Shown: positions 1 to 64,000 of the stretch, one piece after another
How the letters are laid out: each line of letters begins with the position of its first letter
Position numbering within the stretch: the first letter of the stretch is position 1
From: Schizochytrium sp. TIO01
Taxonomy: Eukaryota; Protista; Bigyra: Labyrinthulomycetes
Length of the DNA stretch: 64,000 nt
Direction of reading: 5' to 3'
NCBI GenBank assembly: GCA_004764695.1
Contig: SMSO01000025.1
Coordinates: 2,976,001 to 3,040,000, forward strand
Position numbers and translations under genes: made by a program
The notes under the pieces: generated by a model
The model's database searches: none
The model's input: only the letters and a program-made list of their open reading frames with translations
Told to the model about the DNA's origin: nothing

Positions 1-1744
1 AAGCTTTCTCGCCCGAGAGATTGGCCGCTACAGTGCTACGAGTGGCCCGTTTTGGTGGAGGCTGTGTCCTGCCCGTCGCTGTATTATCGCTGGAATGGAG
101 GCTTATTCACTGCTACGAACACCTCAACTGAAGATGGAGAACCTCGGAAGCTGGAAGAGATCAATCAGCTCCACGATATAGTCCACCAGTCGATCGTTCA
201 CGCATTCGAAGGCTCGACTCGAGCTCTCTCGGGGTAGCTGGCTGGCTGGAGTGGCCTCGACATCGAAGACGCCTACCGCCTCGTGGAAATCGCGGTGGTC
301 TCGCCACATCTAGCGAGCTAGCTGCCAGCTACTCGGACTTTTCTCATGTGGATTGTGGCCTGCACAAAAATGCGGAATTAGTTCCCAAAGCGACAAAGCA
401 GCTTTGGCTATGCTTATTCTTGTGGCGATGACCCTGACGGGTCAGTTACACGATGACGCCAGAAAAACTGCCCCGTGTCTTATTGCTCTTTCAGAGGATG
501 CGATGGGCGTTGTTCACACACATCCACAGAATTGCAAAGCCCGTGACCAATCAATTGTGCAAGACTGATAGTATTGCCTGGAGCATGATAAACTTTGAGA
601 GCGCTAGCGCTACTGCAATTATGGACTTGGAGTAATGCGCGAGAGATGGTCTTTGATGCACCCCCTATTTATGAAATTGAAGTTAGCAAGTTTGATTATC
701 AGGACGAAATAATGGGGTCACTGGCTATGCTGAAGTATGAAGTATTTTAAAAATAGAATTCAAAAAGGTATTCATTATTCACGTCATTGTTGTTGATACA
801 ATTGATACTCTAATGTGCTTTTAAATAATTTGACATTACATATGTGCAAATGGGAATCTGGGTATCGCCCTGATATCCGTTTTCAGAAAAATGTGCTAGG
901 CAAGACTACTACAAAATGAGTAATTTTTTTAAATGAATTATAGGCCAAAAAAAAAAAAAAAAGTGAATACTGGTACTGTGGTGGTAGTGGCCTTACTCTA
1001 GATAGCAATAGGACGTTACCTACCTACAATCTACTCATGTCGTAGCAAAAGTATATGTATATAGGTACTTACAGGACTGGAAGACATCGTTTTCACCAGG
1101 AACGCATAGTGAAGCTCTCCTTTACGAAGCCGGCCACTTACTTCTAAGAACTAAAAAAATCGGAGTTTTGGCGTTGAGCAGAGAATCTTTGAGTTGGAGA
1201 CTGCAAATAAGTACAACACATTACATTTCGTTTGGTTTTTAAGTAGATCTCAGATTGGAGAAATAGGGCGCGTTTCATTATTTGTCGACTCTGCTCCGAT
1301 TATCTTGACATTTGGAGCCAGCAAAGGCACTTGACCTCTCACTTCAAGTATGTGCTAGGTGAGCCATGAATCAAAGAAGACTCAAATACTCAAATCTGCA
1401 TCGCATCTAAATGCCCCCATCCAGTATAAAAACACAACCGCACCCTTCACCTGTACAATCAAGTTTCTCAGAAATTTGAAACATCCGAGAGAATCAAAAA
1501 TTATAATGAAGACCCACATTCTCGTCACAATCAAATCTATATAGATTGCTAATTTAAAGTGTTCAGGAACTACTACTATCATTAGTAAACAACTGCATGT
1601 TATAAATATTGAAGGAACAATTATGCAAAGCCTAACCGGGTTTAGAGCTCTGTCAAATGCTAACCAGCCCCATTTGGGGGGCTGATACACTTGATCAAAT
1701 ATTCAATAACGCTGCACAACAATCAGGACGTTTGTACCCATTAT

Positions 1745-2707
1745 TTAGTCCATGACGAGACGCATCTCTTGCTCGCTCGGCGCCGAAACCTGAAAAGGTG
1801 CCGGGACTGTAGCGGCTTCTTCTGCGCTCGGAGGCTCCGCAGATGAATCCAATGTCTGCAAAAACCTCCCAACTGCAGGATAGTAGATATGGGGATAACT
1901 CTCAACGATGTCATTGTGCCCTGCGCCTGCAATCCAAAGCGTATGTCGACGATCGCTGGGCACCTTATTTGCGAGATCCTTACCATGGTTCACGCCAACT
2001 TGGTCATCGTCCTCACCATGAATAACCAGAACAGGACAATCAACGTTCTTAATACGGTCAATATTTGGATAGATGTCACAACAACACAGAGGACCCCTGT
2101 TTTCCACGAGCACTCGTAATCCAGATTTTATCGGAGAATGTAAAATAAGCCCAGCTACTTTGCGCCGCGACGCAAGCCATGTACTTGGACCTGATCCTAC
2201 AGATTGACCCATTAATACGATCTGTCTGCTAGGTTCTGAAACCAAGTGTGTTGCCACATATTCATACGCTGCTTCGATGTCAGCATAAGTATCAGCAACA
2301 CTTGGTCGGCCGTTTGAAGCGCCATAGCCCGTATAATCGTATGCAAATACATTTACTTTCGCTAGCTGGCACAGCTGAATATAGCCCTCTCGCATACTAC
2401 CGCAGTCTGCGGCATTGCCATGAGAAAATAAAACAGTCAACTTCGCCTCCGCATGCCTGTACAGAAATCCAGGAATAAAGCTTCCGCGCTTTGTCTTCAT
2501 TATGTTGATCTCAACATTAGGAAATGGGGAGTAAACAACTTCTGGATGCAAGATCCATTGCAATTCCGAGGGATTCTCTGGAGATGGTCGCAATTCATAC
2601 AGCGGTGGATAAGGTGGGACAAATGTTAGCGATGCTGCCACCGATGCCGGATTGCACTTGTGCTCCACCGTTAACATGTAACACAGTTGTGAAAGTACGC
2701 CTCCCAT
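1745..2707 (-). CDS. ABHD17: ABHD17-family alpha/beta hydrolase (putative protein depalmitoylase)
   Basis: 320 aa. Motifs LFSHGNAAD, YDYTGYGAS, nucleophile GQSVG, LILHSPI, VIHGEDDDQV and GAGHND give a Ser-Asp-His triad typical of ABHD17/FAM108. The N-terminus MGGVLS fits the myristoylation consensus. Confidence 0.85.
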   Translation of the reverse strand: MGGVLSQLCYMLTVEHKCNPASVAASLTFVPPYPPLYELRPSPENPSELQWILHPEVVYSPFPNVEINIMKTKRGSFIPGFLYRHAEAKLTVLFSHGNAADCGSMREGYIQLCQLAKVNVFAYDYTGYGASNGRPSVADTYADIEAAYEYVATHLVSEPSRQIVLMGQSVGSGPSTWLASRRKVAGLILHSPIKSGLRVLVENRGPLCCCDIYPNIDRIKNVDCPVLVIHGEDDDQVGVNHGKDLANKVPSDRRHTLWIAGAGHNDIVESYPHIYYPAVGRFLQTLDSSAEPPSAEEAATVPAPFQVSAPSEQEMRLVMD

Positions 2708-3661
2708 GATGCTTGGGTTCTAGAATATAGACACAGTCGCTCAACTCAGGTCTTTTACGCCAGATCTTGCTAGCCTCAAGAAGAAGTCCAAGGGTACGCC
2801 TTAAAGTACCCTTGAACGCGCGTTTTTATATTTCTCTGATCACGTAACACGTGCCAAGTGCAGGTATGATTCTACTTAAGTTATGAGAAGCAATGCATGC
2901 GATACCCGGGCCGTTATGCGCACACACGTGTCAATTCCCCGTCGGCCCAGACCAACCTCACAGCCCTGCGTAAGGAGTCGTCGAGCTGTCTCGCCAACCT
3001 AAACAGTGCTCGGTCAGCACGAATCAACTCTACCACCTAGTACCTGTAGTATGGGTAGTGCAAATGCTCTGCCTACCAGCTCCGACCTACCGTGCCTAAC
3101 CAGCTATTAACAAAGCACAACAAGCTCCTCGAATAATCGCTTTTGCTAGCTTGAGTGGTGCTGTTCACAAGATCTTGCAAACACAGCTTCGCCGATTATA
3201 CTTCAAAAGCCAAGCGTTGATTGTTGTTTGGGATACGTCGCATCGTTGCAGCAGATTGCTTTGCCCACTTCTCATAAGTGCATAACCAGTACTTAATTAA
3301 GCATAAGTAATCCTAGTCGCTCAGTAAGTTAGTACTTTCTTTCCTTACACAATGCTCTTTCATTTTTCATAGAGGCAGTCCTACATACTCAGCCTAAGTA
3401 GCTATGATTGATTTGGCGGTGAGGTCTTTCTTTGAGAAAAGAGGTTCAAATCAAGTCAGGTAGACCCGTTAGACCATTAATTGAAGCTTGTTTGGGAATC
3501 TTGAGGCTATTTGGGGCTGAGAGCGAGGTGAACGCAAGGCAAAGTAACTTTTGGGAGCAAGGAAGGGAACAAATACTCCGGTTGGATTGTAGAAGTCCTG
3601 CAGAAACAAACAAAGGGAAAGACAAGCCCTGAAGGCGCTCAGGAACGAACTTAAGAGAACT

Positions 3662-4969
3662 ATGAAGCTGTTATCTAGCAGCTTTATGGTTGCTGCAAGC
3701 GTAGCTCTTCTTGCGTGCCCCATAAAAGCCGGGTCTTCATCTTTGTCGTCGTCGCCTGGTATTGTTACAGGCGAAAACTATATGCGGGATGATATCAAAA
3801 TGCATGGTGTTGAGGAAGAGGACGAGATCCTTCAAAGTATGGGTATGGAGGCGTTGGCAGAAGCTGACTTAGCCTCGCGCGAAAAACCAACATTTCGAGA
3901 CCGGTCCACTCCACCCTTATGGAACAGTAACTCGACTATTGAAATCGTTGCCACACTTCCAGATGCTCCATTCGGAGTCGCTATAGAGCACAAAAGTGGT
4001 CGACTCTTTTATTCTGCTCATCCTTATGCTAACCCTGATCTAGACGCGGGTGAAGGTCTTTTGAATGAATGGATCACAGATGAAGGAATCTCTCGTCCTT
4101 TTCCTTCTCCTGAATTTCAAAAGAAATATGTGCACAAGATTGCTGCAATTGCAGTGGATAATATCCGTGGCTGGCTAATTGTTCTTGACAGTCACCCATT
4201 TGAATATCATCAGGAAATGCGCATCATTGTGATAGAGATCGCCTCTGAAGAAATTGTCCATCGCTATACTCTACCTTATAGAGATATTGGTGATGCAACC
4301 GGCCACGCAATGGTTCTCTGCCCTCGTTCACAATTTATCTACATTGCTAATTCTGGCGTGCAAAAAAGTATACCTTCTTTAATTGTCGTAGATATACATA
4401 TATGGCGTTCATGGTCGCTCTTGAAAGGTCATGAATCAGTTGCTCATCGATCGGTTTTGCCAATCCTCAATAATCAAGACCCTATTGACTATCCGTGGCT
4501 AACTGGCCTTTCATCACTTGCAGTCGACTCCAAAAATGACAGACTTGTCTTTGGATCAATGTTCGGAGACTACCTTTACAGCCTTTCCCTTAAAACCCTT
4601 CGTGGGGTTATGAACCCAAAGGTCGCAAGCTCCCTTGGTACACAGATCCAACAACTTGGACCCAAAACAATATCTGATGGTATTGTTGCAAACCCAGCGA
4701 ACGGGGATCTATATATCTCTGATTTTGAACATTCTGCAGTAACTTTAATTGAACCTACGCAAGGGTGGTCAGTTATGACACTTGTACAGGACTCTCACCT
4801 CTTACGTTGGCCCAGTAGCATTGTCATAGCCAATCATTATGTTTATGTCGCCTGTTCAGCTTTTGACAAGATCATGGACGGGGACCATCGTCTTCATGCA
4901 AAGCCATTTCATATTGTAAGGTTTCCTGTTTATGACGCTAGTTCTGAGACCAAGCATGACGAGTTGTGA
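3662..4969 (+). CDS. Major royal jelly/Yellow-like six-bladed beta-propeller protein with signal peptide and HDEL
   Basis: 435 aa with a hydrophobic N-terminal signal peptide. Propeller-type motifs (GVAI..SGRLF, AIAVD..RGWLIVLD, KTISDGI, LYISDFEHSAV, LLRWP) resemble the MRJP/L-dopachrome tautomerase-related family. Ends KHDEL. Confidence 0.7.
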   Translation: MKLLSSSFMVAASVALLACPIKAGSSSLSSSPGIVTGENYMRDDIKMHGVEEEDEILQSMGMEALAEADLASREKPTFRDRSTPPLWNSNSTIEIVATLPDAPFGVAIEHKSGRLFYSAHPYANPDLDAGEGLLNEWITDEGISRPFPSPEFQKKYVHKIAAIAVDNIRGWLIVLDSHPFEYHQEMRIIVIEIASEEIVHRYTLPYRDIGDATGHAMVLCPRSQFIYIANSGVQKSIPSLIVVDIHIWRSWSLLKGHESVAHRSVLPILNNQDPIDYPWLTGLSSLAVDSKNDRLVFGSMFGDYLYSLSLKTLRGVMNPKVASSLGTQIQQLGPKTISDGIVANPANGDLYISDFEHSAVTLIEPTQGWSVMTLVQDSHLLRWPSSIVIANHYVYVACSAFDKIMDGDHRLHAKPFHIVRFPVYDASSETKHDEL

Positions 4970-5384
4970 AATCCTCTACCATATTGTACCAAATCTGCGC
5001 ATTTGGCAGAATCAAAAGGTCCTTACCTAAGAAAATATGGATTTTCGTTGACCTCTTCTGCTTTTCTTGGTTGTTGACTCTTTTTTTTTATATATTTTGT
5101 CGCCCTCTAGATTTTCTGTGTCGTAATGTTCAACGTTTTCCTCTAATTCATAAAAAATTTAGTTACAATGTCTTTCTTTATATTTTGAAACATGGAAGGG
5201 GAAATATCAGAGAAACAACGGTCTGACTGATACAGATTAACTTAGAATTGATCAAGTTCATATATAATTTGAATATTTCATTTTTAATTAATTTGTGGGA
5301 TATACGTGCAAGTGCACTGAGTTCTTTTCTCGTGAGTACAACCTCTGACCTCTACAGTGTACCCCATATAAGCTAGTAGCAAAT

Positions 5385-6287
5385 CTACAAGCTAGACTGC
5401 ACTTGCCAGTGGCTCAGCACAGGGCCTCGTACCTGTCGTGAACGCGCCTTAAAGCTCTCACGAACGAGTTCCTCTTGTGTTTCCTTAGGCATTTCATCCT
5501 GACCTTTGAAGAAGTCTTCAAGAAGCTCTTCAGGCACAGTATCGAAGGCACACTCCGCGCTGGCGTAATGACATGATATTGCCTTGCGAAATCCTTGCGT
5601 AGAATTTCGTCCACTTCCATGAATCAACAATGGGTGGAAAAAGACACAATCTCCAGTTTCCATTTCCAGGTAAACTCGCTTCTCCATGTCAATATCGTCC
5701 TTCACGCCATGGTAGAGCTTATTAACACCACCTTCCCAGTCAGGGTTACCATGGGTTAGCAGAGGACCCTTATGACTCCCCGGAATCACGGCCAGGCACC
5801 CGTTCTCGCGATGGACATGTTCCATTGCAACCCATGTAGCAATGATCTTGTCTGCAGGACGGATTGGAAAATAATGCAAATCTTGATGCATAGGGTGCCG
5901 CGACGTGCCCTGTCCAAGATCAGGGGGCTTGTTGATGAGCATGTTGTGAATAGCACGTACTGACTCGCTGCCAATGACTGCCGATACGTAATCCAACATG
6001 AGGGAGTGCTTGCAAAACTCGAACATTACTGGGTCCTCTTGAAAATCTTGAATCTTGGTAACATCCTTACTCGAGCGAATCTTGCCCTTCTTGCGTGCAA
6101 TCTCAATATCCTTCATGACGGTCATACCAAATGCTGGCTCAACCTTGCCTGAGCAGATATCTTCGAACCTATCCCTGTAAATATCCAGCTCCTTCGACGA
6201 GAAAAGCCCCTTTACCACAAAGAATCCGTCCTTCTCATACTGTTCTTTCAGCTTTTTCAGCTCCTCTCCTTGCGGTACCGCCGCCAT
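5385..6287 (-). CDS. PHYH: Phytanoyl-CoA dioxygenase (PhyH family, Fe/2-oxoglutarate)
   Basis: HNMLINKPP, RHPMHQDLHYFP (HxD), ENGCL.VIPGSH, FFHPLLIHGSG and FRKAISCHYAS closely match PHYH. Start placed at ATG 6287; the track start at 6320 is TTG. Confidence 0.92.
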   Translation of the reverse strand: MAAVPQGEELKKLKEQYEKDGFFVVKGLFSSKELDIYRDRFEDICSGKVEPAFGMTVMKDIEIARKKGKIRSSKDVTKIQDFQEDPVMFEFCKHSLMLDYVSAVIGSESVRAIHNMLINKPPDLGQGTSRHPMHQDLHYFPIRPADKIIATWVAMEHVHRENGCLAVIPGSHKGPLLTHGNPDWEGGVNKLYHGVKDDIDMEKRVYLEMETGDCVFFHPLLIHGSGRNSTQGFRKAISCHYASAECAFDTVPEELLEDFFKGQDEMPKETQEELVRESFKARSRQVRGPVLSHWQVQSSL

Positions 6288-7641
6288 GATTGCCAACTTG
6301 GTCTTCCCAACAAGAACCAAACTTAAAACACCAAGACTCTAAAACTTGCTTGGGCTTGCTCTTGAGGTCTCAATTCCGGTTTGCTCCCGAGTCTCACTAG
6401 GGCACCTAATTCTCTTCACTATGTTTCTCCAATCCACCTCTATGTATACCTATCCTTACAGGACGATAATGGTAGTATCCTCTCTCCTGTTTTCGTAGTA
6501 CTGGACTATCTCTGGACTTCGGTCCGCCAGGTCCACGAACCAAATTGCACCTTCCATAGTAACCCCCAGCCTTACTCAAAGGCAGAATCCAGGTCCCCGT
6601 ACTCTTCAGCAAGCTTCAGGCGAACTCCCCTGTCCATTGCTCCGAGCGAGATTCCTGGCCTCTGAACCCAAGCCGCGACGTGCAACTGAGCAGCCAAATC
6701 GCTCAACCAGAAATCTTCATTTCAGAACTGGCGGACCGGCAGAGAAGCATGCATGCCGGCTTGGGGGTGCTTTGCGAGACGTCCCAGGATACGGTAATTT
6801 AGAACGTTCCTTTTGTTCTTGTGCCTTTTGACCTCGGCTATAGGTATGCCTAGCCTAGCTAGGGAAGTGTAGAGATATTAATCAATACGGGAAACAGCCT
6901 AGCCTTGAGAAAGATGAGCACATTAACATTAACTCGAAGCACAACGAAGTAGGAATGTCCTTCCTGCTCTTGGATGTAAGTAGTGATCGTTTATTTGGCG
7001 TTTTGGCAACTTGCATCGATACTCATGTCGGCACTTCACAAGACCCGTGTTGACTCCAACGGGAGCGGTAGAGCCTCTTCAGGATGACAGCTTTATTCTT
7101 TTTATTTTTACATGTAGCTTTCCATGTTATTTTCTAAAACAATTGATTGATTATTTCTTATTGTGTATAAAATTTAAGTGCTTACAGTGAGCATTATTTG
7201 CAGTAGGTAGTACGAAACCCTCATTAGGGCTTATGGGGATGCAAAATGTGCAAGCCCGAAGTATAAGTGGAAGGTAAAAAGAGCATCACCACATATCTTT
7301 CCTCTTTTCTTGAAGGCGGAAAGGATCTGTGTTCCATATGGCCATATGGCTCGCACATGTCTCACTGGTAGAGTTGCCGGTGACAGCATGTGTATGCGCT
7401 TGATATGTTGTGTTGCAAAGAGAGCAAGACGGTGGCCAAATCTTGCAAAGATTGAACAACAACTCAAACAGAGAGGCCCTGGAAGGGCTCTGAATCTATA
7501 TCAAGATGTGGATGACCTTCTCAGCAATCTGCTAGTTTTCTTGTATCTTTTCTTAGTCTGAAGAGATAACTGGCAGAGCATACTAGTACTACTTTGTCTA
7601 CTACTTTGTAAGAAAATTCTTTTTGGAGAAGGAAGCAACGT

Positions 7642-10600
7642 TCAGGCGTCCATCACAGAGGTAAATCCAGAGGGTGTATGAGGTCCGATAACGAGTTGCT
7701 CTGCGCCTGAAATGCCTGAAGCAACAGCCAATGGTGCATCCTCAGGTCCCGCATCGCGGCCGTACAAAGCACATCGGACATTGGATACTTCTTGAATATG
7801 CCAAGACAAAGGTTCCATACGATTGGCCATTTCTGTAGACAATTTATCGCATTGCACAAGCAAATCAGGACCATGGGCCATACCGTGCGCCATGCTGTCA
7901 TGGCTGTATCCGATTCCCGACATGAAGAAGGGCCGAATTGGCTCAAATTGAACAGTTACACGCCGCCCATCCTGGAGGACCATGATCACTGTGCAGGTTT
8001 GGAAATGACGTGTGCCATTGGTTTGATACTCCAACGAGTGGCCTGCAGCCTCAACCTTGCCATAGGGTGCATGTTCCGGTCCAAAGGGGTCGCCAAAGAT
8101 GTGCGCAGCTCCATTTTCGACTGTGCCATCTTCAGTCTGTTGTGAATGATACGTGAATCCACCATTTGGGACGTTGATGGGAGTCCAGAACCAGTAAAAC
8201 TGAGGCAGGGTCTGTGCGAGAGGTCTGCAGGCTTGGTTGATGGCGTATCTTGCCAGACGGTTTGACACAACGAGGTTGCGCTGCTGGTTCCTCTTAGCAC
8301 CTTTGTCTGCTTGGAGATGCGGGCGTCGACCCCACGAACGGTCGCGTGTACCCCACCAGTCGTTGACCACGATCTTTTGCGACCCGTCCACGAGAATAAG
8401 TCCATCCCAGCCCACAAGTTGAGTGAATCGCTCATACGCAAACTCACCAATGCCTCGGATGTTGTTCGCGTAAGGTGGTTCCATGACTGGCTCAAAACGG
8501 GCTTTCATTGTCAAAGATGCCTCCACCTTACCAGGAACAGTTACATCGAGCTGAGCAACCTGCAACGGCCGCTTAATGGTGATACGGATTGGTCCAACAG
8601 CACTGTCCATGGTAACTCGAGTCGGAGCTTCGTTAGCATCTATATGAGAAGGCCACTCTTGCTCGGTGAGCTTGCGTGAAACACGGACGTTGTGCTGCAC
8701 ACCTTCCACAATCACAGAAAATGAGGCATCCATCACGCGACGAGCCGGGTAGAATCCGAGAGCAGTCGCAAAGAATACCTTTCCTTCCGAATCGTAACCA
8801 TTGAGGAACCAACGATCATAAACATCACGGCGACCCTCCCCCGCAGGGATATCTGCTCCATCCTTTAAATTTAGGAGAGATTTGGGCGAGAAGTGCGCCA
8901 GAGGTTCATCGTACGGAGTAGCACTGCGAATCACCACAGGAGCATCAGAGGGCCGGTCTCCAGGGAGCGCGATTCCAGCACGGTCGCGTTCAAGCATTTT
9001 GTCTTCGACATGTCGGTAAGTAGTGAGCACACCGTTCAGATTTTTACCATGTGCTCTGCGCTGGATTACTTCGTAAAGTACTTCCGAAGCATCGATACGT
9101 TCCAGTGCTTTGACCACTCGTCTTAGCATGCACTCGCGACTACGCTGGAACTGGGCCTGCGCCGTAGCACTCAGAGATGCTGGTGGAGTAGCAAAGATCG
9201 GAGTCATGGCCGCAAGAAACATAGATAGGCGGTAGTCCCGCCAGCAGGTCTCCGATGTATAGCCACCAAGGCGCTTTGCATCCCCGAGAGCTTCGCTGAG
9301 AGACTTGACATATTCGGAAACCAGTACACGGTCACAAGTATCCCCAGCATCAGGTGCTGTATCCAAGTCAAGGCCGACGAAGGTAGCCAAATCATAGATT
9401 CCCTTCCCTTTGGAGCTTGATTGCCATTCAGCACTGAGCCAGCGTACCTTACGGCGATCATATGCATTATCAAACTTTAGCCCTGAGTGGCAGACTTGGT
9501 CTTCTTTTATGCCTTCCACAGCTGCGGGCCACAACATGTTTTCCTTACGGGCATTCCCATGAATCACAGTCATTGGGCCTTCCATCAGCTCGTCCAAAAC
9601 AATGTCGAGGTGATCAATGAATGCTCGAATGCTTCGTTGACTCTCGGGACTTACCAGATTGGCAAATTCAGGCTTCTTCATTAATGACTGAAATCCAGAG
9701 TCAGCCTGGTAGTTCATAAACAGAGGATGCAGTGTCTTAAAGGCGTCAAACGCAGCATGCCAGTGCAGGCCAAAGTCATTATCCAAAACCTCTTCTGAGG
9801 GTCTCCAGTGCACAGCGTGGAAACGAGCGTAGCGAGATGCCACGCTGCAGGCTTCTTGCCAGCTTGCGCCATCAATCTCGCAGCCAGGCTGGAGAGGCTT
9901 TGCATCTTCGAAAAGAAAGCATGCGTCCCCAGACAAGCGGTCAAAGTCAGCTTTGAAGCAGCGTGGGACTTCTAGGAAAGGTTTATCCATTTTGGTCGCA
10001 AAATCTTGCACGCGTGGCGCAACGGTATCATAAAAGTACGTTTCGCGCTGGTATCCACACAGAGGTCTGAGTTTGAGCTTGCCCCATACATCTGTGGTAC
10101 TCATTTTCACGACAAACGAGGTCGGAAGCTGTTGTGCGTTGGCTTTGGCTGCATCAGAAAACCTCACGGTGAGTCGGGCGGCGTTGCTAAGCGAAGCTCG
10201 AGGCACGGGCTCCTCATCTTTTGCAAAGCTTTCATCTTCGTCATCAGACGCCTCCACGGAGAAGAGCGGCGCAGTTGTGAGCTCTACGACATTGGCTCCA
10301 ACAGCCTTGCTCACCCACGCTGCATCAACTTCTGCAGGTTGCCTTGGAAATGAAGGCTTCGGCAGAACCGGCGTGCCTTCGAGGCGTGCTGCTCTCAACG
10401 CCATAACGAAGAGTGTTCGCGCCGCCATGAGTTTGGCCCTCACCACCTGCCCAAGTATAGACTGTGGATCGTTCATTGCCCAGGCTGCAAGTTGTGCATG
10501 CCCCAGCGTCAATGCGAGCAGTTGCAAGAAACCTCGTTGGCCCCATCGTCTCGCTAGACGGTGTAGCATCCACTGCAAAGTGGAGAACCCGGACCAGATC

Positions 10601-11112
10601 CCAGCAGCGAGGCCCTCGCGATTTTCCACGACAACAGGAGCGCCCTTGGATGCTGCCAGGGTCTGATGCTGCAGAAACCCATGGCATGCAAGCCGGGCTG
10701 CAGCTGTAATGGCAGTGAAGCGAGCGCCAAATTTCCATGCCAGGGCTACAATCAAGAGGTCGCCAGCCTGCAGCATCTTGACGAGGTTTGGCCAGATCTG
10801 TGGAATTTGGGGTGTAGGGTCGTCCAGCCAAAAGACCTTGCCAGAACCCGTCGCATTAGGCCTCGAATTGCGTGAATTGATCTCCGTTGATGCTGCAAAT
10901 CGCGACCTATTTCCGGCTGAGTAGGACTTGGATTTGCTGCCATCTTGAGAGGCCATCTCTCCAGAGGCCTGCTGCTGGAGGCCCACGGAGGCGGGGGGAG
11001 ACGCGAGGTCGCTTGTGCGCGGGCTGCGCAGGTCTTCCTCGCGACGGACGACCTCGAAGTCGTCTTCACCCATCCTAGCGGCAGGCGCGGCGCTAGCTGC
11101 GTGCTCGGACAT
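7642..11112 (-). CDS. Membrane-associated APH/choline/EcKL-kinase-like pseudokinase fused to a C-terminal DRSWG beta-barrel (tocopherol-cyclase/AttH-like) domain; paralog A
   Basis: 1156 aa uninterrupted ORF. Disordered N-terminus, hydrophobic segments (~10780-10470), kinase-like fold (FVVKM, RETYFY, HGNARKEN, AEWQ, YDLATFV) and C-terminal domain (YDRWFLNG, GTRDRSWG, EQLVIG). Colinear with the 14704-18354 paralog. Confidence 0.8.
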   Translation of the reverse strand: MSEHAASAAPAARMGEDDFEVVRREEDLRSPRTSDLASPPASVGLQQQASGEMASQDGSKSKSYSAGNRSRFAASTEINSRNSRPNATGSGKVFWLDDPTPQIPQIWPNLVKMLQAGDLLIVALAWKFGARFTAITAAARLACHGFLQHQTLAASKGAPVVVENREGLAAGIWSGFSTLQWMLHRLARRWGQRGFLQLLALTLGHAQLAAWAMNDPQSILGQVVRAKLMAARTLFVMALRAARLEGTPVLPKPSFPRQPAEVDAAWVSKAVGANVVELTTAPLFSVEASDDEDESFAKDEEPVPRASLSNAARLTVRFSDAAKANAQQLPTSFVVKMSTTDVWGKLKLRPLCGYQRETYFYDTVAPRVQDFATKMDKPFLEVPRCFKADFDRLSGDACFLFEDAKPLQPGCEIDGASWQEACSVASRYARFHAVHWRPSEEVLDNDFGLHWHAAFDAFKTLHPLFMNYQADSGFQSLMKKPEFANLVSPESQRSIRAFIDHLDIVLDELMEGPMTVIHGNARKENMLWPAAVEGIKEDQVCHSGLKFDNAYDRRKVRWLSAEWQSSSKGKGIYDLATFVGLDLDTAPDAGDTCDRVLVSEYVKSLSEALGDAKRLGGYTSETCWRDYRLSMFLAAMTPIFATPPASLSATAQAQFQRSRECMLRRVVKALERIDASEVLYEVIQRRAHGKNLNGVLTTYRHVEDKMLERDRAGIALPGDRPSDAPVVIRSATPYDEPLAHFSPKSLLNLKDGADIPAGEGRRDVYDRWFLNGYDSEGKVFFATALGFYPARRVMDASFSVIVEGVQHNVRVSRKLTEQEWPSHIDANEAPTRVTMDSAVGPIRITIKRPLQVAQLDVTVPGKVEASLTMKARFEPVMEPPYANNIRGIGEFAYERFTQLVGWDGLILVDGSQKIVVNDWWGTRDRSWGRRPHLQADKGAKRNQQRNLVVSNRLARYAINQACRPLAQTLPQFYWFWTPINVPNGGFTYHSQQTEDGTVENGAAHIFGDPFGPEHAPYGKVEAAGHSLEYQTNGTRHFQTCTVIMVLQDGRRVTVQFEPIRPFFMSGIGYSHDSMAHGMAHGPDLLVQCDKLSTEMANRMEPLSWHIQEVSNVRCALYGRDAGPEDAPLAVASGISGAEQLVIGPHTPSGFTSVMDA

Positions 11113-12552
11113 TGCGCCTTTGAGGAGTTATGGAATTGGAGAAACCAGAAAACCGAGGAAATGGAATTTCTTTCATAAATAATGATTTCGAAGAAACAAC
11201 TTTTAATTTAATCTTTACTCTTTTAATTTAAAAAAAATAGAAAGTAAATGTAAAGGCCGCTCAGAAATAAGGAAAAGAGAGAAACTCTTGTAGAGTATCC
11301 TCTAAAAGCCTAAATAAGTGAGGTAGGTACTATTTCTCTCTATTGCCCAACCTTTTCTCATTTCACTTTCGTTCATCATTCAAAGATTGCGGAGTACTTT
11401 TCTCTCGCCCTAAAGACCAGATCAGAAACTGGTCGCACATCTCTTATGGATCGTCCATTGCTCCATGAGGTCTTAACTTAGACCATGTCTGGTCGTGCAA
11501 CAGTTCAAGCTGCTTTATAGACCTAAGATCCTCCTCGCCCTCTATTTGAGGCCATTATCTTCAGTTCTGCGAATGATCATCTTTCGAGTTCTATTCCGAT
11601 TTCTGTTTCTGTTTCTTGATCTATTTATTTCTATTTCTTTCTTTCTTTTTCATGCTCATGTTCGTATTTTTATTTTATTTTTATTTTTATTTTTATCGAC
11701 GGTGATGAGAGGCGTCGTCAAAACCGTGTTCAACGTCTTCTCGCTCGTGCTCATCTCCGTGAAGCCAACCGGCTTTGGGGGCAGCACCAGTCACTCTTTG
11801 CACGGATCGAGAAGACCAAAATCAATTCGCAGATATCAGTGACAGCCCTTCACCGAAGCAGAACTCAGAGGCACCTGAAGGCGAGAGACGATGCCACGAA
11901 CTCGAGAACTCGGAGACTCTGAGCAAGAAAGGAAAGAATTAATTTATGTATGTAGTAGGCACTATGCACTACCTAGTACTCACTTGCTACTAAAAGAATC
12001 TATTTGACATAAAATAAACTAAAATGATTGAGAATGGAGTGAAAATGAATGAGTGAATGAAATTAAATGAAGAAGAAGAAGAAGAAGAAGTCATCCTCGA
12101 TTGAGCTGCGACGACCCCTCGAACTCGGGAGGCGCAGAACTCGTGGCGCAGGAGCAAAGAATGGCCGCTAGATGCCAAGGGATCAGGCGGCACGAGGGCC
12201 TGGCTGGGCTCCGACGCCCCCTTCGCCGGCGCAAGCAGACTCGCGGAGTGCGGGAATTGACAGAACAGGACAGGACATCCATCCATCACAAAGAGTTCTT
12301 TCCATTGAAGAAAACAGTCCTCTTCCTCTGCACGTACAAACGAAGCTTCTAAAGTTTACCAAGAAACAGAATGAATGCACAGCAATCTTCGCTCCAGAAC
12401 CGCGCGAACGAGAAGATTAACGGACAGAGGAGACCGCCTCAAGTGAGTATAGGCTTCATCGGTCACCACCTTTCTCAGTTTTAGGCCTCAGCTTTGCTTT
12501 GGGCTTCTGAGACAAACAGACCTTTCATGATTGTAATAGATATATAAATAAT

Positions 12553-12620
12553 CAAATAAACAAACAAATAAACAAACAAATAAACAAACAAATAAATAAA
12601 CAAATAAACAAATAAATAAA
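12553..12620 (+). repeat. (AAAC/AAAT)n compound microsatellite
   Basis: Read directly from the sequence. Confidence 0.8.
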
Positions 12621-14703
12621 AGAAAAGAGGAACTCTTATTGACCTCAGGTCAGTCCAAGAACTATGGGTTCCAGCTTTGCTTTGCATGAAACACAGCGGA
12701 ATAAGTATGCACTCGCTTTGGCAATCAAGTCCAACTTCAAGACGCATCAGGTACCCATCAGCAGCGATCGGCGAAGCAGCAATAGCGGCCTGGTGATATC
12801 CACACCCGCGCTGCCCGACTCCAAGATCGGCATCTGAAGGAGGAGGAGGTCTTTGCCACGCCCGGTTCCAATGTGACAGCGGTTCTTGGGATCTATCTAC
12901 ATGGCATAGTACCCTCAAGGTTGACTGGAATCGCGGAAGAATAGCTTAAGTTAGATTGTTTGTTGGTCTTCTGGTCGGCTGCCCAGCAGCTAGCTCCTGC
13001 TGGTTGATTCCATTTGGAGCTGGCTGGCTGGAGTGGACTTGGCTGGCTGGCTGCAGACCCTGAGCCGAAGTCGAAGGGCTGCGTTATCTGCTGCTGTTGT
13101 TGTTGTTGAAGTCTCAGACGCTGCGGCAAGAAAACGAACCCTCCGCGAGGATCCATCCACGAAGGATTTTACCAAAAGCGGCAGCGAAAAGACCCTCTTA
13201 TTTCATGTGTGCGGCGCTCTGTTAATTGCATTTCCATTCTACTGAGATCCTTTGATTTCGCTGTTTGTGGACGGACCTCTCTTTTCAGGGCCCATTCTGC
13301 ATTGCGAACTAACGTCTTCTTCGCTGACAGACTGACAGAGCCGAGATCGAGCTCGCCGGCGCGGACGGGAGAGGCGCATGCTTGGCACAGGCCAGACTGC
13401 CTGGCAGACCCGCGGCTGGTGGTTGGGCTGGCGGTGACGCTGGAGGAAACTTGATCGAACTCAGCGTTTATGGGTCGATACATGCTGAGAAACGATGTCA
13501 ACGCTCGATGCGGCGGCAGCGCCATCGACCGGAATTACAGGTTGGACCCGCTCCGCGAAATGATTGGCCGGATTCTATGCATGGCTGCCTGGGCCGTAGC
13601 GGGAGAGCTGCGCTTGACGGGCTGTGCGCGCAAAGAGGCCGCGTTTCTGCCCACCGTTTCTAGCCATAATTTCGATCGATTTCGATTTCAGCATTGTGTC
13701 TAGACTAGATAGACGAGGCCTGGAAATCCACAGTTTAAGTTAAGTGTCCACCGCTCTTCAGAGCTCTCAATGCCCTGCGCCGCAAGGATGGCCGAAGGCT
13801 GCTCCAGGAAAGCGAAGAGGAGGCAGGTATTGAACGATGCTCAAGCACTTTGTGGTTCGAAAGAAGGCAGAAATTAATTAGACAGCCAGCCCTGGAGAAC
13901 TAAAAATGGGACTCCCTTGGATCGAAAGATGAAAGACGTGCATTTCTTTCCATTTTAGAATGTTTTATTGGCGATAGGAATGTGCGGACCGTTGTGCTGC
14001 GGATATGAATGTCTGAAGCTTGTGTGGCACAACGTGTGCTGTGCGCAGATCTTCTATGGAACATATTGACGACCCCCCACCCCTTCTCGCCAAAAGAACC
14101 AACAAGTCTGTAAATAACAAACGAGTCGGCTCGGAATTTTGAGCAAATCGGATAAAATGAAGCGCTGGTAGCGTACTTTGGTGTGCTTGATTGTGTTTTG
14201 CAGAAAAAATAAATATTAAAATAATATTCAAGGTAAAGGAGAACCTAGCAAGTCGTAGGCTTGAGCTGTGAAGAGGTGGTCCAATTCAACCAACGCGGGG
14301 CCTATGACAACGGCCAGCAGAGTATGCGTTGGAGAAGATTGGACCTGATATTAATAAAAATAGTGTCAAATCCTAATTCTCATCAGACCAAGACTCTTGC
14401 GTTCCTATGGTTCGTTTCTGATATTGAGCAATAACTTCTGAGTTAAAAAAGCACGATTGCGAGGATGAAAGTCTAGTAAAGGTGGATGTTTTGCTCTTTT
14501 CTAATTCTGTTTCTTTCTTGTCTGTACATGGGCATTTACATGAAAGACAAGAGTAGAATATAGAGTAAGAAAGGTAATTTTTTAGCAAGCTGGACTGTAA
14601 AATCATCGCACTAATTCTCAAGAGCCTTGGCTGAGTGAAACTTATTCTTGTCTTAGTAATCTTTGCAAAAAAACAAAAAAACAAAAAGGTATATATGAAT
14701 TAT

Positions 14704-17700
14704 TTAGGCATCCATTGCAGACGTAAAGCCAGAAGGATCGTGTGGCCCGATAACCAGTTGTTCTGCTCCGGAGACGCCCGATGTGACTGCCACAGGAGGG
14801 TCATCTGGCCCTGCATCGCGACTGTGCAGTTCGCACCGAACAAATGAGTACTCTTGAATATGCCAGTGCAAAGGAGCCATGCGATCTGCCATTTCAGTCT
14901 TGAACTTATCGCATTGCACAATTAAATCTGATGGATGTCCCATGCCATGCGGCATAGTGTCATGACCATAACCGATTCCTGTCATGTAAAATGGGCGGAT
15001 AGGCTCGAATTTGAGGGTGACACGCCGGCCATCTTGCAGAACCATGACGATAGTGCAAGTTTCAAAATGCCGCGTACCACTGCGGCTATACTCAAGCGAG
15101 TGCCCAGCAGCCTCAACTTTGCCATACGGCGCATGTTCTGGTCCAAACGGATCTCCAAAAATGTGTGCCGCGCCATTGTCCACCGTACCATCTTGTGATT
15201 GCTGTGAATGATAGGCAAATCCACCATTCGGGACATTGATCGGCGTCCAGAACCAATAAAACTGTGTAATCTTATGAGCCCAATGCCGGGAAACTTGGTT
15301 AATGAGGTACCTCGTTAAAGGGTTTGCCAAGAGTGCTCCACCTTGTTGGTTCTTCTTGGCACCTTTATCTGCAGCACCGTGGGGTCTGCGCCCCCAAGAC
15401 CGATCGCGTGTTCCCCACCATCCATCTGCCGAAATTTCGTCGCCATTGTTTACCTTAATCCATCCCTTCCACTCGGTAAGTTGTGTGAAGCGATCATATG
15501 TAAAGTCACCAATACCACGGACCATATTGGAATAGGGTGGTTCCATAATTGGTTCAAATCGAGCTTGCATAGTTAAATGTGCCTCCATCTTGCCTGGAAT
15601 ACGCACAATAAGTTCAGCCACCTTCAAAGGCTCCTTGATGATGATGCGGATGGGCCCGGCATTACTATCAACCTCTAAGCGCTTGCCTGGGGAGTAGTTC
15701 CGTGCTGAAGGCCACTCCTTTTCTGTTAACTTACGAGAAACTCGTGCATTATATTGCTCCCCATCTACAACAAAGGAAAATGAAGCATCCATAACACCTC
15801 GGCCCGGGTAAAAGCCCAGCGCAGCAGCAAAATAGTGAGCGCCGTCAGGCGCGTATCCATTCAAAAACCAGCGATCATAGGCGTCCCTTCTGCCTGTACC
15901 AGGAACTGGTTTGGGGCCATCCTCTAGAGCGAGGAGAGCAACAGGGTTAAAGTGGCAAAACGGTTCATCCTGCGGTGTAGCACTTCGAACTACAACAGGG
16001 GCATCTCGAGGACGCTCCCCTGGGAGCAATATACCTGCTCGGTCTCGCTCAAGCATTTTGTCTTCCACATGTCTATATGCAGTCAGAACGCCATTCATAG
16101 TTCGCTGCTTCACTCTTTTATTCACAACTTCAAGTAGAACCTCTCCAGCATCGACACGTTCGATAGCCTGCAATACACGTCTTAAGGTATGTTCCCGAAC
16201 TGTTTTAAGCCGTTCCGACTCACCTGACCCGATACCCTCAGCTTGCAATACTACTATCGGAATCATCGCTGCAATAAAAAGACTTAGACGGTAATCACGC
16301 CAGCAATCGTCTGCGCTATACTTTCCCAAATGACGAGGGTTCTCAAGAGCTTGTACAAGTGTCCTATAATACTCCCCAACCAGTACTCGATCACATGTGT
16401 CACCAGCCTCAGGGCTTACATTCAGGTCTAGACCAACAAAGTACGATAAATCCGACACACCAACTCCCTTTGAGCTTGTTTGCCAGTCTACACTCAGCCA
16501 CCTCGTCTGCTTTCGATCATAAGAATCATCAAATTTTAAACCTGCATGGCAGATTTTGTCCTCTTTGACACCCTCCACCGAAGCCGGCCAAATCATATTC
16601 TCGCTGCGTGCATCAGCGTGCGTGAATGTCATAGGCCCTTCACAAAGTTCATCCAGAACTGCCGACATATGTGCAAAATAGGTGCGCAGAGTTCGCTGCA
16701 TTGCTGGGCTCACGAGCGAGGCATATCGTTCTTGGGTCATGAGATTACTGAAAGCACGGTTTGACAAGTCATACAAAATCGCAGGATGCGAGATTTTCAT
16801 GAAATTGTACGTTGAGTGCCAGTGTAGATCAAAGTCGTCATTCAACTCTTGAAGACTTGGTCGCCAGAATAAGGCATGAAACCTTGCATACCGTGTTGCT
16901 ACACTGCAAGCTTTTTGCCAAGTTCCTCCCTCAACCTCGCACCCAGGCAATAGAGGGGCTGCATCTTCAAAGAGAAGGCAGAACTCTGTGGTAAATGGAT
17001 CATAATCTGAAGCATAGCAATGTGGCACTTCTAGGATTGGATCTTTGGATTGGGCTGCCTTGGTTCGAATAAGCGGAACTAGTTTAGAGTAAAAATGCGT
17101 CTCGCGAAGATACACACCTACCGGCCGCATCTTCATAATGACGGATGGATTAGTGCTCGCCATTTTAAGAATCAAGGTATGGGGAAGATCATTGACGTCA
17201 GCTGCTTCAGCATCAAGGTACTCGGGCACCAGACGCACAGTCTCTCCAATAAATCCTCGAGGTTTTTCAATATCTTCCTCTGTCACCTCTTGAATGTCTT
17301 CCTCGACGGGCTGAGACAAACTGAGGACACGCACATTTGTGATTTCGGTGTTGAGGACTTTACTCAGCCATTTGGGATCAACCTGAGATGAGTTTGCAGG
17401 AAACTTATGGCGAGGAAGCAACACGGTTCCTTCTAAGCGCAGCTTTCGAATTGCAACCACATACATCGTTCTAAAAGCCATCCAAAGATTCCGAAAAATC
17501 TGCGAGAGTAATGTCTGGGGATAGCAGAGTGACCAAGCGATACCTTGAGACTGGCCAAGTAGTATAGCTGCAAGATGTGCCAGGCCCCGTTCGCCGCGAA
17601 ACATTGCCACACGATGCAGAATACCTTGTAAAATTGAAAACCCAACCCATATGCCTAATATAGAACCCCCTTCACCAGGGTTTCCCTTGGCAAGAGTCAT

Positions 17701-18354
17701 TTGCTGATTTACAAAAACATGAGATGCGAAACGAGCAGCAGTAGTTAGAGCAAGTGCTTTTGCTCCAATCCTCCAAGCAAGTATCGTTAATACAAGGTCT
17801 CCAGCTTGCAGTGGTTTAACAATCTGTTCCTGATGTTTTGGCACCTGTGGATCGGGATCATCGTAAAAGGAGCCAAAGCCGGATGTCGTCGGCTCCTTCA
17901 AATTCACCTTTAGAGGTGGTTTGGGCTTCTCGGACCTCGCGCTGGGTTCAGATTCTTTTGGCCCCATTTTCTGTAAGGAGTCTTCCTGAATGGAATTCTT
18001 CACCGGTACGTCTTTCCCTGCGTATGATTCTTCTTCAACCTGATCAACCTTGCTCCCTTTCTCTTGGAGCTCAGCTTCTTCCTTTTCTCCAGGTCTTATT
18101 TTTAAAAGAGTTTGGATGTCCTCTTGCAAGAATCTCTCTTGATCGTGTTCCAAACCTAACCCGCTTGCTTCTTCTGTGTTTTTGTCCTCTTGGTCTCCTT
18201 GGTTTCCTTCTTCCCCTTCTTCTTCTCCAGGCACTGATTCGCCTTCAATATCTGTATCTTCTGTCTCGTCAAGGTGGTGTTGCTGTTGTTGACTTTCCTG
18301 GGGATCCTTTGTTACAACCTCGTAGCTGCCTGAGCCTTCGTCGCTATCACTCAT
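14704..18354 (-). CDS. Membrane-associated APH/choline/EcKL-kinase-like phosphotransferase fused to a C-terminal DRSWG beta-barrel domain; paralog B, catalytic motifs intact
   Basis: About 1216 aa from ATG 18354 (the track start at 18459 is GTG). Acidic disordered N-terminus and hydrophobic segments. Kinase motifs GFIG, LILKM, RETHFY, HADARSEN, VDWQ and DLSYF. The C-terminal domain is highly similar to that of paralog A. Confidence 0.82.
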   Translation of the reverse strand: MSDSDEGSGSYEVVTKDPQESQQQQHHLDETEDTDIEGESVPGEEEGEEGNQGDQEDKNTEEASGLGLEHDQERFLQEDIQTLLKIRPGEKEEAELQEKGSKVDQVEEESYAGKDVPVKNSIQEDSLQKMGPKESEPSARSEKPKPPLKVNLKEPTTSGFGSFYDDPDPQVPKHQEQIVKPLQAGDLVLTILAWRIGAKALALTTAARFASHVFVNQQMTLAKGNPGEGGSILGIWVGFSILQGILHRVAMFRGERGLAHLAAILLGQSQGIAWSLCYPQTLLSQIFRNLWMAFRTMYVVAIRKLRLEGTVLLPRHKFPANSSQVDPKWLSKVLNTEITNVRVLSLSQPVEEDIQEVTEEDIEKPRGFIGETVRLVPEYLDAEAADVNDLPHTLILKMASTNPSVIMKMRPVGVYLRETHFYSKLVPLIRTKAAQSKDPILEVPHCYASDYDPFTTEFCLLFEDAAPLLPGCEVEGGTWQKACSVATRYARFHALFWRPSLQELNDDFDLHWHSTYNFMKISHPAILYDLSNRAFSNLMTQERYASLVSPAMQRTLRTYFAHMSAVLDELCEGPMTFTHADARSENMIWPASVEGVKEDKICHAGLKFDDSYDRKQTRWLSVDWQTSSKGVGVSDLSYFVGLDLNVSPEAGDTCDRVLVGEYYRTLVQALENPRHLGKYSADDCWRDYRLSLFIAAMIPIVVLQAEGIGSGESERLKTVREHTLRRVLQAIERVDAGEVLLEVVNKRVKQRTMNGVLTAYRHVEDKMLERDRAGILLPGERPRDAPVVVRSATPQDEPFCHFNPVALLALEDGPKPVPGTGRRDAYDRWFLNGYAPDGAHYFAAALGFYPGRGVMDASFSFVVDGEQYNARVSRKLTEKEWPSARNYSPGKRLEVDSNAGPIRIIIKEPLKVAELIVRIPGKMEAHLTMQARFEPIMEPPYSNMVRGIGDFTYDRFTQLTEWKGWIKVNNGDEISADGWWGTRDRSWGRRPHGAADKGAKKNQQGGALLANPLTRYLINQVSRHWAHKITQFYWFWTPINVPNGGFAYHSQQSQDGTVDNGAAHIFGDPFGPEHAPYGKVEAAGHSLEYSRSGTRHFETCTIVMVLQDGRRVTLKFEPIRPFYMTGIGYGHDTMPHGMGHPSDLIVQCDKFKTEMADRMAPLHWHIQEYSFVRCELHSRDAGPDDPPVAVTSGVSGAEQLVIGPHDPSGFTSAMDA

Positions 18355-20198
18355 GAGATAGTACAACAATGATAAGGTTTTGCTCCCAAATTTCTTGCGG
18401 CTCAAGAACCCGAATTGAACGTCCAATTCCCTTGGTGCTATTCTGAGCGTGTTGATCACTGTAATATCTCAAGGTGAGATACGGATCTGCTTCGTTGTAG
18501 CGATCGCATTCTTCACCTTCAAGTCCGCCTCACAATTCCATCTACTTTTCGCTTCTTTTACTCAGAGGCCCAAACAAGCAAGGTTTCGCAAACAAGCTTT
18601 CCAATTATGATACACTAGCTAACTTTGGAGGGTCGTGAACTCTTGCACCGTATTCTGCTTAATCCATCACGTGTGGTTACATGCCCCTAGAGACATAATG
18701 TAACCCTGATGAAACAAAATATGACACTAAACTATTCGCAAGTCCTGACAACGCTTTTAATATTTCGCCACTCCGGCAGATGCTATCGCGGCCCAATTAT
18801 GCCTACCTACCCACGGTCTCCGTCGTTGCGTTGCCAGGCACGACATCTCCAAGCTCCAAGTAAAAGTCAAGATCTTTTACCCAAGAGACGAGCTCGACCG
18901 TCTCTATATGCGCAACGCCTGCGCTTGTACATGCTAACCTGCTACGCTCGCAGATAAGTACGTGCCTAAATCTGGCGTCTCTGCTGAGCTTTACTCTTAT
19001 CACTCGACAATACCGACTCTGCGGTTCTGATGAGGACCGTGGTCACACAGCACCGGCGGACTCACGGCTCCAGCCGGTCCAGAATGAGGTTTCGAGCGCG
19101 ATCCGCAACGGCAAAGATTGGACGCTGTAATCTCAGCACGGCTGCCCACCCTGGAGCCCGCGAGCAAAGACGCCGTTGAGAGCCGCGCAATTAATCGCCT
19201 CCGACGGCGTCTTCGCAGAGGCGTTTCTTTCTCTGGCAGAGAGAGAGAGCGCCTCTATGAGCCACCCTGCCTGGTTCTTTGGTACTTCTCTCGTGAGTGT
19301 GTGTGTGTATCATTCACTCACTCACTATCTGTGATTAGCGATGGTTGGTTGGTAGTATCCTGCAAGAATTGGAAACAGTGAAAGCTGACCTGACCTAGCT
19401 CTGGAGGCACCCACGAAACTACCATCTCAGTTATCTATCGCAGATAGATAGACCAAGCCTCGCCTCTTCGGCACCGCCAGTCGAAGCCAGTGAGTGCGTT
19501 TTACGGAGGTTGGCTGGCCGATTCGCGCAAAGTCTTGCGCAAACCTTACGCGGAAAGAAGGTTTGGTGACGTTAGTAGTTTCCAAAGATCTTCTCTCTTC
19601 AGAGTTCTTTGTCTTTTTTCTTTCTGCTACAATAAGAAAAAGGTACCATATCTTAATTGAGTGATGGAGAACGTTTGGAACGACAGTAGGTAGTTCCATG
19701 GGGGTTCCGGTACTTGAGCGAGCGTAATGTAGGCAGTGGAGCGAGCAAGTGTCGGTTGAGCTCCTCTTGTTCTATGTTATGGACAGAGTGAGAGAAAGCA
19801 TGGCTTCTTTTACTGAGAATTTGAGTTTCGATGAGTGGGCTTAGAGAACGAAGGAATAGGTCTGGTGTTGGCTGTCAATGTTTGTAAGCTGGTGATCCTG
19901 AGCCAGCTTGCTTGTGAATTTATAGACTGCCACCCACCTGCAAGGGTAGACCAAACTCGGGGAGGCCACCAAGGAGCTAGGTATACTTTGGCCTTTGGGC
20001 AAGGGCCGAGCTGTCTTGAGCTTGGCACACAAAACTAGACGTATTCACAGGTTTGCTGGTTGAAACTCGGCCGAGGCAGTAGAAAGATTACAGCTGCAGT
20101 GCCAACCTTCTTGTAATTTGATGCAGCATTGAGCGAGTGTTGCATGTCAATTAAGTGGAGGCTAAAGTGAAGTGTTTGGTAACGAAGCTTTTGCAGCC

Positions 20199-23100
20199 AT
20201 GAAAGGTGAAGCGATTGACCCCAAAGACCTTAAAGCATGTGCGAAATTACTCAAGCAGACCAAGAAGGAATCCAAAGTGCTGGAAGGATTGGCGATTCTT
20301 TCGAAGGCTCAGCCACATCAGATTGCAACCTTCATGGAGGAAGGCGCGGTTATGGTTCCTTTGACTTCTTTAATTGATCTGGCAAAACTTTCTGAGCGAG
20401 TTGTACAGGAATCCTTAGCTATACTCGCTGTGTACCTGAATCTTGAAGATCACGATGGGCCTACAAAGTTCATTGCTGAGGGGCAAACCAAGAAATCTTC
20501 ACCTTGCCGTGGCATCGAGCGCTTTCTCAAAGTTCTCCAGCAAGAGAACCAGAAGATTACTACCGAGAGTTTAAAATGTTTAGCAGGTTTATCAAAGGCA
20601 CTCAACACTTTGGAGGATGGGGCTGAGCTTTTGCAATCAATCACCGAGCATTGTATCACCCTTTTGGAGGGCGAGGAGACACCAGAGGAAGCCTGTATGC
20701 GAACCATTCGGACACTTCTTGCTGTTCTGAATGCTGGTAGTCCTGTCGAAACAATTATCAATGCAGTACTGAAAGTTTGCGTAGATGAAAGTACTCCCGT
20801 GAAAATTCAAGATGCTGCAAGTCAGATGCTATATGAAGCGACTGCTTTACCAGAGTGCACTAATTTCATTATCGAAAGTCCCGAAAGGCCTACCCAGATT
20901 TCAGCTCTCTTTCTAAATTCCATTCACCGACTTGTCGGTTATACCCCCGCGAAAGGCGAGGCCCCTGATCTCACAGAGAAAAATCTTAAACTTGCTGAGA
21001 CAGGGGCTCGAAGCGCGCTTCTGTTATTCCTGTGGATCCTTGTAAGCTGGAAGCAACCTCCACCAATGTTGGAGAGAGGAAGCGACGAGAGTGAGCTTTT
21101 ACAAAGCTGGGTCTTGGATGAATCATGTTATGATAGCCTTTTAAGTCTTTTGAAGTCCAAAAGATCGATTGTTGACGAGGTGCTTGCGTGCTTGCCTCAG
21201 CTTCCAGAACAGCACATCAAAGCCCTTGCAGACCGCAACGCCGCAGACATTCTTCTGCATTTACTCAACGAACGAAATGATCCTCAAATTGTCAATCAAA
21301 GCAAGGAAGATATTGATAGTCCTGACGATGATGTTGAGGAAGAAAAAGAGAATAGTGACGCAGAGCATGAGCATGAGCATGAGCATGACAAAATCATAAA
21401 AGAGATCCAGAATAGCGATTTGGAGCCCAAACACAAAATACCTCGCCATCCTCCATTACCACTGGAGTATGCTCTGCACATGATGTTGTCACACATGGAA
21501 GCGCCTGCTTGCAAAATTGAAGATTTGAAAACTGTAATTAGTCGTGCACCAACCCAAGCCATGCGACTACTGATGCGTCTCATCCACGAGAAAGAGGCAA
21601 AGCTGCACGATATGGAAGAGTTTAAAACCTGGATCGATGGCCTTGTCAAAGGTGGTGTTTTTCATACTTTAGCACAACAGATCCATTCCTTCACGGTTAA
21701 GGAGGCACAGGCACGGGCAATGAAGATCCTTCTTCATCTTGTACGGTGGAATTCGCAAGGGCCAAACCAGACAGCCTTGAAAGATCCTATCAAGTGGATG
21801 GATCTATGGGGAGCCTGTCTACATGCATGTGCAAGTCATTCTGAAAATCCAACGTTGACTGCGTGTCATTTGGTCGATCCTCTCCGACGCCCTCCTTTAC
21901 GTCCACTTCACGATATCGAAATGCGTTGGCCATCAAAGGCGGTTGAGACTGTGCCCGGCGAAAGTGATGTTCCAGATGACATCGCAGCATGCGCACTTCA
22001 GCTCCTTACAACTTCAATTGAAGCAGATAATGAAGAGCTAGCTTTGCATGATGCTGAAGAAGGCAAAAACGCACCATCTCGGTTCTTTGACAGAATTTTG
22101 CTTTCCGCAGACATCTGTCTAGGGAAATTTGTGGTAGAAAGTCTTATTGCAAGTGCGAAAACCTCGACTATCATGATTCAACAGGCAAGCCTCGATGCCC
22201 TTAGAGCTTTATGTAGTATTAGCAATGGGCGAGAAACAGTTCTCGCCCAAAACCTTTCAACATCGGAGGACGAAACGCATACGGATAACACAGTCGATTC
22301 AGACAAAGAGGAGGAGGTGGTTACGTTTATGTCACACGCGCAAGGGAGCAAGTTTGAGGTGATGCAGCGCATCAGTAAAACTCTTTCTCAAATTTTATAC
22401 GATCACGAACAATCTGACCAAGCTATACAATATACCATTGCAGTCTTACAAGAATTGTGTAAAGATCAATGCGAAGAAGGGCATGAGCATGATCAACCCA
22501 TTGATGCGGATCTTTTCTGTGTCGCTGTTTTGCAAGAAGCGATTCTACCTGCGCTTGTCGCTATTGTGTCATATGAGCCGCTACAAGGCAACATCGTAGA
22601 TTATGTCAAATATGTTGTTCTACGTGGTGAATGTCGTGAAAGAGCATGGAGAACGTGGCAAGAACCTGAGTTGAATGAAGAGGGAAATGCAATCTTGGAT
22701 GAAGAAGGTCATCCAGTTCTCGTCACAAAGGGCCTTGGCGACGACCCAAATCATGGACCAGACTGCAAAAGTTGGGCACCACTTCTTGATATACCATGCA
22801 GAAGCCTAAAAAGCCATAAGAGGATGACTCACTTGCCTGAGTTAAGTGATCAAACAGCAGTGGCACTCCTAGTCCGACAACCCGAGACTGATGTTTTGGT
22901 CAACCTTCTTGATGCCTTTATTAGAGTCGGGGCAGATCTCGAGCAAGCCGCCCCGCATGATGGTGTTACACCATTGATGTGGGCGTCTGTGAAAGCCAAC
23001 GAAAGGTGTACACGCAATTTGCTGGAATCTAATCGGGTGGATATTGATGCCATTGATGTTGATGGTTTTAATGTTTGCGCTTGGGGTTTTGCTGGAGCTA

Positions 23101-25052
23101 AGCTTGTGCCCATGCTTTTAGAATTTGGCGCTGACGTAAATATCTCGGAAGCTCAATCTGGAACCTATCCATTGCATTGGCTCTCTGTGGGCATGTCGCG
23201 AGGGGGCTATTCGAGTAGCCCTTCAGATTACTCAGGATGGCTCGATGATCTCGTCAAACATGGTGCTGAACTCGACCTTACTGATCTGCAGGGTAGAACT
23301 GCACTGCATGTCGCTATTTCCAAGGGCCAAGCACTCGTATCCTTTGATTTGCTGGATCAAGGCGCTGATCCAAACATCATTGATGCAGAGGGAAACCTTG
23401 CACTCCATTTGGCTTGCAAAGGCGCTGGTGCTGGAATCATTCAAGCGCTTCTTGATAAGGGTAATAAGAAGCCTTTAAAAGAAGGAGTGTATAATGATCA
23501 TGGTCGTGGAAAGCCTCTGGCAGATCGTATTGCATTTCGTGTGGATCAAGCTCTGGAATCTGGTCTTAGGGAGCTCTTGCAACCTAAGATTATCAGTGAT
23601 CTTCGTACCAAACCACAAGAACTTATGCAAGTATACAATAAAGCTGGTTGGAGCCCGTTTAATGTGTTATTAAGTGGTTCATTGTCTCCGGCATCGTCTA
23701 GTCTTCCTTCAATATATAGCGCAGGCGAACCTGTTCAACAAGATGCGATTGCTGCGTGGCAGGGTCGCTCAGGTGCTCTTGCTGCACTTCTAGATTATCC
23801 TTCCCTAGATGTAGGATCTCTCATAACTGAGCACCGCGGTACTGGGAACGTGAATTCCTTTGAGTGCTTCTTTCAGCACCAAATCCCGGACGAAGTTTCA
23901 GAATTTGCTTGTTCTATGCTCGGATACCTCTTGCAATATAGCGGAATCGGAAGTGCTCAAGGTCTGGTTGCTTCGGATGACCACGGCTTGTCAGCGTTGC
24001 ATTACGCGTGTATTCATCTGCCAACGGAGATTGTCGTAACAGAGGTTCTGAAGGTTTTGGGTGACATGGGTAGTTGGGAGGTTACTGGGGAGATTGCAGT
24101 CGATCCATTGACACTTCTCACACCTTGGCGAGATGTCAATGATACCTCGAGAATGTTGTTTTCATGGCTCTTAGACTTTGGACAAAGGTTTTCAGACATT
24201 GTGTCATCTCAAAATTTTCGCAGCGACATTCCGGATCATCTTACCGGCACTCCGCTCACAGTTGCAGCAGAGCTTGGAGATATTGAAACGGTCCAACTCC
24301 TTTTGGAAAACAATAATATTTACCTCGATGCAAAGGAAATGGCTACTGGTCGGACGGCGTTACACATGGCTTGTGAACAAGGTCATACAGATATTGCTAT
24401 TCAGTTGGCTGTTGACGGTGCAGACATGGAGATTACTGACAGTGTACGCAATGAGGCTCCAATATTCTTTGTTGTTCGCGGAGGCCATGTGGATTCTCTC
24501 GTCAGATTGGTTGGAAATACAGAAGAGCCTGGTATCTTGTATGGGCAGCTGCAATTTGTCAATGCTGATGGAGACTCGCCTCTTCTTATGGCAGAAGAGT
24601 TAAGTATGCACGCAGACCAGGGCTCGCGCTATGATGATCTTGTCCAGTTTTTGTTGAGAGCTACAACACGCGATGATGAAGATGTTGCAGCAAATCCTGT
24701 TCCTGCATCAACAGATCCAGTATGGAGACCCGTTAAATACCTTTCTGAAGAGAACGGCGAGGAGGCTAGGTTGGAAGTCTTCCCTGGCCAGCATCGTCAC
24801 CCATGTTTTTCCCGAGGAATTGCTTATTCTAAGTGGCAAGTTGCCGTGGAAAAGGCTGATGAAGCAGATCGCGTGCTTAAAGAGAAAGAAGAAGCTGCAA
24901 CTCGAATTCAGGCCCTACACCGAGGCAGAACGCTGCGTATTAAAGGTGTAACAGGACCTTCCAACGATTCTGATGAAAGTGGGAAGAAGAAGAAAAAGAA
25001 GAAGGGCGATGATGATGAGAAGAAGAAAAAGAAGAAGTCCAAGAAAAAGTAG
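20199..25052 (+). CDS. Large ankyrin-repeat protein with ARM/HEAT-like N-terminal half, IQ motif and polybasic tail
   Basis: Ankyrin motifs GVTPLMWA, GTYPLHW, GRTALHVA, GNLALHLA, GLSALHYA, GTPLTVA and GRTALHMA. IQ motif AATRIQALHRGR and a Lys-rich C-terminus. The Leu-rich helical N-terminal half is only tentatively ARM-like. Start at ATG 20199. Confidence 0.8.
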   Translation: MKGEAIDPKDLKACAKLLKQTKKESKVLEGLAILSKAQPHQIATFMEEGAVMVPLTSLIDLAKLSERVVQESLAILAVYLNLEDHDGPTKFIAEGQTKKSSPCRGIERFLKVLQQENQKITTESLKCLAGLSKALNTLEDGAELLQSITEHCITLLEGEETPEEACMRTIRTLLAVLNAGSPVETIINAVLKVCVDESTPVKIQDAASQMLYEATALPECTNFIIESPERPTQISALFLNSIHRLVGYTPAKGEAPDLTEKNLKLAETGARSALLLFLWILVSWKQPPPMLERGSDESELLQSWVLDESCYDSLLSLLKSKRSIVDEVLACLPQLPEQHIKALADRNAADILLHLLNERNDPQIVNQSKEDIDSPDDDVEEEKENSDAEHEHEHEHDKIIKEIQNSDLEPKHKIPRHPPLPLEYALHMMLSHMEAPACKIEDLKTVISRAPTQAMRLLMRLIHEKEAKLHDMEEFKTWIDGLVKGGVFHTLAQQIHSFTVKEAQARAMKILLHLVRWNSQGPNQTALKDPIKWMDLWGACLHACASHSENPTLTACHLVDPLRRPPLRPLHDIEMRWPSKAVETVPGESDVPDDIAACALQLLTTSIEADNEELALHDAEEGKNAPSRFFDRILLSADICLGKFVVESLIASAKTSTIMIQQASLDALRALCSISNGRETVLAQNLSTSEDETHTDNTVDSDKEEEVVTFMSHAQGSKFEVMQRISKTLSQILYDHEQSDQAIQYTIAVLQELCKDQCEEGHEHDQPIDADLFCVAVLQEAILPALVAIVSYEPLQGNIVDYVKYVVLRGECRERAWRTWQEPELNEEGNAILDEEGHPVLVTKGLGDDPNHGPDCKSWAPLLDIPCRSLKSHKRMTHLPELSDQTAVALLVRQPETDVLVNLLDAFIRVGADLEQAAPHDGVTPLMWASVKANERCTRNLLESNRVDIDAIDVDGFNVCAWGFAGAKLVPMLLEFGADVNISEAQSGTYPLHWLSVGMSRGGYSSSPSDYSGWLDDLVKHGAELDLTDLQGRTALHVAISKGQALVSFDLLDQGADPNIIDAEGNLALHLACKGAGAGIIQALLDKGNKKPLKEGVYNDHGRGKPLADRIAFRVDQALESGLRELLQPKIISDLRTKPQELMQVYNKAGWSPFNVLLSGSLSPASSSLPSIYSAGEPVQQDAIAAWQGRSGALAALLDYPSLDVGSLITEHRGTGNVNSFECFFQHQIPDEVSEFACSMLGYLLQYSGIGSAQGLVASDDHGLSALHYACIHLPTEIVVTEVLKVLGDMGSWEVTGEIAVDPLTLLTPWRDVNDTSRMLFSWLLDFGQRFSDIVSSQNFRSDIPDHLTGTPLTVAAELGDIETVQLLLENNNIYLDAKEMATGRTALHMACEQGHTDIAIQLAVDGADMEITDSVRNEAPIFFVVRGGHVDSLVRLVGNTEEPGILYGQLQFVNADGDSPLLMAEELSMHADQGSRYDDLVQFLLRATTRDDEDVAANPVPASTDPVWRPVKYLSEENGEEARLEVFPGQHRHPCFSRGIAYSKWQVAVEKADEADRVLKEKEEAATRIQALHRGRTLRIKGVTGPSNDSDESGKKKKKKKGDDDEKKKKKKSKKK

Positions 25053-25388
25053 TGTGCTAAACCATATGTTTAACATACAGATAGTAATAGTAGTAGCAAA
25101 CTTAAGCATATGCGAGGCCATGCTCAACCTAAAGTATAAAAATGTCAGAATAAAAAAAGAAAAAATGTTAACTTCTTGTTGAATATATGAAAGCTTCAAT
25201 ACGATATCCCAAATCCACTTCTGCTGCTTCTTGCGTGTGATGCACGATCAAGATACTTTTTATCATATCTCGATCTTTGCGATATACAACCTCCGCGCTG
25301 TTCTCAGAAATCTAAATGCTTGCTGATTCCTGGGATTTTGTTTGGGCTAGCTTCTTACACTGACAAGTCCACACACCAAAAAGTGCAT

Positions 25389-26501
25389 CTACTCGCTGAC
25401 TGCGTTGTGGTTCGTGGGGGGCTCTTCATCTCGATCTTCACGGCGATCTCTGCGATCGTCACGGCGGTCATCGCGGCGATCGTCGCGGCGGTCATCGCGG
25501 CGGTCATCGCGGCGGCGGTCATAGTCACGATCGCGTCTATCATAGTCGCGATCGCGTCTATCATAGTCCCTGTCGCGTCTGTCGCGTCTGTCGCGGTCAT
25601 AATCATAGTCACGTCGATCACGGCGATCATAGTCATCCCTGCGCCGGTCTCTGTCGTAGTCATCCCTGCGACGATCGTAGTCGCGATCCCGGCGATCATA
25701 GTCACGGTCGCGGCGGTCATAGTCACGGTCCCGACGGTCGTAGTCCCGGGGCCCTCCACGGTGATCTCTGCGGTCTCTTCCTCCACGACCGCCTCCGCGA
25801 CCTCTTCCTCCACGGCCGCCTCGGCGGTCGTTGCGCCCCCTGCGATCGTTCCTATCATTGTGCGCATCATGTCTTCCTTCACCGTTCGCGTCGTCTCCCT
25901 CACCTCCTTCACGAGGGCCATCTCCGTCGCGGTTGAAGTTCTTGCGACCACGGCCTCTTTTGCTGTTTCCGCGGCGTTCATTGTTGCCATGCTTGCGGGG
26001 CTTTTCTGCGTGGCTGGCAGCGACCTTCTCACCTGCGATCTCGAGCTTACCATCCTGAGCAGCGGCGATGGCTGCCTCGGCATGAGCTGCCTCGAGGTAC
26101 CTCACGAAGGCGTACTTGGGGCGAGGGCGGTTTTTCCTGCGGTCGGGTCTGTAGATGTCTCCAATTGATCCAAACTCAGCAAAGATCTCGCGCAGGTCTT
26201 CGGCAGTTGCGGATTCCGCAAGATTGTCTACCTTGATGGTAATCATATCATCAATGCCCTCGGGAACGCGTCTCTTCGGTCTCTTTTGGGCATCGTCGTC
26301 TTGATCGTCCTCCATTTTCTCGCCGTTGTCATCCTCATTATCCTTGTTGTCGTCATTGTTATCTTCTTCGCCATCGTTGTTCTGATTGTCTTCATTGACG
26401 TCATCGTTTTCGTTGGATGCGTTGTCGACGGGGCTGCTGCCTCCGTCCTCCTGGCCTGCGCCGCTGCCGGTCTCCATGCCAGCCTTCTCGTCGTCAGACA
26501 T
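25389..26501 (-). CDS. SRSF2: SRSF2/SC35-like RRM protein with RGG and RD-repeat tail
   Basis: The RRM (IDDMITIKVDNL...LREIFAEFGSIGDIY...YAFVRY) resembles the SRSF2 RRM. It is followed by RGG and (R)DYDRR/DDRR repeats. Start at ATG 26501. Confidence 0.72.
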   Translation of the reverse strand: MSDDEKAGMETGSGAGQEDGGSSPVDNASNENDDVNEDNQNNDGEEDNNDDNKDNEDDNGEKMEDDQDDDAQKRPKRRVPEGIDDMITIKVDNLAESATAEDLREIFAEFGSIGDIYRPDRRKNRPRPKYAFVRYLEAAHAEAAIAAAQDGKLEIAGEKVAASHAEKPRKHGNNERRGNSKRGRGRKNFNRDGDGPREGGEGDDANGEGRHDAHNDRNDRRGRNDRRGGRGGRGRGGGRGGRDRRDHRGGPRDYDRRDRDYDRRDRDYDRRDRDYDRRRDDYDRDRRRDDYDRRDRRDYDYDRDRRDRRDRDYDRRDRDYDRRDRDYDRRRDDRRDDRRDDRRDDRRDDRRDRREDRDEEPPTNHNAVSE

Positions 26502-27415
26502 GATGCAGATGAACAAATCCGACTGCCTCCTTGCTCCCTGCCAACGATCGCACGCTCTTCTCAGCGGTCCAGACTGCTCTGCTTGGGTCTAACCCGGTCT
26601 TGCCCGGCCCGATCCAATCTGATCTGGCCAAGAAGATCGAAGGAAGTGATCCTTCCTCCGCGATGATTTGCGCTTTGATCGCTTCAATATTGCTGTGCCT
26701 TTTAACTACGAGGTAGCTATCCAAATCCCTTCTCTCTTCTCTCTTCTCTCTTCTCTCTCGCTTTCTTTTCGCTCTCTTTTGCTGTAGGTACTACAAGTCA
26801 GTTAGATAGAAAGCATCTCAAACATTCTCTCACATTCTTTTGGAGCGTATCTAGGCCACCTCTCTCTCTATACTTCACTGACAGAGTGTATTCTTCACTT
26901 GCCACCGCCTATACTCTACTTGCGCCACTGTAGACTACTCACTTTACTTTTCACGTTGTGCTCGATTTTCCATCCGCACATTTTACCTCGTCTACGAAAC
27001 AAAGGGCTCTGCCCGGCCTATCGGACCCTACGCCACTGCTACAGGGCCTCCTCCCAACGCTCGAGCGTCTTCTATGGGGGGAAAAATGCTATAACCCACT
27101 TGCACGAGAATAAGTCATTGTGTGGAAGTAAATATCTAACTTGTCCGGCGCTCTCCAAGTCGATACTTGGCGCCACAAGTAGAGGGTCCGCCAGGGGCTA
27201 CTATAAGCTACTATAACTGACTTGAGCGAGAGAGTGTAAATAGGGTATAGAGGGGTGTAAGTAGCTTATGAGGAGCGTCAGTGGATTATAGCGAGGAGCA
27301 AGTGAAGTATAGGAGTGCAAAGAAACGAAAGTGCAGACTCCTTCTTATTCGTTCTCCTTTTGGAGGAGCAGAGCTGCAGAAATTGAGAGACCAGCGACGG
27401 TGCTGAAGGAGTGAA

Positions 27416-27556
27416 ATGAGGCGCGGGTTCCTGCTTGCGAAGCGCAGGAGTACTGGTGATAATGACGGTTCCGCGAGCTCATCGATGGCTAGCTCTGGCG
27501 CTACAGCCAGGATAACACCACCCTCAAACTCGCCGACCCGTGAGGCCCAACCGCTC

Positions 27557-27591
<35 letters not shown>

Positions 27592-30500
27592 GCAGCAGCA
27601 ACAACAGCAACAACAGCAACAACACAAAAACGGGCATGAACATAAGGAGTTGGGATCCTCGATTGAAAATTCTTCAGGGTTTCGATCTGGTGAAGCAAGA
27701 GGTTATTCAACGCAAGTTTCCGAAGCACCGTCGGAATTGCTGATGTCATCTACGAATACGCCGTTAATCGCTCAGCAGTCTCAACGTTTGCAGCAGCAGC
27801 AGCAGCAGCAAGCCCAAATGGTAATGCAACAGGGAAAATCTAGTGCAGGAATTGATGGAGTTTTGAAAGGAAGCTCGGGTGACACAAAACCGAAAAGATC
27901 TACAAAAGAGCCTTCAGCAGGCGCCAACTCCTCAGCTCATGTGAAGAGAGGTAATTTAGGGGTTGATGTTGGCAATAGACAACCTCAAAGGCAGCAATTT
28001 TGGCAGAATTTACGGCATGGGGAGCATGGTTCCGCAAGATCCCTCACACCCCCTGTAGATCACAATTCCGAAGCATCATCACCTTCGTTGTCTCCAGCAG
28101 CATCAACAGCAACTGGCACTACTACAAAAACAGGAAGTGGATCTGAGCCTACATCCGAATCAACGTCTACAAGAAAGAAGACAATTGCTCATGGAAGGGC
28201 AATTGCAGCATCGTCCTCTGCAGAAGCTCGTCGACGCTGGGAGTATGCTAGAGCTGCAGCAGGGCGACAAGTTCGCCGCGTCCAAAATGCTCATGACCTG
28301 GACCCCCGTGAACCATTTCGACATGTGCTGGATGACGTCAAACGGGCCAGTACTCGCCTGCATGGCCGGAAACGTCGTAATAAGCGTTCAGGTGCTAATG
28401 CCGCGACATCTACAAACAACGCTACCGAAGAAGGTTCGGACTCTTCAAGCTCCTACGGCCCGGATGGCAGCGATGTAGATGCTGCTGACAACGACTCAGA
28501 CACCGAGGATAATGGTGAAAAGAGGCGTGTGGGTCAGGTAATTTCTCGCATATTACGACCTCGACATGGTTTTGTTTTTGACAAGTCTCATCATCATGCG
28601 CGCCGGCGTCGTTCACAATCTCTAAGCAATTTGAAGTCACGTTCTTCATCTGATGACGAGGATGCAGTGGAGGCAAGTATTCATGAGCGAACCGGTCGTG
28701 CCGGTGCAACCGGGGCTACTCAGGCTTCTGGGGTGGCTGTGAAGCATCGTGTAGATGGTGGAGGTGGAGGTGGCTATGAGTCTAGCGATGCCAAACATGG
28801 CCGCCGTTCCCGGGGATCTTCGCCAGTTCCCACGTCAGCACCTCAAACATCCACAAGTACTGGGGGAGTGGCGACATCATCAACATCAACCAGTCGCCCT
28901 CATTTTTTTGGGCGTATGCAGCAACAGCTTCGCCAATCGCCCAAGAAGTGGCCCCAACAACTGGCAAAGGAGGTAGAGGAGCAATTCACATGCTCCATCT
29001 GTCTTTCAGTCTACGATCAACCAGTGAAAACGCCCTGCGGCCACATTTTCTGTCGCTCCTGCCTTGCTGAAACTCACAAGCATGCGCAACAACAAAACCA
29101 ACAGAATCAACCGCATCAGACTCAGAACCAGAACCGTACACACATTCAAATTTCTCCAGAACAATTTCTTGCTCTTGCCCAGCGGGCTTCCAATCTTAAT
29201 GCTGCTGGAAATCAAGCCCAGACTCAGCAACAAAGTCAACAGCAAGAACATGTGACTTCTATAAACGGTATTCCTGTTTCTGCAGGGCAGACTCATGGGT
29301 TGACTGGTGTGCAACAAGGACAGACAATTCATGTACAAGCCGTAGCTGCGTCAAGCAATCGAAATCCACAGGTTCTTTCATGTCCCTTATGCCGCAGTCG
29401 TATTGAAGATGATGTCTCTGATCTACCACTCGCATCAGAGACTGTAGCAGAAATGCGGCGATACACCGTGCCTTGTACAAATAAGGGCTGTAAAGCCGTG
29501 GTGGCACTCTCAGGAATTCGCGCACACCAGCGGGAATGCGAGTGGGTAGTCACACCATGTTTACATGCCACAGCAGGTTGCGAATGGAGAAGTCTTAAGA
29601 AGGACCTTCAATCTCATTTAGAGGTTTGCCCTTATCATGCAATTCGTAGGCTATTTCCGAAAGTGTTTGGTAAGATTGAACACGTTCATAAGCTCGCACA
29701 CACCCTTCAGGCTTCCCTAACAGCCCATGATAATATTTTTCGGCATCAGCAGCGTCAGCTTATGCAGCTAAACCATTTGCGTGCGACAAGCTTTTTTGAT
29801 CATATCAAGTATCTCGCACTGTACTTCTGGTGGCCCCAACGTCTTGCTTCCACTCAAGCACAATGGTTTAAGTTCCCTGTGTTTATGCACATGTCCAGTA
29901 TTTTTCTTTTACCTCTTCTCTGCTGTGCCTATATTGTGACAACTGGTAGACTACATGGGTACACTGGCCACTTCCGGATCCCGGCAAACGCAACAATGCC
30001 CTTAAAGGATCTTTGGGAAGAGGCCGTGACACACGCTCTTAATTTTACTGTGCCGGAGCCTGCGCGGCGTCTGGGAGCTACTTCACCAGACGCATTTTTG
30101 CCCGAACTTCTTGGTCCTACTGGCAATCCGATGCGAATTGGTTTATGTGACCCAGATCGATATCCAGAGTGGGCATGCACTCATTTGCCAGCAATTTTTT
30201 CGTTGATATTAATGGTAATTTTCCTCGAAGTGGGCTTGCTAGAGGGAGCACACTCGAACCGAAGATTACGTATCAAAATCATAAATACGACTTTAACGAA
30301 TGGTGGTGGCTCTAGGCCTTCACGAGTTGAGGTCGGCCCGACGCTCGCTGAACAAAACCCAAATAGTATACTTGAGGACTGGCGTTTGGTAATCCGCAAT
30401 AAAGTTGCACCACTACAGATTCTCCTTGGCATTGGGGTATGCCTTCTGTTTTCGCAGGCAACTTTATGGTACCATGTTGTAATGTTCATTGCATTTCTTC

Positions 30501-30943
30501 CTGCGCTGTGTCTCCATGAAACTCTGGTAGAGCATAAATTTGTCCAGCCACTTCTGATGGGTGCTTTTCTTGGCTTTCAATGTGCATGGGTTCACCCCCG
30601 AGTCATGTTCGTGGCAAATGTGCTAGCGTTTGTGCATACTCCATACTGTCCTGTTTTCAAAGAAGATGATGCTTTCGCCTCACGCGTTCGTTTAGCCTCG
30701 GTGGGGCTCATGAATTTAGCTTTGCCTGAAATGTATTTCCTTGGATTTGCTTTGAGTATGGGTCTTTTTTTTGCTGTGCGCCTTGCGCTTTCCACCCTGA
30801 GAAAACGGCTACAAAATTCGGTTAACCAGGGAACGCCAGACCCCGTTTGTCACGCGGTCTTGCTTTTAGGTGGAGCGGGAAATGCTATGTTGGTATGGAA
30901 GGCAATCCTCGTCGCGATTGAGCGTTCTGTGGTTACTGCTTAA
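27416..30943 (+). CDS. RING (C3HC4) + TRAF-type zinc finger E3 ligase-like protein with C-terminal multi-pass transmembrane region
   Basis: 1175 aa. PolyQ and disordered N-terminus, CSIC..PCGHIFCRSC...CPLC RING, two TRAF-type Zn fingers (CTNKGC...HQREC; CLHATAGC...HLEVC), and many hydrophobic helices in the C-terminal third. Confidence 0.8.
27557..27622 (+). repeat. CAG/CAA repeat encoding Q22
   Basis: 22 consecutive CAG/CAA codons read directly. Confidence 0.95.
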
Positions 30944-31779
30944 GATGACTCCCTGATATGTTATAGATTTGAAGCTAGACTTACTTGCTTTATAAAAGAA
31001 AATGTACTTTACTTTTTGCGTACGACGAACCTAAGGTAACATATTCAGGTGAAAGTCAAGTATCTTTTTTGGTTTGGTATATGCCGGCGTTTGTGCTTCC
31101 GACTGTGAAAATCTAAAGAAACCACCCAACCCGATGAGAACGAAATGACCCTTGCCTTGGAGAGCGGAAGGCCATTATGTTGAATTGTGTAATATCACAA
31201 CTTCAGCTTCTTACAGATCTTTGCATGATCATCGCAATCTTTGTTTAAATCATTTGAACCATTATAGCAGAACTTGTTCAAACTCAAGTCCAAATTCAAG
31301 CTGAATTTCATTGTTAAAGTAACACGCTCCATGCCATTTATTAAATTGTACTGTAGGCCGCTTTTCTCGGAAGAATTTGTAACTACTATCAAATCCTCGC
31401 ATGGCAAGTGGCACAGTGCTCAGCGCAGATGGCTATTGAGAACACCAAAAATAAATGCATTGCAATTTTGAAGATTTCTTTTCTTGAAAAGAACTAATTG
31501 TTAATGGTGCAAGAATTCTAAAATGAGAATTTCACATGTGACCTGATGCCCTTTAAAAAAAAATAAAAAATTGCTGGAGGTCTTTAACCTCTAACAAGAC
31601 AAGTCATTTATTTACTGATTTGTTTAATGTATGCGAGACATAAGACCTTTTTTTCTGGGGAGGGGGAGGATATCAAAGTCAAAAAATTGTTTTTTGTTAA
31701 TTTCTTTTTGTATAACAGAGAAGTTTATTTAGAATGGAAATCGCATATAACACACATGTTTTTGTTGAATGAGTTAGCA

Positions 31780-32601
31780 TTATTGAGCAGTGCTCTCAGC
31801 TTCCTCTTCAGCCTCAGTCTCCGCATCAATCTCGTGGAGACCGCATACAGCGTTGAATGGAACAGCGTAATTCATTAAACGCGGGTATGGCAAATTCAAG
31901 TGGGTCATGATGTCTTTGAAAGTTTCTCTGTCTTTAGTCAATCGCGGGTTGTGCACTTTCTCCTCGCCAACAGTTGACATAGTACGTCCTCGGTAGTCGT
32001 GTCCGGGAAAGATAATGGTATCATCGTCGAGTGTAAAGATTTTATCATGCACTGAGTCATAAAGCTTGTCTGCATCACCGTTTTGAAAGTCAGTACGGCC
32101 ACATCCTCGAATAAGAACAGTGTCTCCAGTGAAAGCCATTTTCACATTGTCATTTTCAAGAAGAAGGGTGTGGCACCCGGCTGTGTGCCCAGGTGTATGC
32201 AAAAACTTGAGAGCGTATTCACCAAAGTGAAGAGCTGCTCCATCTGCGACCTTGAGGTCAGCTTTTGCTTCTTCATTACCGTTCTGGCCTAGTACAGTTT
32301 TCATGTCAAAAACCTGCTGCTTGAGTCGTCCCGTTGCAGTGGAGTGATCTGCATGAATATGGGTATTAATTGCGTACTTAAGCTTTGGGTGTTCAATAAC
32401 CTCCGTCATCACACCTAAGTCTCTGTCAATATGACTAAGAACAGGATCAATTAGCACAGCCTCTCCGCTCTTTGTGTCTCCTAAAAGATATGTATAGGTG
32501 GATGAGGTTTTATCGAAAAGTTGCCTGAGAACAAGCTGGCTGCTGCCTGCAAGCGTTGAGGTAAGACCTCTTGAGCTCTTAGAAAGGTAGCTTAGAGACA
32601 T
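31780..32601 (-). CDS. ETHE1: Persulfide dioxygenase ETHE1 (metallo-beta-lactamase fold), probably mitochondrial
   Basis: LRQLFD..SSTYTYLL, LIDPV, NTHIHADH, TPGHTAGC, FTGDTVLIRGCGRTDFQ, FPGHDY and EEKVHNPRL. The Ser/Arg-rich, acid-free N-terminus looks like a transit peptide. Start at ATG 32601. Confidence 0.93.
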   Translation of the reverse strand: MSLSYLSKSSRGLTSTLAGSSQLVLRQLFDKTSSTYTYLLGDTKSGEAVLIDPVLSHIDRDLGVMTEVIEHPKLKYAINTHIHADHSTATGRLKQQVFDMKTVLGQNGNEEAKADLKVADGAALHFGEYALKFLHTPGHTAGCHTLLLENDNVKMAFTGDTVLIRGCGRTDFQNGDADKLYDSVHDKIFTLDDDTIIFPGHDYRGRTMSTVGEEKVHNPRLTKDRETFKDIMTHLNLPYPRLMNYAVPFNAVCGLHEIDAETEAEEEAESTAQ

Positions 32602-34020
32602 CTTTACTATCAGCTGCCGGTACCTTACTTTTCTCCGTATCTGCAACAATCACACGTAGTTTTTCTTTGATTGTTTTGCTGCTTCGAGTTCCAGGTTTGC
32701 TGATTCGTATGAGCACTTTTTCCTTGCGAGATTCCGGGTTCGAAAGCGTCCGTATTGTCCGGGCTCATTGAGCCGTTCTGGCTTTAACAATTTATTAATT
32801 CTCCGAAGCAAAAACTCGATCATCGTTGGTGTGCGTTTCGCCAGTCTCTCTCTTTGAGTAAACGCCATCAGTTCGGGGGTTGGTTCTTCAGTCTACAGCA
32901 GTCATGGGTTTTCACGGAGTGGCCATGACCCAGAATCAGGCGTATGGTTTCATGAGGTTTAGATTTTGTCGCACTTTCCCCTCCATGATATTAGGGGGAA
33001 AGGGACACCCGCTTTGACGAGCAGTCAATGACTAACATTCGCCCTGTCCTATTTCTGTCGCTGTTGCATATGAGCGAGGACAGCTGGGTCAAAGCACGCG
33101 CGATAGTTCCTCGATCAGTTGATCACTTTGCCTAACTTATGCAAGCAGAGCAGATATATCTGCGGTAGGACAAAAGGGAATTTGATCCAGTTTTTGACGT
33201 TTCATGAAGAAAGGTCACCCATGCCGAGTTAAAAATAACCTTGCATTCCTTTCAGTCAATAGTTTCCGTCGCTGGAGATGCTCGTAGTGGCCAAGTGCGA
33301 CGTGATCGTTGGCTAGCGGGTTATGAAGAAGGTGCATTAAGCAACATTTGCGTTGATGTCGCTAATTTCGGACGGGGTTTTAACATTTTGTTGGATCGCG
33401 CGTTTGCAATGCGCTTCAAGTGATCGTAGTTTAGATCTTGTTTGCACAGGTCAGTTTTGAATAAACCAGAAAGAAAACTGACTCCATTGAATGGAACAAC
33501 ATTCATTTGCAAAGTTTTTGATCATGGTTTGCCCCCGGAATAATTCCAGAATACTGATTAGGTCTTCGGATAAATCGGCATAACCTCCGGTAGGCCTACT
33601 TAATATAAACTTGCCATAACGATATAAGTCCTAAATAACAAGAGTAGAATATGCTTCACTGTTGTGATTTAAATTCACATTGAATTTAATCAATACGATG
33701 TTCAATCCTTAACTTCAACCTCATATTTGGATATTTCGAGCAAGTAGTTCTATAGCTCCAATAGGTGACGCAGAAACAATTCGTGTGTACCGAGGACTCT
33801 TTGGAGTCCCTCATTTTTCGAGAAGGTTTCTGATTAGTTAAGTCCTATTGTATATGGTAGGACCCCTAGAAGTTAACCGTAGCGCAGAGACGATCTTGTT
33901 TCCTATTTTGTTTAATTACACAGGATAAGGCCAACTAAACGATTGATCAAACACAACTTTAATCATAACAGCAAACCCCAAAAAGCCATCACAAAACCTG
34001 TCTTTTCGCTCGGAGCATCG

Positions 34021-34263
34021 GTAAGTAAAGTGCAGGGTTGTGCGGCTCGCGTGGCACTGCGTATGCGTTTCGCGATCTTAGCTGCTCAGGACTGTTGAAG
34101 AGTCGTCCAATCTATTTTGTCGTTGGGTTCAAGCTGATTGGTTCATCTGGAACGTTGTTAAAGGCTAACTCTCAAGACTATATCTTTGCATTGTCTTGCT
34201 CGGCGTACGTCAATCAATTCAAACCACAGTAATCAAATAGTTTGTTGATCTAGTTTCATACAG
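34021..34263 (+). other. Putative 5'-UTR spliceosomal intron of the FKBP-TPR-cyclophilin gene
   Basis: Consensus donor G|GTAAGT at 34021 and acceptor TTTCATACAG ending at 34263, 18 nt upstream of the ATG at 34282 (context AAACACCATG). Confidence 0.6.
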
Positions 34264-34281
34264 ATTCTCCAAACAAACACC

Positions 34282-35424
34282 ATGTCGGAGATTAAGGGTC
34301 TTGCTACCAAGGTGGGTGAGGAGATCGACCTTACCGGAGACGGCGGCATCGTGAAGAAGGTGCTCGCTCTTGGTCAGGAAGATGGTGCCACTCCGCAGCC
34401 CGGCGATCAGGTTTGGGCTCATTACACTGGTACCCTTGAAGACGGCTCCAAGTTTGACTCGAGCCGTGATCGCAACAAGGAATTTGATTTCACCATTGGC
34501 AAGGGCCAGGTCATCAAGGGCTGGGATGTCGGTTTTGCATCCATGCGCAAGGGAGAGCGCGCAGAACTCATCATCAAGTCTGATTATGGCTACGGCGCGA
34601 TGGGATCCCCGCCCAAGATTCCTGGCGGCGCTACGCTCAAATTTGATGTTGAGCTCATCCGCTTTGGCCCCAAGCCCAAGGAAAAGTGGGAGTTGAGCCC
34701 TGCCGAGAAGATCGCAGAGGCCAAGCAGTATAAGGAGAAGGGCGTGGAGGCTTTCAAGGCGAAGGATTACACCACTGCTCTTGAGGAGTGGGAACAGGCG
34801 TTTGACTACGTCGAGTTCATGGATGGAAGCGATGAAGAGGCCGCCGAAGGTGGCGAGCTTAAGCTCTCTCTTCAGCTCAACATGGCTCAGGCCGCGCTCT
34901 CTACCAAGGACTTCCCCAAGGCTATTCAGCACGCTAGCTCTGCTCTTAAGGAACATCCTGATAATGTCAAGGCTCTCTTCCGCCGTGGTGCCGCACAGTC
35001 CGCATTGGCTAACTTTGGCGAAGCAAAGGAGGATCTCATGAAGGCGCATGGCCTTGAGAAGGACAACAAGGCTATTATTCGTGAGCTTGGTCTCTTGAAG
35101 AAGCGTATCCAGGATGCCAAGGCGAAGGAGAAGTCTATCTTTGGTAATGCCTTCAGTAAGATGGGCGGTGGCATGTACACTGAAAAGAAGTCCGTTGTGC
35201 CTTCTCTTGCTCACGACCAGCACAAGGATTGCCCTAAGGTCTACTTTGATGTCAAGGTTGGTGAGGATGCCGAGCCTGAGCGTGTTGAGATGGAGCTCTT
35301 TAAGGACACTGTCCCCAAGACCGCTGAGAACTTCCGTGCCCTTTGTACCGGCGAGAATGGATACGGATACAAGGGCTGCACCTTTCACCGTGTGATCAAG
35401 GACTTTATGATTCAGGGTGGCGAC

Positions 35425-35456
<32 letters not shown>

Positions 35457-35730
35457 TATTTACGGCGAGCGCTTTGATGACGAAAACTTCTCCTCCAAGC
35501 ACACTGAGCCGGGTCTTCTTTCCATGGCCAACGCTGGCCCTAACACCAACGGCTCCCAGTTCTTCATTATCACTGCCAACGAGGGCACCCCGCATTTGGA
35601 TGGCAAGCATGTCGTCTTTGGTCGTGTGACCAAGGGTATGGACATTGTTCGCAAGATCGAGGATACCGAAACTGACGGCAGCGACAAGCCCAAGTCCGCG
35701 GTCACTATTGTTGACTGTGGCGAGCTCTAA
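34282..35730 (+). CDS. Dual-family immunophilin (FKBP + TPR + cyclophilin; FCBP architecture)
   Basis: FKBP ([30 protein letters not shown]), TPR block (KALFRRG) and cyclophilin ([55 protein letters not shown]). Strong codon bias. Confidence 0.95.
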
Positions 35731-36568
35731 GTTTCTTTTCTTTGCACATGTAGAATCAACCGCCAGAGTGAGCTGCTGCAATGATGGATAGATATGATAG
35801 CTTGTCTCTATTATCTACCGGATATTCTTTGCAAGGGTGAATGACAGATGTTTTCGAACTCCATCCAGTTTTAATCCCTTATTTTTCTGCGAATGCACCA
35901 ACCTGGTTTTAGCCAATCTTGCTAACCTTGCATTGTTGGCTACTTTGGCACCAGCTTACATTCGCGAATAATAGCAATCACGTATGATAACTTCTCCCCC
36001 GCGTAATACTTTAGTTTGCTCACTTGAATTTACGAGTTCAGGTGGGTTTTGATCAAAATATTCTGAAACTGATTTTTTTTTTTTGGATTCTTCTAACAAT
36101 CCGTGTCATTTGAGAATTGATATCTAGATTTTCCTTTGACGGTTGGCAAGATACGTTGTCCTGCATGTCCTCTTTCCTAGAGAAAAGTATGACCCTTCTA
36201 TTAAGAGTGTTCACGCTTGATTACTATTTTGGTTTCAGATTGATTCATTCGTTTCTATCCTCCCTTATTCGCATGCAATACAATATGCACGGAGTCAAAA
36301 GAAGAAAAACAAGTTTTGAGAGCGATCTTCTATATAAAAAACTTAAAAACTTAAAAGCCAATTAAGAGGAGTATTCAAGCGCTCGAAGTCGTTAGAGACT
36401 GAAAATCAAGAATTTATTATTTGCCCGTCATCAAAACATCCTGCGGTATTTGTACAAGCAAGAAAAGTAATAAAATGAGGAGAGAGAACATATTGTTTTG
36501 TGGAAAAGGGGTACGAAAAAGGGTTGGTTAGGTTTGTTTGTTCGTTAGTTTAGAAGCAAAGAGACATT

Positions 36569-37765
36569 TTACTTGAAGACCTTGCAGTCGAGGTAGTTGC
36601 GGGGAGCGCCAATACCAGTGACCTGGTCGGCCTCGGAGCACCAGTACTCAGCAATGATGGCCTTGTTCTTATCGTTGAGCTCCATCTTGGTCCACTCGTG
36701 GTACTCAGCATCCGGGTTGGAGTCGAGGATGGCCTCAACGTTGTCACCGCGGAAGAGCCAGCAGCCCTCGAGCTCCTGGCCCTCCTCAGTGCCGAGGATG
36801 AGGAGGGTACCGAAGAGGTACTTGCGGACAGCGTCAAGACGCTGGCAGAAGCCGCCGGCAAGGTTGGAGGTCTGGAAAGAGACCTTGAGCTCCTCGTTGA
36901 ACTTGTACTTGGAGACCCAGATGCTCCAGCCCTCAGTGTCGAGGTTCTCCCAGAGCCAGGGCATGGCGTCGTACGGGTTGCTAGCGTTAGAGTACTGTCT
37001 CTTCCAGGCATCCATGACGAAGTCGCTCTTGGGGAGCTTGCCGAGGGCGGTGACGGGGTCAACCTTCTCCTCCTTGGGCTCCTCCTTCTTGGGCTCCTCG
37101 GCCTTGGGGGCCTCAGCAGCGGGGGCGGCGGACTTCTTGGGCTCAGCCTGGGACTTAACGGCGGTCTTGACAAGGGTGACGGGGCCAACAACCTTGATGA
37201 ACTCGGGCTGGTTGGCAACAGTCTCGAACCAGCGGGTCACGTTGACAAGCTGCTTGCGGGCCTTGGCGTCGAGCACAAAGCGGAAGGGAAGCACGAGGGT
37301 GACGGCAACAGCGATATCGGCGAGGGTGACGGCGCGGCCAACGAGGAAGGTCTCAGTCTTGAGGTGCTCCTCGAGGACGGCAAGGGCAGCCTTGAGCTCC
37401 TTAAGGGCACGGGTGGAGACCTCGGGCACGTTCTCGGAGAAGCCAATGATGGGGTAGACAGCCATGGTGGCGGGGACCTCGATCTCGTTGGAGCAGAAGT
37501 CGACCCAGGACTCGATCTGGGCCTGCTCAAAGGCGTCCTTGCCAACGAGCTCGGTCTTGCCGGCAGCGACGAACTTCATGGCGGCGTTGCTGGTGAAGAG
37601 GCAGCCCTTCTCGGTCTCGAGCATGGGGAGGCGCTCAGCGGCGGCCTTGCCCTTGACGTCGCTCTCCTTGACGCCGGTCACGACCTCGAGGCTGGCACCA
37701 GCATACTGGGCAGCGACGATGATCTTCTGGGCGCGGAAGGAGCCGGGGCGAGCGTACAGCTTCAT
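36569..37765 (-). CDS. EEF1G: Translation elongation factor 1B-gamma
   Basis: N-terminal GST-like domain (AQIESWVDF, ETFLVG..VTLADI, NVTRWF), Lys/Glu/Pro linker and EF1G C-domain (LPKSDFVMDAWKRQYSN, WLWENLD.EGWSIW, GCWLFRG). Extreme C/G third-position bias. Confidence 0.96.
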   Translation of the reverse strand: MKLYARPGSFRAQKIIVAAQYAGASLEVVTGVKESDVKGKAAAERLPMLETEKGCLFTSNAAMKFVAAGKTELVGKDAFEQAQIESWVDFCSNEIEVPATMAVYPIIGFSENVPEVSTRALKELKAALAVLEEHLKTETFLVGRAVTLADIAVAVTLVLPFRFVLDAKARKQLVNVTRWFETVANQPEFIKVVGPVTLVKTAVKSQAEPKKSAAPAAEAPKAEEPKKEEPKEEKVDPVTALGKLPKSDFVMDAWKRQYSNASNPYDAMPWLWENLDTEGWSIWVSKYKFNEELKVSFQTSNLAGGFCQRLDAVRKYLFGTLLILGTEEGQELEGCWLFRGDNVEAILDSNPDAEYHEWTKMELNDKNKAIIAEYWCSEADQVTGIGAPRNYLDCKVFK

Positions 37766-37789
37766 GGTTTTAGTTTGTGTGTTTGCGAA

Positions 37790-38244
37790 CTACAAAAATG
37801 TGATTCTATGTACCATAAATATCGCATGAAAAATGATCAAAATCGATTCGATTGATGGAGCAAAGTAAATTGTGGTTAGTCCTCATCATCCTTATTTATC
37901 AATACCATACCAAAGGTTTCCTCTAGCGCCACACGACTCTGTCGTCATGAATTCGCTATGCCTCTTTTCATACCGCGCTTGCTCACGCCATCCATCGTAT
38001 CTTGACATAATAAGCACACGGGGTATCTCTGCTTATCAAAGTAAGCTTCAGTAGATCGTTGCTTCTTCATGACCACACTGCCACGCCAGCCAGCCAGCCA
38101 AATCTCTCATCAACCTAATAAGCTGCGTGAGACACGGCTTTCAAAAGGTCATAGACTAGAGCCATAGAGCACTGAGCATTCTCCCCGTATCCCGTGAACC
38201 CTTCCCTCGCGCAGCCGGGTACCTCTCCACACGCTCGCACCTAC
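37790..38244 (-). other. Putative 5'-UTR intron of EEF1G
   Basis: Minus-strand acceptor TTTTTGTAG ends at 37790, 24 nt before the ATG. Candidate donor AG|GTAGGT at 38244; the donor position is uncertain. Confidence 0.4.
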
Positions 38245-39598
38245 CTCTGATTGGCGATCTGCTGCGAGACGACTGGAGCCAAGCAAACCAAACATCATCT
38301 CCTAATATATGACGAAGAACCCAGAAAGAAAAGAAAAGAAGGCTTTTCAAAGGACCTTACGAGGGGAAAGAATCTTTTAACTACCTTTCGCAGCATATTA
38401 TCATTATCAGAAAGAATCGTAAAAAGAAAGAAAGAAAGACACAGGGCTAGCGAGAACTAGGATACTATTACAACACACTGCGAGTGAATGGATGGATGGC
38501 GGAGATGCGGCCGGGCGGTTAGAAGTGTATTAATGTTTCGGTTAGGAGGGCTGCGGCTGAAGACCTCCGAGGGCAACGAGCGGGAACGAAGGTGGAAAGA
38601 AACGATTGCGATGCTAGAAGGTTTTAGGAAAGCTTGAAGCGGGCTCCGTGAACTTGAAGGGATCGGAGATGGGCTGGGAACAGGACTAAAACCAAGAGAA
38701 GTTCACGAGCGGAGAGAGCTTCATCAGAACATTCCGAAAGTAGTATTAGGGATCCCCGTGAATCGTTAAAAGCAGGTTGGGATGATGTCGTTGTCAACCT
38801 AGGTTGCACTACCTAGCTAGATACCTAATTAGTTAGTATTTTGCTTAGCAATAGCAAAGCAGGCAATGCGACTACAGTGGCGGCAGTGTTTGTATGCGTT
38901 ACGAATGGGCCAAATCATGCTTTGAAAGGAACTGAGTAAGAAATGGGGACAAAATTTACGAATATAAAGTACAACGGGGCAGGTAGATTCTTCAGTTTCA
39001 ATTCAGAGTTCAATAAATGGTTGAGTTGTAGATTTTTCTCAGGTAGAGTATTATTTGTATGTGTGATTCATGTGCAAATCTATTCGAGGCGAAGAAGCTC
39101 TTTGTTGCAATGTAGGATTTAAACCAATAAACGTTGACCAAAATAGCGTCTTTGTCGCCGATGTTTGTTTCTGTACTTGAGTTATTTTTTTTGTACATTT
39201 TGCAATGTGATGGGCAGGGAAAATTACGTCGTCTTCATCTGCAAAAGTATCATCGTCTTGACTAATCACAGGGACTTTGCCAATAAATCACAGGCTTTCA
39301 ACTTATCCTGAATTGGAGATAGTTACGTTTTTATGCAACGCCGCCTCTATATAAATACATCTACAATTCAGACTGTAGTACAAAAGATTTTCAGGTCATC
39401 ATCGATTTATTTCCAACGCTGCCTCACGCCCTCCTAATTATCCTCTAACTCAAACCCTAGCACTTTTCTCTCATATTAAATAGGTGATGATCGTGAATGA
39501 ACAAATGACCACTCTCTGAAAAGTTGGCCTTGAGGTGTAGACCTTTTCGATCTCCTTGCGACGGGGAGATTGATCTCCACCATTCTCTGTGGAAAACG

Positions 39599-41266
39599 AT
39601 GTCGGCAGACATAGGCAAGGATGGCGATGCCACCGCGCCGGCGGCCGAGGCGCGGCAGGGCGCGGTCACAGGCGTCATCAAGCCGCCAGTAGGTCTGCGA
39701 ATGCTTGTGGACAAAACCGCGGAGCACGTGGCCCTGCGCGGAAAGGCTTTTGAGGATAACATCAAGGTCAAGATGAAGGGCAAGCCAAAGTTTGATTTTC
39801 TTAACCTTGGACATCCGTACCACCGATACTACTTGGAGAAAGTTGACGAGCTTTCACTTAAACAGCACCTTGACGCCACTAAGAAAGATCAAGAAAGTAA
39901 ACAAGCCTCTACAACATCCGCATCATCATCGTCTTCTACCTCGCCAGATGCGGGCACGGCTAATAAGGTAGCAAACAGCGAAAGTGCTGATGATGATGCA
40001 GATAAAAACTCTGGGGAATCGAAACGAGAGGAGGAGGAGGAGCAACAAGACGCGGAAGAGTCTACGGGAAAAGCGACCAGCTCAAAGGATACGAAGAATA
40101 GCAATGTTATTCAACGATCTGCAAAGCTAGACGCTACGGCTAAAGCAATTCGGAAAAGGCGCACACGAGCCCCACCTCCCCTTCAGTTTACTGTAGATCA
40201 CCCAATTGGGACAGAGCCTGCGCAAACGATAGATCTTATTAAATTAATGGCAAAGTACGCCGCTGTACTTGGGGATGACTTTATTCAGCAGGTGCGGGCT
40301 CGAGAGCAGTATAATCCGGAATTTGGTTTCCTGCACGTAGGTGACCGCCTCCACTCATATTTCAGAGAGATGCGAAAGATGTATGCAAAAGTGCTTGATT
40401 GGGAAGAAACAATGAATGTAGTCGCGGAGGATTTTAAAGACCGGTTAAACGTTCTGGATCGTGCTGTGCATCGTGTTGAGTGGGAATCTGACCAGGCCAT
40501 GCGTGACCGTGAAATGAAAGTAAAAGAGCGTGAGGAATTTATCGCTTTTAATCAAATCGACTGGCACGATTTTGCACTCGTGGACACAATCTCATTTGAA
40601 GACAAACCTTCGACGAGCGCTCCTTCAGCTTTAGCTGACACGGGAGAAAATAAAGGGAATGCTTCCTCTTCCGGAACAGCACCTGCTGGCAAAGGGCCTG
40701 CTGCTGCTCCTGCTGCTGCTGCTGCAGAATCAGATTCAGACTCAGACGTTGATATGGATATGGATGATAGTGATGAAGAGGATGGCCCTATTAACGTTCG
40801 CGAAAACTATCAACCACAGGCGAAGGCTCAAGCCACTAAAGAAACCAAACTTGCGCTTCCCGATGGTCGTGAAATGAGTGCCAATGATGTGAATGAGCAT
40901 ATGCGTGTTGAATTGCTTGATCCAAAGTGGAAAGAACAACGAGAGCGTTTTCTGGACAAACAAAAGGTTCAAGCTTTTGCTGAACAAGATATTGGCCGCA
41001 ATTTGAAAAGAATTGCTGCTCACCGTCCGGACGTCTTTTCAACAGACGCGGGTGCTGTAGAACGTGCACGCAAGGAGGACGAGGCTGCCGCTCAATCGCA
41101 AGGGCTTACATGGGATGGTACCGCTAGTTCTGCTGCCGTAGTCACCGCAGAGGCTGCGAAGCGTAAACTTGAAGCACGCAATCAGCCCAAAAAGAACAAA
41201 CCTGAAATTGACTACAAAGTTGGGCCTACTGCTGGTCCGCCTAGCAAGCGAAGCAAGAAGCCTTGA
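39599..41266 (+). CDS. SF3A1: Splicing factor 3A subunit 1 (Prp21/SF3a120)
   Basis: Two SURP domains (VIKPP..R.LVDKTA..V; IDLIKL.AKYAA...NPEFGFL), Prp21 region (FNQIDWHDFALVDTISF) and EHMRVELLDPKWKEQR. Start at ATG 39599. Confidence 0.93.
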   Translation: MSADIGKDGDATAPAAEARQGAVTGVIKPPVGLRMLVDKTAEHVALRGKAFEDNIKVKMKGKPKFDFLNLGHPYHRYYLEKVDELSLKQHLDATKKDQESKQASTTSASSSSSTSPDAGTANKVANSESADDDADKNSGESKREEEEEQQDAEESTGKATSSKDTKNSNVIQRSAKLDATAKAIRKRRTRAPPPLQFTVDHPIGTEPAQTIDLIKLMAKYAAVLGDDFIQQVRAREQYNPEFGFLHVGDRLHSYFREMRKMYAKVLDWEETMNVVAEDFKDRLNVLDRAVHRVEWESDQAMRDREMKVKEREEFIAFNQIDWHDFALVDTISFEDKPSTSAPSALADTGENKGNASSSGTAPAGKGPAAAPAAAAAESDSDSDVDMDMDDSDEEDGPINVRENYQPQAKAQATKETKLALPDGREMSANDVNEHMRVELLDPKWKEQRERFLDKQKVQAFAEQDIGRNLKRIAAHRPDVFSTDAGAVERARKEDEAAAQSQGLTWDGTASSAAVVTAEAAKRKLEARNQPKKNKPEIDYKVGPTAGPPSKRSKKP

Positions 41267-41940
41267 TCTCTTTGTTGCAAACAAAACACACACAAACACA
41301 CACAAAACCAACCAATCAAACTTCAATATATTAGTTAACCGTCTAAGAGTTCGCTTCTTTTTGTATTAAAACATTCATTCTATATCTAATAAGTTTATTT
41401 CTCTAAAGAGTCTGTAAATTATGGTTTAAAATCTTGAAGGTTGTGTCTCGAGACTATACTTCACCCAACAGAGTCAAAAGTGCCTTACGTTGTCTATTGC
41501 ATGAGTCTGTGTCGTTTTATCCAAGATGTATCGATAGCAAGAAATTGAAACCCAAAGTTGGACAGGCATGATCCAACTACTCATTTTTAATAGGCTTGAG
41601 TTGTGGAGAAGTGAAGACTTCGGTCATTCTTGCCATCCCTCCCACAAGAAACAGGCTTTATTTAAATTTTAACAGAAATGCACTTGATTATAATACATGG
41701 ACATCGTCCCTGCTGGTATTAGGGAGGCACACAGGGTAAAGAACAATAGCAGGAAGGCGGTACAGTTTTAAAAAGTTCAATTTTTTTTTCTTTTGGCAGG
41801 CATGTTAATTTGTTGAAAGTCTAGAATTGGTTCATCATGAATGTCGTGCTGTCAGAATTGTGTTGGTCATCAAAGGGTTATAATAGTTGATGGGTTTTGT
41901 GTGTTGTGTGTTGTGATGTTTTCGTGTGGTACATCTTTCT

Positions 41941-43362
41941 TTACATGGAAGGGGCCTTCATAAAGGCAGCTGCGGTGTCCTTACCGTAGACCCAATAGTT
42001 GACCATGACGGACGAGCCCATGTTCTGGACGTGGTGGAACCAGCCAGCGGGCAGGTAAAGGAGCTCACCAGGCTTGATATCGACAACCATTTTGTTGTAG
42101 TGAGACGAAGACACACCCGGAGCGTTGGGGTCGGCGGGGTCACCGTAGCAGAGACCCTTGTTCTTACCCACGCAACGCGGCTTGAGGAGCTGGAAGTCGG
42201 AAGGCGGTGCGATGGTGAAGCGCTTGGTACCGGCAATCATCACAACGATGTTGTCACAGCAATCAGAGTGAGAAGCAGTTCCGGAAACACCGTTACCCAT
42301 CCAAAGAGAGCCACGCTGCATCCAGCGACGCGGGAAGAGAGTAGGCGGGCGGATACCAAGCTTCTGGAGAGCATGGGGCTTGATCTTCATGTTGCGGGGC
42401 AAGTTGCGGAGTCCGTTCTTCTTGATAAGAGTGGCGTTAGCACGGAGAGCAGCAAGACCAGGACCAAGATCGACCTCACCGTCAAAACGAGCGTTGGGGC
42501 GGTACTGAGCGAACGTCTCAGAGGTGACATCGTGGCCATCGAAGGGGAACATTTCATAGAGTTCCTCGAAGGTGTAGGCATGACCAGTGTATCCAGACTT
42601 GCGCATGTTGTCCATGCGGAAGAGGAGTGGCTGACCAAACTTGCGGAAACGCTCGCGGAAGTTCTGCTCGTTGAGTTGGATATTACGCTTAAGCACAGGC
42701 ACGAAACGCTTGATCGGGTGCTCACGGTAGAGGCGAGCGTAATCCTGGACACCCCACCACTCGCTGGTCTTGGCAGGAAGATCGGGCACAAAGACGTCAG
42801 GGCTGGAAGCGTACTCAGCGTAGTTTTCAAAGAGCTCGCTATCGGCCATGGTAGTGAGCTCGTGGTAGGGCTCGGAGTAAAGTGCAGCGACATCAGCAGC
42901 TGCGTTACGTGTGGCAATCTCATCCTCTATGCGCTCGGCCTCGACCTCAGCCGACTCCTCCTGGGATGCGGGGTCAACGTCGCCGGGGGAAGGGTCACCT
43001 GAATCAGAGCGGCGGCTGTACTTCTCACTGCCATTCTCACTGGTGATTTCGAAGCCATCGTTGCCGACTGCAGGAAGCGTGGTAGTGGAGCCTTCAACAT
43101 TGGTGAGGCTGCTAGGAATGAGGGTCTGCTTGTCATGGGCGGCGTATCCGAACATGAAGGATGCCACCACGAGGACCATGACGAGGATGTTGAGGGTCCA
43201 GGGGTTCTGTTTGATACGACGAACCTGCTGACCGACGCGGTCAGCGAGGGAGCCATGCCGAGACTGTCCGCTCAGGAGGCCAGTGTTACCGTCGTGGAGC
43301 TCCGGGGAGTCTGCCCGGGAGTATGGCAGGCTGCCACTGCTGTGCTTGCGCGCCTTCATCAT
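41941..43362 (-). CDS. Type II membrane JmjC/cupin-8 2-oxoglutarate oxygenase
   Basis: Single TM helix (ILVMVLVVASFMFGYAA), acidic stem and JmjC motifs LWMG, SHSD (HxD), GTKRF, PGELLYLPAGWFHHV and VNYW. Confidence 0.85.
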   Translation of the reverse strand: MMKARKHSSGSLPYSRADSPELHDGNTGLLSGQSRHGSLADRVGQQVRRIKQNPWTLNILVMVLVVASFMFGYAAHDKQTLIPSSLTNVEGSTTTLPAVGNDGFEITSENGSEKYSRRSDSGDPSPGDVDPASQEESAEVEAERIEDEIATRNAAADVAALYSEPYHELTTMADSELFENYAEYASSPDVFVPDLPAKTSEWWGVQDYARLYREHPIKRFVPVLKRNIQLNEQNFRERFRKFGQPLLFRMDNMRKSGYTGHAYTFEELYEMFPFDGHDVTSETFAQYRPNARFDGEVDLGPGLAALRANATLIKKNGLRNLPRNMKIKPHALQKLGIRPPTLFPRRWMQRGSLWMGNGVSGTASHSDCCDNIVVMIAGTKRFTIAPPSDFQLLKPRCVGKNKGLCYGDPADPNAPGVSSSHYNKMVVDIKPGELLYLPAGWFHHVQNMGSSVMVNYWVYGKDTAAAFMKAPSM

Positions 43363-44027
43363 ATTTTGAAGATCGGTTGTGGTTCTTGATGAATTTTATT
43401 TATACCGACGGCGCTCGTACGAGGAGCCGCTCTTCTGATACGAAGACCACTACCGTCACTCTTTACTAATTCCTCGGCAGTTGACAAGACAACTGCACGA
43501 TTGTTTGGGGTTTGCTGCCCAAACTTGTGTTCAGGTTTTGCTTTCCGGCGGCCTTGGTCTAGTGCATATGCCTTCCAGCTTGCTTGCTTAGAAGTATGCA
43601 TTTCATTTAGTTTTAAATATTTTATTTTACTTTCAAAATTACCCTTTCGTGTTGTAGAGAAAAGAGAATAAAGATGAGAGAACGCTTTAATAAAAAACAA
43701 ACCAAAAATAAAAAGAAACAGTAGAAGAGAAGAGAAGAGAAGAGAAGTGATGAAAGCTCTAAATCACGTGCTCCAGTAGGAGCCACCGGACACTCCATCT
43801 TTAAAAGCTCCTCAATACTTCAATCTCGTCCCTCTTCTCGAGTCCGCTTGTCGTTCTCCCGCGCAGCACAAAGCAAAGCCGTCCATGGGGCTGCATCTTG
43901 AGCGCGTAAAGCTTGAGTGCGAAAGGCCTTCCAAAGCTTCGAGGAGGAGCAAATTGCTCGAGTCGATCAATAAATTAGACCAAAGCAAAGCAAAGCAAAG
44001 CAAAGCAAATAAATGGAAAGTGGCCTC

Positions 44028-44028
<1 letters not shown>

Positions 44029-44058
<30 letters not shown>

Positions 44059-44066
44059 CTTCTTCT
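44029..44066 (+). repeat. (CTT)n microsatellite, about 12 units
   Basis: Read directly from the sequence. Confidence 0.9.
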
Positions 44067-44662
44067 CTCTTCTTCCTTTACGGTCTGCCCGGTACTTCGG
44101 GTGCCGCCCCTACCGTTTCCCGTAGGCACCCCTACCCCGAGACTCGGACGGCCGCTCTATCGACGAGCACGCAGGAAGAAAGAGAGAACGGCATTCCTTT
44201 CTTTCATTCATTCTTTCTTTCCTTCTTTCTTTCGTGCTGCGAGCTCGGGCAATCCAGGGCTGCTGACTGACTTCGAGTGAGGGAGTGAGTGCTGGGGCGA
44301 GGCCCAGACAGGGTCCTGCGAAGCTCTCGGAGGCCGCGTGCGTCCGCATGAAAGGCGATGGTACTTCAGTCATTCATCAATTCATCCATTCATTCATTCA
44401 TTCATTCATACATAAATGCGTCGATAATCTGCTTTTCATCTCTTCCCTTTCTCTTTCTCTTTAGGTTTTGACAGAGTGCTTTCTCTCCCTTTGTTTCTTT
44501 CTTTTTTGCTTTTCTTTTTTTCTTTCCCAAACGAACACGATCCTCTCGAACCATCTTCTTTTTCAAACAGCATCAGCTTGAGAACGTTTCGTTGTTATGA
44601 AAATCGACAACTTCAAGTCGTTCTTTCTTCTTTTCTTTCTGTCCTCACTCATCGCAGAGCCA

Positions 44663-44705
44663 CAGAGAGAGAGAGAGAGAGAGAAAGAAAGAAAGAAAGA
44701 AACAA

Positions 44706-44733
<28 letters not shown>
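44663..44733 (+). repeat. (GA)n/(GAAA)n compound microsatellite
   Basis: Read directly from the sequence. Confidence 0.85.
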
Positions 44734-44736
<3 letters not shown>

Positions 44737-47700
44737 TGGGCCTCGAATGATTCTAATACACAGACGTTACTTGCCGGGGCCGCAGAACTGTCGATGGAAC
44801 AGGCAGGCAGGCGGGCAGCGAGCGGCTTCGGGCACTTTTCTGCGAGCGTCCGCGGCCTCGCACGCCCCGGCTGGAGGCCCTCTGCGATGGTCGAAGCCGC
44901 CGCCGCTTCTCCCTCGAGCTCCTGCGCTTGCACGCGACCGACTCTGAGTTCTGTGCCGCTGGTTCTTTCTCTCTCTCTCTCTGTTCTCTCTTTCTGGTCT
45001 CTCTTTCTGTTCTCTCTTTCTGTTCTCTCTTTCTCTGTTTGGCCCTCTCTCCGCCTTCGATTCTACTTCGCGCATAGACGAGAAGGGCCTCTTTCGAGTT
45101 CGATCCGGTGGCGTCGCAAAGCGGCCTCTTCGAGCTCTGAGTTCTGCGCAGCTGCTGCCACGGTGCCGATTTATCGCAGCGAGCCGGCTGGCTGTGCGAG
45201 CGCCAGGGCCTCGGGATTCGATAGGACGCAGAGCACGAGTATCCATCCATCCATCCAACCATCATCATATCATCATCCACGGATGCATGGATACTTAGAG
45301 AGACAGAGAGACAGAGAGAGAGATACAAAATGGAGAAAGAAATGTACGATGGGACGCACGCTCGCGATGGACAATAATAAGCAAGCTGGTCCACACGCCG
45401 CTCGAAGCCAGGAGGGAGTCGCGCCTAGCAGCGAGCTGCTCCACGGCCCTGTCCTGTCGATGCAGCCCAGCACAGCCCAGTCTAGTCTAGCCTAGTCTAG
45501 CCTCGCCGGCTGAAGTTCGACTCGCTGGCCCTTGGAGACAGGCGTCGATCATCGTGCTTTGGCGCAAAAGGTGCACCCATGGCCTGTGTGCCCAGGAGAA
45601 CCAGATAGATGGAGTGATAGATAGAGAGATAGATAGAGAGGTAAAAAGAAGAGAGCTTTGTGGAACATGTAAGGTAGGTAGGTAAGGTACCTACCTACCT
45701 ACCTACCCACCTGATCTACCTAATCTAAGGCAGAACAGGTCACTTTTACACTTGAACAGGGAAAGGCGACCAACCTGAGAGCGTTTAAAGGCACGAAGGC
45801 AGGAGAGATATGGTTTATTTCTTCTTGGTGGGTTTTTCTTACTTGTTTTCATAAATCATTCGTTTAATTTGATTAAATTATATATATAATTGTAGTTTCA
45901 GAATAGGAAAGGAAACTTCAAGTCGAAGGGCAAAATGAAAGCAGCCTGGACGAGGCCCGCCGCAATTAGGAGAAGGCGGGCAGCAGACCAAGGGAACGAA
46001 GAAATCACGCGATTGGTTTTGGAGCGCAAACTTGGGAGAACAGCAGGGGCTTGTCGTCACGGAATAATTATTGGTCAGGAGAGAAGGCTCTGTTTGCAAA
46101 GGTACTAGTATCTGATGTGTTATGAAAAGATCGGCGCCCGCGGTGACTATGGTTGATATTGAGAGGATCTCTTTGGGCTCAGGGCCTCGTGCCAATTCTT
46201 CTTCCTGCGGACGCTGAGTGGACTGTCTCAAATTCGGGATGCCAACTACAATGTAATACATTTAGATTAGAGTAGATGTCCATTGATGAGATTACCAAAA
46301 TCTTGGAGACGAACAGCAAGAAATTGTGCTTTAACTCAGTACTATTCAACCTCGAGGAAATGTGCTTTCGGCTTTGGCATTTCTTCTTCAGAGGATGGTA
46401 TCTTGAAAAAATAAATGTACACGAACCAATTTGCTATGGTCCGTTTTGGTACAACTCAGACTAGACAACAGCATCCATAATCTTTGACAGCATTGTTCGT
46501 AGGTACAATCATGCTGAGTCTGTAATTTAACCACATAACAGAACGAAACAAGAGCATTCGAAGAGCTCAACGTACTACTTATAGATGACGAGGAGCGCAA
46601 TCGTTGTGTTGAGGAAGAAGAAGGAAGGGACAATCGTCACCCTGCGCAACGATTTTGGGCAGAGAGGTCTTCCCATATCAAAATTTGAAATTCATAAGAA
46701 TACATGGGATAGAAGAGTTGAAAGGGTCATACGCTGATAATCTCAGTCGACAAGGATGGAAAAAAAAGAAAAGAAAAAAGAACCCAGCTTGAGTTTCTCA
46801 TTTATCGTGCAACACAAACCCGAAGGTCTCTAAAGCGCGGCTTAGTTAAAAATTAGGTATCATCGTGCAAAATTTTACAAATTATCACGAATTTCCTTCA
46901 ATGCATGATATATCTTGTCATTCGAGATGCACAGGCTTTTAAAAAAACGCACGATGGATTCATATTCACTAGAAGCTAGCATCCTAGCTAACCAGGGAGA
47001 ATATGTAGAAACTAAATCCTTCATATACAATAACTGTTTGTCTCCACGGAAGTCCTGAGTTCTTTAAGGGACGGTAACCGCACATCCACTTTTGTCCTTG
47101 AAAGACTAAACTGAGTTACAAAATCATAGATTTCTTTATTTATTATTATTATTTTTATTTTTAACAATGAAGTAATTTGACAGGGGACTTTTGCTATCTT
47201 CGGGTCACTTCGTAGAATTCGCACCAGCACTAAAGTGGCTCAAACATTGCAAAATGGAGAGCACAAGTTGAAGAAGCTACTGCTTTTCAACACATCTAGG
47301 AGAAAAATTGGTGCTACTCCACCCTGACCGTGCTGCTGTATGAACCCCACACATAACTGTAGCCATTCGGCCGCTTCAAACTTGTACTTTACCTCCCTCC
47401 TTGAGAACCTGAGAATAAGATGCCATAACAGTAACGTTCTATCTAGGGGTCATATTTGGTGTTAAGTGAAACGCGCTTGCTTGGGAGTTCCAGGGACGCA
47501 GAGAGTCGATGGGCCTTTCGTGTGGGTGCTAATAATCCTAGTAAAGACCGTACATACAGTTCCGTGCACACTTCCACAAGAGTGTGGGCAACAGTGTGGT
47601 CCGTCCTCACGGCTTCGTAAAAGGTTCGCAGGCGCCGTCCGGGACGCTTGCTTGTACTAGCTTGTTTGACTCTTCCTGGCACGGAAAGACCCGCCCTGGG

Positions 47701-50700
47701 AAACAACACTTTGCACCTCAAATCACAAGCGTATCGAACCACCATCCTGTTCCAAAGGCCCTGCCTGCAATAGGAGCGACTTCTTTTTTAGTGTTTATAT
47801 TTGTGACTGACAGATCGGTTGAAGAAGACTCGGCCAAGAAGGGGTGAGTGAGTGTTACATTTGAACCATTTGAACCAGAATAGCGCAAAGGCGCCTGTAC
47901 AAAATCTCACCAAGACTATGACAAATTGAACGAGAAGAATTATATGGGGCGGCGTTAGGTATGACGAGAAGTACACCGCTCAACGAGATCTTTTAGGTGT
48001 CGAGATGCGCGTTATATCATTTATGAGATGCTGGTTTCGCATCCTCAGGAATGCCAATCTAGCGTTCTACTCTTTGGCGTGATTGGCTTCACAAATCATC
48101 TTTCTAGTTTTATCCTGATGTTTTCGAACAGGTCTGGTGAGCAGGCAATTTGAAAGATCAAATCAATATGATCAATTGAAGAAAATGATATAAATAATTT
48201 CCTGGTATTTCTTCTCAAAAAGGAGAGAAAAGAATGCCTCAAGTGCTCGTTGCTTCGAATAGCATCAATTTAAGGGAGATGATTATAAACTATTTTAATG
48301 TAGACGCGTGTCTTCGATTAGTAAATATGTGTCTGCGCAAATGCTAAAGATCGCATTTCTGTATGAACAAAGTCCTCTCGACGCTATCCTATAGTTTCTC
48401 TATCAGGAACGTTTAAGAATTTCTCAATTGCAATTGGCTTTCTCAATTTTAAAAAAGCAACAGAATTTACATATTTGACACACAAATTTCCAATCTTTAT
48501 CGAATCAATTTAAAAAAAAAAAAAAAAAAGGTCTTGATTATATATCTCGGTCACAACTGGACCAAACTATATATCAAATTTTAAATTGCAAAATGAATGA
48601 AAATTGCAGTTTGGCTGAGGAAAAGATAAATCGAGTTTCTTTGTAAATGATTACGATCTAGCATATGCTTTTTTTTTTTTTTTCTTTTTAATAATCTTTA
48701 TACAGCAGGCTTGGATACAGAATTTGGACGATAGTTTATATATCTTATCAGTTTTTGAACTTAGCAATTTTGTGAGTCTAAATATGTAACTTGGATTGTG
48801 ACTGGTTGCCGCCTGATCAAACTTTATTATTAATATCTTGAATTCGAAATTTAAAGGTTTCCTGGCCACCAATTTGAAGAGCGACTACATTTGAAGCTTT
48901 AACAGCCAATCATATCTTTGCTGCTTTGTTCTGATCGGTTGCTTAGCTGGAAACTTTTAACGAGTCAGTTCACATCCTTGGCCTCTCATATTTGTTATCT
49001 CTTGTTCGTGCATCTCTGTAAGAAAAAGAAGAAGAAGACCGAAACACTTTATTGAATTCGACGCGTGACATCCTACCAAACTTCAAGACTATATAAAGCA
49101 AAAACATTGGATCTTTCAAATTGTTCAAATAAAGCGTATTGTTCAGACTAGGGAATTAGTTTGGTTAGTTTTATAGAACAGAACCAGTCAATACAACCTG
49201 ATCAAATTCTTAATGTTTTGTAGTTTTACTTCCCACTACTTTGTAAAATAACTTACTTACACAAAGGCATTCACGAATCAGTGATCGCTACCATACCTCA
49301 GCAATGCTACTTCAAACCCTCCTACGTCAGATGCCTTCGCAGTTCTGATGAGGCTAGTTTCCCAACCCACCTATGAAGGAATGCCTTGAAACGCAACATG
49401 CCTGTTTGCTTATTACCCGTAGCCAAACGACATTATTTCGAGACGGAGGGAGAGGGGAAATCACATGGCCAGTTACGAAATGATGCGATGTCCTTGACAA
49501 ACTATTCCTCAAATCATGTGTGCATCGTCGCAATCATAAAAATATCCGTCCGCCCCACTCTAGCTAGCTAGGCATTACATTACAAAGAGGCTTCAATTTG
49601 ACCATTCATTTGCATCGAAGGAACTGCTAGCTCTCTCTTCATTTCCCTTCGCTCCGATGCTTTCAAAGTATCCTGGCTCCTGAGATTGCTTGGGTTCTCC
49701 CCTTCCTCTGTCTAGAGCTCACTTTCTGCAAGTGGGGCTTCCTCAGGCCGCAGAGAGCTTAAGTTCTCCAAGCTGCCCGGCCACTCGTTTATGTGTCTTT
49801 GCGTCCCTCCCAGCCCTTTGTTGGTTTGCGGGGGAGCCAACAAACAAGGATTTGAAATCGCACGTGGGGGCACTTTACACAATCCCACAACCCCTCAATA
49901 AACACGCCGGCAGGCAGGCAAGGCACGCCTTCATCTCAAGCGTTGCCGAGGCGTGGCCGTGTGTGTCTAGGATCCTGGTCCCGCGCGCCATCAGGAGAAG
50001 GCGCCGAGAGCCGTCCTTGCGAGCGAGGTGGCTGGCGCCGCGTCCAAAGGGCGCCGCGTATTGCAGCAAATTCCCGTTTTTAGAGAGAAGCCTCGTAAGC
50101 CCATGCCATTTAGTTTCCCTGCCTGCCAAGGGAGGCAGCAGCCGAGGTGCCTACAAAAGTCCAACGTAAACCAGAGGCGAGGAAGTGCAAGGCCTGGCAG
50201 CTCGCTCTCGCATGCCATGCCGACGCAGCAGAAGCTGCCTTGTTTGTAACTCGCTGGCTGCCTGGCTGCCTGCCTGGCTACGAGTAAGCGAGGGCGAGGC
50301 GCGTCTTTGCTTTGCGCGTAGCACAGCGCTCGTAGTTCTTCCGCTTCCTGGGCCTTTGAGTGTTTGTTTCCTTCCTTCCTCGAACATCCCTGTCGCAGCT
50401 TGCAAAAGCGACAGACAGACAGACAGACAGACTGCTTTGGCAGCAAATTCTCTCTCTCCCCATCCGCGGCGCTTATTCCCATGTACTCACTGGGCGGTGC
50501 TGACTTGGCTGTATCTGTCTGCCTGCGAAGGAAGGGAGCGCAGCGAACTCGATTCGATTCGACCTGAAGACATCAAAATCGAGGTGTCTCCTCCTGAAAC
50601 TCCAGCCGAAAACCGAGGCCTTAAGCATCCTCGGCATGCTTATTGGGACGAGAGAGGCCTCTGGACAGCTTGCAAGCTGCGATTCTCAACTTGTGCGACA

Positions 50701-53580
50701 GCCCGGAGTCGCCTTAAGCGAGAGAGAGAAAGGGAAAGAGGAGTGTGTGCACCATATTCATCAAGAGCGGCCTTAGCTCCAAGGCATCTTCTACTCGTAT
50801 CGCTGTAATCTGGGCGCTCTTGAAATTCCAGGGCGACAATCTTCGAGCCCACTGAAAAATCTGTCTGGAGCCCCAGGAATGAACACCCAGCCAGCCACGA
50901 GGCTTCCTAGGCCTCTGGATCACTAGGCCCTCCTCCTCTCAACCATAAGTGCCGCGCAAATAATACATACACCAGCTTATCGAAGCTGCTGTCCTAGTAG
51001 CCCTGGCTGCCGTTCGGCCCCGCGGTATCGAGTGATAGCGAGGCCCTCGATCGGGCGTCTCCTCCGCCAGGAAATGAGAACCATCCGACAAACGTGCCAT
51101 GCGGCAAGAGCCCAGGCATCTTCAGCTCCAGGCAAGGTTTGTCTGTTATGATGATGATGAGATTGAGATTCATCTATTCTCGTTTGGCCTTTCTGGATCC
51201 AGTAAGCGTAGGTGTCGATCGATGCATCTTGGCCGAGGAGGTCCACACGTAGACAACTGGGGGTAACTTCATCTCTAGGTGGGGGGAAGGCGCTTCTTCT
51301 GCTTGGGCGTTCTTTGAAAATCTTGAACGTCTCTTGAAAGAAAGTTGTTGTTTGTTTTCAGGTGCCCAGACGAAAACGAAAAGCGAGCTTGCTTCCTTCT
51401 CTTTTCATACCTCTGGCTAGAGGTAGCTGCGAAGGCGGGCACCGCTTCAGCCCTGAGTGGGGGCTTGGTTCGTTGCGCCGACGGAGGGGTTGAAAATCCT
51501 TCGCTGTGCGTCTCTCTTCCGCGCAGGGATGGGATGGAAAGCGAAGTCTGTCCCTGCGAGCAGGACGGTCTCTCGAAGCTTCTTCAGATGGGCGAAACTA
51601 GAACCAGAACGATACTCTTTCAAATTTTCCACTTGTGGTTTTCTATTGATAATTGAAAACTTTTGATTTTATAAAAACCAAGTTAACAAAATAACAAAAC
51701 TTCGAAGAACAAAGATCTCACATTCCTTCTCTCTGCAGAGAAGGAGAAGATCTGCGTAACGAACGGATGGGATCTAATAGTGTACGAAGAGGTCGCTCTG
51801 CTCTCTTTTCCATTCAATATGCTGATTGCCCTTGCGTGTGTGTATGTGTGTGAAGGGCAGTGAGCGTCTGCCACGAATGCATTTGCCTCGGGTGCATTCT
51901 CTTCGGAATCGCGGGTATGGCTGGATCAACTATCCCTGACAATCTGTGGCGTGCGTCCTAAGTTTCGTCTTGAGAGGAAGAGGACCTTCATCTTCCTCTT
52001 TGTTCGTCCCGTGGCGACGCACTCGCGACCTCTTCAACGAGAGAAACAAAGCTCATTCGTTTGCCCGCCCGGAGTGCTTGTTTGACAGCATCTTTGCTTT
52101 TGATTCTTCTTATTCTTCTTCTTATTATTATTATTTATTCAAGTTCAACTTGTTGGAAGTCTAAAACATATCACTTTCTTCTTGATTAAAATTAAATAAA
52201 AATTAAAATAAAATAAAATAATATATGAAATATAAAACATGCTGCATGTCCCGATTGTAATATTGCTTCTTTTTTTTCTTTTCTGTTTTTCAAAGTTGTT
52301 GTTTGTAAATGTATGATACCACGCAAAGGCACAATACAACATATTCTGATCAGGACAGCGATCTCGGCGCTTCGATTGGCTTCTCTCCCTTACGAACTTG
52401 GCGAACAATCTTCGAGACGCTGCGTCCTTCGTTGGTCGCCATGGGTGGCTTCGAGGACAGATTGCCATTTCATTGCGTCGCGGCAGAAAGCTCATCGCAT
52501 TCAGCCCTGCGCTCCTTTCCGCGACTTCCGCTGAGCAAGGAACCGCTGCCTTTCTTCTGTTCCAGGCCGTGCTCCAAGCACCTCCAAAAGAGTGAGTGCC
52601 CTCCGCATTCCGTGCCAAAGCCGCTCCAGTCCGCACCTAACTTCGAGTTGAGCCTTCTAACGATCGAGGTCGTCTCCGAGTCGAAGGAAGGCAGATTGAA
52701 GGACGATCGCACTCTGAAATCTATCTATCTGTATTATCACTCTATATGCATATTTTTCATCTATTCTATCTCTTTCTTTCTTTCTTTCTTTCTGCCAGGT
52801 AGGTGGTACCAAGTCCTCCTACGTAGGTACCTACTATCATCATTTTGAGAGTGTTGGCACACGAATAATATGATTCGTTTTGCTGAAATTCGGGCGGCCC
52901 TTACTGCTGCAGGAGGGGACACAGCACGAAAGTCCGGTGTGTGGGAGAGTCAGTGGAAGAGCTTGGGAAGAAGCTGCGAGGAACCCACAGTTGCGCAGAG
53001 CGTCCGCGGACTCCACCTTTGCTGCCGCCAATCTCTCAAACAGACAAAAAATTGCGATGTTGCGTGAAGCCTGAGCGGGGGATTCTATGTCTGTGAAGGG
53101 CGCCGTGGGGGCCGAAGCCCAACAAACGAAATGGCTGTCTTGGCATGCGTGTATAACGAAGAGGCGCGGCCGCTCGCGCCCTGGAAATGTCCTCTGCCAC
53201 TGATACGTCTTGCGGACCGGACTTTGTGCTTCGTTCCTTTATATTGAAGGGAAAAGGGGGCAGAAAAAGAAAAGCACAAAGATAATCAAACGATTAAAAA
53301 ATAGTTTAAAACCAGACGAGGAAATGAGCGAAGGAAAGGGAAAGGAAACATGGAGGAACGCAGAAAAAAAGAAAGGACTGTTGTGGATTCCTTCTCTTCG
53401 ACCTGTCAGCATAATAGGTGCAATTGCAAGAGATCGTGTCTCCTGCAAAAAAGGTCAATCTAGGTACTAGACAGTAGTGGAACGCATGTGTTGTACGTAT
53501 TCATGGCCTCTGCTGTGGTTTTACATATGCTGTGCCTAGATTTGCTTTAATACTTCGTCTTTCTTCTTCAATGTTTTTTC

Positions 53581-53613
<33 letters not shown>

Positions 53614-54839
53614 AAAAATTTGAATTAAAGGTTTGTTTTATTGTTTCCATTCTTGGAGTTTGAAAAGTACGTATTTCCATGAATGAAAAACGAAGACGCG
53701 GCCTTTGCGAACTGCAATAAAGGACGCCTTTGACCTGGTTCTTTCTGTGGCGCCATATCTGTTCTGCCCGTGCCGCGCGAGACTGTCTGACGGCCGGACC
53801 ATGAGGTAAGTCTCGCGAGAAGGCCCCATTAGTGCGTGGAGGTCACATCCACGCGAAACCCGGTCAGTACCGAAGTAAGTACCCACCCACCCACCAGCTT
53901 TCAGAGCCTCTAAAGCCCATCTCAACGACTCGTCCGCTGAAGAACCAAACCAATCATTCATCACTCTTTCACTCTTTCATTCGTCCATCCGTTCCTTCAT
54001 TCAGGCTCCCGTTCCAAGTGCCACGGCCCGGCGCCCTAGGGGTAACGCTAGCAGTTCTTTTCAAAAAAAACATTGAAAGACAGCACGAACTCGCCATTGA
54101 TTGATTACGAAGCGCTTTGGCGATTAGGCGACTAAGCGATAGAGCAAAGGCGTCCCCATTCGGGCCCCTCGGCCGCAAGGGCTGGCGGCGACCGCGGTCA
54201 ACCGCTGGCGGACACAGTCAGTCAGCCATTCGGTGAGTAGACTTCATTCACCAGTCTGTCAGTCTGTCAGTCTGTCAGTCTGCCAGGAGTTCTTCCCTTC
54301 GCCAAGGAAGTCGCGAGCACCTCATGCAGAAGTCAGAATGAAAGCTGCGTAGGCGCTATCTCTGGTCGCTCCTTATAAGTGCCATTTAAATAGCCTGCTT
54401 GCCTGCCTATGTATATGTGTATGGTTCTCCAGAGAGTGGACAGCGAAGGTGCAAACAACAACAACAACAACAATAACAACAACGGCAACAATAACAACGC
54501 CGACTTCGGACAGATGGTCACTTGTCACAACAGGTAAACTATCTGTTTTTTTGTTTGTTCTAAACTTGATTAAACTTGATTTGATTTGATTTGATTTGAT
54601 TTCTTTCTTTCTTTCTTTCTTTCTTTCTTTGTTTCTCTGCTCGTGCTCGCTTCGTGGTCCTCGGGGCCGCTTCTCCGATGCGTGGCATTGTCGCTGCTGG
54701 CTGGCTAGCTGGTGGCGGGCTGGCTGGTCGGCGCGCGAGGGGAGGGCGAGCCGGGGTGCGGCGGAGGGCGCTGCGGCCTGCGAGACGGCTTCGAAGAACT
54801 AACTGCCTCTGGAGAAGCGGCCATTTCCGTGTCGCCAGC

Positions 54840-54956
<117 letters not shown>

Positions 54957-57012
54957 CTAAGGTACCTGTTTTTCTTCTTTCTTTCTTTCTTTCTTTATTT
55001 CTTTGTTTATTTCTATGGAGTCTATAAAAAGGAGCAAGCGACTGCATATTCTCGTCGCGACGTGAGGAATTAATTACAGTGCGCATTTTCGTTAGATTGC
55101 ATTGAGCTCGGGAGAGGTGAGGATAGAGAGGAACGGAGCAGCAGCGGTAAGGACAGCGCCAGTGCCGCTTCTGTGCACCGAATGATGGGTTCCGATGGAG
55201 GACAGCTGTTTGTTTTTATTATTCAAAAAAATATTAAATTATAAATTAAAATGAAAACTGACTAACTCGCGCTCAAGTGCTGTTAAATTTCGAAAATTTC
55301 TAAACATATTGTAGTTTGTTTCAACTAGAATAATGAAAAAATAAACAACCAATAGTAACCAAAGAGGACGAAGAGATGGGATGTTATGGACACAAAGAGG
55401 GTGCGCAAAAACACAGGACGGCCGCGGAAGATGATCTGCAGAGGTGAATGAAGAAGGATGCAGAAGGAGGAAAGATGGGGCGAATGGACGATGTGCAGGC
55501 CAAAGAAAGAGGGGATCGGACGGCGATTGGAGGCACCTCTGCTGCAACACGAAGAGGCCTGAGGCGAGCAAAAGTAGACTAAGACGATGCATGTCATGTC
55601 GCCTGTCTTGGGAAAGGACTGCTGCCGGGATGTCGAAAGCGAAAAAAAAAAAAAAACGAGAAAGAGAAAGAGAAGAAAAAGAGAAAGAGAAAGAGGTTAG
55701 TTTTTTCTTGAGAACACTTTCACAGCACGTATGCATGCCATCATTCTTTATTTATTTATTTCATGAAGAAGAAGAAGAAGAAGAAGGAAAGAGGAGGTAC
55801 GTAGGCATGAAAGAACTGCTGCTATTCCAAAGTTAGGAACTAAGGAAACTTTTCTGAAAGCTATCTATCACTTCCTGAGATAACATAACATTTTCTTCTT
55901 CCAATTTTCAGTATGTTATAGTTATTTTAAAATATATATATATATTTTTATTTTTTTTTAAGTAAGAAGAAAGAAAAAGAAAAGAAGCTCCGCCTACCAA
56001 TGGGCACCAAAACTCAAACTTCAAGTTGTGCGCCACGGCATCAACCTCGCAAAAAGCGTTACTACAACAAAAGCATCGACGAAACAAACCGACTCGAAAG
56101 CACCCCGAGCATCAAATAAATATCAGCACAAGCTATTGCGAATCACAAGCTGATTGATTGATTCCTTGATTCCTTGATTCCTTGATTCCTTGGTATAGAC
56201 TACTCGCCTGCAAACCCTGGTTCTCATTCGCATATACTCTTTTCTCTGGAAAGGAAGAAAAGATAAAAGATTCGCCGCACACTCGCTCGTCAAGCATCTG
56301 CGCATTTGCTTCGGCCTCAGGCAGTCAAGCAATCTACTCTCAGCAGCGCCTTCACCGTAGTCCGCGAGAAGGAGCTTCTCTGAAAACCACCTGAGCTGAA
56401 GTGCTGTCATTTCTCGTTCCTGGTGGGACACTCCGCACAAAAACCAAATCGAGCAAACTTATCTCTGGCAGCGGCAATTGATTAACCAACCACCTCTTGT
56501 CTCTCGAGCCAATCACAAGCCACAAAGTCTACACATCGCTGGCGCCCCCCTTACCCTCCACTGCAGGGGCATTTCGATAATAGCTTTCACTTTGTTCCCC
56601 GACTCACGAAACAAAGATCGGCGAGCTTCCCACTGCGTCGCAAGCCTCGACATCTTGGGATATACTGAGCAAGCAAGACTCGCTAGCAGCAGCAGCCTGA
56701 GAAGGTGAAAAGAATCAGAGTCGACACTCGCGCTCTTCGAATCATTCGTTCGGAGTTGGCCTCAAGCTACACGAGGTTGAAGGCTTGGCGGACTAGGAAG
56801 AAGCAGTGCTTCTTTGTTGTGCATCCGCTGGAAAAAACTGTTTACTGTTCTTTCTTTACTTCGAAACACATCTGCCTATTTGGTGGATCAAGACACATAA
56901 GCTAGCTAGGCAGCCTTTATCTGGCTATTTGAGCGCAGCTCTATACCAAACCGACATTGGTTGAGGCGCCGCTGCCCTTCTTAAAGGAGCAGATCCTCAC
57001 TATCTATTCTTC

Positions 57013-58665
57013 ATGGCTGCTTCGACATCCACGATGCCGGAGGACCAAGCCGGCGTCAGCGTCACGGATGCTTCAGACGTGAATAAGCAAAAGAGCACCC
57101 CGTCCAAGGCTGATATGGAAAAGATGGTGGAGGAGTACGGCGAGAAATGGTTCACGCGAACATTAAGTCGCCTTGCATTTTTCGTTGTATCTGCCGCCGT
57201 GCTCGTTGGTGCTGTTGCCGTGGGTATGAGCAAAGACTTGCAAGAGGACATTCGCGATCTTACACGTGACATGCCACTTCCAGTATCCTCAAATCAACCC
57301 TTGCCACAAAATGCGGCTCGAAAATACCCTGTCAGCTTTACGGTTCACTTCAATGGCGATGGTCTTAGCGAAGGCATGCCGTCTACTTCAACCGAATGGC
57401 TCGGTATCGACCCGCTCATCAGGATGGCTTGTGAAGACTTAGATGAAGTCTATGAGCTGGCTCGAGCAGATAACGCAACTCTTGCAGAAATCTGCGAACC
57501 AACTCTTGGTGCTCGCCTTTTTACTCATGGTGGCAAACGTATCTTCTCCTTCGAAGATGTGCCGGCAAACGGTACCCGTTTGTATATTGTCCCGCGCGGT
57601 CTTCAATTCGTTTATCCGCTTGCCGAGGTTGGAGATGTTATTATCGCAGAAAATGTACAATCGCCCATTCCAGGTCGACAAGTCACGTTGAAACAGCTTA
57701 CCAAATCGCCTAGGGTCTTCACCATTGAGAATTTTGTTTCTGATGAAGAAATTAACGCCATTCTTGAACACAACATGGACCTTCTCAAGCCTAGTGAAGT
57801 AGGATTCTCAGGCTGGCGGGACCGCACACGCACTAGCAGCACTGCCTGGGATTTCCACTCCTGGGCTGCTCGCAAAGTTCGCCGCCGTAGCTTTGACCTT
57901 CTTGGTATGGACTTTGATAACGAAATGGCTGATGCTCTTCAAGTTCTTCGTTACAACCTCTCTGAATGGTACAAGCCGCATCTCGACTCATTCGACAAGG
58001 CAGCTTATGACCAATACAACCCTCGCGTTGAAAACGGCACCAACCGTTTTGCTACTGTCTTTCTTTACCTCTCAGATGTCGAAGAAGGTGGGCACACAGT
58101 TTTCCCTCTTTCTACTACTCATGAGGGCTACAATGGTGAACAAATTGTGCATGACGGAACTGTGAAGACCCCGGGATACATTGCTGAGCGGGATGCTCGC
58201 TGGGCGTGTAACACATCCTCTACAGCCCTTCGTTCCCCAACTCGCCGCGGCACTGCTGTACTTTTCTACAGCCAGACTGAAGACGGTGCTATTGACCCGT
58301 ACAGCTTGCACGGCGGCTGCCCGGTTATCAAGGGCATGAAGTTCTCCGCAAATGTTTGGGTATGGAACCGCCCCAAGCCTAACAAGGACCAGGCCAAGGA
58401 TTCCGAACGCCCTGCGCCCGACCACAACTCTATTCAAATGCAGTTCCACAACCACCGTGACAATGCTGTAAACCTTTTCTGGGATGATGGAACAGATGAA
58501 ATGCTCTTCCAAGTAGAAATCCCGGCTGGTGAGATGCAGAGTATGACAACTTACAACGGCCACAGCTTTGTTGCTAAGGATGCTTTCACCAACCAAACTG
58601 TCCATCGGTTCACCGCACGCAACCTTGACCACAAGGGCCGCAATCACGTGGAAGACATTGTATAA
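57013..58665 (+). CDS. P4H: Type II membrane prolyl 4-hydroxylase with C-terminal VHL-beta-like domain
   Basis: N-terminal TM helix (LAFFVVSAAVLVGAVAVGM). P4H motifs PRVFTIENF, TRTSS.AW, LQVLRY, YKPHLD (HxD), NRFATVFLYLSDVEEGG.TVFP, AVLFY and SLHGGCPVIKG.K..ANVW. C-terminal F.N...W...P.G...TY.GH.F domain. Confidence 0.92.
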   Translation: MAASTSTMPEDQAGVSVTDASDVNKQKSTPSKADMEKMVEEYGEKWFTRTLSRLAFFVVSAAVLVGAVAVGMSKDLQEDIRDLTRDMPLPVSSNQPLPQNAARKYPVSFTVHFNGDGLSEGMPSTSTEWLGIDPLIRMACEDLDEVYELARADNATLAEICEPTLGARLFTHGGKRIFSFEDVPANGTRLYIVPRGLQFVYPLAEVGDVIIAENVQSPIPGRQVTLKQLTKSPRVFTIENFVSDEEINAILEHNMDLLKPSEVGFSGWRDRTRTSSTAWDFHSWAARKVRRRSFDLLGMDFDNEMADALQVLRYNLSEWYKPHLDSFDKAAYDQYNPRVENGTNRFATVFLYLSDVEEGGHTVFPLSTTHEGYNGEQIVHDGTVKTPGYIAERDARWACNTSSTALRSPTRRGTAVLFYSQTEDGAIDPYSLHGGCPVIKGMKFSANVWVWNRPKPNKDQAKDSERPAPDHNSIQMQFHNHRDNAVNLFWDDGTDEMLFQVEIPAGEMQSMTTYNGHSFVAKDAFTNQTVHRFTARNLDHKGRNHVEDIV

Positions 58666-60564
58666 TCTTCCACGTGACTTAACCTTTGATGTATTCACAA
58701 AACATGCATAGCATAGTTTTACATTATGCATGCAAACACAAGCAATATAGACACAGAGCTGTGTTCTCGTGAAACCAGCTCTATACATGTGTAACACTAA
58801 ATTAACCTGCAAGAAGTAAATCTTGATCAGGAAGGCATCATGGAAGGTGGTGCCATTCTCCCAGTGAGAACTTCAGCGAATATATAGTAACTATCCTCTA
58901 ATTTAGTAGGAATAAAGAATAACCACAAATTACAGAAATGATGTGTCCTGAACCAATACCTGGGCAGTGTGCTTCCGCGTAAGGCGCCGGCCTTAGAATA
59001 CACTAGAATTTTACGTATTGCCATGTTAGTTTGTTAGCCCGAGCCATCTATTAAGTGCTTGGTGAATAATGTGGTCAGCGTCTGTAATGGAAATACCGGA
59101 TTATTTTGCCATGACATCATAGCAAGATTTGTCTCCTCCTATCAGTCCTACCCGTCTCATGTAAATGTCTAACTCATCAATCAATATCATCGCAACGAGG
59201 CAATGAGAAGCTTCACCAAACTCTCCAAGAATGAAGATTGGGTGGGTATTGCATGGTGTAATCCGCAAACGGCTTGTGTTTTGAGAGTAGGAGAAATTAT
59301 CGATGCTTCAAGGGGCAATACAATAGCTGACTCCGTGAAAGAACCCTCTGTCTTCAGTTCATGATGCTCATCGAAAATACTGATCAATAAAATTAATCCT
59401 CCTTGGGGTTGCTATTATTTTTTTAAACATAAGCGCTTGAAATGAAGCGATAAGTTGCACCGAACCCTCTTTTTGAATGTTTGTCCAGTTGATGCCACTC
59501 TCCATGACAACCAACCAGGAGGCAATTCTTGTTCGAATCAGCTGCCGGAGTAGACTCAGTAGAGCGATCTACGGCCTATCCCCAATTCAGACCGATGGGG
59601 ATTGCCGAGACTACCCGCAGCACAGGCACATTTTTAAGCAGGACAAAAAATCGGAAACTTATTTGTTAGAGAATCGTTTACACTAATACCGGTGTATGCA
59701 AAGAGGATGTCCATCCAAATAGCTTTCATAAGCTTTGGTCCCGCTTGCAATCCAGCGTCAAGTCTTGGCCTGCTGAGTTTCTTATATCTGCCACATACAA
59801 AATGCCGAGTAAACACAAACGAAACTAGTATAAACAAAACCTAATTGATACATTTTCTTAACAAGGGCTTTCCAGCTTGTACCTTTTCCTTGGAGTACGC
59901 CCGTTCCCTCGATCCTTTCATAACAAATCACTGTTTCAAAATTTCCTCTAAACCTGCTACTCAGTATTTGAAGAGAAGGTTTTGTATTGTGTTCACTCCC
60001 TTTGAAACTACATTTCCTGGCAGAACGGGCCAATTCACTAACCATGGGATAGGAAGAAATGTTGTTGAATTGATCCAAGATAATGCTCCCAATCATATCC
60101 AACCCAGCAATGTAGCACGTTGCTGACATAGCCAATATTATATGAACGTGATCGAAGGGAGCAGGATAAAACTGGTTAATCTTTCATGTTAAGGATATTC
60201 TACCTGTCTATTTGCAGGAGAAGCCCGCCAGTCAGGTTTTGTCCGACTGAATTTGAAGGGAGAAAGAAGAAGAATAAGAGAAAGAGAAAAGAAGACAAAA
60301 TTAAAATTGTCAAAATTACAATCATCGCCGAGGTACAAAACGCAAAACTTTGAAAAGACATAACCAGAAAGTTGCTTTAAAGGTGTTGCCATGAATGTAG
60401 ACTGTACTGCGATTCTACCCAAAGAATTAGATGACCAAAGGAAAGGATAACAGAATATGACACGTGGCAGCGTGAGAAAGAAGCGAACACCAAGCATAAG
60501 ATCTAATAGGTCAATCTCGCATGCAGTCTCGCATGCTTTGAATTAAAATGGGGTGGAATGTAAA

Positions 60565-61041
60565 TTACTGTGACTTGGTGCTGTTGCCAGCCTCCTTATC
60601 AAAGTTGGTAATAGATGCACGGACCACCTTGCTTGAGATCTCCTTGGAGAGAATCTGGCTAGCCTTCTTGCGCAAGTCGTTCATTGTGGAGACGCACTTG
60701 CCGTTATCGCCAAAGGGAAACCAGCAGAAGAAAATGTTAAGAATCGGCGCAAGGGGAATCACAAGCGGCAGAAACCCGGTGCTGCCGTCCGTAACCTCGC
60801 AGACTGTAACGCCGTCCTTGGAGCTTACGGTGATGGTCATTTGGTCGAGCCACTTTGCAGCCTTGGTCAGGTAGTCAATCACAACAGTATTTGCTGTCCT
60901 TTCCACAGGCACATAGTTGTCAAGTTCATCGCTCGCCTTCCAGAGAGCGTCAATTGTTTCTTCAACGCTAGCCTCCACGGTCCATGTGTGAACCTCAGAG
61001 TGAAAGTTGCGAACGCCAGGCAAGAGCAGCGCTGGCCGCAT
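60565..61041 (-). CDS. Uncharacterised ~158 aa protein with a hydrophobic segment near the C-terminus
   Basis: Open frame from ATG 61041 with host-like codon bias (AAG, GAC, ACC). Protein-like pattern YLT..AKWLD....STGFLPLVIPLAPILNIFFCWFPF.D.G, loosely reminiscent of DUF1499-like proteins (unverified). Confidence 0.65.
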   Translation of the reverse strand: MRPALLLPGVRNFHSEVHTWTVEASVEETIDALWKASDELDNYVPVERTANTVVIDYLTKAAKWLDQMTITVSSKDGVTVCEVTDGSTGFLPLVIPLAPILNIFFCWFPFGDNGKCVSTMNDLRKKASQILSKEISSKVVRASITNFDKEAGNSTKSQ

Positions 61042-64000
61042 CTTGGTCTGGAGCTTTCTCTGAAAGTTGATAAAGCCCATCCTGCTTACTCTATATAGAC
61101 CCCACTACTCGCTCGCGTGCGTGCGTACTCCTAGGTTCACTGGCCACTCGGTTCCTTCCTTCTCTGCTTTCCAGTGCTGTGCTGCGTTTCGGATTTGCTT
61201 CTTGTCTCTGGACTTTGCTTCAAGACTTCAAGCAGTCCAATCGCAGCTCGACTCTCAAGATTACAATTAACGAGTGTGAGCTTCCCATTACTTCCTTCCT
61301 TTACGCACTCATCCTAACCCCACTCCTACACGGCTCCCTAGTTACTTGTACCAGACAAGCGCTTTGGTCGAGCCTGAGCCCCGTACCAACTAAAATGAAC
61401 TCCTCCTCCTCGCTTCTGAAAACTCTCGCAGCAGAGAATGAAATGAACGCTGTCGAAAGTCGGAAACTACTATCAGTTGAGCTCATACCCTCCAGCGCCG
61501 ACGACTCTGCTCTGCGTACGTCCCTCCAAATGAATGAATACGCGCCGTCACGAGAGCCTGGAACGAGGAGGCTTCAGACTTAACTTCATCAAAGCACCCT
61601 TTGAAGAGAAGAGAAAGAAAGTTTTCTCACCCCTCTCTCTCTCTCTCTCTCTCCACACCCTAAACTAACCAAACGCGCAGTAAGAAAGAAGGTAACCAAC
61701 CTTTCATTCATCCACTCTGTGGAGAACAGGACTAATGACGACAACGCCATGGCGGTCAAGCTGCCGTGGAGTTCCATCTCTCTGGGACGCAGCGCTGTCT
61801 GAGCAAGCAGGCACATTGATTGCATTGGCCGTGTGCTCGACCGTCTGCTTCAGCGACGCGGACGTTCGACCCCCAAGACTCTCCTCTCCGTTCGACAAGG
61901 TGGCTTGGCTTGCTTGGCTCTGTCTGCAGACGCAGGCAAATCCCGTGTCATTCGCCGAGCAGCGACTTCTTCAGCACCATCATCATCTTCATCATCATCT
62001 TTTTATTATTATTCTTATTCTGTCTCTGATTTGATTGATTCCATTCCATAATGTCGTCGATACACCCCTTCAGAAGTTGGGTACTTCATGGCGTCATCCT
62101 CGAGAGCGACATCGAGATGACCAACAACACCACGATCAAGATGAGGACCAAGAACAACCTGAAGACGAAGCCCAACAACTTGAGGGCGACTGGATGGACC
62201 CGAATGGGCCGACCTGGTACATTTATTTATATCCACAAGTTGACTGTCGAGAACACTGGCATCGTCGGGGTCCGGCACGAAGCGAGTGAGTGAATGCTTC
62301 GCCGTAGTCTCGCAATCCAGGACGCCGTCCTTGGCCAGTCAGCAGTGTACAGTAGCTCGAGGTGGCGCAGCAGCTTCGAGGTTTAGCTCTCCATCCCAAG
62401 AGACTGAATGTGATGCAGATCGGGAAGGAGCTCCAACTCTGGAAACCTAGCTTAGGGCAGCCTTCACCGTCGCCGGCGCGGCGGCTGGCGAGAAGAAGAC
62501 TTGGGCGGAGTAGAGGAAAATGAAAGATAATACAGAGACTCGCGACAGCAGCGGGACTGGGCTTGCGAAGAGCAACAGCTTACCTTCGTCCGCCGCGGGC
62601 TGGCTGGAGGCGAAGAGGGCGGAGCTTGCTTTGCTCGAAAAGCCATCAGTCAGTCAGCAGAGTCTTCACTGCTGCGGTGTCTGCGAGGTGAGTGGCGAGA
62701 AATCTGTGTCGATGGAAACAAACACATCGTGGCGGAGGTTGGTTGTCAAAAGAGACTCCGATGGTTTATATAATCGATTGGTCTTTCGTGTGGCCTTTTG
62801 CAATTTCGATGACCCTCGCGTAGATGCAGATCTACCGGCACTGGTTTGAAGCCAGCGCAATGCAAACGGCGGCGACTGAGACTGTGTGAGAGAGTTGGTC
62901 AGACTGGTTCTTACGGCGGCGGCTGTGAATTCCTGCAAATCGATGATGCAAATCTCATCGATTTCACATTTCACAACTTCAGCGCTGGCATGACGCGAAG
63001 CTTCCCTGTTCTCCTATGGCTTTTGTAAGTGTGCATCGCGCACGGAGGAATACGCTGGTATTGAACGATACTTACCTCTAGCTAGAGGACAACCTACTAA
63101 CTTTTCTTATTCTTATTTAAAATTATTATCTTATGCGTATGTATCAACAATCCCACCGCGTTGAATCTGATTTGCTCAGTGTCAACGCAGACCTTGGTGA
63201 TGAGCGATATGAAACTACGGAATTATCATCCAGGGTAGTTATCAGTATTCCTCTTAAAATTAGGTTTTCGATTTGGAACATGACTCGAGACATTGCTTTT
63301 TTGCTTCTTTCTTTACCTTTTTTTTTCTTTCTTTTCTTTCTTATCACCACTATGGTATACCTACCTACCTACCTACCAAGCACGAATAGGGAGTGGCAAG
63401 AGGAAGGTCTTTCAAGTCTTTCATTAAAACGAGTCATCACTTAACTATAAAATAAAATTGTCGGACTGATTATGATGAGGATGGATACCAAAGCAAGCAC
63501 AGACGCGAAGCTTTAGGCCTATCTGGTCAGGAAAGCAGAGAGCGACGACTCTGCAGTTGAAACTCAAAACGCAAAGCTAAAGAGCATGAATAATCCATCC
63601 CTTCTGGGTTTTCGTTAATGGTGTACCATTCATTGATAAGAAATTTGCTGCAATCTTTCCACATCTAGAACAAAGTCCCCGAGGCTAAGCTAACTTGGTA
63701 CTTGCTGGCGATTTCCTGCGCGAGTTTGTGGTTGACGTTCGTCGCGGGACTTGGAGGTCGGGGCAAGTGCCTAGAATCGGTCTTTAGGCAGGCCAAACTT
63801 TTGATCTAGATTTACCCGGGACAAACTTGAGAAAGCTGGTTGCTTTCAAAGTGCATGCTAAACTCAAGCTTTCCCTGTGAGCAAGCAAGCAAGCAAGCAC
63901 CTGCGAACTCGCAGCGAGTCTCGCCAACCTAGAGGCCCGCGGAGAAGTACCTGGAGAGCGGGAATAAAGACCAGGCCTCATCGCACCTCAGATCGGCGCA

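Follow-up and report, generated by a model that had tools for sequence, protein, structure and literature searches.

Tandem kinase–lyase fusion proteins related to 25-phosphosteroid lyase in the thraustochytrid Schizochytrium sp. TIO01, one of them with a predicted pseudokinase domain

Two neighbouring genes on the minus strand of the genome of the marine protist Schizochytrium sp. TIO01, a thraustochytrid, encode paralogous proteins (A and B) in which a kinase domain of the EcKL/APH type is followed, at the C terminus, by a domain homologous to 25-phosphosteroid lyase (25-PSL). The pair is best read as a eukaryotic counterpart of the bacterial two-enzyme system of 25-hydroxysteroid kinase (25-HSK) and 25-PSL, with both activities fused into one protein and the gene duplicated, the kinase of one copy being predicted to be dead. 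We consider it reasonably probable that A and B are fused kinase plus lyase proteins that use ATP to dehydrate a lipophilic alcohol, with A as a lyase-only subunit. Positions refer to the window, the whole 64,000-nucleotide stretch that was analysed.

Results

Organization of the gene pair

The same-strand pair of full-length open reading frames described in the initial annotation was present at the coordinates given there, including the end of B at position 18354 (Table 1). The mechanical open reading frame of B (14704..18459) extends to a GTG codon at 18459; the ATG at 18354 is the likely start, as homologs show an equivalent Met start and have an acidic [FY]EVV motif in common with B. The two proteins are 56% identical over 1074 residues (BLASTP, E = 0), and A and B are the only copies found in the 64 Mb genome. 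The genes are separated by a 3.6 kb spacer containing at least one further transcribed stretch. A gene for a PhyH-type dioxygenase is located 1.3 kb downstream of A. The statement that most third codon positions differ between the paralogs was correct for the whole alignment (62%, with saturated dS) and slightly overstated for a 26-residue peptide identical in both proteins, in which 11 of the 26 third positions differ.

Table 1. Features of paralogs A and B in the window
Feature	Position	Strand	Basis or remarks
Paralog A	7642..11112	-	intronless, 1156 aa; the N-terminal tail is followed by the hydrophobic region, the pseudokinase and the lyase
A conserved hydrophobic/amphipathic region, ~aa 96-260	10333..10827	-	48% identical to B
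A predicted EcKL/APH-type pseudokinase domain, ~aa 261-700, Pfam envelope aa 309-528	9013..10332	-	PF02958, 39.2 bits
A degenerate Gly loop RASLS (active homologs: GFIGE)	10186..10200	-	alignment
A Asn codon in place of HxD catalytic Asp (HGN)	9553..9555	-	unchanged in strain variants
A Glu codon in place of Mg-binding Asp (EWQ for DWQ)	9427..9429	-	alignment, strain variants
A Rv3169-family/25-PSL-like domain, ~aa 755-1156, apparently intact	7645..8850	-	NF053593, 196.3 bits
Paralog B	14704..18354	-	1216 aa from ATG at 18354; architecture as in A, kinase intact
B conserved hydrophobic/amphipathic region, aa 156-320	17395..17889	-	hydropathy, alignment
B EcKL/APH-type kinase domain, catalytic set complete	16075..17394	-	PF02958, 50.1 bits, and motifs
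B Gly loop GFIGE	17242..17256	-	motif inspection
B catalytic Asp codon of HADARSEN	16612..16614	-	motif inspection
B Mg-binding Asp codon of VDWQ	16486..16488	-	motif inspection
B Rv3169-family/25-PSL-like double beta-barrel, aa 816-1216	14707..15909	-	NF053593, 193.1 bits

The C-terminal domain is a homolog of 25-phosphosteroid lyase

The C-terminal domains of both paralogs scored above the curated cut-off of 150 bits of the NCBIfam profile NF053593 for the Rv3169 family. Comparison of the B domain with the 25-PSL structure 9fzn gave an E-value of 1.5e-14 (phmmer), a profile search matched 25-PSL at 4e-24, and 25-PSL was the sole match in sequence searches of the PDB with the lyase domain; the bacterial family member P0022 matches 25-PSL at 2.4e-48. 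An AlphaFold2 model of the B domain (pLDDT 84.4) returned 25-PSL structures (9g2i, 9g4c and 9fzn) as all of its top Foldseek matches, with E-values of about 1e-24, target TM scores of 0.75-0.78 and about 410 aligned columns. This fold comparison is based on the B model, and the A domain is 70% identical to that of B. The "beta-barrel" of the initial annotation is a member of the Rv3169 family homologous to 25-PSL rather than an anonymous ligand-sensing module. With this identification, what had looked like a kinase plus a sensor becomes a two-step cassette in which phosphorylation would be followed by elimination of the phosphate.

Regarding conservation, the A domain retains 72 of the 73 columns that are invariant among the fusion proteins. 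Of 49 columns that show at least 85% conservation across another 43 homologs, most of them stand-alone and bacterial-type, A keeps 41 and B 42, including all charged ones, and the highly conserved polar residues of the family (RDRSWGxRP, YDR, and His, Asp, Glu and Gln columns) are present in both paralogs. The lyase domain is also the most constrained part of A, with 67-70% identity and a dN of 0.22. Judged by conservation, the lyase domain of A is apparently intact, and A is for this reason probably not the purely regulatory or ligand-sensing dead partner that it had been proposed to be.

Kinase domains of paralogs A and B

Both kinase regions exceeded the gathering score of the Pfam EcKL profile PF02958 (22 bits), in agreement with the initial assignment to this class of phosphotransferases. 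The catalytic set of B is complete, since the motifs GFIGE, LILKM, RETHFY, HADARSEN and VDWQ are all present, with the codons at the annotated positions. The corresponding motifs of A are RASLS, VVKM, RETYFY, HGNARKEN and AEWQ, so that only the Lys and the Glu of the catalytic set are kept; here too the losses were found at the codons for which they had been reported. Altogether, 6 of the 39 kinase columns invariant among the fusions are altered in A, every one of them at or near the ATP or catalytic site, whereas the HxD and DW[QR]/DF motifs are retained in all 11 other fusion homologs.

The losses are not specific to this strain. The Hondaea ortholog of A (P0004), whose kinase region is 47% identical to that of A, shows HAN and NWQ in place of the catalytic and Mg-binding motifs and is devoid of the Gly loop, the changes common to both proteins being G367A, G370S, D581N, D623E/N and Y638T/S. 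On the basis of these alignments, A is predicted to be a pseudokinase, that is, a protein with the EcKL/APH fold and without catalytic membership in the class.

Age, selection and expression

In the phylogenetic tree, A forms a clade with Hondaea P0004 (support 95/95) and B groups with P0002 (support 96/91), and a clade of A plus B is rejected by the AU test (p = 0.025). Adjacency of the genes in Hondaea is inferred from consecutive locus tags on one contig. Sequence comparison places the duplication before the split between Schizochytrium and Hondaea. The branch leading to A (0.37) is not longer than that leading to B (0.41). The dN value between the paralogs is 0.36 overall and 0.47 for the kinase domain. 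Strain variants of A retain the HGN and EWQ codons, with an allelic dN/dS of about 0.07 (10 changed codons).

As for expression, contigs of 3.9 kb cover A without joints (7145-11125) in four runs from four studies, at depths of 116-724 and ending at the gene's ends, compared with depths of 0-26 in the flanks (four studies). These contigs are referred to as RNA-like or transcript-like because the sequencing runs are only presumed to be RNA. Saturated dS, the low allelic dN/dS, the losses shared with P0004 and the RNA-like contigs bear out the earlier proposal of an old duplication under purifying selection. The observations that the initial annotation named as refuting were looked for and not made: the Hondaea ortholog of A has no intact HxD and DWQ motifs, the allelic dN/dS is not near 1 and A is covered by RNA-like contigs. 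The loss of the catalytic motifs in A is old and maintained rather than a sign of decay.

N-terminal region

Upstream of the kinase, both proteins contain three to four hydrophobic or amphipathic segments with conserved charges, whose Kyte-Doolittle maxima (window of 19 residues) of 1.1-1.5 (1.2-1.5 in A) do not reach the value customarily required of transmembrane helices. The sole segment above 1.6 lies within the C-lobe of the kinase. A Pfam search with the N-terminal hydrophobic region of A gave no match. These values do not confirm the membrane association given in the initial annotation, which is a putative property of A and B.

Coupling of kinase and lyase in other genomes

Besides A and B, the kinase-lyase fusion was observed in at least nine clusters of near-full-length homologs. 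Next to stand-alone bacterial lyase genes, APH was the commonest flanking family (14 of 142 open reading frames, 37 loci), and TetR, P450 and SDR proteins were also recurrent. Of 80 loci, 8 had a kinase that fits the HMM of the fusion kinases at a distance of 0-50 bp from the lyase gene. On this HMM the lyase-adjacent bacterial kinases reached 56-103 bits, as compared with 110-180 bits for other stand-alone EcKL/APH proteins, and they match the kinase domain of ACAD11 weakly. Since the stand-alone kinases outscore the lyase-adjacent ones, the link between kinase and lyase holds at the family level only. One such gene pair is that of Mycobacterium tuberculosis, where Rv3168 (APH) and Rv3169 form one operon, whose repressor is the TetR protein Rv3167c (PMC5340868).

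Discussion

The homology to 25-PSL, together with the adjacency of APH kinases to the bacterial lyase genes, makes a fusion of kinase and phosphate lyase the best reading of A and B. The statement in the initial annotation that no such system had been described is only partly true, as the unfused pair of 25-HSK and 25-PSL and the analogous ACAD10/ACAD11 fusions have been published. In Sterolibacterium denitrificans, the chemistry of 25-HSK and 25-PSL has been reported (PMC8449060, PMC7411048, PMC11061730): a phosphotransferase-type kinase turns an unreactive lipid alcohol into an activated form, from which the lyase (PDB 9fzn, 9g2i, 9g4c) eliminates the phosphate to give an alkene, and we propose the same two-step logic here. 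The C-terminal domain of A and B is a true homolog of 25-PSL, although its identity to that enzyme is only about 22-35%. The Sterolibacterium enzymes are separate, soluble bacterial proteins encoded at unlinked loci and catabolic under anoxia, whereas A and B are single eukaryotic proteins of 1150-1220 aa with an extra hydrophobic N-terminal region, duplicated and with one copy predicted to be kinase-dead. The pairing of Rv3168 with Rv3169 resembles A and B in that both paralogs exceed the curated Rv3169-family cut-off and a kinase beside a lyase recurs in many bacteria; it differs in consisting of separate bacterial genes of unassigned function, in contrast to the gene fusion of the protist.

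In ACAD10/ACAD11, an APH-type kinase shares one polypeptide with a domain by which the installed phosphate is eliminated, converting 4-hydroxyacyl-CoA into enoyl-CoA (PMC12440821, PMC11342911). The likeness to A and B, a kinase and an eliminase in one polypeptide, is an analogy only: the eliminating domain of ACAD10/11 has the acyl-CoA dehydrogenase fold and acts on CoA thioesters, whereas A and B carry the non-homologous Rv3169 double beta-barrel, and searches of Pfam, NCBIfam and PDB found no acyl-CoA dehydrogenase domain in either paralog. Class III/IV lanthipeptide synthetases likewise combine a kinase and a phospho-lyase in one polypeptide and dehydrate alcohols via a phosphoester, but these are bacterial proteins whose substrates are peptide Ser/Thr residues and whose lyase fold is unrelated to that of A and B. 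As to the EcKL/APH/choline kinases, A and B match PF02958 and B carries the Gly loop, Lys, Glu, HxDxxxxN and DxQ; known EcKLs are, however, stand-alone proteins of about 400 aa, and A does not have the catalytic residues of the class. Kievitone hydratase, AttH and the fungal pericyclases Phm7, CghA and Fsa2 share the two-barrel fold and a pocket for lipophilic substrates (Foldseek E 1e-8 to 1e-10), but the similarity is structural only (about 9-10% identity) and these proteins perform hydration or cycloaddition, with no phosphate involved.

Two alternatives concern the role of the C-terminal domain. Along the lines of the initial annotation, B could be a stand-alone phosphotransferase with a phosphorylated lipid as its end product, the barrels serving in ligand binding or sensing and A being a purely regulatory dead partner. 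The contrast between kinase and pseudokinase is real and conserved, and proteins with lipophilic-ligand pockets, such as AttH and the pericyclases, belong to the wider fold class. We regard it as quite unlikely, given that the barrel is specifically a 25-PSL/Rv3169 member with its conserved polar residues kept in both paralogs, that stand-alone bacterial members of the family are linked to APH kinases, and that the strong constraint on the lyase domain of A is unexpected for a regulatory appendage. The domain could otherwise act as a hydratase, as kievitone hydratase and CrtC do, in the reverse of the order favoured here: water would be added to an isoprenoid double bond, and the kinase would then trap the resulting tertiary alcohol by phosphorylating it. 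Structurally, the domain is indeed related to kievitone hydratase and AttH-like proteins (Foldseek E 1e-8); 25-HSK is fully reversible, and tertiary phosphoesters are high-energy compounds (PMC8449060). However, the matches to 25-PSL surpass those to the hydratases by about 14 orders of magnitude and extend over the whole domain, only 25-PSL is returned by sequence searches of the PDB, and a kinase-dead A, conserved as it is, would forfeit the trapping step, all of which leaves this reading with a small probability.

The remaining alternatives concern A itself, which might be an active kinase working by a non-canonical mechanism, with Asn for the catalytic base and Glu for the Mg ligand, so that A and B would be isoenzymes with different substrates. 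The retention of the ATP-site Lys and Glu, the conservation of the kinase fold between A and P0004 and the capacity, in principle, of Glu to bind Mg are in line with such activity. Three separate catalytic elements have nonetheless gone together, the Mg position of the Hondaea ortholog is occupied by Asn instead of Glu, and the canonical residues persist in all the other fusion homologs; we thus hold an active A to be very improbable. The further proposal that A was inactivated only recently and is on its way to becoming a pseudogene, or that its substitutions are assembly errors, is suggested by nothing beyond the motif losses themselves. It is refuted by the full-length open frame, by the recurrence of these codons in contigs from further strains and studies, by the loss common to the Hondaea ortholog and by the low allelic dN/dS, and the unremarkable branch length of A and the transcript-like contig pattern are also at odds with it; its probability is minimal.

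For the fused kinase plus lyase enzymes that we favour, we propose the following chemistry and division of labour. In a polypeptide made up of an acidic tail and conserved hydrophobic region, the kinase and the lyase, the kinase of B would convert a hydroxyl group, a poor leaving group, into a phosphoester; the target would probably be a tertiary hydroxyl, or one unactivated in some other way, in the side chain of a sterol or isoprenoid. The lyase domain would then eliminate the phosphate to form an alkene. As A lost kinase catalysis and yet kept its lyase domain, kinase fold and expression, apparently under purifying selection, it is most likely a lyase-only subunit, whose dead kinase domain may be a scaffold binding substrate or nucleotide and which would need B, or another kinase, for the supply of phosphoester. 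A and B might form a mixed dimer via their lyase domains; the prediction of a lyase-lyase complex of A and B was weak, and the same result fits a mixed dimer or homodimers, so that a heterodimer is suggested only weakly.

A more specific version of this proposal, which we put forward as a speculation and consider unlikely as a whole, is that thraustochytrids and at least one diplonemid possess a membrane- or lipid-droplet-bound, ATP-driven dehydratase of sterol or isoprenoid alcohols. A hydroxylase, for which the PhyH-type dioxygenase encoded near A is a candidate, would install the hydroxyl group, and its phosphorylation by the fused kinase would be followed by elimination of the phosphate by the fused lyase. 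The enzyme would be active only as an asymmetric heterodimer of A and B, whose single live kinase would supply both lyase sites, while the dead kinase would have an allosteric role or deliver substrate. If true, this dehydratase would represent a desaturation route new to eukaryotic lipid metabolism.

A tandem pair of kinase-lyase fusion genes

Paralogs A and B are intronless genes whose products share 56% identity over 1074 residues, and they were the only copies in the 64 Mb, 37-contig assembly. The start of B was set inside its mechanical ORF, because the homologs and a common N-terminal motif place it there. Both proteins exceeded the Pfam cut-off for ecdysteroid kinase-like proteins (EcKL, PF02958). 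The initial annotation had described B as keeping the full catalytic set and A as having lost the Gly loop and both aspartates; on checking of the two sequences, all its motifs and codon coordinates proved correct. An insert of ~25-30 residues (WPASVEGVKEDKICHAGLKFDDSYDRKQTRW; aa 592-617 in B, aa 531-556 in A) follows the catalytic loop and precedes the Mg-binding Asp. This insert is kept in the thraustochytrid fusions and missing from P0008, a protein of the diplonemid Namystynia.

Features of the A/B gene pair and its surroundings (window positions)
Feature	Position	Strand	Description
ORF A	7642-11112	minus	1156 aa
ORF B	14704-18459 (mechanical ORF)	minus	1216 aa from ATG 18354
Gly loop			B GFIGE; A RASLS
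ATP-binding Lys			B LILKM; A VVKM
Glu motif			B RETHFY; A RETYFY
HxD catalytic Asp			B HADARSEN; A HGNARKEN
Mg-binding Asp			B VDWQ; A AEWQ
[FY]EVV motif	11047-11067 (A), ~18310-18330 (B)		Alignment A1: DDFEVV, GSYEVV, TDFEVV, SGFEVV
PhyH-family Fe(II)/2-oxoglutarate dioxygenase	5385-6320	minus	PF05721, E 9e-49
Alpha/beta hydrolase	1745-2707	minus	
MRJP/yellow-family protein	3662-4969	plus	
Ankyrin-repeat protein	20172-25052	plus	1626 aa
RING/TRAF zinc-finger protein	27416-30943	plus	

The PhyH gene follows A on the same strand, 1.3 kb downstream. A hydroxylase adjoining the kinase-lyase cassette would fit a hydroxylate-phosphorylate-eliminate route. The ankyrin-repeat, RING/TRAF, MRJP/yellow and alpha/beta hydrolase neighbours show no evident tie to the pair. 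The acidic N-terminal tails of A, B and two Hondaea proteins, otherwise unalignable, contain an acidic run followed by [FY]EVV, a pattern that may represent an Atg8/LC3-interacting motif.

The C-terminal domain is related to 25-phosphosteroid lyase

Neither the C-terminal nor the N-terminal part of A and B gave a Pfam hit, even at E = 10. The C-terminal domain, of 400-450 residues, matched in the PDB the 25-phosphosteroid lyase (25-PSL) chains 9fzn and 9g4c (E 1.5e-14 with a single sequence and 4e-24 with a profile), and both paralogs scored above the NCBIfam 'Rv3169 family' cut-off of 150, at 193 and 196 bits. An AlphaFold model of this domain, based on a 45-sequence alignment, had a pLDDT of 84.4 (33.6 in a single-sequence AF2 run); its top five Foldseek matches were 25-PSL chains (E ~1e-24, target TM 0.75-0.78), with pericyclases, kievitone hydratase and AttH far lower. 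In addition, the bacterial family member P0022 matched 25-PSL at 2.4e-48. Altogether, these sequence and model matches indicate that the C-terminal domain is a two-barrel homolog of the phosphate-eliminating lyase. A beta-barrel had been recognised here in the initial annotation, and the model agrees with it in a two-barrel fold; the homology to 25-PSL, evident in the PDB, NCBIfam and Foldseek results, had been missed. Stand-alone homologs of the domain matched Pfam DUF7064/DUF7065 at sub-threshold level only.

Loss of kinase motifs in paralog A and its age

The best homologs of A and B were found in Hondaea fermentalgiana and Mucochytrium quahogii, which places the source genome among the thraustochytrids (Labyrinthulomycetes). 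The locus tags of the Hondaea pair are consecutive, on a 315 kb contig that carries FCC1311_020052/020062. A and B were aligned with 13 further fusion homologs, which include a near-identical strain copy of each. Within this set, loss of the Gly loop and of both aspartates (catalytic and Mg-binding) is confined to A, to P0003, which is its strain copy, and to P0004 of Hondaea; in the last, the motifs read HAN and NWQ, and GFIGE is absent. In the kinase domain, 39 columns are invariant in eight active-looking fusions; 6 of the 39 are altered in A and 11 in P0004, and five altered positions are common to both (G367A, G370S, D581N, D623E/N and Y638T/S). In the maximum-likelihood tree, A grouped with P0004 (95/95) and B with the other Hondaea protein, P0002 (96/91), both within a 100/100 clade, and an A-B sister topology was rejected by the AU test (p = 0.025). 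The common losses, the tree and the AU test indicate that duplication and kinase inactivation are older than the split from Hondaea. Compared with the outgroup P0005, divergence in the kinase domain is somewhat greater for A and P0004 (42% and 36% identity) than for B and P0002 (49% and 47%).

The lyase domain was compared in the same way. A single one of 73 columns invariant in the active fusions is altered in A (D1157N, B numbering), and none in P0004. A further 43 homologs, mostly stand-alone and bacterial-type, define a second set of 49 conserved columns, of which A keeps 41 and B 42, with all charged residues and the RDRSWGxRP motif. Identity of the domain to P0005 is equal across A, P0004, B and P0002, at 55-56%. 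As far as catalytic residues can be judged from conservation, the lyase of A appears to be competent.

Expression of paralog A and selection on it

A and B are saturated at synonymous sites, so that neither NG86 nor YN00 dN/dS could be computed for the pair; the lyase part had a dN of 0.22 and the kinase part one of 0.47, and the terminal branch of A (0.37) was not above that of B (0.41). Contigs from four public runs belonging to four studies span 7145-11125 and end there, free of joints, at a depth of 116-724 vs 0-26 in the flanks. This pattern fits an unspliced mRNA of ~3.9 kb rather than genomic DNA, if the guess that the runs are RNA is right. Three of the four runs carry an allele with 11 coding differences from A, two of them amino acid changes, in which the HGN and EWQ codons are unaltered.

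Decay of A as a pseudogene and sequencing error were both considered as explanations of the altered motifs, and were rejected in view of the loss common to P0004 and an NG86 dN/dS of 0.07 between the A alleles. The proposal of the initial annotation, an old kinase-dead paralog under purifying selection, withstood each of its own refutation tests that was run.

The contigs of the four runs end at window 11098-11125, 0-14 bases around the ATG of A, which implies a very short 5′ UTR or else a translation start at Met14 (MGEDDFEVV). The 5′ loose end of one A contig (about 30-31 letters) had no match within the window, and no 5′ exon was seen. Two of the four runs also have contigs, at a depth of 26-45, over intergenic sequence at 12101-12400 and beyond, so something else is transcribed between the paralogs; a Pfam search of the intergenic ORFs 12481-12918, 13169-13525 and 11495-11842 gave no hit.

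Kinase-lyase coupling in other genomes

A search of representative sequences revealed about ten clusters with both domains; lyase homologs on their own (~365 aa) numbered in the hundreds, and kinases also occurred alone (~360 aa). Named sources of the fusion were Hondaea, Mucochytrium and Namystynia. The protein of Namystynia karyoxenos (P0008, EukProt; Euglenozoa), far from Labyrinthulomycetes, shows the same kinase-lyase fusion, N-terminal region included, which suggests an old origin or a transfer between marine heterotrophic protists. Two metagenome contig scans, with alignment A1 and with P0005, gave no match.

With a narrower bacterial alignment, genome contigs of bacteria and archaea yielded at least 589 stretches encoding a stand-alone lyase homolog. 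Among the 80 best loci, eight have, 0-50 bp from the lyase gene, an ORF that matches the fusion-kinase HMM, and in seven of these both lie on one strand. When 142 ORFs flanking the lyase gene at 37 loci were scanned with Pfam, APH came out on top (14 hits), followed by methyltransferases, TetR, P450 and SDR. Besides APH, the neighbours recurring at the bacterial loci (L003-L082) are TetR, cytochrome P450, SAM methyltransferases, SDR and enoyl-CoA hydratases. This neighbourhood fits a context of lipid or xenobiotic modification. In Mycobacterium tuberculosis, the APH-type kinase Rv3168 and Rv3169 form one operon, which the TetR regulator Rv3167c represses (PMC5340868). Fusion in the protist and gene linkage in bacteria support each other. 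The lyase-adjacent bacterial kinases are not the closest relatives of the fusion kinase domain, which limits the link to family level. No solved kinase relative came up when the PDB was searched with a profile.

Discussion

In the mechanism that we propose, the kinase of B would phosphorylate a lipophilic alcohol and its lyase domain would eliminate the phosphate so installed. Paralog A would be a kinase-dead, lyase-competent subunit, its phosphoester being supplied elsewhere, most simply by B. Our best guess for the substrate is a steroid or isoprenoid side-chain alcohol, since the members of the two families characterised so far, ecdysteroid 22-kinase and 25-hydroxysteroid kinase (25-HSK) with 25-PSL, all work on steroid side chains, and the wider fold class handles prenyl groups. 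Attachment to a membrane is plausible from a conserved hydrophobic N-terminal region; an ESM Atlas search with this region gave no usable match.

Complex prediction for the lyase domains of B and A gave a score of 0.46 (best of three controls, 0.00), within a range, up to 0.60, that held only 5 of 78 solved complexes and all 4 passing mismatches (of 180). Overall, 51 of the 78 passed the mark, as did 2 of 108 mismatched pairs. Runs agreed in at least 75% of contacts, with a partner pLDDT of at least 79. The model hints at a mixed A-B dimer through the lyase domains, but does not tell such a dimer from homodimers, because any close paralogs whose family self-associates should pass.

Class III/IV lanthipeptide synthetases have a kinase fused to a phosphate-eliminating domain. 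The same holds for ACAD10/11, whose second domain is unrelated (PMC12440821, PMC11342911). In Sterolibacterium, 25-HSK, reported to be a phosphotransferase that barely resembles those already known, phosphorylates a tertiary 25-OH steroid, and 25-PSL eliminates the phosphate to give a delta-24 alkene, a net ATP-dependent dehydration (PMC8449060, PMC7411048, PMC11061730). This bacterial system offers both the known chemistry and the lyase family, but as separate enzymes, whereas in A and B they are fused. In our literature search, no description was found of a kinase-Rv3169-family fusion, of its occurrence in eukaryotes or of a kinase-dead paralog, nor was there any publication about EcKL kinases of thraustochytrids or about the Rv3169 family/DUF7064/DUF7065.

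To our knowledge, ATP-dependent dehydration of lipids through a phosphoester was until recently only a curiosity of anaerobic bacterial cholesterol breakdown, and the 25-PSL structure was released as late as January 2026. The kinase-lyase fusion would bring this chemistry into eukaryotes. Its presence in marine protists is Rosetta-stone evidence that the Rv3169 family/DUF7064-7065 and the neighbouring APH kinases, two large and mostly unannotated bacterial families, cooperate, Rv3168-Rv3169 included. Thraustochytrids are an industrial source of sterols, squalene, carotenoids and DHA, and a putative lipid-modifying pair is therefore directly testable in them by knockout and lipidomics. With its kinase dead and its lyase apparently intact, A would provide a clean natural experiment in how duplication can divide a bifunctional enzyme into specialised subunits.
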